64,000 nucleotides of DNA, from the NCBI RefSeq assembly GCF_011045215.1, contig NZ_CP049201.1. One strand, given 5' to 3'. This document shows, piece after piece, positions 1-64,000 of this stretch. This DNA is from Escherichia coli. Lineage in GTDB: Bacteria; Pseudomonadota; Gammaproteobacteria; Enterobacterales; Enterobacteriaceae. Made by a program: the position numbers and the translations under genes. The notes beneath the pieces are model-generated. The model was not told the DNA's origin, did no database searches, and saw nothing but the letters and a program-made list of their open reading frames with translations. How positions within the stretch are numbered: position 1 is the first letter of the stretch; the number at the start of each line of letters is the position of its first letter.

Positions 1-147
1 GGCGTGGCCCGGGGCATCACGCTTCATACCGCGGTGAAGGACGACGACAGCGAGGTGGCCGGGATTATCCGCGCACTGCTTGCTGGTGAGGAAAACGCCA
101 GGCTGCGTGCAGCCCACTGGTTACATGAGAGGGGGCTGAAAGTATGA
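1..147 (+). CDS. 3' end of an upstream phage late-region ORF (partial, function unknown)
   Basis: Frame 1 is open from the window edge to TGA at 145-147, overlapping the ATG of the next gene (ATGA coupling). No family recognised from the 48 visible residues. Confidence 0.35.
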   Translation, partial: GVARGITLHTAVKDDDSEVAGIIRALLAGEENARLRAAHWLHERGLKV

Positions 148-521
148 AGCTGATTCTGCCTTTTCCACCCAGCGTGAACACCTACTGGCGACACCCCAAC
201 AAAGGGGCATTTGCTGGTAAGAGCCTGATAAGCGCGGCGGGGCGAAAATTCCAGAGTGCGGCGTGCACAGCAATAGTTGAGCAGTTACGTCGTCTGCCGA
301 AACCAACGTCGGCACCTGCTTCAGTGGAGATCGTGTTGTTTCCTCCGGATAACCGGATCCGCGATCTGGACAACTATAACAAGGCGCTGTTTGACGCCCT
401 GACCCACGCGGGTGTGTGGGAAGACGACAGCCAGGTGAAAAGAATGCTGGTGGAGTGGGGACCGGTTATCCCGGAAACGGATGTTGCGGGTTGTTGTTCT
501 GCGGGTTCTGTTCTTCGTTGA
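144..521 (+). CDS. RusA-family Holliday-junction resolvase-like protein
   Basis: 125-aa ORF with motifs LPFPPSVNTYWRH and RIRDLDNYNKALFDALTHAGVWEDDSQV, matching the RusA signature ([41 protein letters not shown]) including the acidic catalytic residues. Confidence 0.6.
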   Translation: MKLILPFPPSVNTYWRHPNKGAFAGKSLISAAGRKFQSAACTAIVEQLRRLPKPTSAPASVEIVLFPPDNRIRDLDNYNKALFDALTHAGVWEDDSQVKRMLVEWGPVIPETDVAGCCSAGSVLR

Positions 522-689
522 CATGAGGTTGCCCCGTATTCAGTTTCGCTGATTTGTATTGTCTGAAGTTGTTTTTACGTTAAGTTGATGCAGATCAATT
601 AATACGATACCTGCGTCATAATTGATTATTTGACGTGGTTTGATGGCGTAGATGCACGTTGTGACATGTAGATGATAATTATTATCATT

Positions 690-905
690 TTGCGGGTCCT
701 TTCCGGCGATCCGACATGTTACGGGGCGGCGACCTCGCGGGTTTTCGCTATTTATGAAAATTTTCCGGTTTAAGGCGTTTCCGTTCTTCTTCGTCGTAAC
801 TTAATGTTTTTATTTAAAATACCCCCTGAAAAGAAAGGAAACGACAGGTGCTGAAAGCGAGCTTTTTGGCCTCTGTCGTTTCCTTTCTCTGTTTTTGGCC
901 GTGGA
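690..905 (+). other. Lambda-type cos site (cosQ-cosN-cosB); cosN 12-nt cohesive-end sequence GGGCGGCGACCT at about 724-735
   Basis: ...gggtcctttccggcgatccgacatgttacg/gggcggcgacctcgcgggttttcgctatttatgaaaattttccggtttaaggcgtttccg... is near-identical to the joined right and left ends of phage lambda as I recall them, and sits immediately upstream of Nu1. Confidence 0.85.
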
Positions 906-912
906 ATGAACA

Positions 913-1458
913 ATGGAAGTCAACAAAAAGCAGCTGGCTGACATTTTCGGTGCGAGTATCCGTACCATTCAGAACTGGCAGGAACAGGGAATGCCCGTTC
1001 TGCGAGGCGGTGGCAAGGGTAATGAGGTGCTTTATGACTCTGCCGCCGTCATAAAATGGTATGCCGAAAGGGATGCTGAAATTGAGAACGAAAAGCTGCG
1101 CCGGGAGGTTGAAGAACTGCGGCAGGCCAGCGAGACAGATCTCCAGCCAGGGACTATTGAGTACGAACGCCATCGACTTACGCGTGCGCAGGCCGACGCA
1201 CAGGAGCTGAAAAATGCCAGAGACTCCGCTGAAGTGGTGGAAACCGCATTCTGTACTTTCGTGCTGTCGCGGATCGCAGGTGAAATTGCCAGTATTCTCG
1301 ACGGGATCCCCCTGTCGGTGCAGCGGCGTTTTCCGGAACTGGAAAACCGACATGTTGATTTCCTGAAACGGGATATCATCAAAGCCATGAACAAAGCAGC
1401 CGCGCTGGATGAACTGATACCGGGGTTGCTGAGTGAATATATCGAACAGTCAGGTTAA
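913..1458 (+). CDS. nohD: Phage terminase small subunit Nu1 (DNA-packaging protein)
   Basis: 181-aa product MEVNKKQLADIFGASIRTIQNWQEQGMPVLRGGGKGNEVLYDSAAVIKWY... is essentially identical to lambda Nu1; its 3' end overlaps the start of gene A as in lambda. Confidence 0.95.
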   Translation: MEVNKKQLADIFGASIRTIQNWQEQGMPVLRGGGKGNEVLYDSAAVIKWYAERDAEIENEKLRREVEELRQASETDLQPGTIEYERHRLTRAQADAQELKNARDSAEVVETAFCTFVLSRIAGEIASILDGIPLSVQRRFPELENRHVDFLKRDIIKAMNKAAALDELIPGLLSEYIEQSG

Positions 1459-2452
1459 CAGGCTGCGGCATTTTGTCCGCGCCGGGCTTCGCTCACTGTT
1501 CAGGCCGGAGCCACAGACCGCCGTTGAATGGGCGGATGCCAATTACTATCTCCCAAAAGAATCCGCATACCAGGAAGGGCGCTGGGAAACACTGCCCTTT
1601 CAGAGGGCCATCATGAATGCGATGGGCAGTGACTACATCCGCGAGGTGAATGTGGTGAAGTCTGCCCGTGTTGGTTATTCCAAAATGCTGCTGGGTGTTT
1701 ATGCCTACTTCATAGAGCATAAGCAGCGCAATACCCTTATCTGGTTGCCGACGGATGGTGATGCCGAGAACTTTATGAAAACCCACGTTGAGCCGACTAT
1801 TCGTGATATTCCGTCGCTGCTGGCGCTGGCCCCGTGGTATGGCAAAAAGCACCGGGATAACACGCTCACCATGAAGCGTTTCACCAATGGGCGTGGCTTC
1901 TGGTGCCTGGGCGGTAAAGCGGCAAAAAACTACCGTGAAAAGTCAGTGGATGTGGCGGGTTATGATGAACTTGCTGCCTTTGATGAGGATATTGAACAGG
2001 AAGGCTCTCCGACGTTCCTGGGCGATAAGCGTATTGAAGGCTCGGTCTGGCCAAAGTCCATCCGTGGCTCCACGCCCAAAGTGAGAGGCACCTGCCAGAT
2101 TGAGCGTGCAGCCAGTGAATCCCCGCATTTTATGCGTTTTCATGTTGCCTGCCCGCATTGCGGGGAGGAGCAGTATCTTAAATTTGGCGACAAAGAGACG
2201 CCGTTTGGCCTCAAATGGACGCCGGATGACCCCTCCAGCGTGTTTTATCTCTGCGAGCATAATGCCTGCGTCATCCGCCAGCAGGAGCTGGACTTTACTG
2301 ATGCCCGTTATATCTGCGAAAAGACCGGGATCTGGAGGGGAATACCAACATCGCCGGTGTCACGGTGGTGTTCCGGGCAGGTGAACAGGAGCAGACACCG
2401 CCGGAGGGATTTGAATCCTCCGGATCCGAGACGGTGCTGGGTACGGAAGTGA
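1433..2452 (+). pseudogene. Terminase large subunit (lambda gpA) N-terminal ~300 codons, truncated; A-like sequence ends near 2335 and the ORF runs on out of frame to 2452
   Basis: MNISNSQVNRLRHFVRAGLRSLFRPEPQTAVEWADANYYLPKESAYQEGRWETLPFQRAIMNAMGSDYIREV...CEKTGIW matches lambda gpA, then continues as unrelated residues RGIPTSPVSRW... gpA is ~640 aa in lambda. Confidence 0.85.
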
Positions 2453-2823
2453 AATACGACACGCCGATCACCCGGACCATCACGTCTGCAAACATCGACC
2501 GTCTGCGCTTTACCTTCGGTGTGCAGGCACTGGTGGAAACCACCTCAAAGGGGGACCGGAATCCATCGGAAGTCCGCCTGCTGGTTCAGATACAACGTAA
2601 CGGTGGCTGGGTGACGGAAAAAGACATCACCATTAAGGGCAAAACCACCTCGCAGTATCTGACCTCGGTGGTGGTGGGTAACCTGCCGCCGCGCCCGTTT
2701 AATATCCGGATGCGCAGGATGACGCCGGACAGCACCACAGACCAGCTGCAGAACAAAACGCTCTGGTCGTCATACACCGAAATCATCGATGTGAAACAGT
2801 GCTACCTTCTGCCCGTAAGGTGA
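2338..2823 (+). pseudogene. Internal fragment (~160 codons) of lambda-like tail-tip/host-specificity gene J, with no N-terminus or C-terminus
   Basis: Translation ...VVFRAGEQEQTPPEGFESSGSETVLGTEVKYDTPITRTITSANIDRLRFTFGVQALVETTSKGDRNPSEVRLLVQIQRNGGWVTEKDITIKGKTTSQY...IIDVKQCY matches the middle of lambda J. It is in a different frame from the truncated A and ends in unrelated sequence. Confidence 0.8.
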
Positions 2824-4004
2824 ATGGTAAGGCGCTTTCAGCGGATATAACACTGACGCCGAAAGATATTGGTACGCTTAACTCAACAACAATGTCATTC
2901 AGCGGTGGTGCTGGTTGGTTCAAATTAGCAACGGTAACCATGCCACAGGCGAGTTCTGTTGTTTCAATTACGTTGATTGGTGGAGCTGGATTTAACGTGG
3001 GGTCACCTCAACAGGCAGGTATATCTGAACTTGTTTTGCGTGCAGGTAATGGTAATCCGAAGGGGATTACTGGTGCTTTATGGCAGCGCACATCGACAGG
3101 GTTTACAAATTTTGCCTGGGTCAATACATCTGGTGATACTTACGATATTTACGTTGCAATCGGAAATTATGCGACTGGTGTAAATATTCAATGGGATTAT
3201 ACCAGTAATGCCAGCGTGACGATTCATACGTCACCAGCATATTCTGCTAATAAGCCGGAAGGGTTAACGGACGGTACAGTTTATTCACTCTATACGCCAT
3301 CAGAACAGTTTTATCCGCCTGGCGCACCAATCCCGTGGCCATCAGATACCGTTCCGTCTGGCTATGCCCTGATGCAGGGGCAGACTTTTGACAAATCTGC
3401 CTACCCGAAACTTGCAGTCGCTTATCCGTCAGGCGTGATCCCTGATATGCGTGGCTGGACGATTAAGGGCAAGCCCGCCAGTGGTCGTGCCGTATTGTCT
3501 CAGGAACAGGACGGCATTAAATCGCATACCCACAGCGCCAGCGCATCCAGTACGGATTTGGGTACGAAAACCACATCGTCGTTTGATTACGGAACCAAAT
3601 CCACGAATAACACCGGGGCGCATACCCATAGTATTAGCGGGACTGCAAATAGTGCCGGTGCGCACCAACACAAGAGTTCCGGTGCATTTGGTGGCACGAA
3701 CACGAGCATTTTTCCTAATGGTTATACTGCGATTTCAAATCCAAGCGCGGGGATTATGAGCACAACAAGCGGTACTGGCCAGACTCGTAATGCAGGGAAG
3801 ACATCATCAGATGGTGCTCATACCCACTCACTGTCCGGCACTGCTGCAAGCGCAGGTGCACACGCACATACTGTCGGTATTGGTGCTCATACGCACTCCG
3901 TTGCGATTGGTTCACATGGACACACCATCACCGTTAACGCTGCTGGTAACGCGGAAAACACCGTCAAAAACATCGCATTTAACTATATTGTGAGGCTTGC
4001 ATAA
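2799..4004 (+). CDS. Side tail fibre protein, C-terminal receptor-binding portion with His-box repeats (probably a 5'-truncated remnant using an internal GTG)
   Basis: 401-aa ORF with repeated GAHTHS/GAHQH/GAHAHT/GSHGHT motifs and a C-terminal ...[22 protein letters not shown] typical of lambdoid Stf and T4 gp37-like fibre tips. Its stop overlaps the tfa start (TAATGG). The N-terminal tail-attachment region expected for Stf is absent. Confidence 0.65.
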
Positions 4005-4585
4005 TGGCATTCAGAATGAGTGAACAACCACGGACCATAAAAATTTATAATCTGCTGGCCGGAACTAATGAATTTATTGGTGAAGGTGACGCATATATTC
4101 CACCTCATACAGGTCTGCCAGCAAACAGTACCGATATTGCACCGCCAGATATTCCGGCAGGCTTCGTGGCTGTTTTCAACAGTGATGAGGCATCGTGGCA
4201 TCTTGTTGAAGACCATCGGGGTAAAACGGTTTATGACGTGGCTTCCGGCGACGCGTTATTTATTTCTGAACTCGGCTTATTACCGGAAAATGTCACCTGG
4301 TTATCCCCGGAAGGGGAGTTTCAGAAGTGGAACGGCACAGCCTGGGTGAAAGATGCAGAAGCAGAAAAACTGTTCCGGATCCGGGAGGCGGAAGAAACAA
4401 AAAACAACCTGATGCAGGTAGCCAGTGAGCATATTGCGCCACTTCAGGATGCTGTAGATCTGGAAATCGCAACGGAGGAAGAAAACTCGTTGCTGGAAGC
4501 CTGGAAGAAGTATCGGGTGTTGCTGAACCGTGTTGATACATCAACTGCACCTGATATTGAGTGGCCTGTAATACCAGAAGTTTAA
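4004..4585 (+). CDS. Tail fibre assembly protein (Tfa)
   Basis: 193-aa ORF translationally coupled to stf; the C-terminus ...[49 protein letters not shown] is the conserved Tfa motif. Confidence 0.85.
4431..4543 (+). repeat. Direct repeat copy 1: 3' segment of tfa (about 88% identical to 8260-8373)
   Basis: atattgcgccacttcaggatgctgtagatctggaaatcgcaacggaggaagaaaactcgttgctggaagcctggaagaagtatcgggtg... is nearly repeated at 8260-8373. Confidence 0.8.
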
Positions 4586-4589
4586 AATA

Positions 4590-4617
4590 AAAGCCCGCTT
4601 AAAATATCGCGGGCTTC
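4590..4617 (-). terminator. Hairpin (aaagcccgc...gcgggcttt) with a T-run on the minus strand; candidate terminator for the minus-strand catalase operon and possibly for tfa
   Basis: Inverted repeat aagcccgc / gcgggctt between convergent tfa and catalase genes; the minus-strand reading gives the stem followed by TTATTTTA. Confidence 0.5.
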
Positions 4618-4704
4618 GAAATATAAATGTATTTTCAGAGGCTAGAGCTTAGGATATCTCAGCGGCAATTAACTTATGAGGGATAGCTAAATACCAGAAG
4701 ATAA

Positions 4705-5595
4705 TTAGTTTTTACTATTTATCTTTGTTTGTGGTTCTCCTTCAGCAAGCTCAGCGCCAGTGACAGGATTGATGTCTTCATGGGATTTCAACCTTGTTGC
4801 CATAGCTTTTATCATAGCTTCTTGCTTGGTCGAAAGATTTATCGAGGCCTTCCCATCCCCACCGTCAACCGCTGGAACTGGATCGGAAATATAGTCAAAG
4901 TTTTCATCACTGTTCCAACTACCTCTGACGTCTTCACCTTCTGACATGTTGTAATATACGTTTTTGTATTTCTCAATTGGTGGTAATTTTCCTGGTGGAA
5001 AGGTGTTGCGAATTGAATGTAATGCTTTTTCAAATGAAAGCATGTGTGCTGCTTCCCTGGTCATTAAAAATGCCAGAGTGTCTTTTACTCCAGGATCATC
5101 AGTAACATTAATGAGACGTTCGTAAATGATCTTTGCCCGAGCTTCAGCTGCAATATTTGAACGAAGATCGGCCGTGACTTCGCCAATAGTATCAACATAA
5201 GCTGCAGTCCAGGGTACTCCAGCTGAATTAGTTAATGCTGGGCCTCCTCCGTAGAGGAGAGAAGTTATATGGCTGTCATTGCCATTTTGAGTTAAGGAAC
5301 GGTAAAGCTCAGCTTCATTCTCAGTTCCTTCAGCAAGTGCTCCTTTTGCACCTTTGTTGAGCATACCAACAAGAGAACCAATAATTTCGAGATGACTTAG
5401 TTCTTCTGTTGCTATGTCCATCAGCATATCCCTTCGGCCTGCATCTTCATCACTTAAGCCTTGAGTGAAGTATCGGCATGCTGCTGCAAGCTCACCCTGT
5501 GGCCCGCCGAATTGTTCTAAAAGTAGATTAGCCAAGCCTGGGTTTGGCTCACTTACACGTACTGTATATTGAAGTTTTTTCACGTGTCTAAACAT
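4705..5595 (-). CDS. Manganese (non-haem) catalase, KatN-like
   Basis: 296-aa product with ferritin-like Mn-catalase architecture (…EELSHLEIIGSLV…, …TREAAHMLSFEKAL…). It is last in a yciG-yciF-yciE-catalase gene order, as in the Salmonella yciGFE-katN operon. Confidence 0.8.
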   Translation of the reverse strand: MFRHVKKLQYTVRVSEPNPGLANLLLEQFGGPQGELAAACRYFTQGLSDEDAGRRDMLMDIATEELSHLEIIGSLVGMLNKGAKGALAEGTENEAELYRSLTQNGNDSHITSLLYGGGPALTNSAGVPWTAAYVDTIGEVTADLRSNIAAEARAKIIYERLINVTDDPGVKDTLAFLMTREAAHMLSFEKALHSIRNTFPPGKLPPIEKYKNVYYNMSEGEDVRGSWNSDENFDYISDPVPAVDGGDGKASINLSTKQEAMIKAMATRLKSHEDINPVTGAELAEGEPQTKINSKN

Positions 5596-5613
5596 AATGC
5601 CTCCTCAAAAGAA

Positions 5614-6120
5614 TTATTTTTTGGCTTCAACTCCATCAATTTCAGATCTGACCATGAATTGCTCAGTGGTGTCAGGAATATGGTTAAGAAGCCATTCAGC
5701 CATTTGTTTTTCTTCATTAAGAATTGCTTCAATAATGGGTACTGAAGCTGTATCACCCGCATTTTTGGCTGCTGCGAGAAGAGATGTGTAGCACGCAATT
5801 TCAAATTGTTCGAAAACATAGCCACTGATCGAACCTTTGACAATTTCATCAGATGGAAAAATTCCACCAATGGATTGCCCAAACGCGGCCATTTTACTCA
5901 TAGAGTCTTTAATGACAGAGCGCGAAATATTATTACGATCAAGTATGCTTTCAAGCTGTGAAAGCTGGTTCTTTGTTTCGCTAATGTGCTGCTCAATTCT
6001 GGAACGTAACTCTGGATAGTTTTCTATCCGGCTGGCCATAGACTCAAGCATTTTTTCAGCTTGTTTCTCCATCGCATGTGCATCACGAAGCCAGTCATGG
6101 TAATGTTCAATTCTATTCAT
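5614..6120 (-). CDS. YciE-like ferritin-like/DUF892 stress protein
   Basis: 168-aa product MNRIEHYHDWLRDAHAMEKQAEKMLESMASRIENYPELR... closely resembles E. coli YciE. Confidence 0.85.
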   Translation of the reverse strand: MNRIEHYHDWLRDAHAMEKQAEKMLESMASRIENYPELRSRIEQHISETKNQLSQLESILDRNNISRSVIKDSMSKMAAFGQSIGGIFPSDEIVKGSISGYVFEQFEIACYTSLLAAAKNAGDTASVPIIEAILNEEKQMAEWLLNHIPDTTEQFMVRSEIDGVEAKK

Positions 6121-6156
6121 AATCTGTTTATCCTAAAAGAAATTGAAGTCTATAGT

Positions 6157-6663
6157 TCAGGAGTTATCCTGAGCTTTTTTATTAACGTTATTAAATGCCA
6201 GGTCTGTTAATTTGACATCAGTAGCTTTTTCCTCTTCCAGTGTTTCTTTCAGGAGTTTAGCCGCTTTTTTATATCCTAATTGCTCAGCGAGTGTTACCAA
6301 AGTGCCATAACTGGCAATTTCATAGTGCTCTACTTTTTGTGCTGCAGCAATCAATGCAGCATCACGTACTTCATTTTTATCAGTGCTTTCAATTACCTCA
6401 TTCGCCTCTTCGATAAGTCCTTCCATTGCGGCACACTTAATTCTTTTCAATTTAAGACCATCTTCAGAATCAACAATCTGATCGATGCGTTCAATTTGAC
6501 CATGTGTCTCATCAAGATGTGACTGAAAAGCAGCGGTTAATTTATCACTATATGCAGAGCGACTAAGTTTAGACAGTGCCTTTGTTAGTTGTTTCTCAGC
6601 GCTGTATGTATCCGATAATAAGTGGATGAAGATATCTTCAACAGATTTAATTTGCATAATCAC
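6157..6663 (-). CDS. YciF-like DUF892 stress protein
   Basis: 168-aa product ...VEDIFIHLLSDTYSAEKQLTKAL...EVRDAALIAAAQKVEHYEIASYGTL... closely resembles E. coli YciF. Confidence 0.85.
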   Translation of the reverse strand: MIMQIKSVEDIFIHLLSDTYSAEKQLTKALSKLSRSAYSDKLTAAFQSHLDETHGQIERIDQIVDSEDGLKLKRIKCAAMEGLIEEANEVIESTDKNEVRDAALIAAAQKVEHYEIASYGTLVTLAEQLGYKKAAKLLKETLEEEKATDVKLTDLAFNNVNKKAQDNS

Positions 6664-6735
6664 TCCAGAGTTTTCACTGCGAGCCCGTAGGCTCGCAGTT
6701 AGCTTCAGTTATTCACGAATGTAGGGGATGATAAA

Positions 6736-6918
6736 TTAAGAGTCAGATTTACGGCCGCCACCATGGCTATTCTGACCACCTTTTTTCCCTGCTTCTGATG
6801 CTCTTTGTGGATCGTTTTTAAAATTACCGCCACTATGTTGGCCGCCTTTACGACCAGCGTCAGAAGCTTTTTGTCGATCTTCAGCGAAATTACCTGCACC
6901 GCCACGATGTTCGGTCAT
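6736..6918 (-). CDS. YciG-like KGG-repeat general stress protein
   Basis: 60-aa product MTEHRGGAGNFAEDRQKASDAGRKGGQHSGGNFKNDPQRASEAGKKGGQ... with KGG repeats, resembling YciG/YmdF; first gene of the four-gene minus-strand operon. Confidence 0.8.
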   Translation of the reverse strand: MTEHRGGAGNFAEDRQKASDAGRKGGQHSGGNFKNDPQRASEAGKKGGQNSHGGGRKSDS

Positions 6919-7383
6919 ATCATTTCTCCTCTGATTTTCAAATTGTAAATAACATGTGCCTTGTCAGCACCCAATTAACTCTAGTAACAAATAAGAAAGT
7001 GTCAAATAACAGATTGGTATGCGCATTTTGATGTGAGAAATAATAATTGTAAAAATGTGCGCTCAGTGAGTATAATCTATTGATATCTTAGTGATTAACG
7101 GAAAATTTAGGTTGTAACTCAAAAGATTAATAAACCTAAATTTACATTTCTATATTATTTGGTGTGCCTGTTGTTGTTTTTCTCAATAAGAATACTCTGT
7201 AAAATAATTCAATCGTAAGATGGTTGTTATTCATATTTTTTTGAGATAGTTCCTAATAGGGTCCATCCCTTGAATAAATAATTGTTTTAAAATTTCGTCT
7301 AAAGAACTAATTACAAGAAAATTTATATAGTCCAAGGAATCATGATTGTACTTAACCATAAGATTTGAGCGTAAAAATTAATG

Positions 7384-7414
7384 CGCAGCACGTCGTATGC
7401 AAGAACGTGCTGCG
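7384..7414 (-). terminator. Rho-independent terminator candidate downstream of the methyltransferase gene
   Basis: 9-bp perfect stem cgcagcacg / cgtgctgcg; on the minus strand it is followed by ATTAATTTTT. Confidence 0.55.
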
Positions 7415-7422
7415 GTTGGATG

Positions 7423-8091
7423 CTATTTTTTCCCTGAAGCGGAAAACATTACTACAGTACCTTGAACCTTGGTTTTAACATTCTCGAAATGCTCTGAGAG
7501 TATATGTGTTAAGCCTTCTTCGGAATCTCTTGTGTTTGAAAAGATGCCTTTCTGATTGTAAATGCGCATCAGTTTTTGACCGAAGCGATTGTGCACAATT
7601 CCATCGCCAAGAATTGTGGCTCCGTATAGAGTTCCATCGCCAGTTAAGGCCTGCGCCGCATTGCGTATTACACAGCTTTTTGTAGATATATTTCCAGGCA
7701 GGCAGTGAAGAAGGTAAAACATGGAAATGGAATCAAATTGACCATGTAACGCCGCGGGATAAGGTTCAAAAACATCATGGCTAATTTTATGTTTAATTTT
7801 TGATTCCCCAGCCCTTGTAGATGCCGCGTTCAGGCTAGCTTCGTTCAAATCCATTAAAGATATCAGACTACTCTCAGGTACGTGAGTAAGGTAAAACCCA
7901 GTTCCAACACCAATATCCAGATGGTTGTTACCTAAATGTTCCAGAAAGTGTGGAAGAAGGTGTTCCTTTGTAGGACATCCCCATGCAAGCCGATTTGATA
8001 CTCCCAAAACCCACCAGTCATAAAGCTTTAGGGTAAGTGGTGTGTAAATTTTAGCCCCATCATCTGTGTTTTTTTTCATTAATTTCACCAT
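7423..8091 (-). CDS. ybcY: Class I SAM-dependent methyltransferase (YbcY-like), apparently intact
   Basis: 222-aa ORF with the SAM-binding motif LDIGVGTGFY and a Rossmann-type methyltransferase layout. It occupies the ybcY position of DLP12, between the tfa copies. Confidence 0.7.
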   Translation of the reverse strand: MVKLMKKNTDDGAKIYTPLTLKLYDWWVLGVSNRLAWGCPTKEHLLPHFLEHLGNNHLDIGVGTGFYLTHVPESSLISLMDLNEASLNAASTRAGESKIKHKISHDVFEPYPAALHGQFDSISMFYLLHCLPGNISTKSCVIRNAAQALTGDGTLYGATILGDGIVHNRFGQKLMRIYNQKGIFSNTRDSEEGLTHILSEHFENVKTKVQGTVVMFSASGKK

Positions 8092-8147
8092 GTTATAGTT
8101 TTATTTGTGAATTAAATCAATTATGGCAATGAATTACAAGGGGTTAA

Positions 8148-8453
8148 ATGCTGCCGCAGCATGGCGATATTGAAATAGCCTGGTATGCTTCAATACAGCA
8201 GGAGCCGAATGGCTGGAAGACCGTCACCACACAGTTCTACATCCAGGAATTCAGTGAGTATATTGCGCCACTGCAGGATGCTGTAGATCTGGAAATCGCA
8301 ACGGAGGAAGAAAGATCGTTGCTGGAGGCATGGAATAAATATCGGGTATTGTTGAATCGTGTTGATACATCAGTAGCTCTGGGTATGAAGCTGTTTGTAA
8401 CTCATGTTACAGTAACAGCCATTACTATCTCGAAGGTGCAAAATGTATATTGA
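8148..8453 (+). pseudogene. tfaX: Tail fibre assembly gene remnant (tfaX-like), carrying only part of the Tfa C-terminal domain
   Basis: 101-aa ORF with ...[38 protein letters not shown]... but no Tfa N-terminal half, and a divergent C-terminal tail. Confidence 0.7.
8260..8373 (+). repeat. Direct repeat copy 2: tfa 3' segment (pairs with 4431-4543)
   Basis: tattgcgccactgcaggatgctgtagatctggaaatcgcaacggaggaagaaagatcgttgctggaggcatggaataaatatcgggta... Confidence 0.8.
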
Positions 8454-8581
8454 TTTGATATTTTATAAATTTACTTCGAATCTGGCACGTCAACTTTTGA
8501 TTAAAGTAATATCAGTTTTCGGCGAAAAAAGGACCGTGTACATGAGACGATTTCATACAAGAATAACAAAAATATGAATAT

Positions 8582-8615
8582 GCTCCCAATGCAATATATG
8601 TTTTGCATTGGGAGC
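8582..8615 (-). terminator. Rho-independent terminator candidate for the peptidase gene
   Basis: 12-bp stem gctcccaatgca / tgcattgggagc; the minus-strand reading is followed by a T-rich run. Confidence 0.55.
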
Positions 8616-8636
8616 AAATAGCGGAATATTTTGAAA

Positions 8637-10121
8637 TTATTGTATTTCTGCTTCAGAATTTCCTGGGCAGTATATATTTTCTATTTTTTGTGGAGTGATC
8701 AGGTGATGTACAACTGCTTTATCTACACATAAATTAACTCCGGTGAGAGCTAATGTATGCCCATCACCATTTATTGTTAGTAACGGGCTGGAAAATTTCT
8801 CTGCCATCTTACGGGCATTAATCCAGGGCGTTGTTGGATCGTATTTGTGTGCTACAAACAGTAAACCAGAGGGCAGAACAGTATTTTTCAGGCGAGTTTT
8901 GTTCAGGTCGCTATGTATTGGCCATAATTCACAAAAATCAGGTGAATCGGAACGTCCATTGTCAAAGTTAATAGCCGGGAAGGCATTCGCAAGAGCCTCT
9001 TTTCGGAATTTTCGCTCTTCTGGTGTTAATTGCTCATCCCCCTGATCTACACAAAGGATTACCCCCGAAGCATCACTTGACTCTTCTGAGGCTATCGGAG
9101 CACTGAGCGCAGTTTCAATTTCATTACTGACAATCCCCTGAGAGAACTGGCGTATGGCAGTTGCAAGGGTTGGCCATGATGAACGCCATAGCAGAAGGTC
9201 TGTTGTTAATGATATGAGTTCATCTGAAGATATATTTTCTCCCTTACTGTCTAATAAAGGTTTGTGATGTAATTTTGATAATAGCTCATGGAACTGAGTT
9301 ATTGCCTTATCTCTGTCTGAAGAAAGCGGGCAACTTTTTGTACGCGCACACCAGGATGCAAAGCGATCAAACGTTTCCTGATAACTCTGTGCCTGTTTGA
9401 GTTGCCATGTGAAGTTGTTCTCCAGGTCATCGATATCGACGACTCCATCAAGAACGATAGATCTTACGTTGTAGGGAAAACGTTCTGCATATAAGGCTGC
9501 AATTTGAGTTCCATACGAATACGCCACGGCTGTCAGTTGTTTATCCCCCAAGGCTTGCCTAATACGATCAATATCGTATACAGCCTCGTTAGAGCCGATA
9601 TGGCGAATGACTTCGGCTCCGGTATTATGGATACAGGCATTAATTTTATTTAATACTTGTTGCTTTTCGGTTATGTTTTCCTGAGTCTCTGTATCTGATT
9701 GTCGGCAGTTTATTGTCGGAGTGGACTGTCCGACGCCTCGAGGATCAAATCCAATAATATCCCATGACTCACGAAGATTTGTGACTGGCCAGTCAAAGTT
9801 AATATAAGGATTTATGCCTGGCAACCCGGGACCACCACTTATTATCAGGATACTTCCTTTATGCTTGCTTTTTGCCGGCAATTTTGTCAACGCTAGTTTG
9901 ACTTGTGATTTTTTTTCATAAGAAGCATCTCCGCCTGTGTCTGTATATTTTAATGGAACAGACAAATAACCACATAGTAAGTCAGGAGACGGTTTTTCCT
10001 CACCAAACCAGTGGTTGAATTGACTGGCCATACAGGATTGCCACTGTATCTGCTGGGCAGATACGGTTACTGGTAGAAGTAACGTTAAAACAACTTTGAA
10101 ATGAGTAATTATTTTTCGCAT
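8637..10121 (-). CDS. Secreted alpha/beta-hydrolase, S33-type (tripeptidyl/prolyl aminopeptidase-like) peptidase
   Basis: 494-aa ORF with an N-terminal signal peptide (MRKIITHFKVVLTLLLPVTVSA), a GGPGLPG oxyanion-type motif and a nucleophile elbow VAYSYGTQ (G-x-S-x-G variant). Confidence 0.65.
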   Translation of the reverse strand: MRKIITHFKVVLTLLLPVTVSAQQIQWQSCMASQFNHWFGEEKPSPDLLCGYLSVPLKYTDTGGDASYEKKSQVKLALTKLPAKSKHKGSILIISGGPGLPGINPYINFDWPVTNLRESWDIIGFDPRGVGQSTPTINCRQSDTETQENITEKQQVLNKINACIHNTGAEVIRHIGSNEAVYDIDRIRQALGDKQLTAVAYSYGTQIAALYAERFPYNVRSIVLDGVVDIDDLENNFTWQLKQAQSYQETFDRFASWCARTKSCPLSSDRDKAITQFHELLSKLHHKPLLDSKGENISSDELISLTTDLLLWRSSWPTLATAIRQFSQGIVSNEIETALSAPIASEESSDASGVILCVDQGDEQLTPEERKFRKEALANAFPAINFDNGRSDSPDFCELWPIHSDLNKTRLKNTVLPSGLLFVAHKYDPTTPWINARKMAEKFSSPLLTINGDGHTLALTGVNLCVDKAVVHHLITPQKIENIYCPGNSEAEIQ

Positions 10122-10260
10122 TGTGTCTCTGAATATCGGAATAAAGATAAAATTTGAATATATTGAGGTCTTGTGTTGCGGTAAGAGATTACACGTTATG
10201 ACATAGGTTAAATGCTTACAAAATTAGTGGATATTGTCTACTTGTAACTGTAAACAAATT

Positions 10261-10287
10261 CCCCGGGGTTATACAATACCACCGGGG
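10261..10287 (-). terminator. Hairpin (ccccgggg...ccgggg) downstream of ompT; candidate terminator
   Basis: GC-rich inverted repeat about 20-45 nt past the ompT stop on the minus strand. Confidence 0.4.
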
Positions 10288-10307
10288 AGAAAATCTGGTT
10301 AACTTCG

Positions 10308-11261
10308 TTAAAAGGTGTACTTAAGACCAGCAGTAGTGATGAAGTTATAGTTTTCTATGCCTGCACCATTTTTGCTGTAGTCTGAAGTGTTATCATTGTG
10401 ATCATAAAGTGAAGTATTACCTTTTTTATTCGTAACCCGATTCCATGCGCCTTCAACATAAACTTTTGCGTTAGGTGTTACGTAATAACCTGCATTGACT
10501 GCAACAGAATAGTAATTTTGGTCTTTGACCTTACTGCGATAAGTGATTCTTTTTCCCGGGTCATAGTGTTCATCGTTATCAGATGATTCCACCCAGCCGC
10601 TGTATTTAAATGTGCCACCGAGTTCAAAATCTTCATAACGATAACTTCCAGTCAAGCCAATGTAGGGCATTTTAAAACGTTGTTTGTAGCCGATTGCTCT
10701 TTCTCCATTCGGGAAGGAGCCGATATCATCTCTGAATCCCTCCTCAGAACTGTAGATATAGGAACCACCTCTGGCTGTAAAGCTATAACGGCTTTCCTGA
10801 TATCCGGCCATGAGTCCCAGGCGGTAATTGGGTTCGTTGAGGAGCCAGCCTTTGATATTCAGATCAAATTCGTTGGCATAATTGAGTTGTGTATCAGGGT
10901 GCTTACTTTCATCTGTCCAGGTTCCGGGGTTACTGGAATCCATCCAGTCCTGATCGACCATATTGCCACCCCGGCTGCCGAGAGTAGTCCAGCCCGCAGC
11001 CCCAATAGATATCTGGGGCATCAAATCCCAATTAATTGCACCTTTAATAATTGCAGCGTTATTGAATTTCCAGTCGAGTTGACTGACTTTTCGGCCTCCT
11101 TCTTCAGCTAGATAAACGCGCTCTTTTGTTTTTCCGCTCAGAGTTCCAAGACTAATGTCCACATTTATGTTGTCAGGAGTAAACGATATAGTCTCGGTAG
11201 AAGCAAAAGAGCTGATCGCAATAGGGGTTGTCAGGACTATTCCCAGAAGTTTCGCCCGCAT
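10308..11261 (-). CDS. ompT: Outer-membrane protease VII (omptin)
   Basis: 317-aa product MRAKLLGIVLTTPIAISSFASTETISFTPDNINVDISLGTLSGKTKERVYLAEEGG... matches OmpT nearly residue for residue. Confidence 0.95.
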   Translation of the reverse strand: MRAKLLGIVLTTPIAISSFASTETISFTPDNINVDISLGTLSGKTKERVYLAEEGGRKVSQLDWKFNNAAIIKGAINWDLMPQISIGAAGWTTLGSRGGNMVDQDWMDSSNPGTWTDESKHPDTQLNYANEFDLNIKGWLLNEPNYRLGLMAGYQESRYSFTARGGSYIYSSEEGFRDDIGSFPNGERAIGYKQRFKMPYIGLTGSYRYEDFELGGTFKYSGWVESSDNDEHYDPGKRITYRSKVKDQNYYSVAVNAGYYVTPNAKVYVEGAWNRVTNKKGNTSLYDHNDNTSDYSKNGAGIENYNFITTAGLKYTF

Positions 11262-11684
11262 AAAAGTTCTCCATTCAATCGTTTTAATGATTGAATATGT
11301 ATTTTTTATATCTAACTTAATGAGTCAATTACATATTGCTCCACTGTTTATATTTTGTTTAGTATTGAATGATTATCACAATGCGCTATCTATTTTTGGT
11401 TTAATTATCTGTTATTGTTTCATATTGCGGTTTTACTGTGTGTTTTTTTTATGCTTTTGTGGTGCTTTTATCTATTTAAGTGCCATGCCTTTAGAGGCAT
11501 ATAAGCGAAAATAGCACGAGGTTTATCCTCAATTGCTATGTTTTTTAGTACAAAAAAGAGGGACAAAACTGAGACACATAAGGCCTCACAATGGCTTGCA
11601 AGGCTTTACATGTTTTGAGGTAGTGGGACGTGTGAGCGCAGAGATGGCGCGGTAAGTTGTTGACTTAAAATGTCGTTCTAGGAA

Positions 11685-11729
11685 CTTCTAAGTCGTGGGC
11701 CGCAGGTTCGAATCCTGCAGGGCGCGCCA
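11685..11729 (+). other. Prophage attR: duplicated 3' ~45 nt of tRNA-Arg (argU); a tRNA fragment, not a functional gene
   Basis: cttctaagtcgtgggccgcaggttcgaatcctgcagggcgcgcca is the 3' half of argU, with no matching 5' half or D-arm upstream. This is the expected right junction of an argU-integrated prophage. Confidence 0.85.
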
Positions 11730-11774
11730 TTTCTTCTTCATTTATGCCCGTCTTATCCGTTTCCGCTTTGCCCT

Positions 11775-12536
11775 TCACCACATCACTTTTTGTCGCTGTT
11801 TGGCGAGATAATTCAACGGTGTCAGGCCGTAAAACGCCTTAAAAACAGAGATAAAGTACGACGTGCTGCTATAGCCACATAATTGCGCCACCTGAGTGAT
11901 ATTTTTGTTATCCATCAATAACATCTGTACGGCGTAACGCATACGACACTCTGTGACAATCTGGCTATAGCTGGTATTTTCGTTTTTTAATTTCTTTTTG
12001 AGCAGGCTGGGGCTTAAACATAGCGAACTGGCGACAATTCGCAGATTCCAGTAATGCTGAATATCGCTTTGAATAATGCGGCAGACGCTGTCGCGGACGC
12101 TGCTGCGTAAGATATACATCAGTAGGGCAATAAACCGCGATTGCTCAAGAAAGTTAGACAATACGGTAAAAAGCAATGCGCGCGTCAACTCCGCTTCGCA
12201 GGGTTTGCTGGGTTGCTGCTTGCTGTGGTTGGCGGCTAGCCGGAACACTTCCGGTGTACGGCTATGACAAGCGATAACCGGGGTAGCCAGCCGCGACCAG
12301 GGCTTTACACAGGTTAAGTTCTTATTTAAAAACAACAGATAATCGTTGATGATGTTACGGTTGATGTGGGTGATTAATACGTGATTTAACGTTGAGAGTT
12401 CAATGACGTTATTGTTGCACGCGAAGGCGGCCAGGTAGTTTTTCGGAAGGGTAAACGTAGCATGGTTATTGACGCTTACCTCTACCTCTTTTTCGGTCAG
12501 GATCACCACGCAAGGTTCACTGCTGCTCAATTGCAT
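11775..12536 (-). CDS. envY: AraC-family transcriptional regulator EnvY (porin thermoregulation)
   Basis: 253-aa product MQLSSSEPCVVILTEKEVEVSVNNHATFTLPKNYLAAFACNNNVIELS... with a C-terminal AraC HTH. Confidence 0.9.
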   Translation of the reverse strand: MQLSSSEPCVVILTEKEVEVSVNNHATFTLPKNYLAAFACNNNVIELSTLNHVLITHINRNIINDYLLFLNKNLTCVKPWSRLATPVIACHSRTPEVFRLAANHSKQQPSKPCEAELTRALLFTVLSNFLEQSRFIALLMYILRSSVRDSVCRIIQSDIQHYWNLRIVASSLCLSPSLLKKKLKNENTSYSQIVTECRMRYAVQMLLMDNKNITQVAQLCGYSSTSYFISVFKAFYGLTPLNYLAKQRQKVMW

Positions 12537-12718
12537 TTCGCACTCCTCAGATATCAGAAACTCCGCTCAAAGGATCTATGCTTCCTGCATGAGTGATCGG
12601 CCCGTTCGCCGATAACGATCTTCTTTCTTTAGCATGCTTTTTAGCAATTAATCTTGATGGAATTCTGACGAGAGCGAAAGAGGTAAGCCAGGTCGTACCC
12701 GACTTACCTGGAGGAGAT

Positions 12719-13609
12719 TTAATACTCGAGAATGCCGTGCGCGACGGGCAAATAGCGCAGAGAGAAATAGAGAGTGTCTTTACCGCAAGAGGAACGTTTC
12801 GCTAACAGCGAGGCAATTTCTGCGTCCGGTTTCGGTTTCGCTGTAAAGGTTTTGCCTTTGCCGGCGACAAACAGTTCATAAACAATGCCGCTTGCTGGGG
12901 CGGAGCTTTGGCAATCGGCGCTGGCCTGTAGATAACGTTCACGCTGTTCAGCGGTAAGTTTATTCACGCCGCTGCCATCCTGTACCCAGACATTAACGCC
13001 GGTTGCTTTAACGTGTTCCAGCAGTTGGCGATAGCCATCGGGCGACATGTTTCCGGCGAAAAAACTACTGATATAAACCGGTTTTGCTGAAACATCGCTA
13101 ATCAGCCGCTGCGCGTTGTTTAACCATGTTAGCAAAGGCTGACGGGCGGCTTCGCTGCGCCAGTTCAGGTCGTCAATTTCCGCGCTGATGTACCAGCCAT
13201 CCGGCGTTACGCCAGGCGCGGCGCTCCATAATCTGGCTTGCTGGAGATCGGCAGCCAGCAGGCGATTAAGATAGCTTTCCAGCGCTGCGGACGACTGTTT
13301 CTGGTGCATAAAAAATTCCGGATCGGCGTTCAGCCCGACAATCAGCTTCAGGCCAGCCTGTTGCGCAGCTGCGGCCCGCTTAAACAATAACGTGCGCTGT
13401 TCTGGCTGGGTAAATGCATCGCCGTAACGGGTCCATTGCAAAACCAGGGTATCGAAGCCTTGCAAACGTAACTGACTCATCAGCCCCTGCCACTGGGTAT
13501 CGGTAACCTGACTATCACGGTTTTGTGGTTGCCAGATAATACCTTTCATCGCAAAGGAAAAAGGGCTGACCAAAAGCAGTGTCAGCAATACGAAAATGAA
13601 CTTACGCAT
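12719..13609 (-). CDS. ybcH: DUF4434-family periplasmic protein YbcH
   Basis: 296-aa product with signal peptide MRKFIFVLLTLLLVSPFSFA; matches YbcH. Confidence 0.85.
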   Translation of the reverse strand: MRKFIFVLLTLLLVSPFSFAMKGIIWQPQNRDSQVTDTQWQGLMSQLRLQGFDTLVLQWTRYGDAFTQPEQRTLLFKRAAAAQQAGLKLIVGLNADPEFFMHQKQSSAALESYLNRLLAADLQQARLWSAAPGVTPDGWYISAEIDDLNWRSEAARQPLLTWLNNAQRLISDVSAKPVYISSFFAGNMSPDGYRQLLEHVKATGVNVWVQDGSGVNKLTAEQRERYLQASADCQSSAPASGIVYELFVAGKGKTFTAKPKPDAEIASLLAKRSSCGKDTLYFSLRYLPVAHGILEY

Positions 13610-16582
13610 TTACCAGTGCACTCCAATGGTGAGAAACGCGTTGTTGCGCTCTCCGTTACGTTGATTAATCGCCTTAAAGGTATGTTGATACTCGACGCCG
13701 AGACTGACTTTGTGCGGCCAGGCGTCGTAGTGCGTCTCGCCGGTCCAGATATTCCAGCGGACCCCGACACCGCCAAGCTGCGCGCCCTGAGTGCCTTTAT
13801 CACGATAGCCGTTGTCCTGAACGTGAGCGTAAGGCTCAATAGTCTGTCCGTTAGCTACCTTCTGATGCCAGCTGACGCGATAATCTGCCGTCCACGCCTG
13901 AATATCCTGGCGGATATATTGCGCCGCATCGAGGTACAGGTTTTGGGCAAACCAGCCTGAACCGCTCGGGTGCCATTCGTCGCTGTATTTGCCGCCATTA
14001 AAGAATGAGGCGCTGGCGCGCAGCATGGTATCGGATGCGCCATTTTGCCCGTTCAGCGGCAACTGCTGTTCGACGGCGAGGAAAAAGATCTGATCGCGCA
14101 GCGGCTTCCAGCGTAGACCGGTGCCGGACATCGGATTTTTCACCGGCATCATCACCCCGTTTTCTCCGGTATCGGCAAAGACGCGGCTATAAACTGAAAG
14201 CAGGTCGCCTTCCAGCAGCATATTTCGTCCGATGCGGTATTCGGCTTCCAGTTGCCCGTAGCTACGATAGCTTTTCCCTGGCGCTGCGCCGCCGACATTA
14301 TTGTTAGCGGTACTCATTGCGCCGGAACGCAAGCCGATGGAAGAATCGAAACTGAACGTCCAGCGGCGACCGACCTCCTCATGCAAACGGCGGAAATTGA
14401 AGCGTTGCTGATTTTGTTCTGGCGTCAATGGGGTTATCAGCGCCTGATTATCAATGTCATCAATCACCAGCCGGGCGTAGTGCTGCGTCGCAGGCATGTC
14501 ATCCAGACGCTGGTTCACGTAGGCCAGTTGTCGGATCAGTGCCGGATCGTCCGGAAGCCCTTTTTGCGCCTGTTCGAGCATTTCCCGCGACTGTGCGATA
14601 TCACCGCTATCCCACAAGGCGTAACCAAGCGCTGCCTGGATGTTGCTATTATTCGGTTCCAGTTCCAGCGCGGCGCGCAAATCACTCACCGCGGCCGGGA
14701 CATTATGACGTTGGCGATAAATTGTCGCCCGCGCAACGTAAGCGTTGGCAGAAGGCGCAATATTGATTGAGCGCGTGAGATCGTTCAGTGCGAGTTCCGG
14801 CTGACCAGGAATGTAACGTTGCGCATGCAGCCACCAGTAGAGGGCATTGCTTCCCAGTCCACGTTGTTCTGCCTGTTGTAGCCAGCGATCGCGAGCCGCA
14901 CCATTTCCTGCCGCCTGGGCGGTATTGGCAGCAGCAAGCAGATCCTCATTGCTCATGTCGTGAAGACTGATTTTCTGCCAGGCCGCCAGTGCGGTGGCGT
15001 AGTCCTCAACCTGATACGCCTGATAGGCTACCGCACGATGTTGCCAGGCGTTCGGTTGTCGTTGTTCGGCCTGAAGCCATGCATACAACGCCACACCGGG
15101 TAGCGTGTCCCGATAACACTTTGCCAGACGGTTCCAGGCGGCGGCATCGTAGGAAGGCGACATATCGCCCAGCAAGCGAACTATTGCCGGGCAATTATCT
15201 GCAATACCCGGCAACTGACTTTGCCACTGACGTTGCTCCGCCAGCGGTAAGGGTTTCGATAAAATCGCCACCTTCGCCGGCGTTGCCAGGTAAGGATGAC
15301 TTTCCAGCAGAGACGCCAGTCGCGCCATTAAAGTCTGGCTGATACGCGCATCGCCCTGGAAAGGATAGCGTTGCAGCAATAAATCGGCAGCTTCCCGTGA
15401 CTGCTCGTTCTGCATCAGTTGCCAGGTTAGTTGATCCAGGCGGGTAAGATTTGCCGGTTCTTGCTGATACAGCAAGCGTGCCAGACGCAGAGCTTCAGCC
15501 TTGTTACGGGTCGCCACGCTGACAGCATAACGCTCCTCAAGCATTTCATTGGCGGGGAGGGTGGCGAGCAGTTTTTGCGCTGCGTCGTACTGACCTTCTT
15601 TTAACAGCACCGGTAGCGTCGCGCCAACAACATACTGGCGGTTATCGGCAAACTGCACCGTATAATTCGCCAATGCCTGAACGGGGTTGGCGCTGTATTT
15701 AGATAACAGATAGAGCCAACTTTTCTCTTGTGCGTCCGTGGTAAACAGCGGCTTATTTTCAATGAGATAATGCTGGAGGCGTGCTTTTTCGCCACGATAA
15801 GCCAGCGCGGTCGCGTAAGTAATATATGACTGAGGATCGGTGAAGATCCCCTGTGATTGCAGTGCCAGGATCCGATCGTCCAGCTGCCCGGCAAGAAGCA
15901 CGTCAAACCACTGACGGCGTTCTGCCGCGCTTAATGTGTTCTGCTGGCGTGCTTCATTGTATAGCGTATCTGCCTGGGACCATTGTTTCAGGTAGATTGC
16001 CCGTTGCAGCAGATCGGTTCGCAGCGTTTTTCCTTCCGGCGATGCAGCAAACGTCGCATCGTTCAGTTGCGCTCTGGCGACAGGTAACTGTGCCAGCCGC
16101 AGGGCATTCTGCCCGACTTCACTGCGACAACGCAGGGTCGGCGCAGCATCGCACGCTTTTTGCTGGGCAAGCAGTTCTTCAACAGTTGTAATGCTTTTCA
16201 CTTCAACCGGAATAGCCGCCAGACTGCGCTCAAGTCGGGCATCTCCTGGGTGACGTTTCAGTTGATCCTCAAGCAACAGCCGCGCCCGGTCATCATGACC
16301 AAAATGGCGATAGGCTTCCGCAAGGTATAAAGTCAGCGGAATATTATCCGGCACCTGCTGGTGTATATATTCAAATTCGCGGATGGCGGTTGCTTCGTCG
16401 TTATTTTTCTGTGCCTTCAGCGCCTTATCGAGACGGGGATAAATAACAAAATGGCGATAATCGCTCAGCCCCAGCTCTTCTGCGCTGGTGCCGATATTGT
16501 CTGCGAGTGCGCTGGTACTCAATAAAGACGTCAGCAGTAAACCAGACCATCCGATGACGCGATTAAGGTTATTCTCCTTCAT
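13610..16582 (-). CDS. nfrA: Bacteriophage N4 adsorption protein A (outer-membrane TPR protein)
   Basis: 990-aa product from MKENNLNRVIGWSGLLLTSLLSTSALA (the ORF track has an in-frame 7-codon upstream extension); TPR-rich with a C-terminal beta-barrel-like region. Confidence 0.9.
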   Translation of the reverse strand: MKENNLNRVIGWSGLLLTSLLSTSALADNIGTSAEELGLSDYRHFVIYPRLDKALKAQKNNDEATAIREFEYIHQQVPDNIPLTLYLAEAYRHFGHDDRARLLLEDQLKRHPGDARLERSLAAIPVEVKSITTVEELLAQQKACDAAPTLRCRSEVGQNALRLAQLPVARAQLNDATFAASPEGKTLRTDLLQRAIYLKQWSQADTLYNEARQQNTLSAAERRQWFDVLLAGQLDDRILALQSQGIFTDPQSYITYATALAYRGEKARLQHYLIENKPLFTTDAQEKSWLYLLSKYSANPVQALANYTVQFADNRQYVVGATLPVLLKEGQYDAAQKLLATLPANEMLEERYAVSVATRNKAEALRLARLLYQQEPANLTRLDQLTWQLMQNEQSREAADLLLQRYPFQGDARISQTLMARLASLLESHPYLATPAKVAILSKPLPLAEQRQWQSQLPGIADNCPAIVRLLGDMSPSYDAAAWNRLAKCYRDTLPGVALYAWLQAEQRQPNAWQHRAVAYQAYQVEDYATALAAWQKISLHDMSNEDLLAAANTAQAAGNGAARDRWLQQAEQRGLGSNALYWWLHAQRYIPGQPELALNDLTRSINIAPSANAYVARATIYRQRHNVPAAVSDLRAALELEPNNSNIQAALGYALWDSGDIAQSREMLEQAQKGLPDDPALIRQLAYVNQRLDDMPATQHYARLVIDDIDNQALITPLTPEQNQQRFNFRRLHEEVGRRWTFSFDSSIGLRSGAMSTANNNVGGAAPGKSYRSYGQLEAEYRIGRNMLLEGDLLSVYSRVFADTGENGVMMPVKNPMSGTGLRWKPLRDQIFFLAVEQQLPLNGQNGASDTMLRASASFFNGGKYSDEWHPSGSGWFAQNLYLDAAQYIRQDIQAWTADYRVSWHQKVANGQTIEPYAHVQDNGYRDKGTQGAQLGGVGVRWNIWTGETHYDAWPHKVSLGVEYQHTFKAINQRNGERNNAFLTIGVHW

Positions 16583-18806
16583 TTTCGGACTCCAGTTGCG
16601 CAACCTGTTCTGTGTTTAAACCTGCTTTGAGTAATAGTGATTGCATCGAAACTTGTAATTCGCGTTGAATTGTCAGGACGCGATCCAACGTTTCCTGGCT
16701 GATAACGCCTTCGGTGACCAAAAACTTGCCGAGCGGCAGAGAACTGCGTTCATGGCGCAATAACAACACGTTAATTGCTGAACGATTAATATGACCGAGC
16801 GTGGTCAGTATTTCGGCGAACAGGAACTGATGCGGCACATATTGCCGCCAGATTTCACCGGCCTGCTGTTCCGTGAGCCACTGATGCTGAACCGCATTGT
16901 ACAACATTGCCCGCGGATCGTGACCGCGTCGGCGTGCATACCAGTGACGTAACCCCGTGACAATTTGTCCCCGCAGAACAATGACGTAACGCACTTTGCG
17001 TCCGACTTTACGCGTCAGGGCCGCCAGCGAAACCGGGTCAATACCATCTTCACTGCCGACAATTAACTCATCATTTTCCAGACGCAGCGGCAGTACCGCA
17101 TAATGCAGCGCCACGGAGGCCGGCATTTCGGCAATCAGCGAGGAAGGGATCTGCCAGGCATCGATGGATTCCCACGCCACGCCGTTTTGCTCTGCCAGCG
17201 CCTGTGCCAGCTGCTCGGCGCTAATCAGCCCCTGCATCAGCATTGAACCGCCCAGGCGTAGACCTTCGACGCGATTACGCAGTGCTGTATCGAGTTGTTC
17301 TTCAGTGATGACCTGATTTTCCAGCAGAATTTGGCCTAACGGGCGCAACGAGCGGGTATCGCCAGTCACGCTGGGGAAGTCATGCGTTGTTTTATCCCAC
17401 GCGACGCGACGTGGATCGCCGTGTTGGAGTACCTGTTTTAGCGCGCGCCAGTTGGCCATGAAGTTAATCAGGTTGCCCCAGAAAAGACGCAGGACGGAAA
17501 GCAGCCCCTGCGTCAGGCCGTAGTAGCCAGTAACGAAAATCACCCGCTGCACGATGCGGTTAACCATCAAACCAAAGTTTAGCCACAGCAGGGTCATTAA
17601 CCATGCGCTGCCGCTGAAAATAGAAAGGAAATGCCAGGCATCGGGCCACAAACTTTCATACGCCAGCAACAGCAAAAGCTGGATCATCACCAGCATCGCG
17701 AGGAAGCTGACAAAGTTACTGATTGCCCCTTTGCGGTCGCGCCAGAGAAAGTAGTTCAGCGTCAGGCTGGAGGTCCATTTATGGGTTTTAAAGCCCTGGA
17801 AAACAATGCCGATGATCCAGCGGGATTTTTGTCGAACCGCAGTCGAAAAGGTATCGGGGAAATATTCGCGCACGCAGATCATGTTTGATGTCCGTGCGTG
17901 CTGTAAAAATTTACGCTGTTCGCGTTCTTTGGCTTCGTCCACCACCGGAAAACGGACAAAAATTTCCGTCATACCTTTTTCTTTCAGGCGGAAGCCAATG
18001 TCGTAATCTTCAGTAAGACTCTGCACGTCGAAAGCAATACCGTCACCGTCAGCTAACAGTGCGGTCACGGCGCGGCGGCTGAAACAGGTGCCGACGCCTG
18101 CGCTGGGCACTTGTCCGGCGAGGGCTTCACGCACCGGAACATCTTTGCCATGCAGCTCTGAAAACTCATCAATGTAAGTCATGCTGGTGAAGTGCGTCCA
18201 TTCGCGTTCAAACGGATACACTGGGATCTGAATCAGATCTTTACGCTCGACCAGATAGTTGAACAGACGCAATTCCATCGGTGAAATCACATCTTCGGCG
18301 TCATGCAGAATAAAACCAGCAAAAGCGAAATTGGCGCTACGCTCAAACTGGGTGATGGCGTCCAGCACGTTGTTCAGACAGTCGGCTTTGCTGGTGGGGC
18401 CAGGACGCGCGCAGACTACCTTATGCACATTCGGGAAGCGAGCGCACACTTCGTCAACATCACGCTGAGTATCGGGGTCGTTGGGGTAGGTGCCAACAAA
18501 GATATGATAGTTTTCGTAGTCGAGCGTGGTCGCCGCCAGCTCGGCCATATTGCCGATGACGCCCGTTTCATTCCACGCCGGAACCATAATCGCTAACGGT
18601 TTTTCATCTGGTTTATACAGTTCGCGGTAACTCATTCGCGGGTAGCGGCGATAAACACTCAACTTGCGTTTAATGCGGCGTACCCAGTAGACGACATCAA
18701 TAAAAAAATCGTCCAGCCCGCTGATGAACATGATGACCGCTAACGTTATCGCGATTACTTTTAAGCCATAGAGCCAGGTAGCAAAAACATCAAGAAGCCA
18801 GTCCAC
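16569..18806 (-). CDS. nfrB: Bacteriophage N4 adsorption protein B (inner-membrane family-2 glycosyltransferase)
   Basis: 745-aa product MDWLLDVFATWLYGLKVIAITLAVIMFISGLDDFFIDVVYWVRR...; overlaps the nfrA start. Confidence 0.9.
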   Translation of the reverse strand: MDWLLDVFATWLYGLKVIAITLAVIMFISGLDDFFIDVVYWVRRIKRKLSVYRRYPRMSYRELYKPDEKPLAIMVPAWNETGVIGNMAELAATTLDYENYHIFVGTYPNDPDTQRDVDEVCARFPNVHKVVCARPGPTSKADCLNNVLDAITQFERSANFAFAGFILHDAEDVISPMELRLFNYLVERKDLIQIPVYPFEREWTHFTSMTYIDEFSELHGKDVPVREALAGQVPSAGVGTCFSRRAVTALLADGDGIAFDVQSLTEDYDIGFRLKEKGMTEIFVRFPVVDEAKEREQRKFLQHARTSNMICVREYFPDTFSTAVRQKSRWIIGIVFQGFKTHKWTSSLTLNYFLWRDRKGAISNFVSFLAMLVMIQLLLLLAYESLWPDAWHFLSIFSGSAWLMTLLWLNFGLMVNRIVQRVIFVTGYYGLTQGLLSVLRLFWGNLINFMANWRALKQVLQHGDPRRVAWDKTTHDFPSVTGDTRSLRPLGQILLENQVITEEQLDTALRNRVEGLRLGGSMLMQGLISAEQLAQALAEQNGVAWESIDAWQIPSSLIAEMPASVALHYAVLPLRLENDELIVGSEDGIDPVSLAALTRKVGRKVRYVIVLRGQIVTGLRHWYARRRGHDPRAMLYNAVQHQWLTEQQAGEIWRQYVPHQFLFAEILTTLGHINRSAINVLLLRHERSSLPLGKFLVTEGVISQETLDRVLTIQRELQVSMQSLLLKAGLNTEQVAQLESENEGE

Positions 18807-18955
18807 ACAAAAACCTTACATTAACGCTGGTTATGTTTAGGGTGGCGTATATTAAGGTTTTTTATGAATTGTGACAGCTTTTTACCATTAATAGGTATGA
18901 CTATTGCGGCACGTTATTTTTACACTGGTTATAAAAGTTGCCGTTTGCTGAAGGA

Positions 18956-20398
18956 TTAAGCGGGTAATGTGATAACAAATCTTGTTCCCCGCGCATCTGA
19001 CGTTACTGCAACCGTGCCTTTATGTGCGACAACAATCGATTTCACTATCGCCAGCCCAATGCCGCTACCTTCGCCTTTTCGTTGGCGGGAGGGGTCAACG
19101 CGGTAGAAACGGTCAAACAATCGCGGTAAGTGCTCGGGCGCAATGGGCGTACCGGGGTTTTCGACGATAACTTGCACCAGATGATCGACCGTCTGGCAGC
19201 GCACTACAATAGCCTCTCCGGGTGGCGTATAACGCAGGGCGTTCGAAAGCAGGTTGCTTAACGCCCGACGCAGCATCAGCGGATCGCCCGCAACCTGGCA
19301 CTCGTCGCCAACAAACTGCAGCTCCACGCCGCGATCTTCCGCTAAAGCCTCGAAAAAATCGAACACTTTGCCGACTTCATCCGCCAGGTTGAGCATTTTC
19401 TTTTCGGGGATTAACTGGTTGTTATCGGCCTGGGCGAGAAACAGCATATCGCTGACCATTTTCGCCATTCGCGTCAGCTCTTCGAGATTAGAGTAGAGCA
19501 CATCTTCCAGCTCCTTCTGGCTGCGCGACTGGCTGAGGGCGATTTCCGTTTGCGTTATGAGATTAGTAATTGGTGTGCGAATTTCGTGGGCGATATCCGC
19601 TGAGAAATTGGACTGGCGGGTAAAGACATCCTCAATACGCTCGATCATATGGTTGAACGACAGTACCAGCTGTTCCAGCTCAATCGGCACGGTCTGCGGG
19701 TCAAGGCGGACGTCGAGATCTTTCGAGGTGATATTCTGGATTTGACGGCTGACGCTGCGGATCGGCGCGTGACCTTTATGAACCGCCAATAGCACGATAA
19801 AGACGATCAGGATGCTGATGACCGATGCGGTCATAATAAGTTTATTCATCAAATCATTTATGTAATGAAGATGAAAATCGATCGAAAGCGCGATGTAGAG
19901 CGTATAAATCGGTTTGCCGTCAACCAGTGAGCCAACTGGCAAACTGATCATCCGCCAGTTGCTGTGTTCCATATGCCCGTGACCGTGGCCTGGCATCATC
20001 ATCGTCGGGCCGGAGAGGAGAAACACCTCGCCGCCCCGCGCGTCTTTATCGGGTATGGCATCGCGCGCAAACTCGCGGATATCAGGCGCACCGGGGGAGT
20101 GATACACCGTTTTACCGTGGCTATCTGCCAGGGAAATCAACACATTGGAATAACCACTGACGATATCTTCCAGCGTCATTAAGCGTCGGGCTTGCGTTTC
20201 GTCAGGGTGATTTAGTACGCGTTCAAGGGTGGCACTAATCTCTTTTAAATCATTAATATCCTGCTCGGCAAAATGCACTTTTACTGAGTGGATCATGATC
20301 CATGCAAAGGCGAAAAACGCCGCGATGGTGGCCAGGCTGATAAAAAAGGTCAGGCGGGTTGCCAGCGAAAACGGGCGCTGAAATGGCTTACTGACCAT
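18956..20398 (-). CDS. cusS: Copper/silver-sensing histidine kinase CusS
   Basis: 480-aa product from [28 protein letters not shown]...; HAMP, HisKA (H-box [10 protein letters not shown]) and HATPase domains; overlaps cusR. Confidence 0.9.
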
Positions 20399-21071
20399 CC
20401 GGCACCTCAAGCATGTAACCCACGCCGCGCACGGTTTGAATCAGCTTCGGCTCAAAGTCGTTGTCGATTTTGCCGCGTAGCCGCTTCACCGCCACATCAA
20501 TGGCGTTAGTGTCGCTGTCAAAATTCATGTCCCATACCTGCGAGGCGATAAGCGAGCGGGGCAGCACTTCGCCCTGATGGCGGAGAAAAAACTCCAGCAG
20601 AGTAAACTCTTTACTGGTCAGAGTGATGCGCGTGCCGCTGCGGGTGACTTTGCGGCTGACGAGATCGACCATCAAATCGGCAACCTGAAACTGACTTTCG
20701 ATAATCACCGCCGCCCCGCGCCGCAGGAGAGTGCGCACCCGCGCCAGCAGTTCAGCAAACGCGAACGGCTTCACCAGATAGTCATCGGCCCCCAACTCCA
20801 GCCCCTTGACGCGATGTTCAATGGTGCCAAGCGCGGTAAGCAACAGAATCGGCATCCCTTTATTGGCGGAGCGCAACATGCGCACGATATCCCAGCCGTT
20901 CACGTCCGGCAGCATAATATCGAGGATTATCAGGTCATAATCTCCGGTCATCGCCAGATGGTAGCCATTCAGCCCGTTGTCGGCCAAATCGACCACAAAA
21001 CCGGCTTCGGTTAACCCTTTGGTCAAGTATTCTCCGGTTTTCTTTTCATCTTCGACAATCAACAGTTTCAT
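20388..21071 (-). CDS. cusR: OmpR-family response regulator CusR
   Basis: 227-aa product [67 protein letters not shown]... Confidence 0.95.
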
Positions 21072-21136
21072 ATTTCCTCCGCATGTTGCCCGGGCAATTC
21101 TAGAGTAGCGGGATCAGATGGCAATCGCTTATTGGC

Positions 21137-21158
21137 AAAATGACAATTTTGTCATTTT
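21137..21158. promoter_or_regulatory. CusR box: perfect palindrome AAAATGACAATTTTGTCATTTT in the divergent cusR/cusC promoter region
   Basis: Palindrome read directly in the sequence; matches the described CusR-binding motif between cusR and cusC. Confidence 0.8.
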
Positions 21159-21227
21159 CCTGTCACCGGAAAATCAGAGCCTGGCGAGTAAAGTTGGCGG
21201 TATAAAATCACCAGAAATTATGAGCCT

Positions 21228-22610
21228 ATGTCTCCTTGTAAACTTCTGCCATTTTGTGTGGCCCTTGCGCTAACCGGTTGTTCACTGGCACCGGATTATC
21301 AGCGCCCGGCAATGCCCGTACCGCAGCAGTTCTCACTCAGCCAGAACGGCCTGGTTAACGCAGCAGATAACTATCAGAACGCGGGCTGGCGCACCTTTTT
21401 TGTTGATAATCAGGTGAAGACGCTGATTAGCGAGGCGCTGGAGAATAACCGGGATTTGCGCATGGCGACGCTGAAAGTGCAGGAGGCACGGGCGCAATAT
21501 CGTCTGACTGATGCCGACCGCTACCCACAGCTCAATGGTGAGGGCAGCGGCAGCTGGAGCGGCAATCTTAAAGGCGATTCAGCCACGACGCGGGAGTTTT
21601 CTACTGGCCTTAACGCCAGCTTTGACCTCGATTTTTTCGGGCGCTTAAAGAACATGAGCGAAGCCGAGCGACAAAATTATTTAGCCACTGAGGAAGCTCA
21701 GCGCGCGGTGCATATTCTGCTGGTTTCTAATGTCGCGCAAAGCTATTTCAATCAGCAGCTGGCGTATGCGCAATTGCAAATAGCCGAAGAAACGCTGCGT
21801 AATTATCAGCAGTCATATGCGTTTGTCGAAAAACAACTGTTGACAGGTAGCAGTAATGTTCTGGCGCTGGAACAGGCTCGCGGGGTGATTGAAAGTACCC
21901 GCAGCGACATCGCTAAACGTCAGGGGGAACTGGCGCAGGCGAATAATGCATTGCAACTGTTACTGGGAAGCTACGGCAAGCTGCCGCAAGCGCAGACAGT
22001 AAACAGCGACAGCCTGCAAAGCGTTAAATTACCGGCGGGCTTGTCGTCGCAAATCTTATTGCAGCGCCCGGATATTATGGAAGCTGAACACGCGTTAATG
22101 GCGGCTAATGCCAATATTGGTGCTGCACGTGCAGCATTTTTCCCGTCTATCAGCCTGACCAGCGGAATATCAACCGCCAGCAGCGATCTGTCGTCATTAT
22201 TTAACGCCAGCAGCGGGATGTGGAATTTTATTCCTAAAATTGAGATCCCCATTTTTAATGCCGGACGCAACCAGGCCAATCTGGATATCGCCGAAATTCG
22301 CCAGCAGCAGTCGGTGGTGAATTATGAACAGAAAATCCAGAACGCCTTTAAAGAAGTGGCAGATGCGCTGGCATTACGTCAAAGCCTGAACGATCAAATT
22401 AGCGCCCAGCAGCGTTATCTGGCGTCGCTGCAAATTACTTTGCAACGGGCGCGGGCATTATATCAGCACGGCGCGGTAAGTTATCTGGAAGTGCTGGATG
22501 CCGAGCGTTCTTTATTTGCAACCCGACAAACCTTACTTGACCTGAATTATGCCCGTCAGGTCAACGAAATTTCTTTATATACCGCACTTGGTGGCGGTTG
22601 GCAGCAATAA
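21228..22610 (+). CDS. cusC: Outer-membrane efflux channel CusC (TolC-like lipoprotein)
   Basis: Product MSPCKLLPFCVALALTGCSLAPDYQRP... with lipobox LTGC. Confidence 0.9.
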   Translation: MSPCKLLPFCVALALTGCSLAPDYQRPAMPVPQQFSLSQNGLVNAADNYQNAGWRTFFVDNQVKTLISEALENNRDLRMATLKVQEARAQYRLTDADRYPQLNGEGSGSWSGNLKGDSATTREFSTGLNASFDLDFFGRLKNMSEAERQNYLATEEAQRAVHILLVSNVAQSYFNQQLAYAQLQIAEETLRNYQQSYAFVEKQLLTGSSNVLALEQARGVIESTRSDIAKRQGELAQANNALQLLLGSYGKLPQAQTVNSDSLQSVKLPAGLSSQILLQRPDIMEAEHALMAANANIGAARAAFFPSISLTSGISTASSDLSSLFNASSGMWNFIPKIEIPIFNAGRNQANLDIAEIRQQQSVVNYEQKIQNAFKEVADALALRQSLNDQISAQQRYLASLQITLQRARALYQHGAVSYLEVLDAERSLFATRQTLLDLNYARQVNEISLYTALGGGWQQ

Positions 22611-22633
22611 TTTTTAACTCCAGGAGAGAATAA

Positions 22634-22966
22634 ATGAAAAAAGCACTGCAAGTCGCAATGTTCAGTCTGTTTACCGTTATTGGCTTTAATGCCCAGGCTA
22701 ACGAACATCATCATGAAACCATGAGCGAAGCACAACCACAGGTCATTAGTGCTACCGGCGTGGTAAAAGGTGTTGATCTGGAAAGCAAAAAAATCACCAT
22801 CCATCACGATCCGATTGCTGCCGTGAACTGGCCGGAGATGACCATGCGCTTTACCATCACTCCGCAGACGAAAATGAGTGAAATTAAAACTGGCGACAAA
22901 GTGGCGTTTAATTTTGTCCAGCAGGGCAACCTTTCTTTATTACAGGATATTAAAGTCAGCCAGTAA
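22634..22966 (+). CDS. cusF: Periplasmic copper chaperone CusF
   Basis: 110-aa product MKKALQVAMFSLFTVIGFNAQANEHHHETMSEAQPQVISATGVVKGVDLESKKITIHHDPIAAVNWPEMTMRF... Confidence 0.95.
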   Translation: MKKALQVAMFSLFTVIGFNAQANEHHHETMSEAQPQVISATGVVKGVDLESKKITIHHDPIAAVNWPEMTMRFTITPQTKMSEIKTGDKVAFNFVQQGNLSLLQDIKVSQ

Positions 22967-22981
22967 CCCAGGTTTAATGAG

Positions 22982-24205
22982 ATGAAAAAAATCGCGCTTA
23001 TTATCGGCAGCATGATCGCGGGCGGTATTATTTCTGCGGCAGGTTTTACCTGGTTTGCAAAGGCTGAACCACCCGCAGAAAAAACGTCGACCGCAGAACG
23101 TAAAATCTTATTCTGGTACGACCCGATGTATCCCAATACGCGGTTCGATAAACCAGGTAAATCGCCGTTTATGGATATGGATCTGGTGCCGAAATATGCC
23201 GATGAAGAGAGTTCTGCGTCTGGTGTGCGCATTGACCCGACTCAGACGCAGAATCTGGGGGTGAAAACGGCTACCGTCACGCGCGGGCCGCTGACTTTTG
23301 CCCAGAGTTTCCCGGCGAATGTCAGTTACAACGAGTATCAGTATGCCATTGTGCAGGCTCGCGCCGCCGGGTTTATCGACAAGGTGTATCCGCTTACCGT
23401 GGGCGATAAAGTGCAAAAGGGCACACCGCTTCTCGACCTGACCATTCCCGACTGGGTGGAAGCGCAGAGTGAGTATTTACTGCTGCGCGAAACCGGCGGT
23501 ACGGCGACCCAGACTGAAGGCATTCTTGAGCGGCTGCGACTGGCGGGAATGCCGGAGGCGGATATTCGCCGCCTGATCGCCACGCAAAAAATCCAGACTC
23601 GCTTTACGCTCAAAGCACCCATTGATGGCGTGATCACCGCGTTTGATCTGCGCGCGGGAATGAATATCGCCAAAGATAACGTGGTAGCGAAAATTCAGGG
23701 TATGGACCCGGTGTGGGTCACTGCTGCGATCCCGGAGTCCATCGCCTGGCTGGTGAAAGATGCCTCGCAGTTTACGCTCACCGTTCCGGCGCGACCTGAT
23801 AAAACACTCACCATCCGCAAATGGACGCTACTACCTGGCGTGGATGCCGCGACCCGCACGCTGCAGCTGCGTCTGGAAGTCGACAACGCCGACGAGGCGC
23901 TAAAACCGGGAATGAACGCCTGGTTGCAACTCAATACCGCCAGCGAACCGATGCTGCTCATTCCGTCACAAGCGCTGATTGATACCGGCAACGAACAGCG
24001 GGTGATTACCGTTGATGCCGACGGGCGCTTTGTACCGAAACGCGTTGCCGTTTTCCAGGCATCGCAAGGTGTCACCGCGTTACGCTCTGGTCTGGCGGAA
24101 GGTGAAAAGGTGGTTTCCAGCGGCCTGTTCCTGATTGATTCCGAAGCCAATATTTCTGGCGCACTGGAGCGGATGCGCTCTGAAACTGCTACCCATGCGC
24201 ATTGA
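22982..24205 (+). CDS. cusB: Membrane-fusion adaptor CusB
   Basis: 407-aa product MKKIALIIGSMIAGGIISAAGFTWFAKAEPPAEKTST... Confidence 0.95.
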   Translation: MKKIALIIGSMIAGGIISAAGFTWFAKAEPPAEKTSTAERKILFWYDPMYPNTRFDKPGKSPFMDMDLVPKYADEESSASGVRIDPTQTQNLGVKTATVTRGPLTFAQSFPANVSYNEYQYAIVQARAAGFIDKVYPLTVGDKVQKGTPLLDLTIPDWVEAQSEYLLLRETGGTATQTEGILERLRLAGMPEADIRRLIATQKIQTRFTLKAPIDGVITAFDLRAGMNIAKDNVVAKIQGMDPVWVTAAIPESIAWLVKDASQFTLTVPARPDKTLTIRKWTLLPGVDAATRTLQLRLEVDNADEALKPGMNAWLQLNTASEPMLLIPSQALIDTGNEQRVITVDADGRFVPKRVAVFQASQGVTALRSGLAEGEKVVSSGLFLIDSEANISGALERMRSETATHAH

Positions 24206-24216
24206 GGGAATAACCA

Positions 24217-27200
24217 ATGATTGAATGGATTATTCGTCGCTCGGTGGCGAACCGTTTTCTGGTACTGATGGGTGCGTTGTTTCTGAGCATCTGGGGTACC
24301 TGGACCATCATTAACACGCCAGTGGATGCGCTGCCGGATCTCTCCGATGTGCAGGTGATTATTAAAACCAGCTATCCCGGGCAGGCACCGCAAATCGTTG
24401 AAAATCAGGTGACTTATCCGCTAACTACCACCATGTTGTCGGTACCTGGCGCGAAGACTGTGCGCGGTTTCTCGCAGTTTGGCGACTCTTATGTGTATGT
24501 CATTTTCGAAGATGGCACCGATCCGTACTGGGCGCGCTCGCGGGTGCTGGAGTACCTCAACCAGGTACAGGGTAAGCTGCCTGCGGGAGTCAGCGCCGAG
24601 CTGGGGCCAGATGCCACGGGTGTTGGCTGGATCTATGAATATGCACTGGTGGATCGCAGCGGTAAGCACGATCTGGCCGATTTACGCTCATTGCAGGACT
24701 GGTTTCTCAAATATGAGCTAAAAACCATCCCTGACGTTGCGGAAGTGGCGTCGGTGGGCGGCGTGGTGAAAGAGTATCAGGTGGTTATCGATCCCCAGCG
24801 CCTGGCGCAATATGGTATCAGTCTCGCCGAAGTAAAAAGCGCGCTAGATGCTTCAAACCAGGAAGCGGGCGGTTCGTCGATCGAACTGGCGGAAGCGGAA
24901 TATATGGTGCGCGCCAGCGGCTATCTGCAAACGCTCGACGACTTTAATCACATCGTTTTAAAAGCCAGTGAAAATGGCGTGCCTGTTTATCTGCGTGATG
25001 TTGCGAAGGTCCAGGTTGGCCCGGAGATGCGCCGGGGCATTGCCGAACTGAACGGCGAAGGCGAAGTTGCGGGCGGGGTGGTGATCCTGCGCTCCGGCAA
25101 AAACGCCCGAGAAGTGATCGCCGCCGTGAAGGACAAACTGGAAACGCTGAAAAGTAGTCTGCCGGAAGGCGTGGAGATAGTTACAACATACGATCGCAGC
25201 CAGCTCATTGACCGGGCCATCGACAACCTCAGCGGCAAGTTGCTGGAAGAGTTTATTGTGGTGGCGGTAGTCTGTGCGCTGTTTCTCTGGCATGTGCGCT
25301 CGGCGCTGGTGGCGATTATTTCGTTGCCGCTGGGGTTGTGTATTGCTTTTATTGTCATGCACTTCCAGGGGCTGAATGCCAATATTATGTCGTTGGGTGG
25401 CATTGCGATTGCCGTCGGGGCGATGGTCGATGCTGCTATCGTCATGATCGAGAATGCACATAAACGGCTGGAAGAGTGGCAGCACCAGCATCCTGACGCC
25501 ACGCTGGATAATAAAACGCGCTGGCAGGTGATCGCCGATGCGTCTGTTGAAGTGGGGCCGGCGCTGTTTATCAGTCTGCTGATTATCACGTTGTCGTTTA
25601 TCCCGATCTTCACCCTGGAAGGGCAGGAAGGGCGTCTGTTTGGCCCGCTGGCGTTCACTAAAACCTATGCGATGGCGGGTGCGGCGCTGCTGGCGATCGT
25701 AGTGATCCCTATCCTGATGGGTTACTGGATCCGTGGCAAAATTCCGCCAGAAAGCAGTAACCCGCTCAATCGCTTTTTGATTCGTGTTTATCATCCGCTG
25801 TTGCTGAAAGTACTGCACTGGCCGAAAACCACGCTGCTGGTGGCGGCGCTTTCGGTGCTGACGGTTCTCTGGCCGCTCAATAAAGTTGGCGGGGAATTTT
25901 TACCACAGATCAATGAAGGCGACTTGTTGTATATGCCATCGACGTTGCCGGGGATTTCCGCAGCGGAGGCGGCGAGTATGCTGCAAAAAACCGACAAGCT
26001 GATTATGAGCGTACCTGAAGTGGCGCGGGTATTTGGCAAAACCGGAAAAGCGGAAACCGCCACCGACTCTGCTCCGCTGGAGATGGTGGAAACGACCATC
26101 CAGCTTAAGCCACAGGATCAGTGGCGGCCAGGCATGACAATGGACAAAATCATTGAGGAACTGGATAACACCGTGCGTCTGCCGGGGCTGGCGAATCTGT
26201 GGGTGCCGCCAATTCGTAACCGTATCGATATGCTCTCAACCGGCATTAAAAGCCCTATCGGCATAAAAGTTTCCGGCACTGTGCTGGCGGATATCGACGC
26301 GATGGCGGAGCAAATTGAAGAGGTGGCACGAACGGTGCCAGGCGTGGCTTCTGCGCTTGCCGAGCGTCTGGAAGGTGGGCGCTATATCAACGTTGAGATT
26401 AACCGTGAAAAAGCCGCGCGTTACGGTATGACGGTGGCGGATGTGCAGTTGTTTGTGACTTCTGCGGTGGGCGGGGCGATGGTTGGCGAAACGGTGGAAG
26501 GGATTGCCCGTTATCCCATTAATCTGCGTTATCCGCAAAGCTGGCGCGATAGTCCGCAGGCACTGCGCCAGTTGCCGATCCTGACGCCGATGAAGCAGCA
26601 AATCACCCTGGCAGACGTAGCCGACGTTAAAGTCTCTACCGGACCGTCGATGCTGAAAACCGAGAATGCGCGCCCGACGAGCTGGATTTATATCGATGCC
26701 CGCGATCGTGACATGGTGTCGGTGGTTCACGATTTGCAAAAAGCGATAGCTGAAAAAGTGCAGTTAAAACCGGGCACCAGCGTGGCATTCTCCGGGCAGT
26801 TCGAGCTACTGGAGCGCGCCAACCATAAGCTGAAACTCATGGTGCCGATGACACTGATGATCATCTTCGTGCTGTTGTATCTGGCATTCCGTCGGGTGGG
26901 CGAAGCGTTGCTGATTATCAGCAGCGTACCGTTTGCGCTGGTGGGCGGCATCTGGTTGCTGTGGTGGATGGGCTTTCATCTTTCTGTGGCGACGGGCACC
27001 GGTTTTATTGCCCTTGCCGGGGTCGCCGCCGAATTTGGCGTGGTGATGCTGATGTATTTACGTCACGCCATAGAGGCCGAGCCGTCGTTGAATAATCCGC
27101 AAACATTCAGCGAGCAGAAGCTGGATGAGGCGTTGTATCACGGCGCGGTACTGCGCGTGCGCCCGAAAGCGATGACGGTGGCGGTGATTATCGCTGGTCT

Positions 27201-27360
27201 GCTGCCGATTCTGTGGGGAACAGGAGCAGGGTCAGAGGTGATGAGCCGGATTGCCGCGCCGATGATTGGCGGCATGATCACCGCGCCTTTGCTGTCGCTG
27301 TTTATTATCCCGGCGGCGTATAAGCTGATGTGGCTGCACCGACATCGGGTACGGAAATAA
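24217..27360 (+). CDS. cusA: RND heavy-metal efflux pump CusA
   Basis: 1047-aa product [71 protein letters not shown]... Confidence 0.95.
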
Positions 27361-27461
27361 AAGCAGGATACCCCGTTTAACCGTGTGGATTGTGTCTTGC
27401 GACGATGGGCACTAAATGTTAAAAGGTGCCCCTCAACAAAAAAGACACACAGGGGAAAGGC

Positions 27462-28838
27462 GTGAAAAACGCGTCAACCGTATCGGAAGATACTGCGTCG
27501 AATCAAGAGCCGACGCTTCATCGCGGATTACATAACCGTCATATTCAACTGATTGCGCTGGGTGGCGCAATTGGTACTGGTCTGTTTCTTGGCATTGGCC
27601 CGGCGATTCAGATGGCGGGTCCGGCTGTATTGCTGGGCTACGGCGTCGCCGGGATCATCGCTTTCCTGATTATGCGCCAGCTTGGCGAAATGGTGGTTGA
27701 GGAGCCGGTATCCGGTTCATTTGCCCACTTTGCCTATAAATACTGGGGACCGTTCGCGGGCTTCCTCTCTGGCTGGAATTACTGGGTGATGTTCGTGCTG
27801 GTGGGAATGGCAGAGCTGACCGCTGCGGGCATCTATATGCAGTACTGGTTCCCGGATGTTCCAACGTGGATTTGGGCTGCCGCCTTCTTTATTATCATCA
27901 ACGCCGTTAACCTGGTGAACGTGCGCTTATATGGCGAAACCGAGTTCTGGTTTGCGCTGATTAAAGTGCTGGCAATCATCGGTATGATCGGCTTTGGCCT
28001 GTGGCTGCTGTTTTCTGGTCACGGCGGCGAGAAAGCCAGTATCGACAACCTCTGGCGCTACGGTGGTTTCTTCGCCACCGGCTGGAATGGGCTGATTTTG
28101 TCGCTGGCGGTAATTATGTTCTCCTTCGGCGGTCTGGAGCTGATTGGGATTACTGCCGCTGAAGCGCGCGATCCGGAAAAAAGCATTCCAAAAGCGGTAA
28201 ATCAGGTGGTGTATCGCATCCTGCTGTTTTACATCGGTTCACTGGTGGTTTTACTGGCACTCTATCCGTGGGTGGAAGTGAAATCCAACAGTAGCCCGTT
28301 TGTGATGATTTTCCATAATCTCGACAGCAACGTGGTAGCTTCTGCGCTGAACTTCGTCATTCTGGTAGCATCGCTGTCAGTGTATAACAGCGGGGTTTAC
28401 TCTAACAGCCGCATGCTGTTTGGCCTTTCTGTGCAGGGTAATGCGCCGAAGTTTTTGACTCGCGTCAGCCGTCGCGGTGTGCCGATTAACTCGCTGATGC
28501 TTTCCGGAGCGATCACTTCGCTGGTGGTGTTAATCAACTATCTGCTGCCGCAAAAAGCGTTTGGTCTGCTGATGGCGCTGGTGGTAGCAACGCTGCTGTT
28601 GAACTGGATTATGATCTGCCTGGCGCATCTGCGTTTTCGCGCGGCGATGCGACGTCAGGGACGTGAAACACAGTTTAAGGCGCTGCTTTATCCGTTCGGT
28701 AACTATCTTTGCATTGCCTTCCTCGGCATGATTTTGCTGCTGATGTGCACGATGGATGATATGCGCTTGTCAGCGATCCTGCTGCCGGTGTGGATTGTAT
28801 TCCTGTTTGTGGCATTTAAAACGCTGCGTCGGAAATAA
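27462..28838 (+). CDS. pheP: Phenylalanine-specific permease PheP (APC family)
   Basis: 458-aa product from a GTG start (MKNASTVSEDTASNQEPTLHRGLHNRHIQLIALGGAIGTGLFLG...); the ORF track extends 12 codons upstream. Confidence 0.9.
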   Translation: MKNASTVSEDTASNQEPTLHRGLHNRHIQLIALGGAIGTGLFLGIGPAIQMAGPAVLLGYGVAGIIAFLIMRQLGEMVVEEPVSGSFAHFAYKYWGPFAGFLSGWNYWVMFVLVGMAELTAAGIYMQYWFPDVPTWIWAAAFFIIINAVNLVNVRLYGETEFWFALIKVLAIIGMIGFGLWLLFSGHGGEKASIDNLWRYGGFFATGWNGLILSLAVIMFSFGGLELIGITAAEARDPEKSIPKAVNQVVYRILLFYIGSLVVLLALYPWVEVKSNSSPFVMIFHNLDSNVVASALNFVILVASLSVYNSGVYSNSRMLFGLSVQGNAPKFLTRVSRRGVPINSLMLSGAITSLVVLINYLLPQKAFGLLMALVVATLLLNWIMICLAHLRFRAAMRRQGRETQFKALLYPFGNYLCIAFLGMILLLMCTMDDMRLSAILLPVWIVFLFVAFKTLRRK

Positions 28839-28869
28839 GGCATTCACGCTACATCCGACAAAACGATGT

Positions 28870-28903
28870 CCGCTCTCATCCATTCGATGAGAGCGGTTTT
28901 TTT
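28870..28903. terminator. Bidirectional rho-independent terminator between convergent pheP and ybdG
   Basis: Stem ccgctctcatc / gatgagagcgg followed by TTTTTTT. Confidence 0.7.
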
Positions 28904-28905
28904 AA

Positions 28906-30201
<1,296 letters not shown>

Positions 30202-30260
30202 TTATGCAAATCAGGAGAATCTGAGGGGAAATAGCCGGGCAGATGCCCGGCAAGAGAGAA

Positions 30261-30914
30261 TTACACTTCGGTTAAGGTGATGTTTTGCGGCAGACGAGAT
30301 TTCGGCAGCGTAGCGTTAAAATCTTCAACGCTGTGATGACCTACCGGAACAACCACCAGACTGGTGTAGCCTTTCTCTTTCAGACCAAATTCTGCATCGA
30401 GGATGGCGGCGTCAAAACCTTCGATGGGTACCGCGTCCAGACCCAGAGCCGCCACGCCGAGCAGGAAGTTACCGACGTTGAGATAAACCTGTTTTGCCAT
30501 CCACTCTGCATCATCATGCAGATCTTTACGGTGCATATCGGCGAAGAACTTGCGACCTTTATCGTTCGCGGCTTTCGCTTCCGGCGTGGCAAAGCGGCCA
30601 TCAGCATCTTCCTGGTCAACAACCAGCTTCAGCCAGGCATCGTCCATCGCGGTTTTTGCACAGAACACCACGACGTGCGAGGCATCAAGTATTTTACGTT
30701 CGTTGAACACATAATTACCGGCAGCGGATTTGGCAACACGCGCTTTACCTTCTTCCGTGCTGGCAACAATAAAATGCCACGGCTGGGAGTTGGTGCTGGA
30801 TGGGCTGTATTGCAGGAGAGTTTTGATCTGCTCGGCCTGTTCCGGGGTAAGTTTTTTGCTGGCATCAAATGCCTTAGTGGAATGACGCTTTAAGGCGACA
30901 GAAATGATATCCAT
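30261..30914 (-). CDS. nfsB: Oxygen-insensitive NAD(P)H nitroreductase NfsB
   Basis: 217-aa product from [53 protein letters not shown]... Confidence 0.95.
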
Positions 30915-31007
30915 AAAGACTCCATGTGAAAGTAATTTTGCGTGCCAGCAGATTACAAGGTTCAACGAGAAATGGTAAGCGAGAAAAATGCGCTATAGAT
31001 TTCCGCT

Positions 31008-31376
31008 TTAGCCTGGACGCACTCTTTTTTGATCGCGTTTAGCCAGACCATCAACCACCAGATTCCACGAATCGTTGATCAGATCGCGAAGTAACGCTTC
31101 GGAGATTTCCTCGCCGGGATACACCGAAATCCAGTGCTTTTTATTCATGTGATACCCTGGCTTAATGCTTGGGTATATTTGCTGATTTAACAGGGATTTT
31201 TGTGGATCGGACTTCAGATTGATAAAGGGGACGCCGCGTATCTCCGACGACAGCATAAAAATCTTGCCGCCAATTTTAAAAACATCGAACTCCGGGCCAA
31301 AAGGCCAGCAAAGCTCGACAAAGGGTAACTCAAGGGCCAGGCGTTTCGCCGTTTCGTGCAGTGATTGCTTATCCAT
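31008..31376 (-). CDS. ybdF: YbdF (DUF419-family protein)
   Basis: 122-aa product [55 protein letters not shown]... Confidence 0.85.
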
Positions 31377-31440
31377 AAACGTTCCTTTAGGCGAAGGAGA
31401 ATAAGCAAAGTATGCCGCGAAGTACGGCGATAATCGACGT

Positions 31441-31689
31441 TTAATCCGCCAGCGAGAACCAGCGTCGCCAGATAAAGCGCAGAACAAAATACTCAATAGC
31501 GCCCAGCACTAAAAACCACAGACAAAACAATAAAGTGTAAAGCTGACTAAGATCCATCAGATGGAACGTGGTCACCAGTTTTTGTGCCAGCGTAAGCCCC
31601 AGTGCGGGGGCGGGCAGCAGCAGGCAAGAGAGGAAAGCCATCAGCAAAATGCCTGCTGCGGTGGTCAAGGTTTCTAAAGGGTGTTTCAT
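31441..31689 (-). CDS. ybdJ: Small inner-membrane protein YbdJ
   Basis: 82-aa product [72 protein letters not shown]... Confidence 0.85.
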
Positions 31690-31754
31690 AACATTGTTAA
31701 ATGTAAGTTAAAACACCATTGTCAGGGATATTCTTCTGTAAGGCAATTCCAGGC

Positions 31755-32882
<1,128 letters not shown>

Positions 32883-33322
32883 TTATGTTGGCGTTTTCTA
32901 TTCAGTATAGAAGTCGGAGCGGCTGGGCGAGATGCGGAAGTTCTGGAATGTTTCTTTTTTTGGTGATGGTGAACTGATGGTGCCTGAAGCAATTTGGCTA
33001 CTTTTGCAATGTGACAAGTTATGGCACGGCTGGCTGGTGGCGAAGAATTTTGACGATTGAGGCATGTAGAAAAAACGGGCTCAGCTTCAGTTGATTAAAT
33101 GAGGAGTGAGAAGTCCGAAACAGGATTTACTGTATAAATAAACAGCCATTTTGTTGAGGAAGGGTAAGATAACGGCGGGTGCCTGAAGCTTTCCGGTTTC
33201 AGGTTTACTCTGAGGTCTGGAAAGATGAAGCCCCAGGAGATATTTCTATCAACCCTGGGGCTGCCACTCCAAACCAGACAATTTGGATGGTAGTTCCTTC
33301 TTCGCATGGAGGCAATATAAAC

Positions 33323-33475
33323 ATGCTGACGAAATATGCTCTTGTGGCAGTCATAGTGCTGTGTTTGACGGTACTGGGATTTACGCTTCTGGTCGGAGAC
33401 TCGCTGTGTGAGTTTACGGTGAAGGAACGTAATATTGAGTTCAGGGCTGTTCTCGCTTACGAACCGAAGAAGTAG
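33323..33475 (+). CDS. hokE: Hok-family type I toxin HokE (small membrane peptide)
   Basis: 50-aa product [50 protein letters not shown]; an in-frame upstream-extended ORF (33179-33475) is consistent with a mok-like leader frame. Confidence 0.85.
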
Positions 33476-33596
33476 CCGTTGTGCGGGGAGTAATCCCCGC
33501 ATATCCGGTTGTCAGGTCAGGATGGTAAGGCACCTGCTTTACACTTTCGCCCGCGGTCAGTGATGGCTGCGGGCGAATCGTACCAGATGTTGTCAA

Positions 33597-34226
33597 TTAA
33601 TCGTGTTGGCACAGAGTTATGACTATTTTTTCTTTTATCTGCCAGTGCACAGCAAACATCTCATTCTCACGATGAATGATGACCTGCTGTTTATTCCAGC
33701 TAATTATCTGATAGTCCAGAAAACCTGCATCAGTTTGGATCTCACTTGCCTTAAATGCGCTCTCTTTGGCGGAAAATGCCAGTGTCAGCGCCAGAGAAAA
33801 GGCTAAACCGCAGTCTGCGAGTCGCTCGTGTTCTGCTGGTGTAATAATGTTGTCTGTCAATTCGGTCGCTGTTTGCGCAGAAAAAATTTCTTCGATATCA
33901 ACGCCAATCGGTTGACGGGAAACCACGGCCAATGCCGTAGCCCCGCAGTGGCTAATACTGCCGTATACCTCCGCAGGCCACACCGGTTGGCGTAGCTCGC
34001 CGATTGTGGGCACACATTTATAGCCATATTCCCGCAAGGCATAAACAGCAGCGATCCGTCCGGCTAAATGCTCTGTTTTACGTTTACGTCCAGCGTGTTG
34101 CAGTTGTGCGTAGTGCGGCAGCCAGAGTAAATCCTGCTCACAAAAATTCGCCGGATCGAACTCAACAAAATGCAGCGTATGTCCGGCAAAGGGGAGGGAG
34201 GTATGCGTAGTTTTCATATCGACCAT
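33597..34226 (-). CDS. entD: Enterobactin synthase phosphopantetheinyl transferase EntD
   Basis: 209-aa product from MVDMKTTHTSLPFAGHTLHFVEFDPANFCEQDLLWLPHYAQLQHAGRKRKTEHLAGRIAAVYAL... Confidence 0.9.
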   Translation of the reverse strand: MVDMKTTHTSLPFAGHTLHFVEFDPANFCEQDLLWLPHYAQLQHAGRKRKTEHLAGRIAAVYALREYGYKCVPTIGELRQPVWPAEVYGSISHCGATALAVVSRQPIGVDIEEIFSAQTATELTDNIITPAEHERLADCGLAFSLALTLAFSAKESAFKASEIQTDAGFLDYQIISWNKQQVIIHRENEMFAVHWQIKEKIVITLCQHD

Positions 34227-34249
34227 ATTCGAGACTGATGACAAACGCA

Positions 34250-34355
34250 AAACTGCCTGATGCGCTACGCTTATCAGGCCTACATGGTCCTGCAATATAT
34301 TGAATTGGCAAGATTTTTGTAGGCCGGATAAGGCGTTCACGCCGCATCCGGCATG
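34250..34355. repeat. REP/BIME palindromic elements between entD and fepA
   Basis: gcctgatgcgctacgcttatcaggcctaca and tgtaggccggataaggcgttcacgccgcatccggca are canonical E. coli REP units. Confidence 0.85.
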
Positions 34356-34391
34356 AACGACGCGCACTTTGTCAACAATCTGACGTTAGCA

Positions 34392-36632
34392 TCAGAAGTG
34401 AGTGTTTACGCTCATATACCACGTACGTCCCGGCTCGTTATAGGTATACGCCCCGGCACCGGCGATATAGTTGGCCCCTGCCAAATCGCCCGTGGTCTGG
34501 GCATTACCCGCACGCCACAAACGTTTGTCGAACAGATTGTCCACGCCGCCGGTCAGACTGACATTCTTCGTCACATCCCACGTCGCGCTCAGCCCAACAA
34601 TGCTGTAAGGACTAATTTCTTTGGTTTCCGGTCCAACCGCTGGCTGACCTTTATAGTTGTACTTCTTCGGCTGCTGCTTACCGTACCAGGTGAAGGTCGT
34701 TTGCATCGACAAATCTTCTCGTGCCTGCCAGCTCAGCGTTGAGTTCAACGTATACTCCGGGATGATCGACAAACGGTCGCCCGTGGTTTTGTTTTCACTC
34801 TTCAGCATATAAGTGATGTTATTAGTCCACATCACCGTTTCGCTAACCGGTACGTTTAACGATCCTTCCAGACCTTCAACCACCGCTTTCGGCACGTTAT
34901 CCCACTGATAGAGATCGGTGCCGACTGCGTTTTGCCCTACAGCAACATAGCCTGCTTCAATCTTATTGCGATAATCGTTACGGAACCAGGTGATGCCCGC
35001 CAGCCAGCCGTCGCGTTTGAACTCCAGACCAATCTCTTTGTTGATGCTGGTTTCTGCTTTCAGGTCATCGTTACCTTGCAGATAGCAGCCGCCCGCGCTG
35101 GCATAGCAGCCCTGACCTTTACTGTAGAGAATGTAGTTCGGGTTAGTCTGGTACAGGCTCGGCGCTTTATAGGCGCGGGCAATGCCCATTTTCAGCGTGA
35201 AGTCATCGCCTAAACCTTGCGATATGTTCAGCGCCGGGCTCCAGTTATTGCCGACAATACTGTGATGATCGAAACGCAGCCCCGGCGTTACGATGGTGCT
35301 GTCAGTCAGCTCCATGTTGTTTTCGGCAAACAGCGAGAAAATTTCTGCTTTTGAATACGGGCTACGGTCGGTGGCACTCACGCCATCAATAGCGCCACCG
35401 GTATTCGTTCCGGTCAGTGCCTGGGTGTTGGAACTTAAGTCCTTCATCCGTTGCTGATTCCACTCCGTACCCAGCGTCAGCGTCTGGTTAACGAGGAAAT
35501 CAATCGGCAGGTTAACTTCGCTGTGCAGCATCACGTCATCAAGATCGATATCGACGAAATCCTGTGTCGCTTTTTCGTTAAATTTCCCTTCGGTACCGCC
35601 CGCCAGACCTTCCGGAATACGCGAGTTACGGGTGTGTTCGTACTGCACCCAGTTGCTGGTGGTCACGCCGTTATCCCAGCCACCGTTCCAGGTCAGCGAG
35701 TAGTTCTGGCGATACAGGCGGTTGGTTTCATCGCCATATTTCGAGCGAGTGTAAGCGTCAGAGTTGGTGTTCTGGGTATCGCCCGCATACAGGTTACCCT
35801 GGCGGCTGTAACCCGCTTCCAGTTCCAGCGATTGCAATGGCGCGAAGTCCCAGCGCACCACGCCATTAATATCTTTGTTGATCACCCCTTCGCGCCCGGC
35901 TGGTAACGTCGTGGCATACGTTCCGGCACGCGCGGACTGATGACCCTGGTTGATATCCCACGCGTCAGCCTGGGTTTTGTCGAGGTTGCCATACAAGCGG
36001 AAGCTGAATTCGTCGCCCAGCGGACCGGTCAGGCTGAAGTTGGTGCGTTTGGTGGCACCTTCCTCTTTATGTTCTGGCGCATTGAAATATGCGTCCCAGG
36101 AGCCGTGCCACTCGCCGCTGCCTTTTTTGGTAATGATGTTAACCACGCCGCCCGCCGCGCCGTTGCCATAACGCGCAGCTGCCGGACCACGCAGAACTTC
36201 AATACGTTCAATCATTTCAGGTGGCACCCAGGAGGTATCACCACGGGTATCGCGCTCGCCACGCCAGCCCTGACGCACCGAGTTACGGCTGCTTACCGGC
36301 TTGCCGTCAATCAAAATCAGCGTGTTTTCCGGACCCATACCGCGAATATCAATCTGTCGGTTATTCCCACGCTGACCACTGGTGGAGTTACCGGTCAGGT
36401 TAACGCCTGGCATGGTACGGATGATCTCCGACACATCGCGGGCAACGGGGTTTTTGCGGATTTCATCTGCGGTGATGGTCGAAACGCCAGGCGCCTGTAA
36501 GTTCTGCTCGGCGGCGGTAACGACAATAGTATCGTCATGTGAAACAGGAGTATCGGTCGGCTCTTGTGCCTGCGCTACCCCATAAATCCCCAGATTGACC
36601 AACAAGGCCAGGGAATGAATCTTCTTGTTCAT
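34392..36632 (-). CDS. fepA: TonB-dependent ferric-enterobactin outer-membrane receptor FepA
   Basis: 746-aa product from MNKKIHSLALLVNLGIYGVAQAQEPTDTPVSHDDTIVVTAAEQ...; TonB box DTIVVTA; C-terminal ...YMSVNTHF. Confidence 0.95.
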   Translation of the reverse strand: MNKKIHSLALLVNLGIYGVAQAQEPTDTPVSHDDTIVVTAAEQNLQAPGVSTITADEIRKNPVARDVSEIIRTMPGVNLTGNSTSGQRGNNRQIDIRGMGPENTLILIDGKPVSSRNSVRQGWRGERDTRGDTSWVPPEMIERIEVLRGPAAARYGNGAAGGVVNIITKKGSGEWHGSWDAYFNAPEHKEEGATKRTNFSLTGPLGDEFSFRLYGNLDKTQADAWDINQGHQSARAGTYATTLPAGREGVINKDINGVVRWDFAPLQSLELEAGYSRQGNLYAGDTQNTNSDAYTRSKYGDETNRLYRQNYSLTWNGGWDNGVTTSNWVQYEHTRNSRIPEGLAGGTEGKFNEKATQDFVDIDLDDVMLHSEVNLPIDFLVNQTLTLGTEWNQQRMKDLSSNTQALTGTNTGGAIDGVSATDRSPYSKAEIFSLFAENNMELTDSTIVTPGLRFDHHSIVGNNWSPALNISQGLGDDFTLKMGIARAYKAPSLYQTNPNYILYSKGQGCYASAGGCYLQGNDDLKAETSINKEIGLEFKRDGWLAGITWFRNDYRNKIEAGYVAVGQNAVGTDLYQWDNVPKAVVEGLEGSLNVPVSETVMWTNNITYMLKSENKTTGDRLSIIPEYTLNSTLSWQAREDLSMQTTFTWYGKQQPKKYNYKGQPAVGPETKEISPYSIVGLSATWDVTKNVSLTGGVDNLFDKRLWRAGNAQTTGDLAGANYIAGAGAYTYNEPGRTWYMSVNTHF

Positions 36633-36798
36633 TGTTTTATTCCTGCATTTTTGCCACGAATTGCAACTGTCGGGCATGGTCGTCATCAACACGACGCATC
36701 CCGCTACCGCGAAAACCTTTGATCCTGAAAGACACGCAGTGCAGTTGGTTAATTAATGTCCGCGCTTCCCACGGCGCGCCATTACGCTATTGCAAATG

Positions 36799-36827
36799 CA
36801 AATAGTTATCAATAATATTATCAATAT
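36799..36827. promoter_or_regulatory. Fur box(es) in the divergent fepA / fes-ybdZ-entF promoter region
   Basis: aatagttatcaataatattatcaatat resembles the Fur consensus GATAATGATAATCATTATC. Confidence 0.7.
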
Positions 36828-36874
36828 ATTTCTGCAATCAATGAAAAATTGCACAGTAAACATGGGGTTATGGT

Positions 36875-38077
36875 GTGACGGCGTTAAAAGTAGGAAGTGA
36901 GAGCTGGTGGCAGTCGAAACATGGCCCGGAATGGCAGCGTCTGAATGACGAAATGTTTGAGGTCACTTTCTGGTGGCGTGATCCCCAAGGTTCTGAAGAA
37001 TACTCGACGATAAAGCGCGTATGGATCTACATCACTGGTGTGACCGATCATCATCAGAACAGCCAGCCCCAGTCGATGCAGCGAATTGCAGGTACTGATG
37101 TCTGGCAGTGGACGACACAACTCAATGCCAACTGGCGCGGCAGCTACTGCTTTATTCCCACCGAACGCGATGACATTTTTTCTGCACCATCCCCCGATCG
37201 CCTCGAATTACGTGAAGGCTGGCGAAAACTATTACCCCAGGCAATAGCCGATCCGCTGAATCCACAAAGCTGGAAAGGCGGGCGAGGGCACGCTGTTTCT
37301 GCACTCGAAATGCCGCAAGCGCCTCTGCAACCGGGATGGGATTGTCCGCAAGCGCCAGAAATACCAGCCAAAGAAATTATCTGGAAAAGTGAACGGTTGA
37401 AAAATTCACGTCGTGTATGGATTTTTACCACCGGCGATGTAACAGCAGAAGAACGCCCGCTGGCAGTTTTGCTCGATGGCGAATTTTGGGCGCAAAGTAT
37501 GCCCGTCTGGCCTGTGCTGACTTCGCTGACCCATCGTCAGCAACTTCCTCCCGCCGTATATGTGTTGATCGACGCTATCGACACCACGCACCGCGCCCAC
37601 GAACTGCCGTGTAATGCGGATTTCTGGCTCGCAGTACAGCAAGAGTTATTACCCCTGGTGAAAGCTATTGCCCCTTTTAGCGATCGCGCCGATCGCACCG
37701 TGGTTGCCGGGCAGAGTTTTGGTGGGCTTTCCGCGCTGTATGCCGGACTGCACTGGCCTGAACGCTTTGGCTGTGTATTAAGCCAGTCAGGATCGTACTG
37801 GTGGCCGCATCGGGGCGGGCAGCAAGAGGGCGTGTTACTTGAAAAGCTAAAAGCTGGTGAAGTTAGCGCCGAAGGTCTACGCATTGTGCTGGAAGCGGGT
37901 ATTCGCGAGCCGATGATCATGCGGGCCAATCAGGCGCTGTATGCGCAATTACACCCTATAAAAGAATCCATTTTCTGGCGTCAGGTTGACGGCGGACATG
38001 ATGCGCTTTGTTGGCGCGGTGGCTTGATGCAGGGGTTAATCGACCTCTGGCAACCACTTTTCCATGACAGGAGTTGA
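36875..38077 (+). CDS. fes: Enterochelin esterase Fes
   Basis: Product MTALKVGSESWWQSKHGPEWQRLNDEMFEVTFWWRDPQGSEEY... from a GTG start; serine-hydrolase motif GQSFGG. Confidence 0.9.
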   Translation: MTALKVGSESWWQSKHGPEWQRLNDEMFEVTFWWRDPQGSEEYSTIKRVWIYITGVTDHHQNSQPQSMQRIAGTDVWQWTTQLNANWRGSYCFIPTERDDIFSAPSPDRLELREGWRKLLPQAIADPLNPQSWKGGRGHAVSALEMPQAPLQPGWDCPQAPEIPAKEIIWKSERLKNSRRVWIFTTGDVTAEERPLAVLLDGEFWAQSMPVWPVLTSLTHRQQLPPAVYVLIDAIDTTHRAHELPCNADFWLAVQQELLPLVKAIAPFSDRADRTVVAGQSFGGLSALYAGLHWPERFGCVLSQSGSYWWPHRGGQQEGVLLEKLKAGEVSAEGLRIVLEAGIREPMIMRANQALYAQLHPIKESIFWRQVDGGHDALCWRGGLMQGLIDLWQPLFHDRS

Positions 38078-38079
38078 AT

Positions 38080-38298
38080 ATGGCATTCAGTAATCCCTTC
38101 GATGATCCACAGGGAGTGTTTTACATTTTGCGCAATGCGCAGGGGCAATTCAGTCTGTGGCCGCAACAATGCGCCTTACCGGCAGGCTGGGACATTGTGT
38201 GTCAGCCGCAGTCACAAGAGTCCTGCCAGCAGTGGCTTGAAGCCCACTGGCGTACTCTGACACCGGCGAATTTCACCCAGTTGCAGGAGGCACAATGA
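38080..38298 (+). CDS. ybdZ: MbtH-like protein YbdZ (NRPS adenylation-domain partner)
   Basis: 72-aa product MAFSNPFDDPQGVFYILRNAQGQFSLWPQQCALPAGWDIVCQPQSQESCQQWLEAHW...; overlaps the fes stop and the entF start. Confidence 0.9.
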   Translation: MAFSNPFDDPQGVFYILRNAQGQFSLWPQQCALPAGWDIVCQPQSQESCQQWLEAHWRTLTPANFTQLQEAQ

Positions 38299-41200
38299 GC
38301 CAGCATTTACCTTTGGTCGCCGCACAGCCCGGCATCTGGATGGCAGAAAAACTGTCGGATTTACCCTCCGCCTGGAGCGTGGCGCATTACGTTGAGTTAA
38401 CCGGAGAGGTTGATGTGCCATTACTGGCCCGCGCGGTGGTTGCCGGATTAGCGCAAGCAGATACGTTGCGGATGCGTTTTACGGAAGATAACGGCGAAGT
38501 CTGGCAATGGGTCGATGATGCGCTGATATTCGAACTGCCAGAAATTATCGACCTGCGAACCAATATTGATCCGCACGGTACTGCGCAGGCATTAATGCAG
38601 GCGGATTTGCAACAAGATTTGCGCGTCGATAGCGGTAAACCACTGGTCTTTCACCAGCTGATACAGGTGGCAGATAACCGCTGGTACTGGTATCAGCGTT
38701 ATCACCATTTACTGGTCGATGGCTTCAGTTTTCCGGCCATTACCCGCCAGATCGCCAACATTTACTGCGCATTGCTGCGTGGCGAACCAACGCCTGCTTC
38801 GCCGTTTACGCCTTTCGCTGATGTAGTGGAAGAGTACCAGCAATACCGCGAAAGCGAAGCCTGGCAGCGTGATGCGGCATTCTGGGTGGAACAGCGTCGC
38901 CAACTGCCACCGCCCGCGTCACTTTCTCCGGCACCTTTAGCGGGGCGCAGCGCCTCGGCAGATATTCTGCGCCTGAAACTGGAATTTACCGACGGGGAAT
39001 TCCGCCAGCTGGCTACGCAACTTTCAGGTGTGCAGCGTACCGATTTAGCCCTTGCGCTGGCAGCCTTGTGGCTGGGGCGATTGTGCAATCGCATGGACTA
39101 CGCCGCCGGATTTATCTTTATGCGTCGACTGGGCTCGGCGGCGCTGACGGCTACCGGACCCGTGCTCAACGTTTTGCCGTTGGGTATTCACATTGCGGCA
39201 CAGGAAACGCTGCCGGAACTGGCAACCCGACTGGCAGCACAACTGAAAAAAATGCGTCGTCATCAACGTTACGATGCCGAACAAATTGTCCGTGACAGCG
39301 GGCGAGCGGCAGGTGATGAACCGCTGTTTGGTCCGGTACTCAATATCAAGGTATTTGATTACCAACTGGATATTCCTGGTGTTCAGGCGCAAACCCATAC
39401 CCTGGCAACCGGTCCGGTTAATGACCTTGAACTGGCCCTGTTCCCGGATGAACACGGTGATTTGAGTATTGAGATCCTCGCCAATAAACAGCGTTACGAT
39501 GAGCCAACGTTAATCCAGCATGCTGAACGCCTGAAAATGCTGATTGCCCAGTTCGCCGCGGATCCGGCGCTGTTGTGCGGCGATGTCGATATTATGCTGC
39601 CAGGTGAATATGCGCAGTTGGCGCAGATCAACGCCACTCAGGTTGAGATTCCAGAAACCACGCTTAGCGCGCTGGTGGCAGAACAAGCGGCAAAAACACC
39701 GGATGCTCCGGCGCTGGCAGATGCGCGTTACCAGTTCAGCTATCGGGAAATGCGCGAGCAGGTGGTGGCGCTGGCGAATCTGCTGCGTGAGCACGGCGTT
39801 AAACCAGGGGACAGCGTGGCGGTGGCATTACCGCGCTCGGTCTTTTTGACCCTGGCGCTACATGCGATTGTTGAAGCAGGTGCGGCCTGGCTACCGCTGG
39901 ATACCGGTTATCCGGACGATCGCCTGAAAATGATGCTGGAAGATGCGCGCCCGTCGCTGTTAATCACCACCGACGATCAACTGCCGCGCTTTGCCGATAT
40001 TTCCGGTTTACCCCGCCTTTGCTACAACGCCCCGCTTACCCCGCAGGGCAGCGCGCCGCTGCAACTTTCGAAGCCGCACCACACGGCTTATATCATCTTT
40101 ACCTCTGGCTCCACTGGCAGGCCAAAAGGGGTAATGGTCGGGCAGACGGCTATCGTTAACCGTCTGTTGTGGATGCAAAATCATTATCCACTTACAGGTG
40201 AAGATGTCGTTGCCCAAAAAACGCCGTGCAGTTTTGATGTCTCGGTGTGGGAGTTTTTCTGGCCGTTTATTGCCGGGGCTAAACTAGTGATGGCTGAACC
40301 GGAAGCGCACCGCGACCCGCTCGCTATGCAGCAATTCTTTGCCGAATATGGCGTAACGACTACGCACTTTGTGCCGTCGATGCTGGCGGCATTTGTTGCA
40401 TCGCTGACGCCGCAAACCGCTCGCCAGAGTTGCGCGACGTTGAAACAGGTTTTCTGTAGTGGTGAGGCCTTACCGGCTGATTTATGCCGCGAATGGCAAC
40501 AGTTAACCAGCGTGCCGTTGCATAATCTATATGGCCCGACGGAAGCGGCGGTAGATGTCAGCTGGTATCCGGCTTTTGGCGAGGAACTGGCACAGGTGCG
40601 CGGCAGCAGTGTGCCGATTGGTTATCCGGTGTGGAATACGGGCCTGCGCATTCTCGATGCGATGATGCATCCGGTGCCGCCGGGTGTGGCGGGAGATCTC
40701 TATCTCACCGGTATTCAACTGGCGCAGGGGTATCTTGGACGACCCGATCTGACCGCCAGCCGCTTTATTGCCGATCCTTTTGTCCCTGGTGAACGGATGT
40801 ACCGTACCGGAGACGTTGCCCGCTGGCTGGATAACGGCGCGGTGGAGTACCTCGGGCGCAGTGACGATCAGCTAAAAATTCGCGGGCAGCGTATTGAACT
40901 GGGCGAAATCGATCGCGTGATGCAGGCGCTGCCGGATGTCGAACAAGCCGTTACCCACGCCTGTGTGATTAACCTGGCGGCAGCCACCGGTGGTGATGCG
41001 CGTCAGTTGGTGGGCTATCTGGTGTCGCAATCAGGTCTGCCGTTGGATACCAGCGCATTACAGGCACAGCTTCGCGAAACATTGCCGCCGCATATGGTGC
41101 CGGTCGTTCTGCTGCAACTTCCACAGTTACCTCTTAGCGCCAACGGCAAGCTGGATCGCAAAGCCTTACCGTTGCCTGAACTTAAGGCACAAACGCCGGG

Positions 41201-42176
41201 GCGTGCGCCGAAAGCGGGCAGTGAAACGATTATCGCTGCGGCATTCGCGTCGTTGCTGGGTTGTGACGTGCAGGATGCCGATGCTGATTTCTTCGCGCTT
41301 GGCGGTCATTCGCTACTGGCAATGAAACTGGCAGCGCAGTTAAGTCGGCAGTTTGCCCGTCAGGTGACGCCGGGGCAGGTGATGGTTGCGTCAACCGTCG
41401 CCAAACTGGCAACGATTATTGATGGTGAAGAGGACAGCTCCCGGCGCATGGGATTCGAAACCATTCTGCCGTTGCGTGAAGGTAATGGCCCGACGCTGTT
41501 TTGTTTCCATCCGGCATCCGGTTTTGCCTGGCAGTTTAGCGTGCTCTCGCGTTATATCGATCCACAATGGTCGATTATCGGCATTCAGTCGCCGCGCCCC
41601 AATGGCCCCATGCATACCGCGGCAAATCTGGATGAAGTCTGTGAAGCGCATCTGGCAACGTTACTTGAACAACAACCGCACGGCCCTTATTACCTGCTGG
41701 GGTATTCCCTTGGCGGTACGCTGGCGCAGGGTATTGCGGCGCGGCTGCGTGCCCGTGGCGAACAGGTGGCATTTCTTGGCTTGCTGGATACCTGGCCGCC
41801 AGAAACGCAAAACTGGCAGGAAAAAGAAGCTAATGGTCTGGACCCGGAAGTGCTGGCGGAGATTAACCGCGAGCGCGAGGCCTTCCTGGCGGCACAGCAG
41901 GGAAGTACTTCAACGGAGTTGTTTACCACCATTGAAGGCAACTACGCTGATGCTGTGCGCCTGCTGACGACTGCTCATAGCGTACCGTTTGACGGTAAAG
42001 CGACGTTGTTTGTTGCTGAACGCACGCTTCAGGAAGGTATGAGTCCTGAACGCGCCTGGTCGCCGTGGATTGCGGAGCTGGATATCTATCGTCAGGATTG
42101 TGCGCATGTGGATATTATCTCTCCAGGGGCATTTGAAAAAATTGGGCCGATTATTCGCGCAACGCTAAACAGATAA
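38295..42176 (+). CDS. entF: Enterobactin synthase component F (NRPS: C-A-PCP-TE, serine-activating)
   Basis: 1293-aa product MSQHLPLVAAQPGIWMAEKLSDLPSAWSVAHYVELTGEVD...; core motifs HHLLVDG (C), FTSGSTGRPKG and YRTGD (A), FFALGGHSL (PCP), GYSLGG (TE). Confidence 0.95.
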   Translation: MSQHLPLVAAQPGIWMAEKLSDLPSAWSVAHYVELTGEVDVPLLARAVVAGLAQADTLRMRFTEDNGEVWQWVDDALIFELPEIIDLRTNIDPHGTAQALMQADLQQDLRVDSGKPLVFHQLIQVADNRWYWYQRYHHLLVDGFSFPAITRQIANIYCALLRGEPTPASPFTPFADVVEEYQQYRESEAWQRDAAFWVEQRRQLPPPASLSPAPLAGRSASADILRLKLEFTDGEFRQLATQLSGVQRTDLALALAALWLGRLCNRMDYAAGFIFMRRLGSAALTATGPVLNVLPLGIHIAAQETLPELATRLAAQLKKMRRHQRYDAEQIVRDSGRAAGDEPLFGPVLNIKVFDYQLDIPGVQAQTHTLATGPVNDLELALFPDEHGDLSIEILANKQRYDEPTLIQHAERLKMLIAQFAADPALLCGDVDIMLPGEYAQLAQINATQVEIPETTLSALVAEQAAKTPDAPALADARYQFSYREMREQVVALANLLREHGVKPGDSVAVALPRSVFLTLALHAIVEAGAAWLPLDTGYPDDRLKMMLEDARPSLLITTDDQLPRFADISGLPRLCYNAPLTPQGSAPLQLSKPHHTAYIIFTSGSTGRPKGVMVGQTAIVNRLLWMQNHYPLTGEDVVAQKTPCSFDVSVWEFFWPFIAGAKLVMAEPEAHRDPLAMQQFFAEYGVTTTHFVPSMLAAFVASLTPQTARQSCATLKQVFCSGEALPADLCREWQQLTSVPLHNLYGPTEAAVDVSWYPAFGEELAQVRGSSVPIGYPVWNTGLRILDAMMHPVPPGVAGDLYLTGIQLAQGYLGRPDLTASRFIADPFVPGERMYRTGDVARWLDNGAVEYLGRSDDQLKIRGQRIELGEIDRVMQALPDVEQAVTHACVINLAAATGGDARQLVGYLVSQSGLPLDTSALQAQLRETLPPHMVPVVLLQLPQLPLSANGKLDRKALPLPELKAQTPGRAPKAGSETIIAAAFASLLGCDVQDADADFFALGGHSLLAMKLAAQLSRQFARQVTPGQVMVASTVAKLATIIDGEEDSSRRMGFETILPLREGNGPTLFCFHPASGFAWQFSVLSRYIDPQWSIIGIQSPRPNGPMHTAANLDEVCEAHLATLLEQQPHGPYYLLGYSLGGTLAQGIAARLRARGEQVAFLGLLDTWPPETQNWQEKEANGLDPEVLAEINREREAFLAAQQGSTSTELFTTIEGNYADAVRLLTTAHSVPFDGKATLFVAERTLQEGMSPERAWSPWIAELDIYRQDCAHVDIISPGAFEKIGPIIRATLNR

Positions 42177-42193
42177 ATTAACATTATCTATAA

Positions 42194-42232
42194 ACCCATA
42201 ATTGCAGGAAATAATTATGGGTTTATCATTTA
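42194..42232 (+). terminator. Rho-independent terminator candidate after entF
   Basis: Stem aaacccataatt / aattatgggttt followed by a T-rich tract. Confidence 0.6.
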
Positions 42233-42391
42233 TATAATTTATAAGTTTGCTGGTTCTTTTTCTTAAATAGAGTGAATGTTGCATTCAGTGGAATGAATTT
42301 ACAAACTTCAGCTTCGGATAATTCTCACCAGCTGGTAAAGTGAGCGCCGTGGAGATTTCCCCCTATTGGACTCATTTTCAGGTTATACCCC

Positions 42392-43525
42392 ATGTCATCA
42401 CTGAATATTAAACAGGGAAGTGACGCTCATTTTCCCGATTATCCTCTGGCGTCGCCCAGTAATAATGAAATTGATTTACTTAATCTAATCTCAGTTTTAT
42501 GGCGGGCCAAAAAAACGGTCATGGCGGTCGTTTTTGCGTTTGCCTGCGCAGGCTTGCTGATCTCTTTCATCCTGCCGCAAAAATGGACCAGCGCGGCGGT
42601 TGTCACGCCTCCAGAACCTGTTCAGTGGCAAGAGTTGGAGAAAACATTCACTAAGCTTCGTGTGCTGGATCTGGATATCAAAATTGATCGTACAGAAGCA
42701 TTTAACCTGTTTATCAAGAAGTTTCAGTCGGTTAGCTTGCTGGAAGAGTACCTGCGTTCATCACCTTATGTGATGGACCAATTAAAAGAGGCGAAAATCG
42801 ACGAACTGGATTTGCATCGCGCAATTGTCGCATTGAGCGAAAAAATGAAAGCGGTTGATGACAATGCCAGTAAGAAAAAAGATGAACCGTCACTGTATAC
42901 CTCCTGGACGCTAAGTTTTACCGCGCCAACCAGTGAAGAGGCGCAGACCGTTTTGTGCGGGTATATCGATTATATCTCTGCGTTGGTGGTGAAAGAGTCG
43001 CTAGAAAACGTCCGTAATAAGCTGGAGATCAAAACCCAGTTTGAAAAAGAAAAACTGGCTCAGGATCGCATTAAAACGAAAAATCAACTTGATGCAAACA
43101 TTCAGCGCCTCAATTATTCACTCGACATTGCCAACGCGGCAGGAATTAAAAAGCCCGTATACAGTAATGGTCAGGCCGTTAAAGATGACCCCGATTTCTC
43201 TATTTCTCTCGGCGCAGACGGTATTGAACGCAAACTGGAAATTGAAAAAGCGGTTACTGACGTTGCGGAACTGAATGGTGAATTACGTAATCGTCAGTAT
43301 CTTGTCGAGCAATTAACAAAAGCAAATGTCAACGATGTGAATTTTACGCCGTTTAAATATCAGTTAAGTCCGTCATTGCCAGTGAAAAAAGACGGTCCGG
43401 GTAAGGCGATTATTGTGATCCTTTCCGCGTTGATCGGCGGGATGGTGGCTTGTGGTGGTGTGCTGTTGCGTCATGCGATGGCATCCAGAAAACAGGATGC
43501 CATGATGGCAGACCACTTAGTTTAA
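42392..43525 (+). CDS. fepE: Wzz-family polysaccharide co-polymerase FepE (very-long O-antigen chain-length regulator)
   Basis: 377-aa product MSSLNIKQGSDAHFPDYPLASPSNNEIDLLNLISVLWRAKKTVMAVVFAFACAGLLISF... Confidence 0.9.
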   Translation: MSSLNIKQGSDAHFPDYPLASPSNNEIDLLNLISVLWRAKKTVMAVVFAFACAGLLISFILPQKWTSAAVVTPPEPVQWQELEKTFTKLRVLDLDIKIDRTEAFNLFIKKFQSVSLLEEYLRSSPYVMDQLKEAKIDELDLHRAIVALSEKMKAVDDNASKKKDEPSLYTSWTLSFTAPTSEEAQTVLCGYIDYISALVVKESLENVRNKLEIKTQFEKEKLAQDRIKTKNQLDANIQRLNYSLDIANAAGIKKPVYSNGQAVKDDPDFSISLGADGIERKLEIEKAVTDVAELNGELRNRQYLVEQLTKANVNDVNFTPFKYQLSPSLPVKKDGPGKAIIVILSALIGGMVACGGVLLRHAMASRKQDAMMADHLV

Positions 43526-44337
43526 ATCTTTGCGGTTGAAGGTGCCGTTCGTCCGAGCGGCACCACAAGCGGCGTTCCGGCTACCGGATCGTCAATAATC
43601 ATGCAGCGTAGACCATAAATGCGCTCGATCAATTCAGCAGTGATAATCTCCTTCGGCGCTCCCTGAGCAACAATTTTCCCTTCCCGCAACGCAATCAAAT
43701 GGCTGGCGTAACGACAGGCCTGATTAAGATCGTGCAGCACTGCCGCCAGGGTATAGCCTTTCTCACGGTTCAGTTCGCTTAACAGTTCCAGGAGATCAAT
43801 CTGATGACTGATATCCAGCCAGGTCGTGGGTTCATCGAGCAGCATAATTGCCGTTTCCTGGGCCAGCACCATCGCGATCCACGTTCGCTGGCGTTGTCCG
43901 CCAGAAAGGGTATCCACGCTTTGATCTGCCAGATGAGTTATTCCCGTGGCCTGCATCGCTTTCGTTACCGCTTCTTCATCCTCTTTGCGCCAGCGGGTAA
44001 ACAGCGGTTGATGCGGGTAACGCCCACGCGCCACCAGCTCCTGCACGGTGATATCGCCCGGCGTGGTAGCATTTTGCGCCAAAAGACCAATCCGGCGTGC
44101 AACTTCTTTACTGGCGTAATGTTGAATGTGCTCGCCATCCAGCCAGACATGCCCATGAGCAGGCGTCATCAGGCGGCTTAAGGTACGCAGTAACGTGGAT
44201 TTACCGCAGCCATTTGGCCCGATAATTGCCGTGAAGTGACCATCAGGTATTTCTACAGTCAGATTTTCCGCAACGGTATATTTGCCATATCCCAGGGTTA
44301 ACTGTTCGCCGCGCAAACGGGCTACAGATTCGGTCAT
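43522..44337 (-). CDS. fepC: Ferric-enterobactin ABC transporter ATPase FepC
   Basis: 271-aa product from MTESVARLRGEQLTLGYGKYTVAENLTVEIPDGHFTAIIGPNGCGKSTLL...; Walker A and LSGGQRQR signature. The track ORF extends 47 codons upstream. Confidence 0.9.
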   Translation of the reverse strand: MTESVARLRGEQLTLGYGKYTVAENLTVEIPDGHFTAIIGPNGCGKSTLLRTLSRLMTPAHGHVWLDGEHIQHYASKEVARRIGLLAQNATTPGDITVQELVARGRYPHQPLFTRWRKEDEEAVTKAMQATGITHLADQSVDTLSGGQRQRTWIAMVLAQETAIMLLDEPTTWLDISHQIDLLELLSELNREKGYTLAAVLHDLNQACRYASHLIALREGKIVAQGAPKEIITAELIERIYGLRCMIIDDPVAGTPLVVPLGRTAPSTAKI

Positions 44338-45326
44338 TTTTTGCGAGACTCCTGAATTAACAAGACGATAAGGTAAATACCGCCGAGGCTGACGGTAACG
44401 ACGCCAACCGGAAGTTGATACGGCATAAACAGTTGTTGGGCGCAGAGATCGGCCGCCAGCAGTAACAACGCTCCGCACAGCGCCGCCTGGGTCAGCCCCC
44501 AGCGAGCGGTGCCGCTAATGCGTCGGGCAATGTGCGGCGCGACTAAAGCAATAAAGGAAATCGGCCCGGCAAGCGCCGTTGCCGCAGCGGTAAGCACCAC
44601 TGCAACCAGCATCATTAACAGACGCGAACGTTCGACGCTGACGCCCAGCGCGCAGGCGGTATCATCGCCCATCTCCAGCAAGCGCATTCGCCGCACCAGC
44701 AAGGCGGCGGCAATTAGCATCAATATAATGATGGGTGCGGAAGGCGAAGTTTTTGCCCACGTCAGGCCATTGAGCGATCCGGCATTCCACAAACCCGCTG
44801 TTAGCGCCGTTTCTAAAGACGCTTTCAGCAACAGCCAGGTATTAAAGGCCACCAGCATGGCGCGAACGCCGATACCGATAATAATCAACCGAAAGGTGTC
44901 GATGCCGTTGCGCCAGGCGAGCAGCCAGACCAGCAGCGAAGTGACAATGCCGCCCACCATTGCTGACAGCGCGATAGCCGTCAGGTCCTGACCAAACAGC
45001 ACCATCGCCACCAGCACGCCGCTCCACGCCCCGGTGTTAAAGCCCATTACGTCAGGGCTACCGAGCGGGTTACGCATCAGCGACTGAAAAATTGCGCCGC
45101 TGACGCCCAACGCCGCGCCAATCAACAGCGCCATCAGCACGCGTGGTAAACGCCATTCGGTGACTACCATCGTCATACTGCGCGGCGCATCGCCCATCAG
45201 CGCGGCGAATACCTGCGAGGTTTCCAGCGTGACGGCACCGCTGCGTAATCCCCAGATACCTGCAACCACACAGGCGGAAATCAGCAGCAAACAGGTGATG
45301 AGTAATCGGCGAGAGACGTAAATCAT
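44334..45326 (-). CDS. fepG: Ferric-enterobactin ABC transporter permease FepG
   Basis: 330-aa product MIYVSRRLLITCLLLISACVVAGIWGLRSGAVTLETSQVFAAL... Confidence 0.9.
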   Translation of the reverse strand: MIYVSRRLLITCLLLISACVVAGIWGLRSGAVTLETSQVFAALMGDAPRSMTMVVTEWRLPRVLMALLIGAALGVSGAIFQSLMRNPLGSPDVMGFNTGAWSGVLVAMVLFGQDLTAIALSAMVGGIVTSLLVWLLAWRNGIDTFRLIIIGIGVRAMLVAFNTWLLLKASLETALTAGLWNAGSLNGLTWAKTSPSAPIIILMLIAAALLVRRMRLLEMGDDTACALGVSVERSRLLMMLVAVVLTAAATALAGPISFIALVAPHIARRISGTARWGLTQAALCGALLLLAADLCAQQLFMPYQLPVGVVTVSLGGIYLIVLLIQESRKK

Positions 45327-46327
45327 GCACCACCTCGCGTTTTACGTCGCACGAGGAAGATTAGCACCGGTGCACCAATAAACGCACTGACCACAGAAAC
45401 GCGCAGCTCGCCGGGCACAATCACCCGCCCGATGATATCGGCAAACAGCAGCAGGGCAGGGGTAGCAAGTAGCGTGACGGGCAGCGACCAGCGATGATCG
45501 GCACCCACCAGCCAACGCGCCATATGCGGCATCATCAGGCCAATAAAGGCAATCGGGCCAACTACTGCCGTCGCACTACCACAAAGCACGGTAATCGCCA
45601 GCAGACCAATCAACTGTGTGCGCGCCACGCGACTGCCCAGCGCCGTCGCGGTGTCGCTGCCGAGGCTCAAACTGTTCAGCGCGCGGCTCAGTAATAGCGC
45701 AGTTGCTCCGGCGATCAGCACCGGGATCAGCACCACTTTTAAGGTATGTAGATTGCGAATATCCAGCGAACCGGCTTGCCAGAGACGCAGTTGATCGTAG
45801 ACGTCAGGATTAAGCAGGGCGATGCCGCTGGTCAGCCCTTCAAGCACCGCCGCCAGCGCCACGCCCGCCAGGGTTAAACGCACCGGACTTAACTGCCCGC
45901 CGCCCTGGCTGCCGGTAAAGGCAACAATCAACGAGGCCACCAGCGCCCCGGCGAAGGCCATCGCCAGTTGTTCCTGTGCGGAAGAGTAACCAAACAGCGC
46001 CGCACCCAGCACAATGGCAAAGCTGGCTCCGGCGTTCACGCCAAGCAAGCCGGGGTCGGCAAGTGGGTTTCGGGTGAGGGTTTGCATTAACGCCCCGGCA
46101 AGGCCAAGCGCGCCGCCTGCCAGTAAACCGGCAAGGGTACGCGGCAGCCGCGCGTCGAGCACGATGGTGCAGTCGGCGCTCTGGCAGGTGCCGGAGAAGG
46201 CCTCCAGCACTACGGAAGCGGGGAGTGATTTTGCCCCAATGAGCAGACTTAATGCCGTCGCGATAATCAGTAATAACAGCAATCCGGGCACGGCAATGGC
46301 GCGTGTCACGGCAACAGAACCAGACAT
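45323..46327 (-). CDS. fepD: Ferric-enterobactin ABC transporter permease FepD
   Basis: Product MSGSVAVTRAIAVPGLLLLLIIATALSLLIGAKSLPAS... with GGAAG upstream of this ATG; an in-frame ATG 4 codons upstream (46339) is the alternative start. Confidence 0.85.
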   Translation of the reverse strand: MSGSVAVTRAIAVPGLLLLLIIATALSLLIGAKSLPASVVLEAFSGTCQSADCTIVLDARLPRTLAGLLAGGALGLAGALMQTLTRNPLADPGLLGVNAGASFAIVLGAALFGYSSAQEQLAMAFAGALVASLIVAFTGSQGGGQLSPVRLTLAGVALAAVLEGLTSGIALLNPDVYDQLRLWQAGSLDIRNLHTLKVVLIPVLIAGATALLLSRALNSLSLGSDTATALGSRVARTQLIGLLAITVLCGSATAVVGPIAFIGLMMPHMARWLVGADHRWSLPVTLLATPALLLFADIIGRVIVPGELRVSVVSAFIGAPVLIFLVRRKTRGGA

Positions 46328-46339
46328 ACGAACTTCCAT

Positions 46340-46368
46340 GATAATGAAATTAATTATCGTTATCGATC
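46340..46368. promoter_or_regulatory. Fur box in the divergent fepDGC / entS promoter region
   Basis: gataatgaaattaattatcgttatcgat immediately upstream of the fepD start. Confidence 0.7.
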
Positions 46369-46437
46369 TTATTTGGATATGTTAGCATGTGCAGCCTAAG
46401 AATAGGTATTTAAAATATTTGATGGCAAGGCATTGTA

Positions 46438-47688
46438 ATGAATAAACAATCCTGGCTGCTTAACCTCAGCCTGTTGAAAACGCACCCGGCGTTTCGCGCA
46501 GTATTCCTCGCTCGTTTCATCTCTATTGTTTCTCTGGGTTTGCTCGGCGTCGCGGTGCCGGTGCAGATCCAGATGATGACACATTCCACCTGGCAGGTGG
46601 GGCTTTCGGTGACGCTGACCGGCGGCGCGATGTTTGTTGGCCTGATGGTCGGCGGTGTGCTGGCGGATCGCTATGAACGCAAAAAAGTGATTTTGCTGGC
46701 GCGCGGTACCTGTGGCATTGGCTTCATTGGATTGTGCCTTAATGCACTGCTGCCTGAACCGTCATTGCTGGCAATCTATTTACTTGGTTTATGGGATGGT
46801 TTTTTCGCATCGCTTGGCGTTACGGCGCTACTGGCGGCGACACCTGCACTGGTAGGGCGTGAAAACTTAATGCAGGCCGGGGCGATCACCATGTTGACCG
46901 TGCGTCTGGGGTCGGTGATTTCGCCCATGATTGGCGGTTTATTGCTGGCGACCGGTGGCGTAGCCTGGAACTACGGGCTGGCGGCGGCGGGCACGTTTAT
47001 TACCTTGCTACCGTTGTTAAGCCTTCCGGCGTTGCCACCGCCACCGCAGCCGCGTGAGCATCCGTTGAAATCATTACTGGCAGGATTTCGTTTTCTGCTC
47101 GCCAGCCCGCTGGTAGGAGGGATTGCGCTGCTGGGTGGTTTATTGACGATGGCGAGCGCGGTGCGGGTACTGTATCCGGCGCTGGCTGACAACTGGCAGA
47201 TGTCAGCGGCACAGATTGGTTTTCTCTACGCGGCGATCCCGCTCGGCGCGGCTATTGGCGCGTTAACCAGCGGGAAGCTGGCGCATAGCGCGCGACCAGG
47301 GTTATTGATGCTGCTCTCCACGCTGGGATCGTTCCTCGCCATTGGTCTGTTTGGCCTGATGCCGATGTGGATTTTAGGCGTGGTTTGTCTGGCGCTGTTC
47401 GGCTGGTTGAGTGCGGTCAGCTCGTTGCTGCAATACACAATGCTGCAAACGCAAACCCCGGAAGCGATGTTAGGGCGGATTAACGGTTTGTGGACGGCAC
47501 AAAACGTGACGGGCGATGCCATAGGCGCGGCGCTGCTGGGTGGTTTGGGAGCGATGATGACACCGGTTGCTTCCGCAAGCGCGAGCGGTTTTGGTTTATT
47601 GATTATCGGCGTGTTGTTATTGCTGGTGCTGGTGGAGTTGCGACGTTTTCGCCAGACGCCGCCGCAGGTGACAGCGTCTGACGGTTAA
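46438..47688 (+). CDS. entS: Enterobactin exporter EntS (MFS)
   Basis: 416-aa product [50 protein letters not shown]... Confidence 0.95.
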
Positions 47689-47691
47689 TGC

Positions 47692-48648
47692 TTAAAACAG
47701 CGCCTTAAGTCGTTCCAGCACTTGCATGGCGCTGTAGTAATCCAGACGGAACGTCTCGGTTCCCAGCGCATAAACCTGCTTGTTTTGTACTGCAGGCAGG
47801 TGCGCGAGCAGCGGATTAGCATAAATAGCATCGGCATCTTTCTGATCACCGGCGAACAGGAATAGTGACTCGCCATTTAACCCTGCAGCCAGATTTTCCC
47901 CACCAAGCTGAATGATGTCATGGCGTTTACCCTGGCTTTGGCTGGCATTTAACCCTGCGGGTAACTTCGCCAGCGTAAAGCCGAGTTGTTCCAGCATCTG
48001 CCCTTGTGCTGATTCCGGCGTCCAGAGATTGGCACTGTGTGCAGCGGCAGTATAGACAATGGCAGTGACCGGCTGCGGCGGTAATTTGATTTGCTCTTTC
48101 GCCGCCGCCAGTTGCTTATCAAACTGCGCAATCCGCTCTGCCGCTTGTTTCTCATGCCCGGTAATTTCGCCAAGTTGCGTTAACAGCGCCTGCCAGCTTT
48201 TGTCGTCGTAATTGATGATTAATGTCGGGGCGATGGTGGAAAGCTGATCATACAGCGCCAGCGCCGAATCCCCGCCGGTTGCGCTAATTAAAATCAGATC
48301 CGGCATTTGCGCGGCAACGGCTTCGGCGCTCGGTTCGCCGATATAGAGCCGTTGCAGTTTGCGTTCTTTCGCCACCTTGCTCCACTGGCGTAAAAAGCCC
48401 TGGTCATCCGCGACGCGGTTATTCGGCGTGGTCGCGCCGCTGGCGATCACCGGAGCATCAATCGCCAGCAGTGAGCCGGTCAGGGTGACGCTGGTGGAAA
48501 CAATACGCTGCGGCTGGCTTTCCAGGGTATGAGTGCCACGGCTGTCAGTAATCTGACGCGGCCAGTCGGCGGCCTGAACTGCGGCTATTCCTGAAAACAA
48601 AAGTCCTGTTAATAGAAGGGCATTGCGGTAGAGCGGGGCGAGTCTCAC
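47692..48648 (-). CDS. fepB: Periplasmic ferric-enterobactin binding protein FepB
   Basis: 318-aa product [46 protein letters not shown]... Confidence 0.95.
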
Positions 48649-48788
48649 AAATCAGCTTCCTGTTATTAATGAAGTTAATGCTTCTCATTTTCATTATAAC
48701 CACAACCAGATGCAACCCCGAGTTGCAGATTGCGTTACCTCAAGAGTTGACATAGTGCGCGTTTGCTTTTAGGTTAGCGACCGAAAAT

Positions 48789-48809
48789 ATAAATGATAAT
48801 CATTATTAA
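48789..48809. promoter_or_regulatory. Fur box in the divergent fepB / entCEBAH promoter region
   Basis: aaatgataatcattatt is a near-consensus Fur box about 30 nt upstream of entC; a second weaker match lies near 48680-48705. Confidence 0.8.
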
Positions 48810-48836
48810 AGCCTTTATCATTTTGTGGAGGATGAT

Positions 48837-50012
48837 ATGGATACGTCACTGGCTGAGGAAGTACAGCAGACCATGGCAACACTTGCGCCCAATCGCTTTT
48901 TCTTTATGTCGCCGTACCGCAGTTTTACGACGTCAGGATGTTTCGCCCGCTTCGATGAACCGGCTGTGAACGGGGATTCGCCCGACAGTCCCTTCCAGCA
49001 AAAACTCGCCGCGCTGTTTGCCGATGCCAAAGCGCAGGGCATCAAAAATCCGGTGATGGTCGGGGCGATTCCTTTCGATCCACGTCAGCCTTCGTCGCTG
49101 TATATTCCTGAATCCTGGCAGTCGTTCTCCCGTCAGGAAAAACAAGCTTCCGCACGCCGTTTCACCCGCAGCCAGTCGCTGAACGTGGTGGAACGCCAGG
49201 CAATTCCGGAGCAAACCACGTTTGAACAGATGGTTGCCCGCGCCGCCGCACTTACCGCCACGCCGCAGGTCGACAAAGTGGTGTTGTCACGGTTGATTGA
49301 TATCACCACTGACGCCGCCATTGATAGTGGCGTATTGCTGGAACGGTTGATTGCGCAAAACCCGGTTAGTTACAACTTCCATGTCCCGCTGGCAGATGGT
49401 GGCGTTCTGCTGGGGGCCAGCCCGGAACTGCTGCTACGTAAAGACGGTGAGCGTTTTAGCTCCATTCCGTTAGCCGGTTCCGCACGTCGTCAGCCGGATG
49501 AAGTGCTCGATCGCGAAGCGGGTAATCGTCTGCTGGCGTCAGAAAAAGATCGCCATGAACATGAACTGGTGACTCAGGCGATGAAAGAGGTACTGCGCGA
49601 ACGCAGTAGTGAGTTACACGTTCCCTCCTCTCCACAATTGATTACCACGCCGACGCTGTGGCATCTCGCAACTCCCTTTGAAGGTAAAGCGAATTCGCAA
49701 GAAAACGCACTGACTCTGGCCTGTCTGCTGCATCCGACCCCCGCGCTGAGCGGTTTCCCACATCAGGCCGCGACCCAGGTTATTGCTGAACTGGAGCCGT
49801 TCGACCGCGAACTGTTTGGCGGCATTGTGGGTTGGTGTGACAGCGAAGGTAACGGCGAATGGGTGGTGACCATCCGCTGCGCGAAGCTGCGGGAAAATCA
49901 GGTGCGTCTGTTTGCCGGAGCGGGGATTGTGCCTGCGTCGTCACCGTTGGGTGAGTGGCGCGAAACAGGCGTCAAACTTTCTACCATGTTGAACGTTTTT
50001 GGATTGCATTAA
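48837..50012 (+). CDS. entC: Isochorismate synthase EntC
   Basis: 391-aa product from [39 protein letters not shown]... (the track ORF starts 4 codons upstream). Confidence 0.95.
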
Positions 50013-50021
50013 GGAGCGAGG

Positions 50022-51632
50022 ATGAGCATTCCATTCACCCGCTGGCCGGAAGAGTTTGCCCGTCGCTATCGGGAAAAAGGCTACTGGCAGGATTTGCCGC
50101 TGACCGACATTCTGACTTGCCACGCTGCGAGTGACAGCATCGCGGTTATCGACGGCGAGCGACAGTTGAGTTACCGGGAGCTGAATCAGGCGGCGGATAA
50201 CCTCGCGTGTAGTTTACGCCGTCAGGGCATTAAACCTGGTGAAACCGCGCTGGTACAACTGGGTAACGTCGCTGAACTTTACATTACCTTTTTCGCACTG
50301 CTGAAACTGGGCGTTGCGCCGGTGCTGGCGCTGTTCAGCCATCAGCGTAGTGAACTGAACGCCTATGCCAGCCAGATTGAACCGGTGTTACTGATTGCCG
50401 ATCGCCAACATGCGCTGTTTAGCGGGGATGATTTCCTCAATACTTTCGTCACAGAACATTCCTCCATTCGCGTGGTGCAACTGCTCAACGACAGCGGTGA
50501 GCATAACTTGCAGGATGCGATTAACCATCCGGCTGAGGATTTTACTGCCACACCGTCACCTGCTGATGAAGTGGCCTATTTCCAGCTTTCCGGCGGCACC
50601 ACCGGCACACCGAAACTGATCCCGCGCACTCATAACGACTACTACTACAGCGTGCGTCGTAGCGTCGAGATTTGTCAGTTCACACAACAGACACGCTACC
50701 TGTGCGCGATCCCGGCGGCTCATAACTACGCCATGAGTTCGCCAGGATCGCTGGGCGTCTTTCTTGCCGGAGGAACGGTTGTTCTGGCGGCCGATCCCAG
50801 CGCCACGCTCTGTTTCCCATTGATTGAAAAACATCAGGTTAACGTTACCGCGCTGGTGCCACCCGCAGTCAGCCTGTGGTTGCAGGCGCTGACCGAAGGC
50901 GAAAGCCGGGCGCAGCTTGTCTCGCTGAAACTGTTACAGGTCGGCGGCGCACGTCTTTCTGCCACCCTTGCGGCGCGTATTCCCGCTGAGATTGGCTGCC
51001 AGTTGCAGCAGGTGTTTGGTATGGCGGAAGGGCTGGTGAACTATACCCGTCTTGATGATAGCGCGGAGAAAATTATCCATACCCAGGGTTACCCAATGTG
51101 TCCGGATGACGAAGTATGGGTTGCCGATGCCGAAGGAAATCCACTGCCGCAAGGGGAAGTCGGACGACTGATGACGCGCGGGCCGTATACCTTCCGTGGC
51201 TATTACAAAAGCCCGCAGCACAATGCCAGCGCCTTTGATGCCAATGGTTTTTACTGTTCCGGCGATCTGATCTCTATTGATCCAGAGGGTTACATCACCG
51301 TGCAGGGGCGCGAGAAAGATCAGATCAACCGTGGCGGCGAGAAGATCGCTGCCGAAGAGATCGAAAACCTGTTACTGCGCCATCCGGCGGTGATCTACGC
51401 CGCACTGGTCAGTATGGAAGATGAGCTGATGGGCGAAAAAAGCTGTGCTTATCTGGTGGTAAAAGAGCCGCTTCGCGCGGTGCAGGTGCGTCGTTTCCTG
51501 CGTGAACAGGGTATTGCCGAATTTAAATTACCGGATCGCGTGGAGTGTGTGGATTCACTTCCGCTGACGGCGGTCGGGAAAGTCGATAAAAAACAATTAC
51601 GTCAGTGGCTGGCGTCACGCGCATCAGCCTGA
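50022..51632 (+). CDS. entE: 2,3-dihydroxybenzoate-AMP ligase EntE
   Basis: 536-aa product [31 protein letters not shown]...; adenylation motifs SGGTTGTPK and YCSGD. Confidence 0.95.
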
Positions 51633-51645
51633 AGGAGAGAACACG

Positions 51646-52502
51646 ATGGCTATTCCAAAATTACAGGCTTACGCACTGCCGGAGTCTCACGATATTCCGC
51701 AGAATAAAGTTGACTGGGCCTTTGAACCGCAACGTGCCGCGTTGTTAATCCATGATATGCAGGACTATTTTGTCAGCTTCTGGGGCGAGAACTGCCCGAT
51801 GATGGAGCAGGTGATCGCGAATATTGCTGCGCTGCGCGACTACTGCAAACAGCACAATATCCCGGTTTATTACACCGCCCAGCCGAAAGAGCAGAGCGAT
51901 GAAGATCGGGCGCTGTTGAATGATATGTGGGGGCCGGGCCTGACCCGTTCGCCGGAACAGCAAAAGGTGGTGGATCGACTGACGCCAGATGCCGACGACA
52001 CGGTGCTGGTGAAGTGGCGCTACAGCGCGTTTCATCGTTCTCCGCTGGAGCAAATGCTCAAAGAGAGTGGACGTAACCAGCTGATTATTACCGGGGTATA
52101 TGCCCACATTGGCTGTATGACCACCGCAACCGACGCATTTATGCGCGATATTAAACCGTTTATGGTGGCGGATGCGCTGGCCGATTTCAGCCGTGACGAG
52201 CATTTGATGTCGCTGAAATATGTGGCCGGACGTTCTGGCCGGGTGGTGATGACCGAAGAATTACTGCCAGCACCTATCCCCGCCAGCAAAGCGGCGCTGC
52301 GTGAGGTGATCCTGCCGTTGCTGGACGAGTCCGATGAACCGTTCGATGACGACAACCTGATCGACTACGGTCTGGATTCGGTGCGCATGATGGCGCTGGC
52401 GGCGCGCTGGCGCAAAGTGCATGGCGATATCGACTTTGTCATGTTGGCGAAAAACCCGACCATCGACGCCTGGTGGAAGCTACTCTCCCGCGAGGTGAAA
52501 TA

Positions 52503-52503
<1 letters not shown>
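51646..52503 (+). CDS. entB: Isochorismatase / aryl carrier protein EntB
   Basis: 285-aa product MAIPKLQAYALPESHDIPQNKVDWAFEPQRAALLIHDMQDYFVSFWG...; C-terminal carrier motif GLDSVRMM. Confidence 0.95.
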
Positions 52504-53665
<1,162 letters not shown>

Positions 53666-53845
53666 ACCCGACAGAATTATATGAGATTGCAGGAAAACTC
53701 GGTTAACGGAGTGATCGAGTTAACATTGTTAAGTTAAATATTGGTTTCAACTCCGATTTACATGGTTGCTGTGTTGTTAAATCGTACAAAGATGTTATAG
53801 AAACAAAATGTAACATCTCTATGGACACGCACACGGATAACAACT

Positions 53846-55951
53846 ATGAACAAATCAGGGAAATACCTCGTCTGGACAGTGCTCTCTGTAATGGGAGCAT
53901 TTGCTCTGGGATACATTGCTTTAAATCGTGGGGAACAGATCAACGCGCTGTGGATTGTGGTGGCGTCGGTCTGTATCTATCTGATCGCTTACCGTTTTTA
54001 TGGGCTGTATATCGCCAAAAATGTGCTGGCGGTTGACCCGACGCGTATGACGCCAGCGGTGCGCCATAACGACGGGCTGGACTATGTGCCGACGGACAAG
54101 AAAGTGCTGTTCGGTCACCATTTTGCGGCCATTGCCGGAGCAGGTCCGCTGGTGGGGCCGGTGCTGGCGGCGCAAATGGGTTACCTGCCGGGGATGATCT
54201 GGCTGCTCGCCGGGGTGGTTCTCGCCGGTGCGGTGCAGGATTTCATGGTGCTGTTTGTTTCTACGCGCCGTGACGGTCGTTCGCTGGGTGAGCTGGTCAA
54301 AGAAGAGATGGGGCCAACCGCCGGGGTGATCGCGCTGGTGGCCTGCTTTATGATCATGGTCATTATCCTTGCAGTACTGGCGATGATCGTGGTGAAAGCC
54401 CTGACTCATAGCCCGTGGGGAACGTATACCGTTGCGTTCACCATTCCGCTGGCGCTGTTTATGGGAATCTACCTGCGCTATCTGCGTCCGGGGCGTATTG
54501 GTGAAGTGTCGGTCATCGGTCTGGTATTCCTGATTTTCGCCATTATTTCTGGCGGCTGGGTGGCAGAAAGTCCGACCTGGGCACCGTACTTTGACTTTAC
54601 CGGCGTGCAGCTGACCTGGATGCTGGTGGGTTACGGTTTTGTGGCGGCGGTGCTGCCGGTGTGGTTGCTGCTGGCTCCGCGTGACTACCTCTCTACCTTC
54701 CTGAAAATCGGGACGATCGTCGGTCTGGCGGTAGGCATTTTGATTATGCGCCCGACGCTGACCATGCCTGCGCTGACCAAATTTGTCGATGGCACTGGCC
54801 CGGTATGGACCGGTAACCTGTTCCCGTTCCTGTTTATCACCATCGCCTGTGGTGCGGTGTCTGGCTTCCATGCGCTGATCTCTTCCGGTACCACGCCGAA
54901 GATGCTGGCGAACGAAGGGCAGGCGTGCTTTATCGGCTACGGCGGGATGTTGATGGAATCCTTCGTGGCGATTATGGCACTGGTTTCCGCCTGTATCATC
55001 GATCCGGGCGTCTATTTCGCCATGAACAGCCCGATGGCGGTGCTGGCTCCGGCAGGGACGGCGGATGTGGTCGCTTCTGCGGCGCAAGTGGTGAGTAGCT
55101 GGGGCTTTGCGATTACCCCGGATACGCTAAACCAGATTGCCAGCGAAGTGGGTGAACAGTCGATCATTTCCCGTGCGGGCGGTGCGCCGACGTTGGCGGT
55201 GGGGATGGCTTACATCCTGCACGGTGCGCTGGGTGGTATGATGGATGTGGCGTTCTGGTATCACTTCGCCATTCTGTTTGAAGCTCTGTTTATTCTGACG
55301 GCGGTAGATGCGGGTACGCGTGCTGCGCGCTTTATGTTGCAGGATCTGCTGGGCGTGGTTTCTCCGGGCCTGAAACGGACCGATTCACTGCCTGCTAACC
55401 TGCTGGCAACGGCGCTGTGCGTGCTAGCGTGGGGCTACTTCCTGCATCAGGGTGTGGTCGATCCGCTGGGCGGTATTAACACTCTGTGGCCGCTGTTTGG
55501 TATTGCCAACCAGATGCTGGCAGGGATGGCGCTGATGCTCTGTGCCGTGGTGCTGTTCAAAATGAAACGTCAACGTTACGCCTGGGTGGCGCTGGTACCA
55601 ACGGCCTGGCTGCTGATTTGTACCCTGACCGCAGGCTGGCAGAAAGCGTTTAGCCCGGATGCGAAAGTCGGCTTCCTGGCCATTGCTAACAAGTTCCAGG
55701 CAATGATCGACAGCGGCAATATTCCGTCGCAGTATACTGAGTCACAGCTGGCGCAACTGGTGTTCAACAACCGTCTGGATGCCGGGTTAACCATCTTCTT
55801 TATGGTGGTCGTGGTGGTTCTGGCACTGTTCTCGATTAAGACGGCACTGGCGGCATTGAAAGAGCCGAAGCCAACGGCGAAAGAAACGCCGTATGAGCCA
55901 ATGCCGGAAAATGTCGAGGAGATCGTGGCGCAGGCAAAAGGCGCGCACTAA
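53846..55951 (+). CDS. cstA: Carbon starvation protein A (peptide/pyruvate transporter) CstA
   Basis: 701-aa product MNKSGKYLVWTVLSVMGAFALGYIALNRGEQINALWIVVASVCIYLIAYRFYGLYIAKNVLAVD... Confidence 0.95.
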   Translation: MNKSGKYLVWTVLSVMGAFALGYIALNRGEQINALWIVVASVCIYLIAYRFYGLYIAKNVLAVDPTRMTPAVRHNDGLDYVPTDKKVLFGHHFAAIAGAGPLVGPVLAAQMGYLPGMIWLLAGVVLAGAVQDFMVLFVSTRRDGRSLGELVKEEMGPTAGVIALVACFMIMVIILAVLAMIVVKALTHSPWGTYTVAFTIPLALFMGIYLRYLRPGRIGEVSVIGLVFLIFAIISGGWVAESPTWAPYFDFTGVQLTWMLVGYGFVAAVLPVWLLLAPRDYLSTFLKIGTIVGLAVGILIMRPTLTMPALTKFVDGTGPVWTGNLFPFLFITIACGAVSGFHALISSGTTPKMLANEGQACFIGYGGMLMESFVAIMALVSACIIDPGVYFAMNSPMAVLAPAGTADVVASAAQVVSSWGFAITPDTLNQIASEVGEQSIISRAGGAPTLAVGMAYILHGALGGMMDVAFWYHFAILFEALFILTAVDAGTRAARFMLQDLLGVVSPGLKRTDSLPANLLATALCVLAWGYFLHQGVVDPLGGINTLWPLFGIANQMLAGMALMLCAVVLFKMKRQRYAWVALVPTAWLLICTLTAGWQKAFSPDAKVGFLAIANKFQAMIDSGNIPSQYTESQLAQLVFNNRLDAGLTIFFMVVVVVLALFSIKTALAALKEPKPTAKETPYEPMPENVEEIVAQAKGAH

Positions 55952-55994
55952 AGTCAGAGTGAGGGGGGATGTTGGCGAATGTTGGCATAGTGCC

Positions 55995-56100
55995 GAGGGT
56001 TCCCCCTCACCCTAACCCTCTCCCCGATGGGGCGAGGGGACTGACCGAGCGCGTTGATAGCATTTGTAGGCCGGATAAGGCGTTCACGCCGCATCCGGCA
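55995..56100. repeat. REP/BIME-type palindromic elements between cstA and ybdD
   Basis: ccctctccccgatggggcgagggg palindrome followed by tgtaggccggataaggcgttcacgccgcatccggca (canonical REP). Confidence 0.8.
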
Positions 56101-56132
56101 CTCTTTCAGCAACATGGTTAGCGGAGGCCAAG

Positions 56133-56330
56133 ATGTTTGATTCACTGGCAAAAGCCGGAAAATATTTAGGTCAGGCGGCGAAGCTGATGATTGGTATGCC
56201 TGATTACGACAACTATGTCGAACATATGCGGGTTAACCATCCCGATCAAACGCCGATGACCTACGAAGAGTTTTTCCGTGAGCGGCAGGACGCGCGCTAC
56301 GGTGGAAAAGGCGGCGCGCGCTGCTGCTAA
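56133..56330 (+). CDS. ybdD: Small DUF466 protein YbdD (CstA-associated)
   Basis: 65-aa product [65 protein letters not shown]. Confidence 0.9.
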
Positions 56331-56339
56331 ATTTGCACG

Positions 56340-57428
56340 TCAGGCTTTAAACGATTCCACTTTTTCGAACGCTGCACGCAACGTATCTGGTGTCAGCGTG
56401 ACTGGCAGGTAATGAATGGACTCCACCGGGCGCAAGGTGTGGGCAATCACTTTGTCGATCTCCGCCTGATTATTGATATCCACTTCCAGCTCCGCCAGCG
56501 TAGTCGGCAGATGAAAACGCTGATACGCTCCAGTTAATTGCGCCAGAACATCATCCTGACCCAGCAAGGCGCTTTGCACCAGAATTCCGTAGGCGACTTT
56601 GGTGCCGTGAAGAAACTTCTCGGTTTGCGGCAGCACGGTCAGACCGTTATGCACGGCATGAGCCGCCGCCACACGCGTAAAACGATCGCCCAGACCACCG
56701 ACCATCCCACCACCAGCAATAATAGCATCCACCACATCGCAAAATGATTGCGTTAACTGTTGATTTTGCTGATCGCTCAGCGCCTGTTCGCTACTGTTTA
56801 ACAAGACGTCGCGAATGGCCTGCGCATTATTGATCCCCAGTCGCACGGTTAGCGGCAACGTTTCTGGTTGCGGAGCCAGCACCACCGCTTCATACCATTT
56901 CGCCAGCGTGTCACCGATCCCCGCCAGCAGATATTGTTGCGGCGCATTGAGGATAATCTCTGGTTCCACCAGCACCATAAAATTGGCGTCGTCGAAAATC
57001 TCATAATGCAGCGCCTGTCCGGCATCGTTATACCAGACGGAGAGCGGTGTCCAGGCGGCGCAGGTGGCGGCGATCGTCGGAGCGGCAACAAATGGCAGAC
57101 CGAGACGGCGGGCGAGGGCTTTCGCGGTGTCGAGCAGTGCGCCGCCGCCGACGCCAATCACCACGCTGCGATCGTCACCGGACTCAGCCGCCAGTTGCTG
57201 TACATCGCTTTCGCTGCAATGACCACGAAACAAAATATGCTTTGCCCCTGGAAGTCCAAACGCTGGCGGAAGTTTGGTTTGCGCCGCAGCAATGGCGCGT
57301 TTGCCGTAGATCCACACAGCGCGAGAAAGTTGTTCATCAGTGAAAAAATCGTGCAGGTGATTGAAACTTCCTGGATGTGAAAAGTAGTTAGCCGGGCCGA
57401 CGACCACGCGGATAGGATTGTGAGGCAT
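56340..57428 (-). CDS. ybdH: Iron-containing alcohol dehydrogenase family (glycerol dehydrogenase-like) hydroxycarboxylate dehydrogenase YbdH
   Basis: 362-aa product MPHNPIRVVVGPANYFSHPGSFNHLHDFFTDEQLSRAVWIYGKRAIAAAQ... with a GGGALLD-type motif. Confidence 0.9.
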   Translation of the reverse strand: MPHNPIRVVVGPANYFSHPGSFNHLHDFFTDEQLSRAVWIYGKRAIAAAQTKLPPAFGLPGAKHILFRGHCSESDVQQLAAESGDDRSVVIGVGGGALLDTAKALARRLGLPFVAAPTIAATCAAWTPLSVWYNDAGQALHYEIFDDANFMVLVEPEIILNAPQQYLLAGIGDTLAKWYEAVVLAPQPETLPLTVRLGINNAQAIRDVLLNSSEQALSDQQNQQLTQSFCDVVDAIIAGGGMVGGLGDRFTRVAAAHAVHNGLTVLPQTEKFLHGTKVAYGILVQSALLGQDDVLAQLTGAYQRFHLPTTLAELEVDINNQAEIDKVIAHTLRPVESIHYLPVTLTPDTLRAAFEKVESFKA

Positions 57429-57536
57429 GTTGTGTTGTCCTTATTGTTTTATTTAGACATCTAAACGTCTTGATTGCCAAATACTAGCATCGTGTTATAG
57501 TGCCTTCAACACGCAACTTCGTCAGGTACAATAAAA

Positions 57537-58697
57537 ATGACAAATAACCCTCTGATTCCACAAAGCAAACTTCCACAACTTGGCACCACTATTTTCACCC
57601 AGATGAGCGCGCTGGCGCAGCAACACCAGGCGATTAACCTGTCGCAAGGCTTTCCTGATTTTGATGGTCCGCGCTATTTACAGGAGCGGCTGGCGTACCA
57701 CGTTGCCCAGGGGGCAAACCAATACGCGCCCATGACCGGCGTGCAGGCCTTGCGCGAGGCGATTGCTCTGAAAACGGAACGTTTGTATGGCTATCAACCA
57801 GATGCCGATAGCGATATCACCGTAACGGCAGGGGCGACGGAAGCGTTATACGCGGCGATTACCGCACTGGTGCGCAATGGCGATGAAGTGATTTGTTTTG
57901 ATCCCAGCTATGACAGTTACGCCCCCGCCATCGCGCTTTCTGGGGGAATAGTGAAGCGTATGGCACTGCAACCACCGCATTTTCGCGTTGACTGGCAGGA
58001 ATTTGCCGCATTGTTAAGCGAGCGCACCAGACTGGTGATCCTCAACACTCCGCATAATCCCAGTGCAACTGTCTGGCAGCAGGCTGATTTCGCCGCTTTG
58101 TGGCAGGCGATCGCCGGGCACGAGATTTTTGTCATTAGCGATGAAGTCTACGAGCACATCAACTTTTCACAACAGGGCCATGCCAGTGTGCTGGCGCATC
58201 CGCAGCTGCGTGAGCGGGCAGTGGCGGTTTCTTCATTTGGCAAGACCTATCATATGACCGGCTGGAAAGTGGGTTATTGTGTTGCGCCAGCGCCCATCAG
58301 CGCCGAAATTCGCAAGGTACATCAGTATCTGACCTTTTCGGTAAATACCCCGGCACAGTTGGCAATTGCGGATATGCTACGTGCAGAACCTGAGCATTAT
58401 CTTGCGTTACCGGACTTTTATCGCCAGAAGCGCGATATTCTGGTAAATGCCTTAAATGAAAGTCGGCTGGAGATTTTACCGTGCGAAGGCACATACTTTT
58501 TGCTGGTGGATTACAGCGCGGTTTCTACCCTGGATGATGTTGAGTTTTGCCAGTGGCTGACGCAGGAGCACGGCGTGGCGGCGATTCCGCTATCGGTGTT
58601 TTGCGCCGATCCCTTCCCACATAAACTGATTCGTCTCTGTTTTGCCAAGAAGGAATCGACGTTGCTGGCAGCAGCTGAACGACTGCGCCAGCTGTAG
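57537..58697 (+). CDS. ybdL: PLP-dependent methionine aminotransferase YbdL
   Basis: 386-aa product MTNNPLIPQSKLPQLGTTIFTQMSALAQQHQAINLSQGFPDFDGPRYLQERL...; PLP lysine in SFGKTYHMTGWKVGY. Confidence 0.9.
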   Translation: MTNNPLIPQSKLPQLGTTIFTQMSALAQQHQAINLSQGFPDFDGPRYLQERLAYHVAQGANQYAPMTGVQALREAIALKTERLYGYQPDADSDITVTAGATEALYAAITALVRNGDEVICFDPSYDSYAPAIALSGGIVKRMALQPPHFRVDWQEFAALLSERTRLVILNTPHNPSATVWQQADFAALWQAIAGHEIFVISDEVYEHINFSQQGHASVLAHPQLRERAVAVSSFGKTYHMTGWKVGYCVAPAPISAEIRKVHQYLTFSVNTPAQLAIADMLRAEPEHYLALPDFYRQKRDILVNALNESRLEILPCEGTYFLLVDYSAVSTLDDVEFCQWLTQEHGVAAIPLSVFCADPFPHKLIRLCFAKKESTLLAAAERLRQL

Positions 58698-59327
58698 TTA
58701 TTTGACAGTCCAGGCGCGGGAATATTGACGGTCGGCAAACAGCTCTTGCAGACCGTTAATTTGCTTCAGGCGCAGCACTTCGTCGCTGTCCATTCCCAGC
58801 TCTTTGCCAATTTTATTATCGTCCCATCCCAACTGGCTAAGTTCACGGACGATTTCCGACATGGCGGTGATTTGATGGCGTCCACGAGCGCGATTATGAC
58901 GAATAGTCGCGGCGATGCGTTGATTACGCGTACCTTCCAGACAGGTCACCGGCAAATAACCTTTTAAGCGTAATTTTAATGATGATGAGCCTTTACCAAT
59001 TTCATGGCGGTGAAAACCATCCACGATTTCCAGGGCATTTTTATCCGTATGCGTGACCACAATGGGTTGGGTAAAACCATCTATTTCAATGGATTTTTTC
59101 AGCAGTTTTTTTTCGGGTGGTGCCACGTTGTTTGGGTTGTAATCATTAGGCATAAGTTGGCTGTTTTTAACCCACAGAACGCAATCCACTGGCTCTTCAC
59201 GAAAGGGGCTAACCTGATGGATCGCCATGCGGATTTCATTAATCGCGTTGATGCGATCATCTTCCGGCAAGCTGGCGAGAAATTGCGTTAAATCCTGCGT
59301 TAATCGTTGTTGCATAGTATCCCCCAT
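58698..59327 (-). CDS. ybdM: ParB-like nuclease-domain protein YbdM
   Basis: 209-aa product MGDTMQQRLTQDLTQFLASLPEDDRINAINEIRMAIHQVSPFREEPVDCVLWVK...; convergent with ybdL (stop codons abut). Confidence 0.85.
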   Translation of the reverse strand: MGDTMQQRLTQDLTQFLASLPEDDRINAINEIRMAIHQVSPFREEPVDCVLWVKNSQLMPNDYNPNNVAPPEKKLLKKSIEIDGFTQPIVVTHTDKNALEIVDGFHRHEIGKGSSSLKLRLKGYLPVTCLEGTRNQRIAATIRHNRARGRHQITAMSEIVRELSQLGWDDNKIGKELGMDSDEVLRLKQINGLQELFADRQYSRAWTVK

Positions 59328-60520
59328 TCCTGACGTTTTCCTTTTATCCGTTCGTTATAACGCTGATAGTTCTTCGCTTTCGTAGGACTAAATGATAATG
59401 CCCGACACCAGTAATCGTTATTGAGTAAAACTTTGCATATCCGCCGCCAGGAGGGGATATCTTTCGCGCCAATGTCCCCTTGCTGGGTTTGTGGAACCTC
59501 GATGCCTTTTTTCTGATACCCGTGCAAATAAATGGCGATTTTATTGCGGTAATGCTCAGCTGTTTTTTCCGGCATGCTATTGAGCAGCAATAATGCATAT
59601 TCTTGCCAGTCTAAATGTTCTGGCTTGAGGATTTTCCGATGCCCATAGAAATGATTGTCATGTCCGGCGTAAATGCCGCCACTTTTTACCCCGCTGACTC
59701 GTGCGCACATAGCAGCCCAGCGATCCGGTTCGATAACGTGATAGAGCCATAATCCTTGTCGTTGCTCCGGGCCAAAAGGTTCGCAAATTCGCATATGACG
59801 CAGAGGAACGCCTGCCTGATACATTAGGTTATACAGTGGGTTGCAGAGACTTTGATGATTTGCATACTAGGTCCAGATATCAGCCACTTTCCAGTCGTAA
59901 ATGGGGTAAATGTACCAGCTATGACCGCCTGGTGCGGCCGTAGTCCAGGGTTTATCGTCGGCAAAACGTTGTTTATTTAAACTGGCGATGGCGACAAAAC
60001 GGTTGTAGGACTCATCCGCACGGATGCCGATCATCATCGCCGCCGGACGTTTTTGTGAAAACCATTCGGCAAACTCACGTACAAATTGTTCGAAGGTCAT
60101 GCCTGGCTGGTAAAAGGAGAAAAAGTCAGGATCGGTTATCGCATCTTGCGGGGGCTGACGCACCCATTCGACATCAGGTTCCCAGCACTGCCATTCGGGT
60201 TGGTATTGTGAAAGGGAATTTTGCGTCGTAAGCGGGAGCGCAACCCAGTAAAACTCTTCGATGACATCGGTGTACAACTCGCGCAGGGACTGAACATAGT
60301 TAATGGTGCAAGAGAATTGCGCCTCCCAGTCGATAAACAAAACGCAGATTTTTTTGCCCATTTGTCGGGCAAGTTCGGCTGTCAGATGCAGCATTAAACT
60401 AGAGTCTTTGCCGCCAGAAAATGAGACACAAACGCGGGGTAGGGTGTTGAGTGTCCAGGTAATACGCTCTCGTGCAGCTTCCAGAATATTGAGCGGAAGA
60501 GGAATTTTATAAATAGACAT
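59300..60520 (-). pseudogene. ybdN: PAPS-reductase-like protein YbdN interrupted by an in-frame TAG (amber) stop at about 59867-59869
   Basis: Two same-frame ORFs, 59867-60520 (217 aa, PP-loop SFSGGKDSSLMLHL) and 59300-59824 (174 aa), are separated only by one TAG and 14 sense codons (…VADIWT*YANHQSLCNPLYNLMYQAGVP…); together they total 406 codons. Confidence 0.75.
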
Positions 60521-60666
60521 CTAAAGACGCTCTCTGAACGTTACAGGGTGATCAGTGAGATAAGACTGTTAATTATAAAGTAAACACTGAAAAGCAGAGT
60601 GTTTTATTTTTCATTCGCGCTGTGAATAAATAGGTGAAAGTTATAGTAGCTGTCTGAGGTTATATA

Positions 60667-61569
60667 TCAAAAACACTCATTTAGACGGTCAATAAATCGT
60701 GAGAACACCAGATTGTTTAAAGAAGATTTATTATAGGAAATGTAAAGCTTTATTGAAGGTAACGGATGTTCTAGTTTTATCTCTTTTAAATTAAGAAAGT
60801 CACGGTGGGAGTTATAAAGTTCATAGGGGACTATTCCCAGTAAATCTGTAACTGCAATGCTATTAATGATTGTCAGCAAAGAGGAACCACGAAATGAAAT
60901 TTTGCGATTCATAAATCTCTCGTCTATTTCCATTTGAATATCATCAACCCCTGCTGATTTAGATATTAATTGGGTGAACTCTTCTGCCATAATTTGTTCA
61001 TAAGTGCTATTGTCAGTAATTCGTGGATGCCTATTACTACAAATGAGAGTATTGCGAATCGTATGCAATGGCATGCATATGACGGAACGGCTGATCACTG
61101 GCATTTGGGTGATCACCAGATCGGCTTTGCGGTGAACCAACAGTTCTTCAGCATTCTCTGCTGACATGAGGATATCATGGCACTCAATCTCGACAGAGGC
61201 ATCTTGCCGTAGGCAGCGGATCAGCATACTATTATTAGAGCAAGAAATGAGCTGAGGGCCGTAGATAATAAAGTTTTTCTTTAGTTCGGACTTATTGACT
61301 ATATTAATTGTTTGTTCAAGGCCTCTGAGATTTTTCTCAAGATGGTGATGCAGATTTAACCCTGTTGTCGTCGGCGCGATACCTTTTCCTGAGCGAATGA
61401 ATAAAGGGTCATTAAATTGCGCACGTAAGCGTTGTAACGACTGGCTCACGGCTGATGGGGTGATATATAGTGATTCAGCAGCTTTGCTAATGCTTAAATG
61501 CTGGTAAATACACTCAAATATGACAAGAAGATTTAAGTCGAACTTTTTCAAGTCGTAGAGATTGGTCAT
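60667..61569 (-). CDS. ybdO: LysR-family transcriptional regulator YbdO
   Basis: 300-aa product MTNLYDLKKFDLNLLVIFECIYQHLSISKAAESLYITPSAVSQSLQRLRAQFNDPLFIRSGKG... (N-terminal HTH). Confidence 0.9.
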   Translation of the reverse strand: MTNLYDLKKFDLNLLVIFECIYQHLSISKAAESLYITPSAVSQSLQRLRAQFNDPLFIRSGKGIAPTTTGLNLHHHLEKNLRGLEQTINIVNKSELKKNFIIYGPQLISCSNNSMLIRCLRQDASVEIECHDILMSAENAEELLVHRKADLVITQMPVISRSVICMPLHTIRNTLICSNRHPRITDNSTYEQIMAEEFTQLISKSAGVDDIQMEIDERFMNRKISFRGSSLLTIINSIAVTDLLGIVPYELYNSHRDFLNLKEIKLEHPLPSIKLYISYNKSSLNNLVFSRFIDRLNECF

Positions 61570-61777
61570 ACACTACTCCGGTTATATTTTTCTTCCATGA
61601 TATATTCACTTAATCAATGTTTTTTGCGTATATATTTTTATTGATTATGTTTTTTTGCTTAACTCAGGATTAAGTTTTTCTAAAATAGCACAGCCACTTA
61701 GGGCAGAGTGAGCAATTCATGCTTTTTTAGGATGGTTGAAAATCAGGGATATAGTTCAACCATCCATGAATTACCTT

Positions 61778-62524
61778 TTATTTATTTCCCATAATGATAT
61801 TAAGCGTTTTCTGATCGGGCAACCCCACGGCCTGTTGCAGCGTATTTTCCTTACTCATGTAATAGATAGCCGGAGTGACATTTGCCCCCAGATCGTCCAT
61901 GAGTTTCTCGTTGTCGCTTAACACTTTCATTTGCTCTGTACTTACGTTTGCAGGCACGTTTAGCTTAAGCTTGCCACCAGAGGCTTCATATTCTTGCCAG
62001 GTTTTTGCGGGATCTTTGGAGGCAAGAATTGCCGCGGCTGTCGCCGGACTTTCTGGTTTGATAACCCCAACCAACAATGTTCTCAACTGTACTTTGCCAG
62101 AATCTACCCACGGGCGCGCCTGCTGCCAGAACTGTTTACAATATGGGCAGAACGGATCGGCGAAGACGTAGACAATGACCGGCGCGTCTTTTTTACCGTC
62201 GAGGAGCCAGTGGGATTGTTCCATCCGTTGCCACATTTCGCGTCCGGCTGGTGCGTAAATTTCTTTTTCGATAAGTGTGTTACTCAGGTTTTCACCTTTC
62301 TCGTTGTACATGTAACCAGAGATAGCGTGCTTACCATCTGGAGTCAGGTAGATGGTGACGCCCATATCCTGATACTTTCCGAGATAACCTTTCATTCCTC
62401 CGGGGGCATCGAACGTTTTGATGATCGTAATACCCTGTTTTTCAATCGCTTTTACTGGAGCAGGAAGTTCCTCTGCGAAGGCGATTGCAGGAAGCAGAGC
62501 CAGTAAAAGTATCTTTTTTAACAT
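61778..62524 (-). CDS. dsbG: Periplasmic thiol:disulfide oxidoreductase DsbG
   Basis: 248-aa product from [38 protein letters not shown]...; CPYC active site. The track ORF extends 20 codons upstream. Confidence 0.9.
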
Positions 62525-62895
62525 TAATTTGTCCTTTTCAGTCAGTGCAAAAGTCGAGTAAAAGGCATAACCTATCATTGTCATAGGTAAGAGCTTAGAT
62601 CAGGTGATTGCCCTTTGTTTATGAGGGTGTTGTAATCCATGTCGTTGTTGCATTTGTAAGAGCAACACCGCAGCCTGCAGACAGGCGCTGAAGATACCAA
62701 AGGGTAGTTCAGATTACACGGTCACCTGGAAAGGGGGCCATTTTACTTTTTATCGCCGCTGGCGGTGCAAAGTTCACAAAGTTGTCTTACGAAGGTTGTA
62801 AGGTAAAACTTATCGATTTGATAATGGAAACGCATTAGCCGAATCGGTAAAAATTGGTTACCTTACATCTCATCGAAAACACGGAGGAAGTATAG

Positions 62896-63459
62896 ATGTC
62901 CTTGATTAACACCAAAATTAAACCTTTTAAAAACCAGGCATTCAAAAACGGCGAATTCATCGAAATCACCGAAAAAGATACCGAAGGCCGCTGGAGCGTC
63001 TTCTTCTTCTACCCGGCTGACTTTACTTTCGTATGCCCGACCGAACTGGGTGACGTTGCTGACCACTACGAAGAACTGCAGAAACTGGGCGTAGACGTAT
63101 ACGCAGTATCTACCGATACTCACTTCACCCACAAAGCATGGCACAGCAGCTCTGAAACCATCGCTAAAATCAAATATGCGATGATCGGCGACCCGACTGG
63201 CGCCCTGACCCGTAACTTCGACAACATGCGTGAAGATGAAGGTCTGGCTGACCGTGCGACCTTCGTTGTTGACCCGCAGGGTATCATCCAGGCAATCGAA
63301 GTTACCGCTGAAGGCATTGGCCGTGACGCGTCTGACCTGCTGCGTAAAATCAAAGCAGCACAGTACGTAGCTTCTCACCCAGGTGAAGTTTGCCCGGCTA
63401 AATGGAAAGAAGGTGAAGCAACTCTGGCTCCGTCTCTGGACCTGGTTGGTAAAATCTAA
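62896..63459 (+). CDS. ahpC: Alkyl hydroperoxide reductase peroxiredoxin subunit AhpC
   Basis: 187-aa product [65 protein letters not shown]... Confidence 0.97.
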
Positions 63460-63481
63460 GTTCCGCAATCGCGTAATTAAT

Positions 63482-63506
63482 CGGGTGCTGCGGCACCCGA
63501 TTTTCT
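63482..63506 (+). terminator. Hairpin (cgggtgctgcggcacccg) plus T-tract between ahpC and ahpF; attenuating terminator candidate
   Basis: Perfect 7-bp GC-rich stem with a 4-nt loop followed by ATTTTCTT. Confidence 0.65.
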
Positions 63507-63587
63507 TCCCCGCACCATGATGCAAGCTGCATCCAGGTAGCCGTAGAGGCCGCTTGCATGATGATGTTTAAAGCCCAGGAGATAAAC

Positions 63588-64000
63588 ATGCTCGACACAA
63601 ATATGAAAACTCAACTCAAGGCTTACCTTGAGAAATTGACCAAGCCTGTTGAGTTAATTGCCACGCTGGATGACAGCGCTAAATCGGCAGAAATCAAGGA
63701 ACTGTTGGCTGAAATCGCAGAACTGTCAGACAAAGTCACCTTTAAAGAAGATAACAGCTTGCCGGTGCGTAAGCCGTCTTTCCTGATCACCAACCCAGGT
63801 TCTAACCAGGGGCCACGTTTTGCAGGCTCCCCGCTGGGCCACGAGTTCACCTCGCTGGTACTGGCGTTACTGTGGACCGGTGGTCATCCGTCGAAAGAAG
63901 CGCAGTCTCTGCTGGAGCAGATTCGCCATATTGACGGTGATTTTGAATTCGAAACCTATTACTCGCTCTCTTGCCATAACTGCCCGGACGTGGTGCAGGC
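63588..64000 (+). CDS. ahpF: Alkyl hydroperoxide reductase flavoprotein subunit AhpF (5' part; continues past the window end)
   Basis: Product [56 protein letters not shown]...[13 protein letters not shown].. is open to the window edge. Confidence 0.95.

Follow-up and report, generated by a model that had tools for sequence, protein, structure and literature searches.

In Escherichia coli, a defective lambdoid prophage of the DLP12 type, integrated at argU, very probably carries lysogenic-conversion cargo at its right end, close to attR, arranged in two layers, namely a katN cassette and the usual cargo of the phage group. The window analysed here is a stretch of 64,000 nucleotides of one strand. 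The first layer is a 2.8-kb cassette with the yciG-yciF-yciE-katN operon, which occupies the stretch from the last tfa codons to just short of the methyltransferase terminator; it brings a terminator and a predicted promoter region of its own and is oriented against the late phage genes. The second layer, consisting of methyltransferase, tfa remnant, alpha/beta hydrolase and ompT, is the usual cargo of this lambdoid group. Expected products of the cassette are a haem-independent dimanganese catalase removing H2O2, two ferritin-like proteins and a small general stress protein. The operon has already been described and is widespread, hence it is ordinary and not new.

Prophage setting and base composition

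The cargo block (4586-8147) lies between an intact tfa gene and a tfa remnant, and the prophage ends in a fragment of a tRNA gene. The left end of the prophage (int, argU) falls outside the window.

2799..4004, plus strand: C-terminal part of stf, a side tail-fibre gene left in the decayed prophage (ORF)
4004..4585, plus strand: intact tfa, tail-fibre assembly gene, 193 aa (ORF; same length as the annotated tfa of loci L001 and L002)
11684..11729, plus strand: attR, right end of the prophage, a 3' fragment of tRNA-Arg(UCU) argU (partial Rfam tRNA match; sequence reading)

Beyond the argU fragment follow envY, ybcH and nfrA, as in a K-12 derivative. The region homologous to stf is annotated as "prophage tail fiber N-terminal domain-containing protein" in loci L001, L002 and L006.

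Four genes of the block are encoded on the minus strand (yciG-, yciF- and yciE-like genes and katN) and are accompanied by a class I SAM methyltransferase; operon and methyltransferase each possess their own terminator hairpin. A preliminary description had recognised this stress operon, the methyltransferase and both hairpins, and all were found where it had placed them. It had also judged the approximately 3.5 kb to be AT-rich by eye. The computed G+C content of 39.3% bears this out, since the window as a whole has 51.2% and the left flank (1-4585) 51.6%, and only 2% of sliding windows of equal length reach a value as low. GC3 is 0.25-0.36 in the five block genes versus 0.57-0.58 in the host genes ybcH and nfrA. 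Towards envY, the right flank (8148-12600) is likewise AT-rich (42.1% G+C). The block is therefore no isolated island but forms the G+C minimum of a wider AT-rich zone at the prophage end.

The cassette stands between the late tail-fibre genes (stf-tfa upstream) and the attachment site, which is the position of a moron, and the same position is seen in the intact-looking prophages L001, L002 and L004. Other moron features are a promoter-like site and a terminator, presence or absence between otherwise collinear phages, and a deviant base composition (40.7% G+C for 4586-7000). These findings, with the argU fragment of attR at 11684-11729, support the earlier proposal that the block is accessory cargo of the moron type, located distally in a defective DLP12-type prophage.

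The katN operon

The genes follow each other in the order yciG, yciF, yciE, katN, all on the minus strand and separated by gaps of 78, 36 and 18 nt.

6736..6918, minus strand: yciG-like small general stress protein, 60 aa (identity to YciG)
6157..6657, minus strand: yciF-like ferritin-like protein, 166 aa from ATG (PDB 2GS4 and 4ERU, YciF, E = 2e-82)
5614..6120, minus strand: yciE-like ferritin-like (DUF892) protein, 168 aa (PDB 3OGH, E. coli YciE, E = 3e-97)
4705..5595, minus strand: katN, manganese (dimanganese) catalase, 296 aa (NCBIfam, PDB homology)

Homology and ligand motifs identify the predicted KatN as a ferritin-like four-helix-bundle Mn catalase. The protein matches the NCBIfam model ManCatBAC (E = 4e-49) with 167 bits, which is below the equivalog cut-off of 350 bits, so it belongs to the family but lies outside the Bacillus-type equivalog. 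The Mn catalases 6J42, 4R42 and 1JKU are matched in PDB (E = 5e-47 to 5e-35). Four motifs align with the structure sequences, GELAAA (34-39), EELSHLE (64-70), AAEARA (149-154) and TREAAHM (179-185), and in this family these motifs carry the Glu and His metal ligands.

The yciE-like protein shares 88% of its residues with the chromosomal YciE of E. coli Sel(aux), a genome of K-12 length (L017), and 100% with the O157 prophage copy. For the yciG-like protein the corresponding identities are 83% and 100%; its RefSeq homologues are labelled "con-10 family general stress protein". The program-made open reading frame of the yciF-like gene reaches a GTG at 6663, and the RefSeq homologues begin at the ATG (501 nt).

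Promoter, leader and terminators

6978..7005, minus strand: predicted operon promoter, TTGACA, 16 nt spacer, TAGAGT, with a C just upstream of the -10 hexamer (best promoter-like site, 10/12 matches)
6919..7383: AT-rich non-coding leader or spacer upstream of yciG (30.4% G+C for 6919-7422)
4590..4617, minus strand: intrinsic terminator of the katN operon, downstream of katN, a 9-bp G+C-rich stem followed by UUUUAUUUU on the minus strand (fold -16 kcal/mol, z = -2.98)
7384..7414, minus strand: terminator-like 11-bp hairpin with a weaker U-tail, downstream of the methyltransferase (fold -18 kcal/mol, z = -3.38)

The z scores give the folding energy relative to shuffled controls, and both hairpins fold better than these. 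The hairpin at 7384-7414 is also present in the katN-less loci L005 and L006. The predicted promoter region is invariant across five loci, and it may be linked to sigma S. The spacer at about 7190-7380 exists as two alleles, which are roughly 80% identical, as compared to more than 99% for the coding part of the cassette. An ORF of 42 aa within the spacer (7231-7359) is not conserved in the O157 allele.

Methyltransferase and hydrolase cargo

7423..8091, minus strand: class I SAM-dependent methyltransferase, intact ybcY type, 222 aa (Pfam Methyltransf_12, _25, _23, _11)
8148..8453, plus strand: tfa remnant ORF, tfaX type (direct repeat; only 8241-8400 is tfa-like)
8637..10121, minus strand: alpha/beta hydrolase, S33 or TAP-like type (Pfam Abhydrolase_1 and Abhydrolase_4)
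10308..11261, minus strand: ompT outer-membrane protease, in the same phage cargo block (ORF)

The Pfam matches of the methyltransferase cover residues 52-182 (Methyltransf_12 at 6e-8). Matches in PDB are weak and UbiG-like (UbiG, E = 0.002). The protein corresponds to phrog_2132 and is found in 3,831 of 5,426 E. coli genomes and in lambdoid phages. The tfa remnant is annotated as an incomplete tfa pseudogene in loci L001, L002 and L003. The hydrolase matches Hip1/CaeA of M. tuberculosis (E about 1e-50) and is probably secreted, as an N-terminal signal peptide can be read by eye from the translation. This gene is the "peptidase" that had been put forward as possibly undescribed, but it is present in the functional lambdoid phages, among them ev243, 2G7b and Turner. 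OmpT is annotated in L001, L003 and phage ev243, where it adjoins int. Phage ev243, which is functional, has methyltransferase, tfa remnant, hydrolase, ompT and int in one uninterrupted row. The first four of these genes belong to the standard cargo of functional lambdoid phages like this one.

The variable unit and the tfa repeats

4568..7376: variable katN cassette, 2,809 bp (BLAST and junction read-out against L006, strain RX24, and L005, strain K-12 TOP10)

In the katN-less loci L005 and L006, which share one common junction, 29 bp of unrelated sequence stand in the place of the cassette. Because the cassette replaces these 29 bp, a simple insertion or deletion does not turn one state into the other, and the event may have been a gain or a loss. 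The left end of the cassette lies within the last codons of tfa and the right end just before the methyltransferase terminator. The last six tfa codons (4568-4585) are part of the katN-specific junction, and the C-terminus of tfa differs between the katN-bearing and the katN-less state.

According to the preliminary description, the block was bracketed by near-identical direct repeats of about 115 bp from the tfa 3' end. The direct orientation holds, but near-identity does not. The repeats (4412-4571 and 8241-8400) are 83% identical over 160 nt, and in their core (4423-4539 and 8252-8368) 11 mismatches were counted over 117 nt of the alignment. BLAST gives about 91% identity for the core, which it extended to 121 nt. 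The longest exact run is about 40 nt. Nor do the repeats delimit the cassette as had been suggested. They bracket the methyltransferase in katN-less loci too (K-12, RX24) and are therefore no marker of a katN insertion. The conserved tfa 3' segment (about 120 bp) is listed in Rfam as an RNA, "IS009". In L003, the tfa 3' remnant ahead of the cassette measures 126 bp and is fused to a different tail-fibre gene, which indicates that recombination within the conserved segment does occur.

Distribution of the operon

The operon is present in 381 of 5,426 complete E. coli genomes (about 7%), O157:H7 included. In nearly every case it follows a tfa gene immediately and shows the same junction. The left-junction segment (4566-4706) is found in 380 of the 5,426 genomes, all of them katN-bearing (380/381), and in none elsewhere. 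The cassette follows stf-tfa at argU (window, L003), at icd (L001), near minCDE (L002) and next to bio (L004). In all, katN-bearing prophages occupy four or more integration sites, and their hosts are diverse. The full architecture of the window at the argU/DLP12 site is shared by 18 genomes. In a collection of 50,697 records, the cassette was not found in any isolated, sequenced phage, so its mobility by phages is deduced from prophages at several sites.

These figures, and the publications on the operon (PMC5363993, PMC2907692), do not agree with a block not yet described, and the methyltransferase is commoner still. The katN-bearing order is not the common state of DLP12-like prophages either, as no more than 386 of the 4,876 methyltransferase places show it (about 8%). 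The block is ordinary because it is known and widespread, and not because it is the majority state.

Origin of the cassette

The cassette apparently stems from a single capture that placed it right behind a tfa gene, the source being an enterobacterial donor not yet sampled. Later it would have spread among lambdoid prophages, probably by homologous recombination in its flanks, the tfa 3' end on the left and the methyltransferase on the right. A more far-reaching proposal appears plausible to us, if somewhat short of probable. It holds that all copies of the prophage katN operon in E. coli go back to one capture beside a tfa gene from an unsampled enterobacterial donor, and that the tfa 3' segment of about 120 bp and the methyltransferase serve as portable homology arms between integration sites. 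It further holds that the operon occurs in isolates from wild animals and the environment too, and that in these its product may work as a purely intracellular stationary-phase catalase and not as a secreted virulence effector.

Alternatively, the katN-bearing state could be ancestral and the common katN-less state, including K-12, a deletion derivative. All katN loci share one junction and the examined katN-less loci (L005, L006) share another with its 29 bp, so that one event, whichever its direction, could explain the polymorphism; the operon's presence at several integration sites and in diverse hosts would also fit. We nevertheless regard this order of events as unlikely. The katN-less state is about ten times commoner (4,876 methyltransferase places versus 386 katN places) and is the only one in isolated functional phages. 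Moreover, a self-contained transcription unit with its own terminator is expected of an added moron, and the differing C-terminus of tfa suggests replacement instead of simple deletion.

It is very unlikely that the block is strain-specific, undescribed cargo acquired or exchanged as a unit by recombination between the two direct tfa 3' repeats. The repeats do lie in direct orientation, their exact run of about 40 nt would suffice for RecA-dependent recombination, the joint in L003 demonstrates such an event inside the segment, and K-12 lacks the operon. Yet the operon is published and present in hundreds of genomes (381), and katN-less loci show the same repeats around the methyltransferase alone. 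The boundaries of the katN segment are 4568 and 7376, the right one being outside the repeat, and recombination between the repeats would delete the block and not insert katN.

An intragenomic duplicate of the host trp-linked yciGFE that landed in the prophage shares gene order, protein identity (79-88% for YciE, YciF and YciG) and G+C content (about 41-42% at both loci) with the operon, but it is effectively ruled out by a DNA identity to chromosomal yciGFE of only about 74% across thousands of genomes, by the examined E. coli chromosomal locus, where katN is absent and ompW directly follows yciE, and by promoter regions that can barely be aligned.

Comparison with known systems

The closest relative is the Z1921-Z1924 operon of O157:H7 (ECs_1652 and neighbours; CP-933X, O-island 52), which has the same four genes, order and tfa-katN junction, and next to them the same methyltransferase, tfa remnant, hydrolase and ompT. 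Measured against the prophage copy of O157:H7 strain 6535WT (and not EDL933), identity is 98-100% for the proteins and above 99% for the coding DNA; for KatN, 293 of 296 residues agree (99.0%). The carriers differ, as the element here is a decayed DLP12-type prophage at argU and that of O157:H7 a prophage near minCDE. The window lacks the ISEc8 insertion of the O157:H7 locus, and the O157:H7 spacer at about 7190-7380 is the other allele, about 80% identical to that of the window.

In EDL933, katN (Z1921) and the genes Z1922-Z1924 make up one operon on CP-933X, which is activated by RpoS and OxyR and up more than 450-fold in an hns mutant; KatN helps growth of O157:H7 under oxidative stress, protects against H2O2 and is reportedly secreted by the T6SS (Wan et al. 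2017, PMC5363993). Z1922-Z1924 show 35- to 137-fold RpoS dependence (Dong and Schellhorn 2009, PMC2907692), and ECs_1652 has been noted in almost all ST11 genomes (PMC9205054). Because the operon in the window is near-identical to this studied copy, H-NS most likely keeps it silent during growth, and RpoS, and also OxyR, most likely turn it on when cells are in stationary phase or suffer oxidative stress. A point against carrying the regulation over from O157:H7 is the far-upstream spacer (about 7190-7380) with its identity of only about 80%. By the same analogy with the O157:H7 literature, the katN product would act as a catalase in this strain.

Z1921 is 84% identical to Salmonella KatN (PMC5363993, whose reference 41 is the original description of the Salmonella operon). 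Gene order is the same in Salmonella enterica yciGFE-katN and in many other Enterobacteriaceae, with KatN about 84% identical in protein to that of the window. Unlike the operon in the window, that of Salmonella is chromosomal, adjoins ompW and has no phage flanks, and its DNA is only about 73-75% identical (about 75% for yciE-katN). It is sigma-S-dependent (title of Beraud et al. 2010). The chromosomal operons of 80 other species reach at best about 74% DNA identity, and in none of the 80 species-representative loci does an E. coli-type tfa or methyltransferase stand beside the operon. One of the loci compared (L075) has a distant tfa-like gene beside a lone katN homologue.

The functional lambdoid phages ev243, 2G7b, Turner and the PhiR series have a b-region-like cargo block whose methyltransferase, tfa remnant and hydrolase show 99% DNA identity to those of the window, and in ev243 ompT and int follow the hydrolase; none of these genomes carries the katN cassette.

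The DLP12 end of K-12 (tfaD, ybcY, tfaX, appY, ompT), taken here from the derivative TOP10 (L005), is integrated at the same site as the prophage of the window and shows the same direct tfa repeats. Both share the order tfa, methyltransferase, tfa remnant, ompT, envY, ybcH, nfrA. K-12 differs by lacking the katN cassette, by a truncated tfa and a frameshifted methyltransferase, and by appY in place of the alpha/beta hydrolase. The K-12 map given in the preliminary description is correct, as TOP10 shows a tfa pseudogene, a frameshifted methyltransferase, a tfa remnant, appY and ompT but no catalase operon, and relative to K-12 this strain does carry extra, intact cargo.

Gene content and prophage setting

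The left part of the window holds, according to the ORF list, the remains of a decayed lambdoid prophage, including a rusA-like gene, a small terminase subunit, a large terminase that is truncated and fused to pieces of tail genes, and the C-terminal portion of stf. On the right, the tRNA-Arg(UCU) fragment at 11684-11729, which we take to be the 3' end of argU, is the attR scar marking the right end of a DLP12-type prophage; the host genes envY, ybcH and nfrA follow. Placed between decayed prophage genes and the argU fragment, the block at 4586-8147 is thus cargo of a cryptic DLP12-type prophage, located near its distal end, in agreement with the preliminary description. The anatomy described there, a four-gene minus-strand operon and a methyltransferase between tfa and a tfa remnant, was likewise confirmed by the ORF list and family searches.

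Features of the block and its surroundings
4004-4585, plus strand: tfa, intact tail-fibre assembly gene, 193 aa (ORF list)
4705-5595, minus strand: katN, manganese catalase (PDB 6J42, 4R42, 1JKU, E = 5e-47 to 5e-35)
5614-6120, minus strand: yciE-like gene (PDB 3OGH, 3e-97)
6157-6657, minus strand: yciF-like gene (PDB 2GS4, 2e-82)
6736-6918, minus strand: yciG-like gene, 60 aa (83% identity to chromosomal YciG)
7423-8091, minus strand: class I SAM methyltransferase (Pfam Methyltransf_12, _25, _23, _11)
8148-8453, plus strand: tfa remnant ORF (ORF list)
8637-10121, minus strand: alpha/beta hydrolase, 494 aa, apparent signal peptide (Pfam Abhydrolase_1 and TAP-like Abhydrolase_4)
10308-11261: ompT, right of the block, after the hydrolase
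11684-11729: last 46 nt of tRNA-Arg(UCU), between ompT and envY (Rfam partial tRNA, below threshold)

KatN matches the NCBIfam model ManCatBAC at 4e-49, under the equivalog cut-off, and the Glu/His motifs of solved Mn catalases are conserved in its alignment with 6J42, 4R42 and 1JKU. For the yciE-, yciF- and yciG-like proteins, the methyltransferase and tfa, the NCBIfam search returned no family, and PDB and Pfam were searched instead. PHROG families were found for all four cargo proteins tested (phrog_7573, 37918, 2132 and 20134), and RefSeq and PHROG families exist already for every gene of the block. The hydrolase, listed as phrog_20134 'unknown function', has the Mycobacterium tuberculosis serine hydrolases Hip1/CaeA as its best solved relatives (E ~1e-50). 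In K-12, its place is occupied by appY.

Composition and transcription signals

The AT-richness first judged by eye is real. The block has 39.3% G+C as compared to 51.2% for the window, a value within the bottom 2% of sliding windows of that length, and GC3 of its genes is 0.25-0.36 versus 0.57-0.58 in the host genes ybcH and nfrA. Since the zone out to envY is likewise AT-rich (42%), the block forms the lowest point of a larger AT-rich prophage-end region.

Both terminator hairpins reported earlier, at 4590-4617 (with a minus-strand U-run) and 7384-7414, fold better than shuffled sequences. The predicted promoter of the operon yciG-yciF-yciE-katN (TTGACA, 16 nt, TAGAGT at 7005-6978) has a C immediately 5' of the -10 hexamer and is invariant across the five loci compared; the operon leader has 30% G+C. 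With a promoter-like site, leader and intrinsic terminator, the operon is, as predicted from these signals, a self-contained antisense transcription unit inside the prophage. A 42-aa ORF at 7231-7359 was rejected as a small spacer gene, since the O157 allele shows no conservation of it.

In the Rfam search for structured RNAs, the only results were IS009 at the tfa 3' segments, the incomplete tRNA of attR, and chance matches below threshold. IS009 is a candidate sRNA of E. coli, with matches to the 3' coding region of tfa (4347-4545, 227 bits) and, under the gathering score, to the tfa remnant (8171-8374, 111 bits). This 'RNA family' may simply be conserved tfa 3' sequence.

Boundaries of the katN cassette

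K-12 does lack the catalase operon, as the preliminary description states; a K-12 derivative has a truncated tfa, a methyltransferase gene with a frameshift, the tfa remnant, appY and ompT. In base-level comparison with the katN-less loci of K-12 TOP10 and strain RX24, homology stops at 4567 and resumes at 7377, so that a 2,809-bp cassette (4568-7376) stands here in place of 29 bp. The left junction lies within the last six tfa codons (...EWPVIPEV here, ...EWPTNPVRE in the katN-less loci) and the right junction just ahead of the methyltransferase terminator. These exact boundaries are a descriptive and modest addition.

The block had been described as bracketed by near-identical tfa segments. 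The direct repeat exists, at an identity lower than this wording implies, 83% over 160 nt; by our own count, 11 positions differ in its core of about 117 nt (BLAST, ~91% over 121 nt). The methyltransferase and both tfa repeats are found in the katN-bearing and katN-less states alike, and hence the repeats do not mark the limits of the katN insertion. A crossover between the two would remove the block, not install the cassette. Transposition was rejected as the origin of the cassette, as neither target-site duplications nor inverted repeats are evident in the junction sequences at its ends. An 11-nt direct repeat, AATACCAGAAG, occurs at 4570-4580 and 4690-4700, either side of the katN terminator, the first copy spanning the last tfa codons and the second immediately ahead of the katN stop codon. 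This repeat may be due to chance or be a scar of the capture event.

Distribution in E. coli and phages

The katN operon is present in 381 of 5,426 complete E. coli genomes, always on the chromosome and in many cases in O157:H7, and the 141-nt left junction in 380 of the same set, annotated 'tail fiber assembly protein | manganese catalase' among the full-length matches listed. The methyltransferase occurs in 3,831 of these 5,426 genomes, at 4,876 places. That katN might be the common, ancestral state is not what we found: it accounts for about 8% of methyltransferase-bearing loci. The cassette occupies four or more integration sites, lying 3' of stf-tfa at icd (L001), near minCDE in O157:H7 (L002), at argU (L003) and next to bio (L004). 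The architecture of the window at the argU site, taken as a match to at least 80% of 4586-13600, is shared by 18 genomes, and at least nine further genomes have katN at argU, with appY or without the hydrolase.

No match to the cassette DNA was found in 50,697 phage records, and a KatN protein search of phage records gave only two tiny records at 84% identity (OR851627.1 and OR845539.1). These were rejected as phage carriage, being chromosomal yciE-katN(-ompW) fragments of Salmonella type, probably from host DNA that contaminated the phage preparations. For one of the two, E. coli O157:H7 is given as the host. Nine predicted viral contigs in IMG/VR encode a KatN of 97-100% identity. Functional lambdoid phages (ev243, 2G7b, Turner and the PhiR series) have the methyltransferase, tfa remnant and hydrolase at 99% identity, and in ev243 ompT and int come after them. 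The hydrolase adjoins ompT in ev243, 2G7b and Turner.

Origin and probable spread of the cassette

Several chromosomal operons lie at about the same distance from the cassette. Duplication of the host yciGFE was rejected, as DNA identity to it is ~74%; identity to Salmonella yciE-katN is ~75%, and to 80 loci of other species at best ~74%. The closest of these, Citrobacter sedlakii and C. amalonaticus, have KatN proteins 85-86% identical over the full length. None of the 80 species representatives provided a close chromosomal donor, and in none of the 80 loci does the operon adjoin an E. coli-type tfa or methyltransferase. The search used a degenerate katN pattern demanding an exact peptide match, which will have passed over some relatives; the donor either escaped this pattern or has yet to be sampled. 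Low G+C is a trait of the operon family in E. coli and no proof of recent import, since the chromosomal yciGFE itself has 42% G+C.

One tfa-katN junction is common to essentially all E. coli copies, which argues for a single capture event and subsequent spread of the cassette. Spread would have proceeded via homologous recombination between flanking sequences. L003 has another tail-fibre gene joined to a tfa 3' remnant of 126 bp immediately before the cassette; recombination thus does occur within the conserved tfa 3' segment. In an Enterobacterales MAG (JAATFX010000068.1; L075, 5309-7093), a lone katN homologue of 73% protein identity, without yciGFE, is immediately preceded by a tfa gene (phrog_105, E = 3e-27). 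Here a Mn catalase may have become linked to a phage tail-fibre module independently.

Comparison with the O157:H7 operon

Wan et al. (2017) named Z1921 of EDL933 KatN and described its operon with Z1922-Z1924 on cryptic prophage CP-933X as homologous to Salmonella yciGFE-katN (PMC5363993). The operon is silenced by H-NS and activated by RpoS and OxyR, and KatN removes H2O2, supports growth under oxidative stress and was reported to be secreted by T6SS into macrophages (PMC5363993). RpoS-dependent expression of Z1922-Z1924, 35- to 137-fold, was found by Dong and Schellhorn (2009; PMC2907692), and a pangenome study placed ECs_1652 in almost all ST11 genomes (PMC9205054).

By extension from the O157 copy, H-NS silencing, activation by RpoS and OxyR and H2O2 removal by KatN would apply in this strain as well; secretion of KatN would depend on a T6SS. 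Fine regulation could differ, since the spacer at about 7190-7380, which separates the promoter region of the operon from the methyltransferase terminator, is a different allele, ~80% identical to that of O157. The window shares its allele with JNEC-KY175 and Ec-U10, and MEI003 has that of O157:H7.

Non-pathogenic E. coli are stated to be without katN (PMC5363993). Among the sources of katN genomes are otter, baboon, blackbird and a native rodent (Zyzomys), as well as seawater, pigs and rabbit-farm or veterinary settings. The wild-animal and environmental isolates sit uneasily with that statement, bearing in mind that these are source labels, not pathotypes; katN in such isolates, at four or more sites, qualifies it. 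A literature search on ybcY gave no functional study. The methyltransferase and the Hip1-like hydrolase beside ompT, both common among phages as cargo, would be more rewarding to follow up than the catalase operon.

The preliminary description had raised the possibility of undescribed cargo. This is not supported, since the O157:H7 operon is published, PHROG families exist, and the proteins of the window match those of the O157:H7 prophage (strain 6535WT) at 98-100% identity, with coding DNA above 99%. As a discovery the block carries low weight, its operon, prophage location and regulation being already published for O157:H7; it is ordinary because this operon is both published and widespread in prophages.

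Follow-up and report, generated by a model that had tools for sequence, protein, structure and literature searches.

The stretch of Escherichia coli DNA analysed here, 64,000 nucleotides long and called the window throughout, carries on its minus strand four intact genes between positions 6918 and 4705, in the order yciG-yciF-yciE-katN. The unit is very probably a second copy, of foreign lineage, of the enterobacterial stress operon, a self-contained moron that a decayed lambdoid prophage of the DLP12 type carries at its right end and that acts by the mechanism proposed below. It is the same element as the KatN operon Z1921-Z1924 of cryptic prophage CP-933X in E. coli O157:H7 EDL933 and as such already known; control by RpoS and H-NS, catalase activity and an H2O2 phenotype would be expected here by analogy with that copy, which is 99-100% identical. 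A prophage remnant can in this way give back to E. coli a haem-independent catalase that is missing from its yciGFE locus and that Salmonella has kept at that site, a point already made and tested for EHEC O157:H7. What is new here is minor: the rare DLP12 site, the occurrence in strains that are not only pathogens, the divergent upstream allele, the module in Citrobacter cronae and the foreign-lineage ancestry. These details of context could interest those who study how horizontally acquired genes are controlled by H-NS and RpoS; they open no new question.

Gene content and the manganese catalase

An earlier note on this DNA, made from the sequence alone, had described a four-gene unit on the minus strand with the gene order of the Salmonella yciGFE-katN operon and had stated that the chromosomal yciGFE locus of K-12 has no catalase. 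All of this agrees with what we found. The four reading frames are in the list of open reading frames of the window (Table 1), the Salmonella locus reads trpA-yciG-yciF-yciE-katN-ompW, and K-12 has trpA-yciGFE-ompW with no katN. A KGG protein, two DUF892 proteins and a Mn catalase follow one another on one strand with gaps of 78, 36 and 18 nt (yciG-yciF, yciF-yciE and yciE-katN), which is the Salmonella-type order. An in-frame GTG at 6663 is an alternative start of yciF and would give 168 aa. A 42-aa reading frame in the upstream region (7359-7231) was not accepted as a gene because the O157 allele has TTG and then TAG in place of its start codon. Rfam gave no match within the cassette; its sole hits were IS009 on the two tfa 3' ends and two weak ones at chance level.

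Table 1. Features of the cassette and its surroundings, in positions of the window
Feature	Positions	Strand	Description
Tail-fibre assembly gene, tfaD-like	4004..4585	+	PHROG 105 at 3e-99; collinear with K-12 tfaD
Cassette block	4568..7384	.	~2.8 kb, absent from otherwise collinear K-12 DLP12, which has 36 unrelated bases there instead (blastn and alignments)
Intrinsic terminator	4581..4617	-	9-bp GC-rich stem (4617-4590), then UUUUAUUUU; -16 kcal/mol, z -3.0
katN	4705..5595	-	Di-manganese (non-haem) catalase, 296 aa; Shine-Dalgarno GAGGAGG 5' of start
yciE-like gene	5614..6120	-	DUF892 ferritin-like, 168 aa
yciF-like gene	6157..6657	-	DUF892 ferritin-like, 166 aa from ATG at 6657
Stem-loop in the yciG-yciF spacer	6676..6699	-	GC-rich; -21 kcal/mol, z -3.5; without U-tract in this copy
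yciG-like gene	6736..6918	-	60 aa, hydrophilic; two KGG repeats (Pfam); Shine-Dalgarno GAGGAG 5' of start
Core promoter	6978..7005	-	-35 TTGACA (7005-7000), 16-nt spacer, -10 TAGAGT (6983-6978); TTGACA-16-cTAGAGTtaa
Distal upstream region of yciG	7006..7384	-	AT-rich, 27% GC; minority allele
SAM-dependent methyltransferase gene, ybcY-like	7384..8091	-	CDS 7423-8091, intact; open reading frame and annotation in related genomes
28-nt motif like a tRNA 3' end	11702..11729	+	Exact motif, found once; position fits the K-12 DLP12 right boundary

The earlier note had called the 296-aa product a Mn catalase and had made the claim depend on the Glu/His ligand set of the di-Mn centre. KatN matches the Pfam family Mn_catalase (PF05067) at full length with an E value of 1.1e-86 (residues 1-270 on model positions 1-261 of 284), and its residues E35, E65, H68, E151 and H184 align with Glu35, Glu66, His69, Glu148 and His181 of Lactobacillus plantarum, which we take to be the di-Mn ligand set of that enzyme (1JKU). 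With all five ligands in place the identification stands. Tyr42, the residue mutated in 1O9I, is present as well. Against Mn catalases in the PDB the E values ranged overall from about 5e-47 to 1e-15, with ~1e-47 for 4R42/6J42 and 5e-35 for 1JKU. With the structurally characterised enzymes of Anabaena (KatB, Alr3090; 4R42, 6J42), L. plantarum (1JKU) and Thermus thermophilus (2V8T/2V8U), KatN shares the ferritin-like four-helix-bundle domain (residues 1-240) and the common Glu/Glu-x-x-His/Glu/Glu-x-x-His di-Mn site. It has an extra C-terminal tail of 56 residues past the core of KatB, and its Ala150 aligns with position 147 of the L. plantarum enzyme, just before ligand Glu148, where that enzyme has Arg and KatB also has Ala. 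KatN scores 167.3 bits against NCBIfam NF052557 (ManCatBAC), below the cut-off of 350 bits, and is therefore a member of the Mn-catalase family and not this equivalog. In RefSeq it goes under the name 'manganese catalase family protein', and its exact sequence is already present in public E. coli assemblies.

The two DUF892 proteins match their Pfam family at about 1e-50 (YciE) and 3e-54 (YciF). In the PDB, YciE matches E. coli YciE (3OGH) at 3e-97, and YciF matches 2GS4 at 2e-82 and Salmonella YciF (4ERU) at 3e-80. Di-metal site residues were examined in YciF, where E21, E50, Q54, E110, H111, E113 and E143 are kept relative to the Salmonella protein. Three of them, Q54, E113 and E143, are the residues mutated in published work, and ferroxidase activity among DUF892/YciE-YciF proteins is known for Salmonella YciF only (bioRxiv 10.1101/2023.01.20.524870).

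Prophage setting and distribution

The operon had also been placed inside a prophage. PHROGs matches around the cassette (RusA, small terminase, a truncated large terminase, a J fragment, tail fibre and Tfa) and the alignment with K-12 DLP12 bear this out, but the element is a cryptic remnant and not intact: it is a decayed lambdoid prophage of the DLP12 type at the argU site. The tfaD-like gene, convergent with katN, forms the left phage flank. The methyltransferase gene lies directly upstream of the cassette as the right flank; ybcY is a pseudogene in K-12 and intact in the window, and the terminator hairpin of the gene (7414-7384) has -18 kcal/mol. The 28-nt motif is presumably an attachment site of the argU type that forms the right end of the DLP12-like prophage, and on this reading the cassette would lie about 4.3 kb inside the prophage boundary. 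No complete tRNA gene was found in the window. With a promoter and a terminator of its own, a base composition unlike that of its surroundings (39% GC, flanks 52-53%) and its absence from the collinear K-12 DLP12, the cassette has the marks of a phage moron, and the four-gene module also occurs in other prophage contexts (O157-type and Citrobacter cronae).

Among 5426 complete E. coli genomes 380 have the cassette, only 25 of them at this DLP12 site, compared with 4715 that have the K-12-type yciGFE locus. When 50,697 phage records were searched with the cassette by megablast, only matches of 36-46 nt came up, at the methyltransferase-proximal end over the methyltransferase terminator region. 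Searching the phage records with KatN by tblastn returned two unannotated 'phage' fragments of 1.6-2.2 kb with 84% identity; they resemble Salmonella and probably represent host DNA. The other matches were distant (30-48%). Neither a complete sequenced phage genome nor a plasmid carrying the cassette was found. A search for the chromosomal donor turned up no KatN with an identity between 88% and 99% outside the E. coli/Citrobacter cluster.

Control sequences and proposed mechanism

An RpoS-type -10 upstream of 6918 was something the earlier note had suggested looking for, and there is one. In the best promoter match of the region (TTGACA/TAGAGT, 10/12) the spacer ends in C at -13 and TAA follows the -10. 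This core promoter is the same, letter for letter, in the O157 copy, and its TTGAC and CTA elements are invariant in the yciG upstream regions of Salmonella, Kluyvera and K-12. Transcription is expected to start near 6971. Beyond the core promoter the window has a different allele: the 400 bp from 7001 to 7400 are 63-91% identical to those of O157 per 100 nt, compared with at least 99% in the flanks, and the allele of the window (identity at least 95%) is found in 31 of 381 carrier genomes. The distal region is probably bound and silenced by H-NS, and since the allele studied in O157 is a different one, silencing or activation could be stronger or weaker here. A broader scenario would have the cassette as a discrete module of four genes with some 500 bp of regulatory sequence, derived from an enterobacterial donor and shuttled between Escherichia and Citrobacter by lambdoid phages; the minority upstream allele may then alter control, for example through weaker H-NS silencing or changed activator input. 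We hold this only tentatively and think it rather unlikely; if it were true, expression of the operon here would differ from that in the EHEC strain that supplied all data on regulation.

For that strain the published record is detailed. Z1922-Z1924 are RpoS-dependent, 35- to 137-fold (Dong and Schellhorn 2009, PMC2907692). RpoS is essential for transcription of EHEC katN, which goes up ~450-fold upon hns deletion, purified EHEC KatN has a catalase activity of 268 U/mg, and a katN mutant is sensitive to H2O2 (Wan et al. 2017, PLoS Pathog, PMC5363993). No match to the OxyR consensus with up to three mismatches was found anywhere in the window, and the effect of OxyR reported in the literature may accordingly be indirect.

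The four genes are predicted to be co-transcribed in this strain, and Wan et al. name the O157 genes an operon (PMC5363993). No U-tract terminator lies between the genes; the first one is 3' of katN, in the spacer toward the convergent tfa gene. The stem-loop between yciG and yciF is conserved in structure: all nine pairs form in four out of four loci compared, with two compensatory double changes, in a spacer that is merely 64% conserved. It may serve mRNA stabilisation, processing or partial attenuation. The stem-loop could also stop some transcripts, which counts against one full-length mRNA.

Taken together, the operon might work as follows. RNA polymerase with sigma-S would start at the promoter ~55 nt upstream of yciG, while in growing cells the AT-rich upstream DNA would be silenced by H-NS. 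A single mRNA, with a ribosome-binding site for each of the four closely spaced genes, would extend to the intrinsic terminator past katN. KatN, with its ferritin fold, would disproportionate H2O2 without haem by means of two Mn ions that have three Glu and two His as ligands. YciF, and by homology probably YciE, would be di-iron four-helix bundles resembling ferroxidases that remove Fe2+ and hence lessen Fenton chemistry, and YciG may be a small general-stress protein with KGG repeats. The net effect would be added protection of the host against peroxide and iron stress in stationary phase.

Alternative explanations and known relatives

The earlier note had spoken of a paralogous copy. The cassette is indeed homologous to the host yciGFE locus, but it is no duplicate of it. 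A recent duplication that gained a catalase gene could explain the gene order in common and the 80-88% protein identity to K-12 YciG, YciF and YciE. However, the DNA is only 74-78% identical to K-12 yciGFE with dS saturated, which rules this origin out; K-12 and Salmonella are equally distant from the cassette, a unit of four genes that includes katN is the common arrangement in enterobacteria, and a Citrobacter cronae prophage remnant has the same module at 89% DNA identity. We give a recent duplication practically no chance. Because synonymous sites are saturated against both K-12 and Salmonella, the copy came in from a different lineage. It might also be asked whether the cassette is of any use to the host, or whether it is foreign DNA that H-NS keeps silent and that has survived in a dead prophage by chance. 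Its low GC content (39%, and 27% upstream), the strong H-NS repression published for the O157 copy (PMC5363993), the truncated or deleted phage genes next to it and the loss of the block from K-12 without obvious harm would all fit such a silent passenger. Yet the four reading frames, ribosome-binding sites, promoter and terminator are intact amid wrecked phage genes, and hundreds of genomes share the coding sequences with 99-100% identity, at two chromosomal sites. Differences are mostly synonymous (10 synonymous and 4 non-synonymous to the O157 copy); with dN of 0.08-0.13 at saturated dS against K-12 and Salmonella, the substitution pattern indicates that the cassette is under long-term purifying selection. 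The O157 copy is moreover strongly expressed in stationary phase and has an H2O2 phenotype (PMC2907692, PMC5363993). That the cassette is useless to its host is hence quite improbable.

A less remote, though still unlikely, alternative is that KatN is mainly a secreted type VI effector, delivered into phagocytes to lower ROS, and not mainly a cytoplasmic stress enzyme. It draws on the T6SS-dependent secretion and lower macrophage ROS published for the 99%-identical Z1921 protein (Wan et al. 2017, PMC5363993), and it leaves room for a cytoplasmic role. In the window, searches by domain and by annotation in the surroundings of the cassette identified phage genes, ompT, envY, ybcH and nfrA/B and no T6SS gene, and the reading frames beyond 13.6 kb were assigned from their sizes by comparison with the order of genes in K-12. 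KatN itself has no recognisable effector or adaptor domain besides Mn_catalase. Wild animals, pigs and seawater are the main sources of the 25 complete genomes that have the cassette at the DLP12 site. The genes that accompany katN encode cytoplasmic stress proteins, and the Salmonella counterpart is a chromosomal sigma-S stress operon. These points argue for the reading as a stress operon of the host cell.

The closest known system is the O157:H7 operon Z1921-Z1924, with the same four genes in the same order, protein identities of 100% (YciG, YciE), 99.4% (YciF) and 99.0% (KatN), and a 5' leader and coding DNA identical or nearly so. The phage flanks are in common too, tfa on one side and the methyltransferase gene on the other, with an alpha/beta hydrolase gene and ompT further on. 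In an O157-type genome (strain 9000), however, the cassette adjoins minCDE, whereas that of the window sits in the DLP12/argU remnant beside envY-ybcH-nfrA, and in the O157-type locus an IS66 element separates the tfa fragment from the hydrolase gene. The Salmonella enterica operon has the same order and similar sizes (60/167/168/292 aa), and the kinship of the products that the earlier note proposed is borne out by identities of 80-84% (KatN ~82-84%: 82% global, 84% local). Its TTGAC and CTA promoter elements and its yciG-yciF stem-loop are also conserved, but it lies in the core chromosome between trpA and ompW and not in a prophage, its DNA is only 72-79% identical, and the upstream regulatory DNA is otherwise unalignable. 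Robbe-Saule and colleagues (in 2001) and Beraud and colleagues (in 2010) are said to have found the Salmonella operon to be sigma-S dependent, and the latter reportedly mapped the yciG promoter and a YncC site. K-12 yciGFE (b1259-b1257) encodes homologous products with 83% (YciG), 80% (YciF) and 88% (YciE) identity and has RpoS-type promoter elements and the stem-loop as in the window, but ompW follows directly after yciE. The prophage remnant of Citrobacter cronae (GCA_016502145.1, locus L008) has four genes of equal lengths and 88.8% DNA identity over 7422-4703 of the window, the whole upstream region included. Its neighbours, too, are lambdoid remnants (a GpJ C-terminal fragment, an integrase fragment, dinI and umuDC), but the chromosomal site is another one, next to phoPQ, and this copy shares neither the downstream terminator nor the tfa and methyltransferase flanks with the window.

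Gene products of the cassette

Four consecutive minus-strand genes form the cassette, and the ORF listing gives exactly the positions at which the earlier note had placed a yciG-yciF-yciE-Mn catalase unit, with Pfam and structure matches in agreement. These domain and structure matches lie far beyond chance. Among solved structures, YciF matches E. coli YciF (2GS4, 2e-82) and YciE matches E. coli YciE (3OGH, 3e-97), while KatN matches Anabaena KatB (4R42/6J42, ~1e-47), the L. plantarum Mn catalase (1JKU, 5e-35) and also the Thermus enzyme. In our alignment E35, E65, H68, E151 and H184 of KatN fall on L. plantarum Glu35, Glu66, His69, Glu148 and His181, which we take to be the di-Mn ligands of 1JKU. 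The di-Mn ligand set of KatN is complete by this alignment and supports the earlier assignment to the Mn catalases, against which missing ligands had been named as an example of contrary evidence. The NCBIfam 'ManCatBAC' equivalog model gave 167 bits against a cut-off of 350 bits, so KatN is a member of the family and not a ManCatBAC equivalog; its RefSeq name, 'manganese catalase family protein', agrees with this score. The exact KatN sequence is already present in public E. coli assemblies. YciF keeps Q54, E113 and the bridging E143, all mutated in a ferroxidase study of Salmonella YciF (bioRxiv 10.1101/2023.01.20.524870), and also E21, E50, E110 and H111.

Features of the cassette and its surroundings (positions in the window)
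Feature	Position	Strand	Evidence or remark
RusA	144-521		PHROGs
Small terminase	913-1458		PHROGs
Large terminase, cut to about half length	1433-2452		PHROGs
Tail protein J fragment	2365-2823		PHROGs
Tail fibre, C-terminal part	2799-4004		PHROGs
Tfa	4004-4585		PHROGs
tfa 3'-end repeat	4412-4565	plus	
Extra relative to K-12 DLP12	4568-7384		36 unrelated bases in K-12 instead
Terminator stem 3' of katN	4617-4590		then UUUUAUUUU; -16 kcal/mol
katN ORF	5595-4705	minus	296 aa; Pfam Mn_catalase, E 1e-86
yciE-like ORF	6120-5614	minus	168 aa; Pfam DUF892, E 1e-50
yciF-like ORF	6663 or 6657-6157	minus	168 or 166 aa; Pfam DUF892, E 3e-54
Stem-loop after yciG	6699-6676	minus	9-10 bp, GC; -21 kcal/mol, z -3.5
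yciG-like ORF	6918-6736	minus	60 aa; ORF listing; Pfam KGG repeat x2
Putative yciG promoter	7005-6978	minus	TTGACA, 16-nt spacer, TAGAGT
Hypervariable upstream patch	7001-7400		
Terminator of methyltransferase gene	7414-7384		
tfa 3'-end repeat	8241-8372	plus	
Alpha/beta hydrolase	8637-10121	minus	494 aa
Motif resembling tRNA 3' end	11702-11729		28 nt, exact

Expression signals

The putative yciG promoter is the best sigma-70-family match of the region. A C directly precedes its -10 and TAA directly follows it, both hallmarks of RpoS-preferred promoters; the RpoS-type -10 to be looked for upstream of 6918 is thus present as a sequence feature. Aligned with one another, the sequences 5' of yciG from Salmonella, K-12, Kluyvera intestini and the window show poor overall conservation, yet TTGAC, the C-T-A starting the -10 and a GTG(C/T)(T/C)GACA box are invariant or nearly so.

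Every one of the four genes has a Shine-Dalgarno sequence, and the intergenic spacers measure 78, 36 and 18 nt. The stem-loop after yciG is the sole stable intergenic structure. Its pairing is kept in the prophage copy and in the K-12, Salmonella and Kluyvera loci, where two double changes are compensatory, while the rest of the spacer is poorly conserved. U-rich sequence comes after the stem-loop in Kluyvera and Salmonella, but no U-tract in the window copy. The element may set how much yciG transcript is made relative to downstream transcript. An intrinsic terminator follows katN, and the ybcY-like methyltransferase gene immediately upstream ends in its own; at either end, the cassette is therefore insulated from neighbouring transcription.

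Prophage site and upstream allele

The location inside a prophage, as first proposed, is borne out by the PHROGs phage genes and by collinearity with the K-12 cryptic prophage DLP12 (nohD, aaaD, tfaD, ybcY, tfaX, ompT, then envY, ybcH, nfrA). In the large terminase ORF the terminase match ends at about residue 323, and around 2335-2452 the ORF overlaps sequence matching tail gene J of related prophages, so nearly all head and tail genes were lost by deletion (window 1433-2823); the same decay left a shorter remnant, aaaD, in K-12. The prophage region ends at the tRNA-like motif, presumably the argU-type right attachment site of a DLP12-like prophage; in all 64 kb of the window, ARAGORN detected no complete tRNA gene. 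GC content is 39% in the block and 27% in its upstream region against 52-53% in the flanks. With its own insulation, its absence from K-12 DLP12, its deviant GC and its decayed phage surroundings, the cassette looks in every respect like a moron carried by a dead prophage.

The two direct tfa 3'-end repeats are 88% identical and bracket the cassette plus methyltransferase gene. Both match Rfam family IS009, whose gathering score is 117 bits: one exceeds it at 168 bits and the other, at 111 bits, falls just short. Through recombination between the repeats, the enclosed block could be gained or lost. The hydrolase, with weak prolyl-aminopeptidase similarity, takes the slot that appY has in K-12 DLP12 and strain JNEC-KY175, and the same gene adjoins ompT in the O157-type prophage read as CP-933X; the right arm hence combines segments of K-12 type with segments of O157 type in a mosaic.

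The whole cassette was found in 380 of 5426 complete E. coli genomes, and many listed carriers are O157:H7 strains. Only 25 of the 5426 have the window-type arrangement, queried as cassette and methyltransferase gene joined to ompT-envY-ybcH; the remaining ~355 carriers hold the cassette at other sites. The sources of these 25 include otter, baboon, blackbird, rodent, pig, seawater and humans, so that the published description of katN as a marker of pathogenic strains needs qualification. In 100-nt windows, identity to the O157 copy is 98-100% through the cassette genes and the methyltransferase gene, and 91, 86, 63 and 83% in the hypervariable patch upstream of yciG. Such divergence between near-identical flanks requires recombination, not local mutation. 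The window-type upstream allele, defined by at least 95% identity, is the minority one (31 of 381 carriers, with 9 further at 90-95%), and about 341 of the 381 carry the O157-type allele (~80% identity to the window's). The published regulatory data all come from the majority allele, not from that of the window.

Origin, rival readings and known relatives

A KatN-encoding Salmonella contig reads trpA, yciG (60 aa), yciF (167), yciE (168), katN (292), ompW, the same G-F-E-catalase order that the earlier note had recognized, and K-12 reads trpA, yciG, yciF, yciE, ompW, without a catalase gene, as it had stated. A K-12-type yciGFE locus occurs in 4715 of the 5426 genomes, so a second, chromosomal copy in the source strain is likely; megablast left it undetected in 691 (~13%). 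Could the cassette be a recent duplicate of that locus? YciG is 83% identical to both the K-12 and the Salmonella protein (DNA identity to K-12 75.8%), YciF 80% to both (73.5%) and YciE 88% and 83% (77.7%); KatN, absent from K-12 as protein and DNA, is 82% (global) or 84% (local) identical to the Salmonella protein. Synonymous sites are saturated against both reference loci, with dN of 0.08-0.13. Recent duplication is refuted by these values; the cassette instead represents an old lineage of the yciGFE-katN operon that has evolved separately, was acquired horizontally and is under purifying selection. Outside the E. coli/Citrobacter cluster the nearest KatN proteins (Kosakonia, Kluyvera, Phytobacter, Salmonella) are 84-87% identical, and the protein search beyond that 90%-identity cluster gave no closer donor lineage. 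The Kluyvera operon is chromosomal and adjoins cytochrome bd genes; its YciF and YciE share only 66% identity with those of the window.

The window cassette is very probably a sigma-S-driven, H-NS-silenced four-gene stress operon. Sigma-S would drive its transcription and H-NS would silence it; the end product would be the haem-independent di-Mn catalase KatN, partnered by ferritin-like ferroxidases and a KGG-repeat stress protein. That the cassette is a silent relic is contradicted by its functional elements, all intact and conserved amid decayed phage genes, and by the expression of the O157 copy. EHEC KatN has also been described as a T6SS effector, and its T6SS-dependent secretion was reported (PMC5363993); our domain and annotation searches around the cassette gave no T6SS component or effector domain.

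No cassette was found on plasmids or in any of the 50,697 phage records searched. Two short, unannotated records labelled Salmonella and Escherichia phages (OR851627.1 and OR845539.1; 1.6 and 2.2 kb) each encode a KatN 84% identical to that of the window, the Salmonella-type value, and look like host chromosomal fragments, not phage genomes. The KatN 90%-identity cluster also takes in Citrobacter cronae, where the same four genes (GCA_016502145.1; cassette at 7107-9893 of the locus examined) show 88.8% DNA identity over window 7422-4703, the full upstream region included. Its copy lies in a different lambdoid remnant adjoining phoPQ, with a GpJ C-terminal fragment, an integrase fragment, dinI and umuDC around it. 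The module has hence spread between genera and between prophages.

The operon was already known from E. coli O157:H7. Wan et al. 2017 named Z1921 KatN (84% identical to Salmonella KatN) and stated that on cryptic prophage CP-933X katN and z1922-z1924 form an operon, a homologue of yciGFE-katN (PMC5363993). In EHEC, KatN has a catalase activity of 268 U/mg and the katN mutant is H2O2-sensitive; RpoS is essential and OxyR stimulatory for katN transcription, which rises ~450-fold in an hns mutant (PMC5363993). Dong and Schellhorn 2009 list RpoS dependence of 35-fold (Z1922), 64-fold (Z1923) and 137-fold (Z1924) beside chromosomal yciGFE (PMC2907692). A pattern search of the window for the OxyR consensus, allowing up to 3 mismatches, gave no match, so the published OxyR effect may be indirect. 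The experiments suggested in the earlier note have thus largely been done by others on an essentially identical copy; its observation is confirmed and its interpretation supported. In our O157-type reference, the single genome of strain 9000, the cassette follows a complete tail gene set and lies between tfa and the same methyltransferase gene; an IS66 element, the alpha/beta hydrolase gene and ompT follow, and the locus adjoins minCDE. The proteins of the two copies are 100% (YciG, YciE), 99.4% (YciF) and 99.0% (KatN) identical, and core promoter and leader agree base for base.

Follow-up and report, generated by a model that had tools for sequence, protein, structure and literature searches.

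The 504-bp AT-rich spacer at positions 6919-7422 of the window, by which we mean the whole 64,000-nucleotide stretch of Escherichia coli DNA analysed here, is very probably the regulatory region of a prophage moron joined to one element of the phage backbone. At one end, a σS-type promoter within 6919-7005 would drive the minus-strand operon yciG-yciF-yciE-katN in stationary phase and under stress. The adjoining segment, 7006-7383, appears to travel only with this cassette and is most likely a platform for H-NS silencing, which would be relieved by RpoS-holoenzyme, by OxyR and possibly by McbR/YncC, if the analogy with the native locus holds. At the other end, 7384-7422 carries a conserved hairpin with which, in phages of the HK97 and DLP12 kinds, the tail-fibre (late) region closes; it would probably end or stabilise the methyltransferase transcript and shield the yciG promoter from read-through. 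The features are listed in Table 1.

Table 1. Features of the spacer and of the operon next to it (positions in the window)
Feature	Position	Strand	Basis or remarks
Intrinsic terminator after katN (predicted)	4590..4617	-	9-bp GC-rich stem, then UUUUAUU; folding z = -2.7 (minus strand)
katN	4705-5595	-	ORF list and RefSeq annotation of identical proteins in other strains
yciE-like gene	5614-6120	-	ORF list and RefSeq annotation of identical proteins in other strains
yciF-like gene	6157-6663	-	ORF list and RefSeq annotation of identical proteins in other strains
yciG-like gene	6736-6918	-	ORF list and RefSeq annotation of identical proteins in other strains
yciG 5′ UTR (inferred)	6919..6971	-	~53 nt; start ~7 nt past the -10 element
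σS-type promoter of yciG-yciF-yciE-katN (predicted)	6978..7005	-	Promoter scan, 10/12 consensus matches
AT-rich upstream regulatory module, non-coding	7006..7383		~27% GC; presumed H-NS-bound silencing/regulator region
σ70-like motif TTGTAA, 18 bp, TATAAT	7047..7076	+	Promoter scan, 10/12 consensus matches
Perfect 11-bp inverted repeat AAATTTAGGTT / AACCTAAATTT, 19-bp gap	7103..7143		Centre lies ~150 bp upstream of the yciG start as inferred
Conserved 40-bp phage-backbone joint with GC-rich hairpin 7384-7414	7384..7422		Folding; recurrence across phages

Genomic setting of the spacer

The spacer fills the gap between two minus-strand open reading frames, extending from the start codon of a 60-aa yciG-like gene (6736..6918) to the stop codon of a gene for a 222-aa class I SAM-dependent methyltransferase (7423..8091). 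Its GC content is 30.4%, or 28.0% for 6919-7383 without the terminal hairpin, compared with 51.1% for the whole window, in which just 0.08% of all 504-bp segments are as AT-rich.

The window covers the right end of a lambdoid prophage, which takes the DLP12 position in the E. coli chromosome. The gene order starts on the plus strand with a side tail fibre gene (2799-4004) and tfa (4004-4585), followed on the minus strand by katN, which encodes a Mn catalase, by the yciE-, yciF- and yciG-like genes, and then by the spacer. Past the spacer lie the methyltransferase gene, which is an intact form of the K-12 pseudogene ybcY, a tfaX remnant, an alpha/beta hydrolase gene, ompT, nfrA and cus genes. 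The terminator after katN also lies directly 3′ of the tfa stop codon on the plus strand; it was missed by a pattern scan because its loop is 10 nt long.

Comparison with other prophages delimited the inserted DNA. Positions 4568-7383 of the window are absent from DLP12 of K-12, and homology restarts exactly at 7384, where the hairpin begins; in K-12, tfaD leads directly to the hairpin, and ybcY lies within 54 bp of tfaD. Strain Evo1 carries the same cassette and spacer in a prophage at lambda attB, next to ybhB-bioA, and here homology to the window ends exactly at 7422. In strain A34, cassette and spacer reside in a different prophage type near yfhH/tadA, while O157:H7 has the cassette in Sp8 (Sakai) and CP-933X (EDL933). 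The spacer proper (6919-7383) was found in 381 of 5426 complete E. coli genomes and always adjoined the cassette in the loci examined. Spacer matches as such occurred in 1985 of the 5426 genomes, most of them being the hairpin segment alone, as in K-12.

Thus placed between elements that are adjacent in relatives (K-12 DLP12, and HK97 with its order tfa-hairpin-sib/attP), the cassette has a predicted promoter (7005-6978) and a predicted terminator (4617-4590) of its own, both on the minus strand, and its base composition (41% GC, spacer 30%) is below the 51% of the window. Judged by insertion site, signals and composition, the spacer forms part of a prophage moron, which carries yciG-yciF-yciE-katN in minus-strand orientation and has entered between tfa and a conserved phage hairpin. 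An earlier description of this DNA, hereafter the sequence-only reading, had noted a non-coding, AT-rich spacer of ~500 bp and suspected its horizontal acquisition. The former agrees with the 504 bp, the 30% GC and the absence of ORF conservation, and the latter is clear because the spacer belongs to a prophage moron.

The moron concept is usually attributed to Juhala and Hendrix, and bor, lom and HK97 gene 15 are said to be examples. Like the morons of lambdoid phages, the cassette is extra DNA between two neighbouring backbone elements, with its own predicted promoter and terminator and a GC content below that of the backbone; by analogy, it would be expressed from a repressed prophage. Unlike typical lambdoid morons, it is a four-gene operon instead of a single gene, it opposes the orientation of the late operon, and it possesses an unusually long upstream region (~380 bp). 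Morons of lambdoid prophages are mentioned in PMC4104026.

The operon promoter and its control

A promoter scan of the spacer found a σS-type site on the minus strand (7005-6978) and a σ70-like site on the plus strand. The former is the best promoter-like site on the minus strand and consists of a -35 element TTGACA (7005-7000), a 16-bp spacer, a C at -13 (6984) and a -10 element TAGAGT (6983-6978) followed by TAA. Selectivity for σS is known to be marked by a C at -13 and by A/T-richness just past the -10 element. For comparison, yciF loci were collected, each species being represented by one genome; among them, yciG was identified in 41 loci of Enterobacteriaceae, whose upstream DNA we inspected. 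The arrangement TTGACN, 16 bp, C, TAnnnT, TA(A/T/G) was present in 37 of these 41 chromosomal yciG loci of other Enterobacteriaceae, including those of Citrobacter, Enterobacter, Klebsiella, Salmonella and other genera; the window has it in the form TTGACA, 16 bp, -13C, TAGAGT, TAA. In the window and in the 37 loci alike it lies 59-80 nt 5′ of the start codon, and the -10 sequence of the window, CTAGAGTTA, is the same as in several Enterobacter species.

By this common layout, the promoter at 7005-6978 is orthologous to the chromosomal yciG promoters, which gives a location to the minus-strand promoter of the stress operon that the sequence-only reading had expected in the spacer. From the position of the -10 element we infer that transcription of the operon begins near 6971, which leaves a 5′ UTR of the length given in Table 1. 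The UTR includes a Shine-Dalgarno sequence, GAGGAG, at 6931-6926 and a small stem-loop (6970-6956) at its presumed 5′ end; as a whole, it folds no better than shuffled sequences (z = -0.3). UTR and core promoter (6919-7005) are 100% identical across all alleles.

The katN operon of EHEC O157:H7 (Z1921-Z1924 on CP-933X; ECs1652-1655 on Sp8) comprises the same four genes, 99-100% identical, in the same place after tfa and before a ybcY-type methyltransferase gene, and its core promoter and UTR are identical to those of the window. It differs in the upstream 378 bp, where the window haplotype deviates at 75 of 378 positions (19.8%); in addition, in O157, unlike in the window, an ISEc8 element separates the tfaX remnant from the hydrolase gene. 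While the anatomy, promoter architecture, module boundaries and allele structure were established here, control by RpoS, OxyR and H-NS comes from the literature on O157, and thus from a haplotype that is ~20% different from the window in 7006-7383. In EDL933, Z1922-Z1924 were 35- to 137-fold RpoS-dependent (PMC2907692). In O157, RpoS is indispensable for the transcription of katN and OxyR promotes it, katN was upregulated > 450-fold in an hns deletion mutant, and KatN is a catalase secreted by the T6SS that aids EHEC survival in macrophages (PMC5363993).

The gene order of the window is also that of the chromosomal yciGFE(katN) locus of Salmonella, E. coli K-12 and other Enterobacteriaceae, from which the window's copy differs in being phage-borne; its proteins are 75-83% identical to the nearest chromosomal copies. 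The chromosomal yciG loci and the window have in common the promoter layout and a long AT-rich upstream region, but their DNA is not homologous upstream of the -35 element. Specifically, only the RBS and start codon aligned between the spacer and the native yciG upstream DNA of K-12, and a search of the spacer against 80 yciG loci of other species gave no matches at E ≤ 0.01. For the native yciG locus, Beraud et al. (2010) reportedly described RpoS dependence, repression by H-NS and activation by YncC/McbR. McbR/YncC control is not transferable to the window by homology, because the upstream module lacks homology to the native yciG upstream regions. The upstream gap of the chromosomal loci measures 140-575 bp, with a median GC content of 40% versus 43-57% (mostly 50-57%) for the whole locus. 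Such long AT-rich regions would fit a common control by nucleoid proteins, not by shared sequence.

With 28-30% GC versus 51%, and a place among the lowest 0.08% of 504-bp segments, the spacer has the AT content of H-NS-silenced DNA. Nothing in it closely resembles the H-NS high-affinity motif TCGATAAATT, to which it has only two hits with two mismatches; the number of such hits in the whole window, 66 versus 62 ± 8 expected, is at chance level. This motif is not required for H-NS binding. Matches to the OxyR, CRP and IHF consensus sequences in the spacer did not exceed chance, and a GATC (Dam) site is absent from it. That the spacer is an H-NS target, as proposed by the sequence-only reading, fits its composition and, by analogy, the ~450-fold increase of the O157 homologue katN in the hns deletion mutant (PMC5363993); it is from these two observations that we infer H-NS occupancy.

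The hairpin at the phage joint

The arms of the terminal hairpin (7384-7393 and 7405-7414) form a perfect repeat, with 11 pairs when folded. The plus strand folds at -20.3 kcal/mol (z = -2.3) and the minus strand at -18.0 kcal/mol (z = -3.8; none of 200 shuffles was as good), and the hairpin sits 9 nt past the stop codon of the methyltransferase gene. The 40 bp CCGCAGCACGTCGTATGCAAGAACGTGCTGCGGTTGG recur, loop included, with differing flanks on both sides. In HK97, this joint (20938-20986) follows tfa and precedes sib/attP, at a distance of ~60 bp from sib. We also found it in HK106, Ayreon and Stx2a phages, between tfaD and ybcY in K-12, and at the edge of the cassette in Evo1 and A34. A phage database search with the spacer returned only matches to 39-49 bp of the hairpin, and no similarity of the upstream module to phage genomes beyond them.

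Since the 40 bp recur with different flanks across phages, the hairpin is phage backbone and not cargo. Thus, the strong hairpin that the sequence-only reading placed at 7384-7414 exists, but it is a conserved lambdoid backbone joint and not a feature of the spacer or cargo. Compared with HK97 and K-12 DLP12, the moron in the window is inserted between tfa and the hairpin, so that the hairpin now follows the methyltransferase gene only. Being common to several modules, the joint would offer a homology patch for modular exchange.

The hairpins of HK97, HK106, Ayreon and K-12 DLP12 (tfaD/ybcY) and the 3′ hairpin of CssrB are near-identical to the window over the 40 bp including the loop. cssrB specifies a northern-validated Shigella RNA of ~180 nt, the 3′ end of which was set by terminator prediction (PMC3071730). 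The window aligns to the 3′ hairpin of the Rfam CssrB model (RF02799) only, with 135 model positions deleted and a score of 29.5 bits, which is below the gathering score of 76 that applies to the whole model; the 135-nt body of CssrB is absent from the window.

We consider the hairpin to be probably a bidirectional terminator or a 3′-end hairpin. In all contexts compared, it is located at a gene 3′ end or between convergent genes and, as expected of a Rho-independent terminator, forms a stable stem-loop, rich in GC, where a transcription unit has its 3′ end. A U-tract within a few nucleotides of the stem is lacking: a T-run starts 11 nt past the stem on the plus strand, and UUUUU 8 nt past it on the minus strand. 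With no U-tract next to the stem in either orientation, the hairpin departs from a textbook intrinsic terminator; it was not called in a terminator scan. The K-12 3′-end tables hold no entry at the DLP12 hairpin. The missing adjacent U-tract and the silent terminator scan suggest that it may be a weak terminator, a 3′-end stabiliser or a processing site. We gave some, if limited, credence to the possibility that 7384-7414 is no terminator and instead serves as an element for 3′-end protection or RNase processing, or as a conserved linker for recombination of phage modules. Apart from the absent U-tract and the flanks that vary by context, this would account for the conservation of the loop in addition to the stem, for the proximity to the sib retroregulation site in HK97, and for module boundaries that fall exactly at both edges of the joint, 7384 and 7422. 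Against it stand the position at gene 3′ ends or between convergent genes in every context, the strength and GC-richness of the stem, and the prediction of the homologous hairpin as the Rho-independent terminator of cssrB; besides, roles as terminator, protective element and linker are mutually compatible.

Two haplotypes of the upstream module

The divergence between the window and O157 is concentrated in 7006-7383. There, the above-mentioned 19.8% of positions differ, with the lowest identity, 62%, in 7200-7300. By comparison, of 2757 positions in the methyltransferase gene and the four cargo genes together, 19 differ (0.7%; for third codon positions, 1.1%), UTR and core promoter show zero differences, and the flanks of the module are 99.3% identical between the two haplotypes (Fisher p ~1e-53 for the module versus the flanking genes). 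Alleles L091 and L002 are mosaics: L091 changes to the O157 type at ~7357. Evo1 contains an O157-type block at 7156-7172. The best-conserved portion of the variable module is 7040-7155. Scans of viral and metagenome sequences with a conserved 20-22-mer revealed only the known haplotypes. The same scans gave three chance matches in AT-rich DNA of unrelated metagenome contigs, two of which are apparently homologous to each other.

Collectively, these comparisons point to two old haplotypes that have been shuffled by recombination. Because some alleles are block-wise mosaics, we dropped local hypermutation as the source of the divergent island and prefer recombination. A known precedent may be horizontal regulatory switching, reportedly described by Oren and co-workers in PNAS in 2014, in which strains of E. 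coli are said to exchange promoter regions irrespective of the genes on either side. As in that process, the regulatory segment of the window is far more diverged than both coding flanks, and mosaic recombinants occur; unlike in the process as described, the segment lies inside mobile prophage cargo. A speculative and rather unlikely extension is that 7006-7383 is an independently exchanged regulatory cassette, through which the control of the secreted catalase operon by H-NS, RpoS and OxyR would differ between EHEC-type and non-EHEC-type strains, and which might even carry a plus-strand RNA ending at the CssrB-type hairpin.

The inverted repeat at 7103-7143 is the sole element that stands out in the module and is situated in its better-conserved part. 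Inverted repeats of this length arose in ~1.7% of dinucleotide-preserving shuffles. As RNA, the segment folds weakly (-9.7 kcal/mol on the plus strand, -11.8 kcal/mol on the minus strand), and it contains two haplotype differences, both of which retain G-U pairing on the plus strand only. The repeat is a tentative feature and the best candidate for a specific protein-binding site.

The G-U pairing retained on the plus strand, as well as the conservation of 7040-7155, could speak for a discrete plus-strand non-coding RNA that would start at ~7083 and end near 7103-7143 (~70-80 nt) or at 7384-7414 (~335 nt). We regard such an RNA, and with it the suggestion of an sRNA in the sequence-only reading, as quite improbable. 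The TATAAT noted by that reading near 7070-7080 is present on the plus strand (7071-7076); with its -35 element TTGTAA, which lies 18 bp upstream, it agrees with the consensus at 10 of 12 positions, and both hexamers are kept in most alleles of both haplotypes. As a promoter, however, the site is not above chance, given that 7 promoter-like sites were found in 6600-8300 as compared with 5.2 ± 2.5 in shuffled sequences; moreover, the distance between -35 and -10 elements varies among alleles (18 or 19 bp, the latter in L001, L002, L091, L097 and L098), and the -10 element reads TACAAT in A34. When A34 is included, ~4 of 6 substitution events fit plus-strand pairing in the repeat (estimated chance probability ~0.06), and the terminal hairpin lies in the same orientation as its homologue at the predicted 3′ end of the northern-validated cssrB. 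Nevertheless, folding of the putative RNAs is no better than that of shuffled sequences (z = -1.3 and -1.6), the AT-rich hairpin at 7103-7143 is weak and followed by no clean U-tract, and the match to CssrB is limited to the terminal hairpin, as stated above.

Rfam scans of the spacer, its neighbourhood and related loci with E-values of up to 10 gave no other notable match; weak hits to snoRNA, miRNA and SAM-VI families were discarded as chance. For the homologous Sakai interval (1655483-1655979), neither an sRNA in the Hfq-CRAC tables (Tree et al. 2014, supplement) nor a small gene in the ribosome-profiling tables (Hücker et al. 2017, supplement) is listed. The published repression of the operon by H-NS implies that the plus-strand site would likely be silenced as well. 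Antisense transcription of the methyltransferase gene, which the sequence-only reading derived from the plus-strand TATAAT, is not borne out, as a transcript from 7083 would meet the hairpin first.

The remaining alternative, a small protein gene or its decayed remnant on the minus strand of the distal spacer (~7140-7360), is hardly credible: although a 42-aa ATG ORF exists at 7231-7359 (-), is joined to the next ORF by a 2-nt difference in strain A34 to give 69 aa, and is called a hypothetical protein in a few assemblies, it has no upstream Shine-Dalgarno sequence, changes in length with a T-run polymorphism, and is missing from the Sakai ribosome-profiling list and from the O157 haplotype, which lacks any minus-strand ORF of at least 20 aa there. 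This 42-aa ORF is the longest ATG ORF in the spacer, all six frames of which contain 6-17 stop codons each, with a longest stop-free run of 49 codons. In a search of 5.8 billion proteins, the 69-aa version matched 13 near-identical ORF calls from E. coli and nothing else, with neither distant homologues nor a Pfam domain, and RefSeq has no CDS inside 6919-7383 among the genomes listed. The small-ORF reading was dropped on the basis of allele comparison and homology search; together with the ORF scan, these bear out the earlier statement that the spacer has no convincing ORF.

The spacer thus is an ordinary, largely known regulatory region of a published prophage-borne stress/catalase operon, and our result, being mostly tidying, leaves current understanding unchallenged. 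The promoter of the katN operon is now placed in the prophage copy as the σS-type element of chromosomal yciG loci across the Enterobacteriaceae, and cargo DNA is separated from phage backbone at the hairpin. Given the role of KatN in EHEC survival in macrophages, the two haplotypes of the upstream module could therefore matter for strain differences in expression.

Annotations over and beside the hairpin

Scanning with Rfam placed matches to IS009 (RF02111) in the window and in the K-12 comparison locus L003, all of which fall within tail-fibre assembly genes, in the 3′ part of their coding sequence. K-12 tfaD scores 228 bits against this model; in the window, the score of the tfaX remnant is 111 bits, slightly below the gathering score of 117. 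The IS009 'RNA family' appears to be tfa coding sequence. In Evo1-like genomes, the reading frame of WP_369865904.1, annotated in RefSeq as a 37-aa 'capsid protein', spans the hairpin. Other contexts do not preserve this frame, and the HK97 annotation has no gene over the hairpin; the RefSeq annotation looks spurious.

Features located in the window and in comparison loci (L002, Evo1-type; L003, K-12; L090, O157:H7 strain F8492)
Feature	Position	Strand	Source or placement
IS009 (RF02111) match	window 8171-8374	+	Rfam scan
IS009 (RF02111) matches	L003 7857-8055 and 8899-9102		Rfam scan
'Capsid protein' WP_369865904.1, 37 aa	L002 6460-6573; window-equivalent about 7378 onward	+	RefSeq annotation
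AT-rich palindromic stretch	window 8563-8638		immediately 3′ of alpha/beta hydrolase stop codon
Alpha/beta hydrolase gene	window 8637..10121	-	
IS1203/IS629	L090 1735-2948		within spacer
IS1203/IS629 insertion point	window-equivalent about 7010		immediately upstream of yciG promoter -35

Cassette surroundings and the ompT side

The katN-yciEFG cassette occupies at least three chromosomal sites, in differing prophage types (L001, L002, L006 and L004), one of which has baseplate J/gp47 tail genes and a recombinase remnant. Across these contexts, the left side of the cassette bears a short tfa 3′ fragment. Further right, we compared window 8460-10121 with L003 9100-10431 and L001 8034-8783. The interval between the tfaX remnant and ompT holds an alpha/beta hydrolase gene in the window and in O157 and O8:H8 strains, whereas appY occupies it in K-12 and JNEC-KY175. 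The palindromic stretch beside the hydrolase gene gave weak matches to miRNA hairpin models on both strands (Rfam; mir-450, 34 bits), and is probably a bidirectional terminator hairpin.

The yciG leader and its upstream module

Comparison of the 60-80 nt upstream of each yciG start codon in loci from other species (L009-L061) revealed that leaders from different genera each have a small stem-loop close to their inferred 5′ end (in the window, at 6956-6970), its sequence differing between them (GATACG...CGTATC, ATGAGTGT...ACACTCAT and GTGAC...GTCAC). In the leaders of Salmonella arizonae and diarizonae, a T-run comes after a hairpin that resembles a terminator. The yciG UTR of the window folded no better than shuffled sequences.

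An IS1203/IS629 element lies within the spacer of O157:H7 strain F8492. Because this insertion splits the core yciG promoter from the AT-rich upstream module, F8492 constitutes a natural test of the function of that module.

Follow-up and report, generated by a model that had tools for sequence, protein, structure and literature searches.

The window analysed is a stretch of Escherichia coli DNA of 64 000 nucleotides (contig NZ_CP049201.1). It contains a gene for an alpha/beta-hydrolase located between a tfaX-like remnant and ompT (Table 1), as the open-reading-frame list and the annotation both confirm for the position given in an earlier note on this DNA. The 494-residue open reading frame described there is real: it starts with ATG, agrees in length with the RefSeq protein WP_001226373.1 (99.8% sequence identity) and corresponds to ECs_1662 in O157:H7 Sakai. 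The tfaX-like remnant is annotated in two of the loci compared (L001 and L004) as an incomplete tail fibre assembly protein, and the OmpT encoded here shares 98.7% amino-acid identity with K-12 OmpT. The region is AT-rich, as had been stated: the G+C content is 42.0% for the hydrolase gene and 43.5% for ompT, compared with 52.6% for positions 12719–40000 of the window. In O157 an ISEc8 element adjoins the hydrolase gene.

Table 1. Features of the ompT–hydrolase locus (window coordinates).
Feature	Position	Strand	Basis
tfaX-like tail-fibre-assembly remnant, on the 3' side of the hydrolase gene	8148..8453	+	Open-reading-frame list; homologous to K-12 tfaX
Segment that the CFT073/OV24-type arrangement (ompT then ybcY) has lost	8175..10150		blastn against L026
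Segment exchanged in MG1655 for a 1.5 kb appY segment	8378..10257		Clean breakpoints at 8377/8378 and 10257/10258; blastn, K-12 annotation
Intrinsic-terminator-like hairpin: perfect 14 bp stem, 8 nt loop, U-rich tail	8581..8616	-	Terminator scan, fold, inverted repeat I2
CDS, 494-residue Hip1/TAP-like alpha/beta-hydrolase	8637..10121	-	Open-reading-frame list, Pfam, Hip1 match, AF2/Foldseek, RefSeq annotation
Codon of catalytic His455 (GDGHTL)	8757..8759	-	Invariant in 18 homologues; aligns with Hip1 His490 (GTQHTV)
Codon of catalytic Asp428 (YDPTTP)	8838..8840	-	Invariant in 18 homologues; aligns with Hip1 Asp463 (HDPATP)
Codon of catalytic Ser202, elbow A-Y-S-Y-G	9516..9518	-	Invariant in 18 homologues, E. 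coli to Mycobacterium; aligns with Hip1 Ser228 (GYSYGT)
Predicted signal peptide, residues 1–22	10056..10121	-	Read from sequence; low model confidence for residues 1–20
ompT–hydrolase spacer, 186 bp	10122..10307	-	Sequence, promoter scan
G+C-rich hairpin just past the ompT stop codon, poor U-tract	10260..10288	-	Fold (-18.9 kcal/mol, z = -2.8)
ompT, omptin outer-membrane protease, directly upstream of the hydrolase gene and first of the pair	10308..11261	-	Open-reading-frame list, RefSeq annotation

The terminator attributed to the gene by the earlier note was recovered as a strong hairpin with a U-rich tail 20 nt past the stop codon (-24.3 kcal/mol, z = -6.0); it falls within the smallest module (positions 8553–11379) that the window and the iro plasmid have in common. 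The Shine–Dalgarno sequence of the hydrolase gene is weak (CAGAGACACAATG), and a promoter scan of the minus strand of the spacer gave no sigma-70-like site at the scan threshold. The hairpin that follows the ompT stop codon (CCCCGG...CCGGGG) is common to K-12, where homology begins at 10258, and is also found in the OmpP, iro-plasmid and L011 spacers, i.e. in every omptin–hydrolase lineage. Its role is probably either to terminate ompT transcription incompletely or to stabilize the mRNA. Expression of the hydrolase probably proceeds by readthrough from the omptin promoter past this conserved hairpin and stops at the strong terminator of the hydrolase gene itself. In a microarray study of O157 Sakai the ECs1662 transcript fell 5.8-fold at the transition to stationary phase, and ECs1662 and ompT were placed in one expression cluster (PMC2241611); as this cluster is very large, shared membership argues only weakly for co-regulation.

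The N-terminus of the protein (MRKIITHFKVVLTLLLPVTVSA followed by QQ) has the form of a classical Sec/SPase I signal with predicted cleavage after VSA, in agreement with the signal peptide reported earlier. Hydrophobic N-termini are found at the equivalent position in the aligned homologues, and residues 1–20 have a pLDDT of <50 in the AlphaFold model. There is no lipobox, because the first cysteine is residue 30. The signal points to export to the periplasm; the term 'secreted' used in the earlier note holds as far as export is concerned, but nothing indicates secretion beyond the periplasm.

Pfam searches assigned residues 91–460 to the alpha/beta-hydrolase core PF00561 (E = 1.8e-32) and residues 386–479 to the TAP-like C-terminal domain PF08386 (E = 6.3e-14). 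The name 'TAP-like' is taken from the Streptomyces Tap family. The closest solved relative is Hip1 from Mycobacterium tuberculosis (E = 1.8e-50 over residues 21–475), and a Foldseek search with an AF2 model (pLDDT 85.9, pTM 0.87) returned only Hip1 structures as top matches (TM 0.76–0.81). On these grounds the description of the protein as an S33-type alpha/beta-hydrolase stands, with the exported TAP/Hip1 group as its place. The S33 label may be applied because the protein resembles the prolyl aminopeptidase and TAP models of NCBIfam and Pfam; the match to PF12146 ('Serine aminopeptidase, S33') was weak and not significant (E = 1.2).

Conservation was assessed in an alignment of 18 homologues of 27–81% identity. 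The Ser-Asp-His triad, the conservation of which had been left to be checked, is invariant, as are the oxyanion motif G96-G97-P98-G99 and Tyr203; all ten cysteines (Cys 30, 50, 139, 163, 258, 264, 357, 397, 465 and 485) are each invariant or at least 90% conserved. The serine nucleophile elbow recognized earlier departs from the canonical G-x-S-x-G in that the first glycine is replaced by alanine; this alanine is shared by all of the proteobacterial homologues sampled and by the two closest Nocardia homologues (P0086 and P0092). The hydrolase is a member of the group formed by Hip1 and the Streptomyces proteins Tap, SlpD and SlpE, and its catalytic machinery is intact. It would combine an alpha/beta-hydrolase core of MEROPS S33 type with a helical lid and the TAP-like C-terminal domain. 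As a disulfide-rich serine hydrolase it would act in the periplasm or the cell envelope, most likely cleaving peptides, as an aminopeptidase or as an endopeptidase, by means of Ser202-Asp428-His455; Gly97 and Tyr203 would make up the oxyanion hole.

Hip1 (Rv2224c, CaeA; PDB entries 5UGQ, 7SFM and 9MD7) is homologous over the full length, with ~27% identity in the structural alignment, and shares the predicted fold, the triad, the Gly/Tyr oxyanion hole, the conserved-cysteine pattern and envelope export (predicted for the hydrolase). It has the triad S228/D463/H490, 11 cysteines, five predicted disulfides and demonstrated protease activity (PMC4022732), and Gly110 and Tyr229 provide its oxyanion hole (PMC13041806). 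The hydrolase differs in having a Gram-negative host, a plain Sec signal and the elbow A-Y-S-Y-G instead of G-Y-S-Y-G. Its gene is tied to that of an omptin, whereas mycobacteria are without omptins, and no GroEL2-type substrate is known for it. In Hip1, Glu113 pairs with the P2 lysine of the substrate, and lysine is accepted near-exclusively at P2 (PMC13041806). A preference of this kind would have suited the dibasic cleavage products of OmpT, but the Hip1 segment GGPGESG aligns with GGPGLPG in the hydrolase. The acidic residue is missing, its place being taken by Leu100, so that the specificity of Hip1 is not transferable. Three tripeptidyl peptidases of Streptomyces lividans, namely Tap (TPP A), SlpD (TPP B) and SlpE (TPP C), have the same architecture of PF00561 plus PF08386; they are the characterized peptidases to which Hip1 was first related, at 30–38% identity (PMC4022732), and SlpD and SlpE are mycelium-associated. 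The prolyl aminopeptidases (proline iminopeptidases; TIGR01249, PDB entries 1QTR and 1AZW) have in common with the hydrolase an alpha/beta core of S33 type that surrounds the nucleophile; they match over ~100 residues and have neither the large lid nor the TAP C-terminal domain (TM 0.34–0.37). Assignment as a proline iminopeptidase was rejected, since the TIGR01249 equivalog model scored 36.4 bits, where the curated cut-off is 259.75, with a match limited to residues 167–263.

The distribution of the gene was surveyed in 5426 complete E. coli genomes. The hydrolase was found in 1253, appY in 837 and ompT in 3094. The copy covers at least 80% of the gene in 1229 of the 1253 positive genomes, and the junction with ompT is intact in 1233 genomes; in nearly all cases the gene immediately follows ompT, and ~40% of the ompT-positive genomes carry an intact hydrolase.

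The association extends beyond OmpT. Six diverged hydrolase lineages (76–99.8% amino-acid identity) are all located directly downstream of an omptin of 315–317 residues on the same strand, with spacers of 92–188 bp in the other lineages. Diverged copies (76–95%) follow diverged omptins on plasmids, and every OmpP locus examined carries a downstream hydrolase, that of the classical F plasmid included. The F-plasmid paralogue (NC_002483 33374–34861, WP_072145210.1; also on F-like plasmids; ~76% amino-acid identity) agrees with the present gene in its position and orientation relative to the omptin, in the spacer hairpin and in the AYSYG elbow. It differs in being plasmid-borne, in its partner OmpP (70% identical to OmpT), in a shorter spacer (92–104 bp) and in a better Shine–Dalgarno sequence (AGGAG). 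Pairwise identities of the omptins and of the hydrolases correlate (r = 0.89, 15 comparisons), such that the linkage of the hydrolase with omptins is accompanied by co-divergence. Both genes are under purifying selection (dN/dS of 0.12–0.14 between hydrolase lineages), and synonymous divergence between the OmpT and OmpP lineages is at or near saturation (dS of 1.0–1.1 for the hydrolase and 1.9–2.7 for the omptin). The pair occurs in prophages, at chromosomal sites and in several plasmid backbones, with different flanking DNA each time. Only short, imperfect repeats at chance level were seen at the ends of the 2.8–3.0 kb module, and the idea that it is a discrete mobile element was discarded.

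The pairing does not extend to omptins in general, nor to the hydrolase family as a whole. No hydrolase of this kind adjoins the omptin gene in E. albertii, S. enterica arizonae/diarizonae or Shimwellia, and five homologues of 51–54% identity have no omptin nearby. An omptin-alignment scan of genome contigs (nine loci) gave the hydrolase only in three 99%-identical contigs; these three look like E. coli contigs inside MAGs.

Three chromosomal arrangements are found at the locus. In MG1655, which matches the window at 7384–8377 and 10258–17628 (blastn, locus L003), appY takes the place of the hydrolase, and tblastn of this locus gave no trace of the latter; the statement in the earlier note that K-12 has appY and no such peptidase gene was correct. 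The third arrangement, in which ompT is followed by ybcY, has been described for CFT073/OV24-type strains (PMC6854850), and the matching identity class contains about 1031 records. In the representative L026 the matches to the window (7384–8174 and 10151–11735) abut with an 8 bp overlap, and 157 bp of the hydrolase-type spacer (10151–10307), which include sequence that K-12 does not have, are retained. The CFT073-like arrangement is a ~2 kb deletion derivative of the hydrolase arrangement. Since the hydrolase is commoner than appY, the pairs on plasmids co-diverge and the CFT073-like deletion keeps the spacer, comparison of the sequences suggests that the omptin–hydrolase pair is probably ancestral, with appY as an alternative state. 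At this locus appY marks the minority state, which most likely is the derived one.

The reading that we consider likely is that the gene encodes a Sec-exported envelope hydrolase of the Hip1 group, likely a peptidase, which is the second gene of an old omptin cassette and has been lost in MG1655 and CFT073-like strains. This two-gene cassette would travel as cargo of mobile DNA: in the window it would be carried by a DLP12-like lambdoid prophage, at the right end of this element, in O157:H7 by prophage Sp8 and, with OmpP as the partner, by F-type plasmids. The loss in MG1655 would have occurred by a swap of the segment for appY and that in CFT073-like strains by the 2 kb deletion.

The hydrolase may cooperate with the omptin, for example by trimming peptides cut by OmpT. 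The linkage suggests, rather than shows, functional coupling with OmpT, because the pair is absent from the E. albertii and arizonae loci and around the 51–54% homologues. OmpT of K-12 is active. Coupling is not obligatory, K-12 and CFT073-type strains having ompT without the hydrolase. The small proteolysis island suggested in the earlier note would find comparative support in the conserved, co-diverging linkage, and is weakened by the many functional ompT loci that are without the hydrolase. A stronger proposal, in which OmpT/OmpP have in the hydrolase a dedicated partner in the periplasm, a Gram-negative counterpart of the virulence protease Hip1, completing the breakdown of omptin-nicked host antimicrobial peptides or proteins or processing an envelope or host-modulating substrate, appears doubtful to us.

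It is quite possible that the enzyme is a genuine Hip1-family hydrolase with no functional tie to omptins, the two genes having hitch-hiked in one small piece of mobile cargo. This would be in keeping with the missing pair in other species and around more distant homologues, with the ~60% of ompT-positive E. coli genomes that are without the hydrolase through replacement or deletion, and with a hairpin between the genes that could end most transcription. Adjacency, orientation and spacer hairpin have, however, outlasted near-saturated synonymous divergence between the OmpT and OmpP lineages, the pair has moved together among prophages, chromosomal sites and plasmid backbones into new flanks each time, and both genes are held by purifying selection.

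By analogy with its relatives, the hydrolase of the omptin cassette is most likely a peptidase rather than an esterase. TnmK1 and TnmK2, which we take to be actinomycete tiancimycin (enediyne) biosynthesis proteins with a chemistry other than proteolysis, are tiancimycin-pathway proteins not named peptidases, and the alpha/beta fold is catalytically versatile. The A-x-S-x-G variant of the elbow occurs in some lipases. The TnmK structures (PDB entries 8E18 and 8G5T, with TnmK1 solved in complex with TNM H) share the overall fold at a TM of about 0.75, but are much more distant from the hydrolase than Hip1 (sequence E values of 1.4e-18 and 1e-8). Hip1 itself hydrolyses esters, cleaving p-nitrophenyl butyrate, and has been deposited as 'Carboxylesterase A' (PMC4022732 for the ester activity). 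Given the ester cleavage by Hip1 and the fold shared with TnmK1/TnmK2, peptidase chemistry is not guaranteed. An esterase or lipase, or an enzyme acting on a non-peptide envelope substrate, is nevertheless unlikely: the nearest characterized relatives, Hip1 and Streptomyces TPP A/B/C, are peptidases (PMC4022732), the TAP-like C-terminal domain is present, the sole NCBIfam similarities are to prolyl aminopeptidase models, and in the structural ranking Hip1 and TnmK are followed by prolyl aminopeptidases and tricorn factor F1.

The earlier note took the gene to be a strain-specific replacement within the prophage arm. This did not hold: the gene, although not found in K-12, is present in 1253 of the 5426 genomes and is also paired with diverged plasmid omptins. 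A recent strain-specific insertion displacing appY in a K-12-like ancestor would account for appY at the same site in K-12 with clean breakpoints and for the AT-rich, mobile character of the region. We regard such an insertion as improbable, as the hydrolase arrangement outnumbers that of appY (1253 versus 837 genomes), is common to the OmpP lineage at about 70–76% amino-acid identity and has given rise to a third common arrangement, the deletion derivative with spacer sequence that K-12 lacks. With the hydrolase common, the plasmid pairs diverged and the CFT073-like arrangement derived by deletion, the direction of replacement is most likely the reverse, which would make the hydrolase the earlier partner of ompT. 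That the open reading frame is a decaying, non-functional prophage remnant, as the surrounding pseudogenes and IS elements (the tfaX remnant; ISEc8 in O157) and the weak Shine–Dalgarno sequence might suggest, is hardly credible and is refuted by the low dN/dS (0.12–0.14), the full-length copies in at least 1229 genomes, the intact catalytic and structural residues and the transcript detected in O157 Sakai.

A literature search on the hydrolase and on omptin-linked hydrolases returned no study of the gene, ECs1662 being found only in the microarray table. OmpT, OmpP and ArlC have been studied as determinants of antimicrobial-peptide resistance in EHEC, UPEC and APEC, and the genomic context of ompT has been connected with the variation of OmpT activity from strain to strain (PMC6854850); the omptin literature has not noticed a Hip1 homologue directly downstream in ~40% of the ompT-positive complete genomes. 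The enzyme family, the Hip1/Tap group, is already known. The hydrolase is a common, and probably the original, downstream neighbour of OmpT/OmpP in E. coli that was lost in K-12, and its distribution corrects a K-12-centred view of the ompT locus. If the hydrolase cooperates with the omptin, only half of the system is captured when omptin phenotypes are determined in a K-12 or CFT073 background. Should it be a dedicated partner, carriers of the pair (EHEC O157, many B1 strains and F-plasmid carriers) would differ from K-12 and CFT073-type UPEC in peptide resistance or host interaction. If there is no cooperation, pathogenic E. coli still have in this protein an abundant, predicted exported hydrolase, for which a homologous structure has been solved and inhibitors and substrates are already available. 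One paper apparently labels the gene 'ymcE'.

The hydrolase has a typical Sec signal without a lipobox at its N-terminus (MRKIITHFKVVLTLLLPVTVSA|QQ); residue 30 is the first cysteine, and a mature protein of ~52.6 kDa with a pI of 5.45 was calculated from the sequence. Its neighbours are a tail-fibre-assembly (tfaX) remnant on one flank and ompT on the other, followed past ompT by envY, ybcH and nfrA. The G+C content is 42.0% for the hydrolase gene and 43.5% for ompT, whereas that of the core genes farther to the right is 52.6%, and the hydrolase stop codon is followed by a perfect hairpin with a U-rich tail. MG1655 could be aligned with the window at 7384–8377 and 10258–17628; between these blocks it carries a different 1.5 kb segment, in which appY lies on the opposite strand, and a tblastn search with the hydrolase against the K-12 locus gave no trace. 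Every element of what the earlier note had observed, namely a signal-bearing 494-residue frame between the tfaX remnant and ompT, in AT-rich DNA with its own terminator, where K-12 has appY and no such gene, is therefore confirmed.

Coordinates of features in the window and at the F-plasmid locus
Feature	Sequence	Position	Strand	Remarks
Rfam matches at gathering score (n = 4)	Window	4347–4545, 33177–33331, 34276–34317, 62658–62751		IS009, sok antitoxin RNA, ES036, STnc70
Manganese catalase, two ferritin-like (YciE/YciF-type) and YciG-like general stress protein cluster, prophage arm	Window	4705–6918	−	
ybcY, class I SAM-dependent methyltransferase	Window	7423–8091	−	Intact, 222 aa
tfaX remnant	Window	8148–8453	+	
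Hairpin after hydrolase stop codon	Window	8581–8616		14 bp, −24.3 kcal/mol, z = −6.0
Hydrolase	Window	8637–10121	−	494 aa, ATG start, from ORF list
ompT	Window	10308–11261	−	
ompP	F plasmid NC_002483	32322–33269		
Hydrolase paralogue	F plasmid NC_002483	33374–34861		

The gene was found in 1253 of 5426 complete E. coli genomes, in 1229 of them at ≥80% of the gene length and nearly always at ≥99% identity; appY was present in 837 and ompT in 3094 genomes of the same set, in which K-12 derivatives and outbreak lineages are over-represented, so that these figures are counts and not population frequencies. A 586 bp probe across the hydrolase–ompT junction was fully covered in 1233 genomes; the hydrolase thus practically always adjoins ompT. 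In O157:H7 Sakai the pair is ECs_1662 (annotated as 'hydrolase') and ECs_1663; it occupies the right end of prophage Sp8, close to minCDE, and its chromosomal site differs from that in the window.

At the DNA level, homology of the window with O157 is limited to 8371–11374, and that with the iro-bearing plasmid pCys-11 to 8553–11379 (91%), which leaves a common module of ~2.8–3.0 kb consisting of ompT, spacer, hydrolase and hydrolase terminator. All diverged copies of the hydrolase (76–82% amino-acid identity) lie directly downstream of a 315-residue omptin on the same strand, OmpP of F-like plasmids being among the partners. On the classical F plasmid a paralogue (~76%) begins 104 bp after ompP, so F+ K-12 strains do possess such a gene, even though it is missing from the MG1655 chromosome. 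In PLSDB, 168 plasmid records, nearly all from Escherichia, fall in the 60–80% identity class. Pairwise identities of omptin and hydrolase covary (r = 0.89, 15 comparisons, six lineages; e.g. 70.5/76.2, 72.1/78.8, 79.4/81.5, 90.5/94.7 and 98.1/99.8%). The hydrolase is under selection, with dN/dS of 0.12–0.14 (omptin 0.07–0.17); the OmpT and OmpP lineages differ by a dS of ~1.0–1.1 in the hydrolase and 1.9–2.7 in the omptin, values at or near saturation. The association is clear and undescribed.

An omptin-alignment scan of one genome per species did not find the hydrolase within the flanks of the omptins of E. albertii (77%), S. enterica arizonae/diarizonae (74%) or Shimwellia (51%). The sole positive loci were 99%-identical ompT–hydrolase pairs on three short contigs (L015, L020 and L023) from MAGs labelled as Collinsella, Lachnospiraceae and Haemophilus parainfluenzae; these contigs are probably mis-binned E. 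coli DNA. No omptin neighbour is present at the hydrolase homologues of 51–54% identity in Salmonella, Budvicia, Serratia plasmids and two metagenomic contigs. The cassette is therefore confined to the OmpT/OmpP clade. Many ompT loci, that of K-12 included, lack the hydrolase, and K-12 OmpT is active; the hydrolase is thus dispensable for omptin activity as such. The 'proteolysis island' put forward in the earlier note is plausible given the conserved linkage, and the two enzymes might cooperate. A main rival, of rather less than even probability, is that the hydrolase hitch-hiked beside the omptin without functional coupling, which is compatible with the enzymology proposed below.

A third common arrangement is that of CFT073, UTI89 and E2348/69, with ompT 272 bp from ybcY (Desloges et al., PMC6854850); ~1031 records fall into this class. 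In OV24, which is of this type (L026 4218–6584), a clean 1976 bp deletion of window 8175–10150 with an 8 bp overlap at the junction removes the tfaX remnant and the hydrolase and leaves 157 bp of the ompT–hydrolase spacer (10151–10307), 107 bp of which are absent in K-12. Genomes of this type are also without envY (window 11736–12718). The breakpoints of the appY arrangement are at 8377/8378 and 10257/10258, the latter just after the ompT hairpin. With the spacer remnant in the deletion type and the OmpP–hydrolase pair as outgroup, the most parsimonious reading of the sequences is that the hydrolase arrangement is ancestral and that both others are derived. The replacement of appY by a strain-specific hydrolase, as first proposed, consequently most likely ran in the opposite direction, and 'strain-specific' does not describe a gene commoner in the set than appY. 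In O157:H7 an ISEc8 element (IS66 family) is inserted ~300 bp past the hydrolase 3′ end (L001 6386–8698; L025 11938–14379), at window 8371–8379; the few bases between this point and the K-12 breakpoint suggest a recombination-prone spot.

The enzyme-family reading of the earlier note was correct. Pfam recognized Abhydrolase_1 (1.8e-32) and, at the C-terminus, the TAP-like domain PF08386 (6.3e-14). Proline iminopeptidase was ruled out as the identity, the NCBIfam prolyl aminopeptidase models matching at 36 bits, below the 260-bit cut-off. The top match among all PDB sequences was the M. tuberculosis protease Hip1 (Rv2224c; E = 1.8e-50, residues 21–475), with the tiancimycin-pathway proteins TnmK1 and TnmK2 ranking far below. 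An AlphaFold model (18 homologues as input; mean pLDDT 85.9, pTM 0.87) had six Hip1 entries as its closest structures (TM 0.76–0.81). An alignment of 18 homologues (27–81% identity), which range from E. coli to Nocardia, Amycolatopsis and Mycobacterium, shows no variation at Ser202, Asp428, His455, Tyr203 or the GGPG motif (96–99), and full or almost full conservation of all ten cysteines. The triad aligns with Hip1 Ser228/Asp463/His490, and GGPG and Tyr203 with the oxyanion hole formed by Gly110 and Tyr229. Hip1 is a proven serine protease with azocasein, Ala-Pro-Ala-pNA and GroEL2 (cut between Arg12 and Gly13) as substrates; it has 11 cysteines with five predicted disulfides (PMC4022732). 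Hip1 also cleaves esters (PMC4022732) and is called carboxylesterase A in PDB deposits as well, but esterase in place of peptidase chemistry is unlikely for the hydrolase. The hydrolase differs from Hip1 in its nucleophile elbow, A-Y-S-Y-G instead of G-Y-S-Y-G, and in having Leu100 at the position of Glu113, which binds the P2 lysine in Hip1 (PMC13041806); the specificity of Hip1 is therefore not transferable.

The hydrolase would be exported by Sec and oxidized in the periplasm to a five-disulfide α/β-hydrolase with a helical lid, which would most likely hydrolyse peptides through Ser202–Asp428–His455. The omptin–hydrolase spacer is 92–188 bp long across lineages, and every spacer opens with the same G+C-rich hairpin, immediately behind the omptin stop codon and with a poor U-tract after it; a promoter scan detected no σ70-like promoter on the coding strand of the spacer in the window. 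Expression would probably occur by read-through from the omptin promoter, with transcription ending at the hydrolase's own hairpin. In a Sakai growth-phase microarray, ECs1662 (log2 −2.53) and ompT (−2.72) both decreased on entry into stationary phase, and both belong to QT cluster 1 (PMC2241611). As this cluster is large, the data show expression of ECs1662 and weakly suggest co-regulation.

No study of the gene was found in the literature searched. In isolate cystitis 6, 'ymcE' was described as 'located 186 bp downstream of ompT' (Desloges et al., 2019, section 3.5; PMC6854850); as the spacer in the window is exactly 186 bp, this is probably the hydrolase mislabelled. ymcE itself is a small cold-shock gene.

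ARAGORN found no complete tRNA in the whole window. In the ompT–envY interval, 50 bp (11682–11731) match the 3′ end of a tRNA-Arg gene of OV24 (L026 3157–3206) at 98% identity; in OV24 that gene stands at the opposite end of the prophage remnant. The segment in the window probably represents attR of DLP12; the right-hand prophage boundary would then run between ompT and envY, leaving ompT and the hydrolase just within the prophage and envY beyond it. The manganese catalase/ferritin-like cluster is present in O157 Sp8 and strain Res13 but missing from the DLP12 locus of K-12. The Rfam IS009 match falls inside the tail-fibre-assembly gene region. ybcY is intact in other strains too and is a pseudogene in the MG1655 annotation.

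Follow-up and report, generated by a model that had tools for sequence, protein, structure and literature searches.

The argU 3' fragment between ompT and envY as the probable right attachment site (attR) of a degraded DLP12-type prophage in Escherichia coli

The argU attL/attR pair of DLP12, the cryptic prophage of E. coli K-12, has been known since 1989 and forms part of the K-12 annotation. In EcoGene/EcoCyc, the attR copy of K-12 is the entry pauD (b4635), an argU-like pseudogene. The K-12 RefSeq record carries no feature on this copy itself. That DLP12 sits in argU is well established (PMC10057817, which cites Lindsey et al. 1989), and a 47-bp argU-like attR has been described at the far end of the prophage (Ramisetty and Sudhakari 2019; PMC6379469), a length that agrees with the 47-nt block of identity presented below. 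Hha-induced excision of DLP12 has been reported for K-12 (PMC4632033). Among the integrase subfamilies, "anticodon loop to CCA" forms a sublocation class of its own, and the core discussed here fits this class. In P22-type tRNA integration, which uses tyrosine integrases, the crossover lies at the anticodon loop and the identity block likewise reaches from this loop as far as the CCA end (CCA plus 2 nt in the present case), but the P22-type system targets thrW, whereas the element described here targets argU. The attR feature is already known, having been described for DLP12 of E. coli K-12, and there is conceptually nothing new in the copy treated here.

The locus under study lies in a window of 64 kb, the whole stretch of E. 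coli DNA that was analysed. The sequence CTTCTAAGTCGTGGGCCGCAGGTTCGAATCCTGCAGGGCGCGCCA (window 11685-11729, plus strand) is identical in 45 of 45 positions to positions 33-77, the last 45 nt, of argU, with the tRNA-Arg(UCU) gene of E. coli K-12 (NC_000913.3, 564723-564799) serving as reference. The exact identity continues beyond the CCA end by 2 nt (TT) to 11731 but by 0 nt to the left, so that the whole block amounts to 47 nt (11685-11731). The anticodon of argU (TCT) is located at position 35, and the core begins two bases before it, at position 33, where the anticodon loop (CTTCTAA) starts. The copy is thus identical to the 3' part of a tRNA gene while itself lacking the 5' part. It is situated in the 513-nt gap that separates the ORFs of ompT and envY, and it is the single copy within the window, even with up to three mismatches allowed. 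No match to the core was obtained in any of 100 dinucleotide shuffles, which excludes a chance origin.

The first-pass annotation had noticed this 45-nt copy between ompT and envY and had read it as the attR of a prophage integrated in argU; both statements hold. The 45-nt sequence, or 47 nt with the TT extension, is almost certainly the common core of attR, where a degraded lambdoid prophage of the DLP12 type, integrated in argU, meets the chromosome on its right side. This assignment relies on four independent comparisons: on the boundaries of DLP12 in K-12, on the unoccupied attB of other E. coli strains (2513 of 5426 complete genomes), on the attP of circulating phages, and on strain B4103-1, in which both prophage ends are available. 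The features on either side of the junction are compiled in Table 1.

Table 1. Features at and around the proposed attR, with window coordinates, strand and supporting evidence.
Feature	Coordinates	Strand	Evidence
RusA-family gene, aberrant C-terminus, deletion-joined to the Nu1 region	144..521	+	Pfam RusA 8.3e-14
Decayed lambdoid late genes	913..4585	+	ORFs/translations; match prophage genes of K-12, B4103-1, GPT24-02
Nu1-like small terminase	913..1458	+	within decayed late genes
Truncated gpA	1433..2452	+	within decayed late genes
J and tail-fibre fragments	2365..4004	+	within decayed late genes
Tfa	4004..4585	+	within decayed late genes
Mn-catalase and two ferritin-like (YciE/YciF-type) genes, extra cargo block	4705..6663	-	ORFs; RefSeq names in colinear relatives
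Class I SAM-dependent methyltransferase, cargo	7423..8091	-	Pfam Methyltransf_12 and related models; present in 2G7b
Tail-fibre assembly gene remnant	8148..8453	+	Pfam Caudo_TAP, C-terminal part only; RefSeq pseudogene in relatives
Alpha/beta hydrolase, 494 aa, TAP-like C-terminal domain	8637..10121	-	Pfam Abhydrolase_1 1.1e-32, Abhydrolase_4 2.2e-14; in 2G7b, Turner
ompT, omptin outer-membrane protease, cargo beside att	10308..11261	-	Pfam Omptin 2.8e-130; beside attP in 2G7b, Turner
Phage-side arm (P) of attR, region upstream of ompT	11262..11684	+	~99% colinear left of attP in 2G7b, Turner; missing from empty-site genomes
argU 3' copy (proposed attR core)	11685..11729	+	identity to K-12 argU
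TT extension of the identity block	11730..11731	+	common to attL, attR, attB, attP
Chromosomal arm (B'), core to envY stop codon	11732..11774	+	aligns directly 3' of argU in PapM-32-1, Santai
envY, AraC-family regulator	11775..12536	-	Pfam HTH_AraC/HTH_18; next to argU in empty-site genomes

In K-12, the RefSeq feature "cryptic prophage DLP12" (564755..586056) extends from the first core base, argU position 33, to the base before the second core copy. This second copy lies between ompT and envY, and exactly two copies occur in the 25-kb region. The attR of K-12 DLP12 shares with the window the 45-nt core, the 47-nt block, the left arm upstream of ompT and the right arm towards envY, and the segment from ompT through envY (window 10304-12600) is 98.9% identical between the two. 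Beyond this segment, the window matches K-12 only at 473-1740, 4150-4567 and 7377-8377. The two elements differ in their content: K-12 DLP12 has appY, whereas the window has a gene for a 494-aa hydrolase, an additional Mn-catalase/ferritin-like block and a different set of deletions, with large internal ones among them. The lysis genes and nmpC were not found in the portion of the prophage contained in the window, and the gene content typical of K-12 DLP12 (appY, nmpC, essD-rrrD-rzpD etc.) is not what this portion carries. Judged by its sequence, the element is best called a mosaic, DLP12-like relative rather than DLP12 itself.

The prophage of B4103-1 provides the end that lies outside the window. 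Its right arm is colinear with window 3836-12600 (98.3% identity), and a full argU, annotated as tRNA-Arg, is found together with intD 23.4 kb from this right arm. The region holds exactly two exact copies of the core. In both K-12 and B4103-1, the second copy is part of an intact tRNA gene beside an integrase gene at the other prophage end. By comparison with these relatives, the attR of the window would pair with an attL close to argU, outside the window. The first 476 nt of the window are 100% identical to the B4103-1 prophage (20452-20927 of the retrieved region) at a point about 4.5 kb from argU, so the attL of the present genome should be located a few kb upstream of the window start.

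Other genomes resemble the window to varying degrees along its length. Among 5426 complete E. coli genomes, the best match to window 7000-13000 reached 98.4%; for window 1-7000, the best records showed 98-99% identity, with a query coverage of at most 64%. A 120-mer taken from the start of the window had no exact match in the GTDB representative genomes, and no record exists for the ORF products of 339 aa and 125 aa that are specific to the window. The Nu1-like protein, by contrast, is found in 46,895 blocks; among the ten matches listed, none resembled the window.

The unoccupied site was represented by a synthetic attB, composed of 500 bp of fimZ-argU from K-12 and 500 bp of window sequence following the core. 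As one colinear piece with up to 99.9% identity, it is present in the 2513 genomes mentioned above. In these other strains, both outer flanks adjoin one and the same core, and fimZ, tRNA-Arg and envY are adjacent in the annotation of two such empty-site strains, O157:H16 Santai and PapM-32-1. The latter is the closest core-genome relative available, with 99.3% identity over 25 kb (window 39001-64000). The full attR junction, queried as the core flanked by 200 nt of either arm, was found in 1612 of the 5426 genomes, and the empty-site genomes match this query from base 201, which corresponds to window 11685. Aligned to each other, attB, attL and attR show the classical pattern of B-core-B', B-core-P' and P-core-B'. 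Phage genes occupy the inner side of the core, and the conserved chromosomal genes envY, ybcH, nfrA and cus follow on its outer side; the contiguity of fimZ, argU and envY in the empty-site genomes agrees with the earlier placement of envY outside the prophage. At least window 1 to 11684 is inserted, phage-derived DNA, and the sequence from 11732 onward is the ancestral neighbour of argU.

A synthetic attP was assembled from three pieces, namely 400 nt of the window's left arm, the core, and 400 nt from the intD side of K-12, where they come after argU. It was recovered as a contiguous sequence with 100% coverage and 98.7-99.1% identity in six records, which stand for four temperate Escherichia phages: 2G7b (Nesevirus nv2G7b, NC_049954), ev243 (NC_049955), Turner (PP925837) and Kati (PP925833). 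On a phage genome, then, both inner flanks adjoin one and the same core. The search also matched the P22-like phages SfII, SEN22 and BIS08P22, with 75-79% identity over the int side. Window 7377-11731 is colinear, at about 99% identity, with 2G7b (3100-7446) and Turner (3100-7448; both in the retrieved regions), and the homology to both phages stops exactly at 11731. In the annotation of 2G7b and Turner, the tail fibre and SAM methyltransferase genes are followed by the tfa remnant, then by the alpha/beta hydrolase and OmpT genes, and finally by attP and the integrase gene. The integrase of 2G7b belongs to the Pfam family Phage_integrase and is identical to K-12 IntD in 385 of 387 residues. 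The four phages resemble the window in the left arm and core (about 99%) and in the order of the cargo genes, and their integrase is 99% identical to IntD. In the phage attP, the core is followed by int (the P' arm), whereas in the window it is followed by envY (the B' arm), which is the difference expected between an attP and an attR.

Judging from the known behaviour of tyrosine integrases that target tRNA genes, the junction may have been formed as follows. The phage would carry an attP whose core equals the argU 3' part between the anticodon loop and CCA, and the tyrosine integrase IntD would recombine this attP with the attB inside argU. Strand exchange would most likely occur in the 7-nt anticodon loop, because the identity block begins with the first base of this loop. 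The arms of the anticodon stem may act as core-type binding sites. As a result, the phage-borne copy would complete argU at attL, next to int, and the other copy would be stranded at attR, without the 5' half of the tRNA and beside the last cargo genes of the phage.

The prophage DNA of window 1-4585 is heavily eroded. The RusA ORF is joined to the Nu1 region at about 473-476, where 7.1 kb are missing compared with B4103-1, and the large terminase subunit is cut off at about 2330, where it runs into the J and tail-fibre fragments. The deletion pattern of window 1-4585 was not found among the complete E. coli genomes searched.

The late genes are followed by cargo genes. A block at 4705-6925 (minus strand) encodes a Mn catalase of 296 aa, two ferritin-like proteins of the YciE/YciF type, both 168 aa long, and a general stress protein of small size. 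It sits between tfa and the methyltransferase gene, is absent from K-12 DLP12, 2G7b and Turner, and is present in B4103-1 and GPT24-02; it also occurs beside tfaQ at another locus in E. coli 55989. The block looks like a mobile module of stress genes that travels with tail-fibre assembly genes as cargo. The methyltransferase, the alpha/beta hydrolase and ompT are likewise inserted DNA between the two core copies. ompT and a "peptidase" had initially been placed inside the prophage. Their location has been borne out, as both genes lie beside attP in the phages, but not the name of the second gene, whose product is an alpha/beta hydrolase by Pfam and is called "alpha/beta hydrolase" by RefSeq in the relatives. 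A peptidase activity of this 494-aa protein is plausible from its predicted domains. The hydrolase segment (window 8378-10303) occupies the position of appY in K-12 DLP12 (19606-21177 of the retrieved region), and the hydrolase and appY form alternative cargo cassettes, which are bounded in both cases by tfaX/ybcY and, at the opposite end, by ompT.

A 3431-bp Logan contig (run SRR11014969) is 100% identical to window 8284-11714 and is the sole record with the exact hydrolase allele. It ends exactly 30 nt into the att core. Assembly graphs with k = 31, as in Logan, break in this way at a repeat, and the stop within the core therefore speaks, if weakly, for a duplicated core in that sample.

The scar might be a true att site and still stem from another element than the lambdoid genes do, or from an older one. 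The ompT/hydrolase/methyltransferase block would then be an island of its own or what is left of a previous tandem integration, and the whole could not be treated as one prophage. The right arm does have the character of a low-GC mosaic, with a GC content of 37-44% between 4 and 12 kb versus 50-55% in the late genes. It also contains the stray tfa remnant, and it varies among strains, which have either appY or the hydrolase gene, with or without the catalase block. However, the four phage genomes carry the methyltransferase, the hydrolase and ompT beside attP and int on one molecule of 45-48 kb, and there are only two core copies in the regions of K-12 and B4103-1 and one in the window. A separate origin of the block is therefore considered very unlikely. 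The adjacent chromosome (12000-20000) has a GC content of 49-57%; the GC shift itself falls around envY and not exactly at the att core, so that base composition marks the boundary only roughly.

ARAGORN detected no tRNA in the entire 64-kb window, and none at 11500-11800 with default and lowered thresholds; at -ps90, it returned only a meaningless, intron-containing "tRNA-Leu" for this interval. The Rfam tRNA model scored 24.8 bits at the site, under its gathering score of 29, and the match covers model positions 9-63 only and requires an insertion of 29 nt. Hairpins resembling a D arm and an anticodon arm, located in the left arm, are part of this sub-threshold match. The predicted fold of 11627-11729 is no better than that of shuffled sequences (z = -0.62). 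An intact or cryptic tRNA at the site was rejected on the basis of ARAGORN, the sub-threshold Rfam score and the shuffle-like fold, and the attR copy is not a tRNA gene. The first-pass annotation had stated that the copy has no tRNA body upstream, which all three approaches corroborate, and had named an intact tRNA-Arg fold at this place as the observation that would speak against an attR; such a fold was looked for, and none was predicted.

The GenBank record of phage Turner annotates an 84-nt "tRNA-Pro" over attP (7363-7446 of the retrieved region, equivalent to window 11646-11729). This gene was not reproduced with ARAGORN in Turner, 2G7b or the window, and the argU 3' part has probably given rise to it as an artefact of annotation.

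The attR copy and the adjoining phage arm could be imagined to be more than a mere scar and to act either as an RNA resembling a tRNA or in regulation, as an element upstream of ompT. The two hairpins, the sub-threshold Rfam match, the Turner annotation and the approximately 99% conservation in circulating phages are the observations from which this idea derives, and it is regarded as exceedingly improbable. A decayed second tRNA-Arg gene, that is, a pseudogene from a duplication of argU unrelated to phage integration, would account for the perfect match to the tRNA 3' part, the Rfam match with its hairpins in the upstream arm and the "tRNA-Pro" of the Turner record, but it has next to no probability. 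The identity breaks off sharply at the anticodon loop, extending 0 nt further left, and inspection shows no 5' acceptor strand that could pair with the 3' strand. Neither ARAGORN nor folding points to a tRNA, the left flank consists of phage attP DNA, and conservation in 45 of 45 positions without the 5' half is not a product of decay.

With the copy read as an attR core, the prophage boundary is fixed to the base: phage DNA extends to 11684, the common core covers 11685-11731, and the chromosome begins at 11732. On the basis of this boundary, ompT and the alpha/beta hydrolase, methyltransferase and catalase block genes are classed as phage-borne cargo. It appears that ompT is carried as cargo by lambdoid phages in circulation today and not by a fossil prophage alone. 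The boundary is useful for the annotation of such regions and for reading the patchy distribution of ompT.
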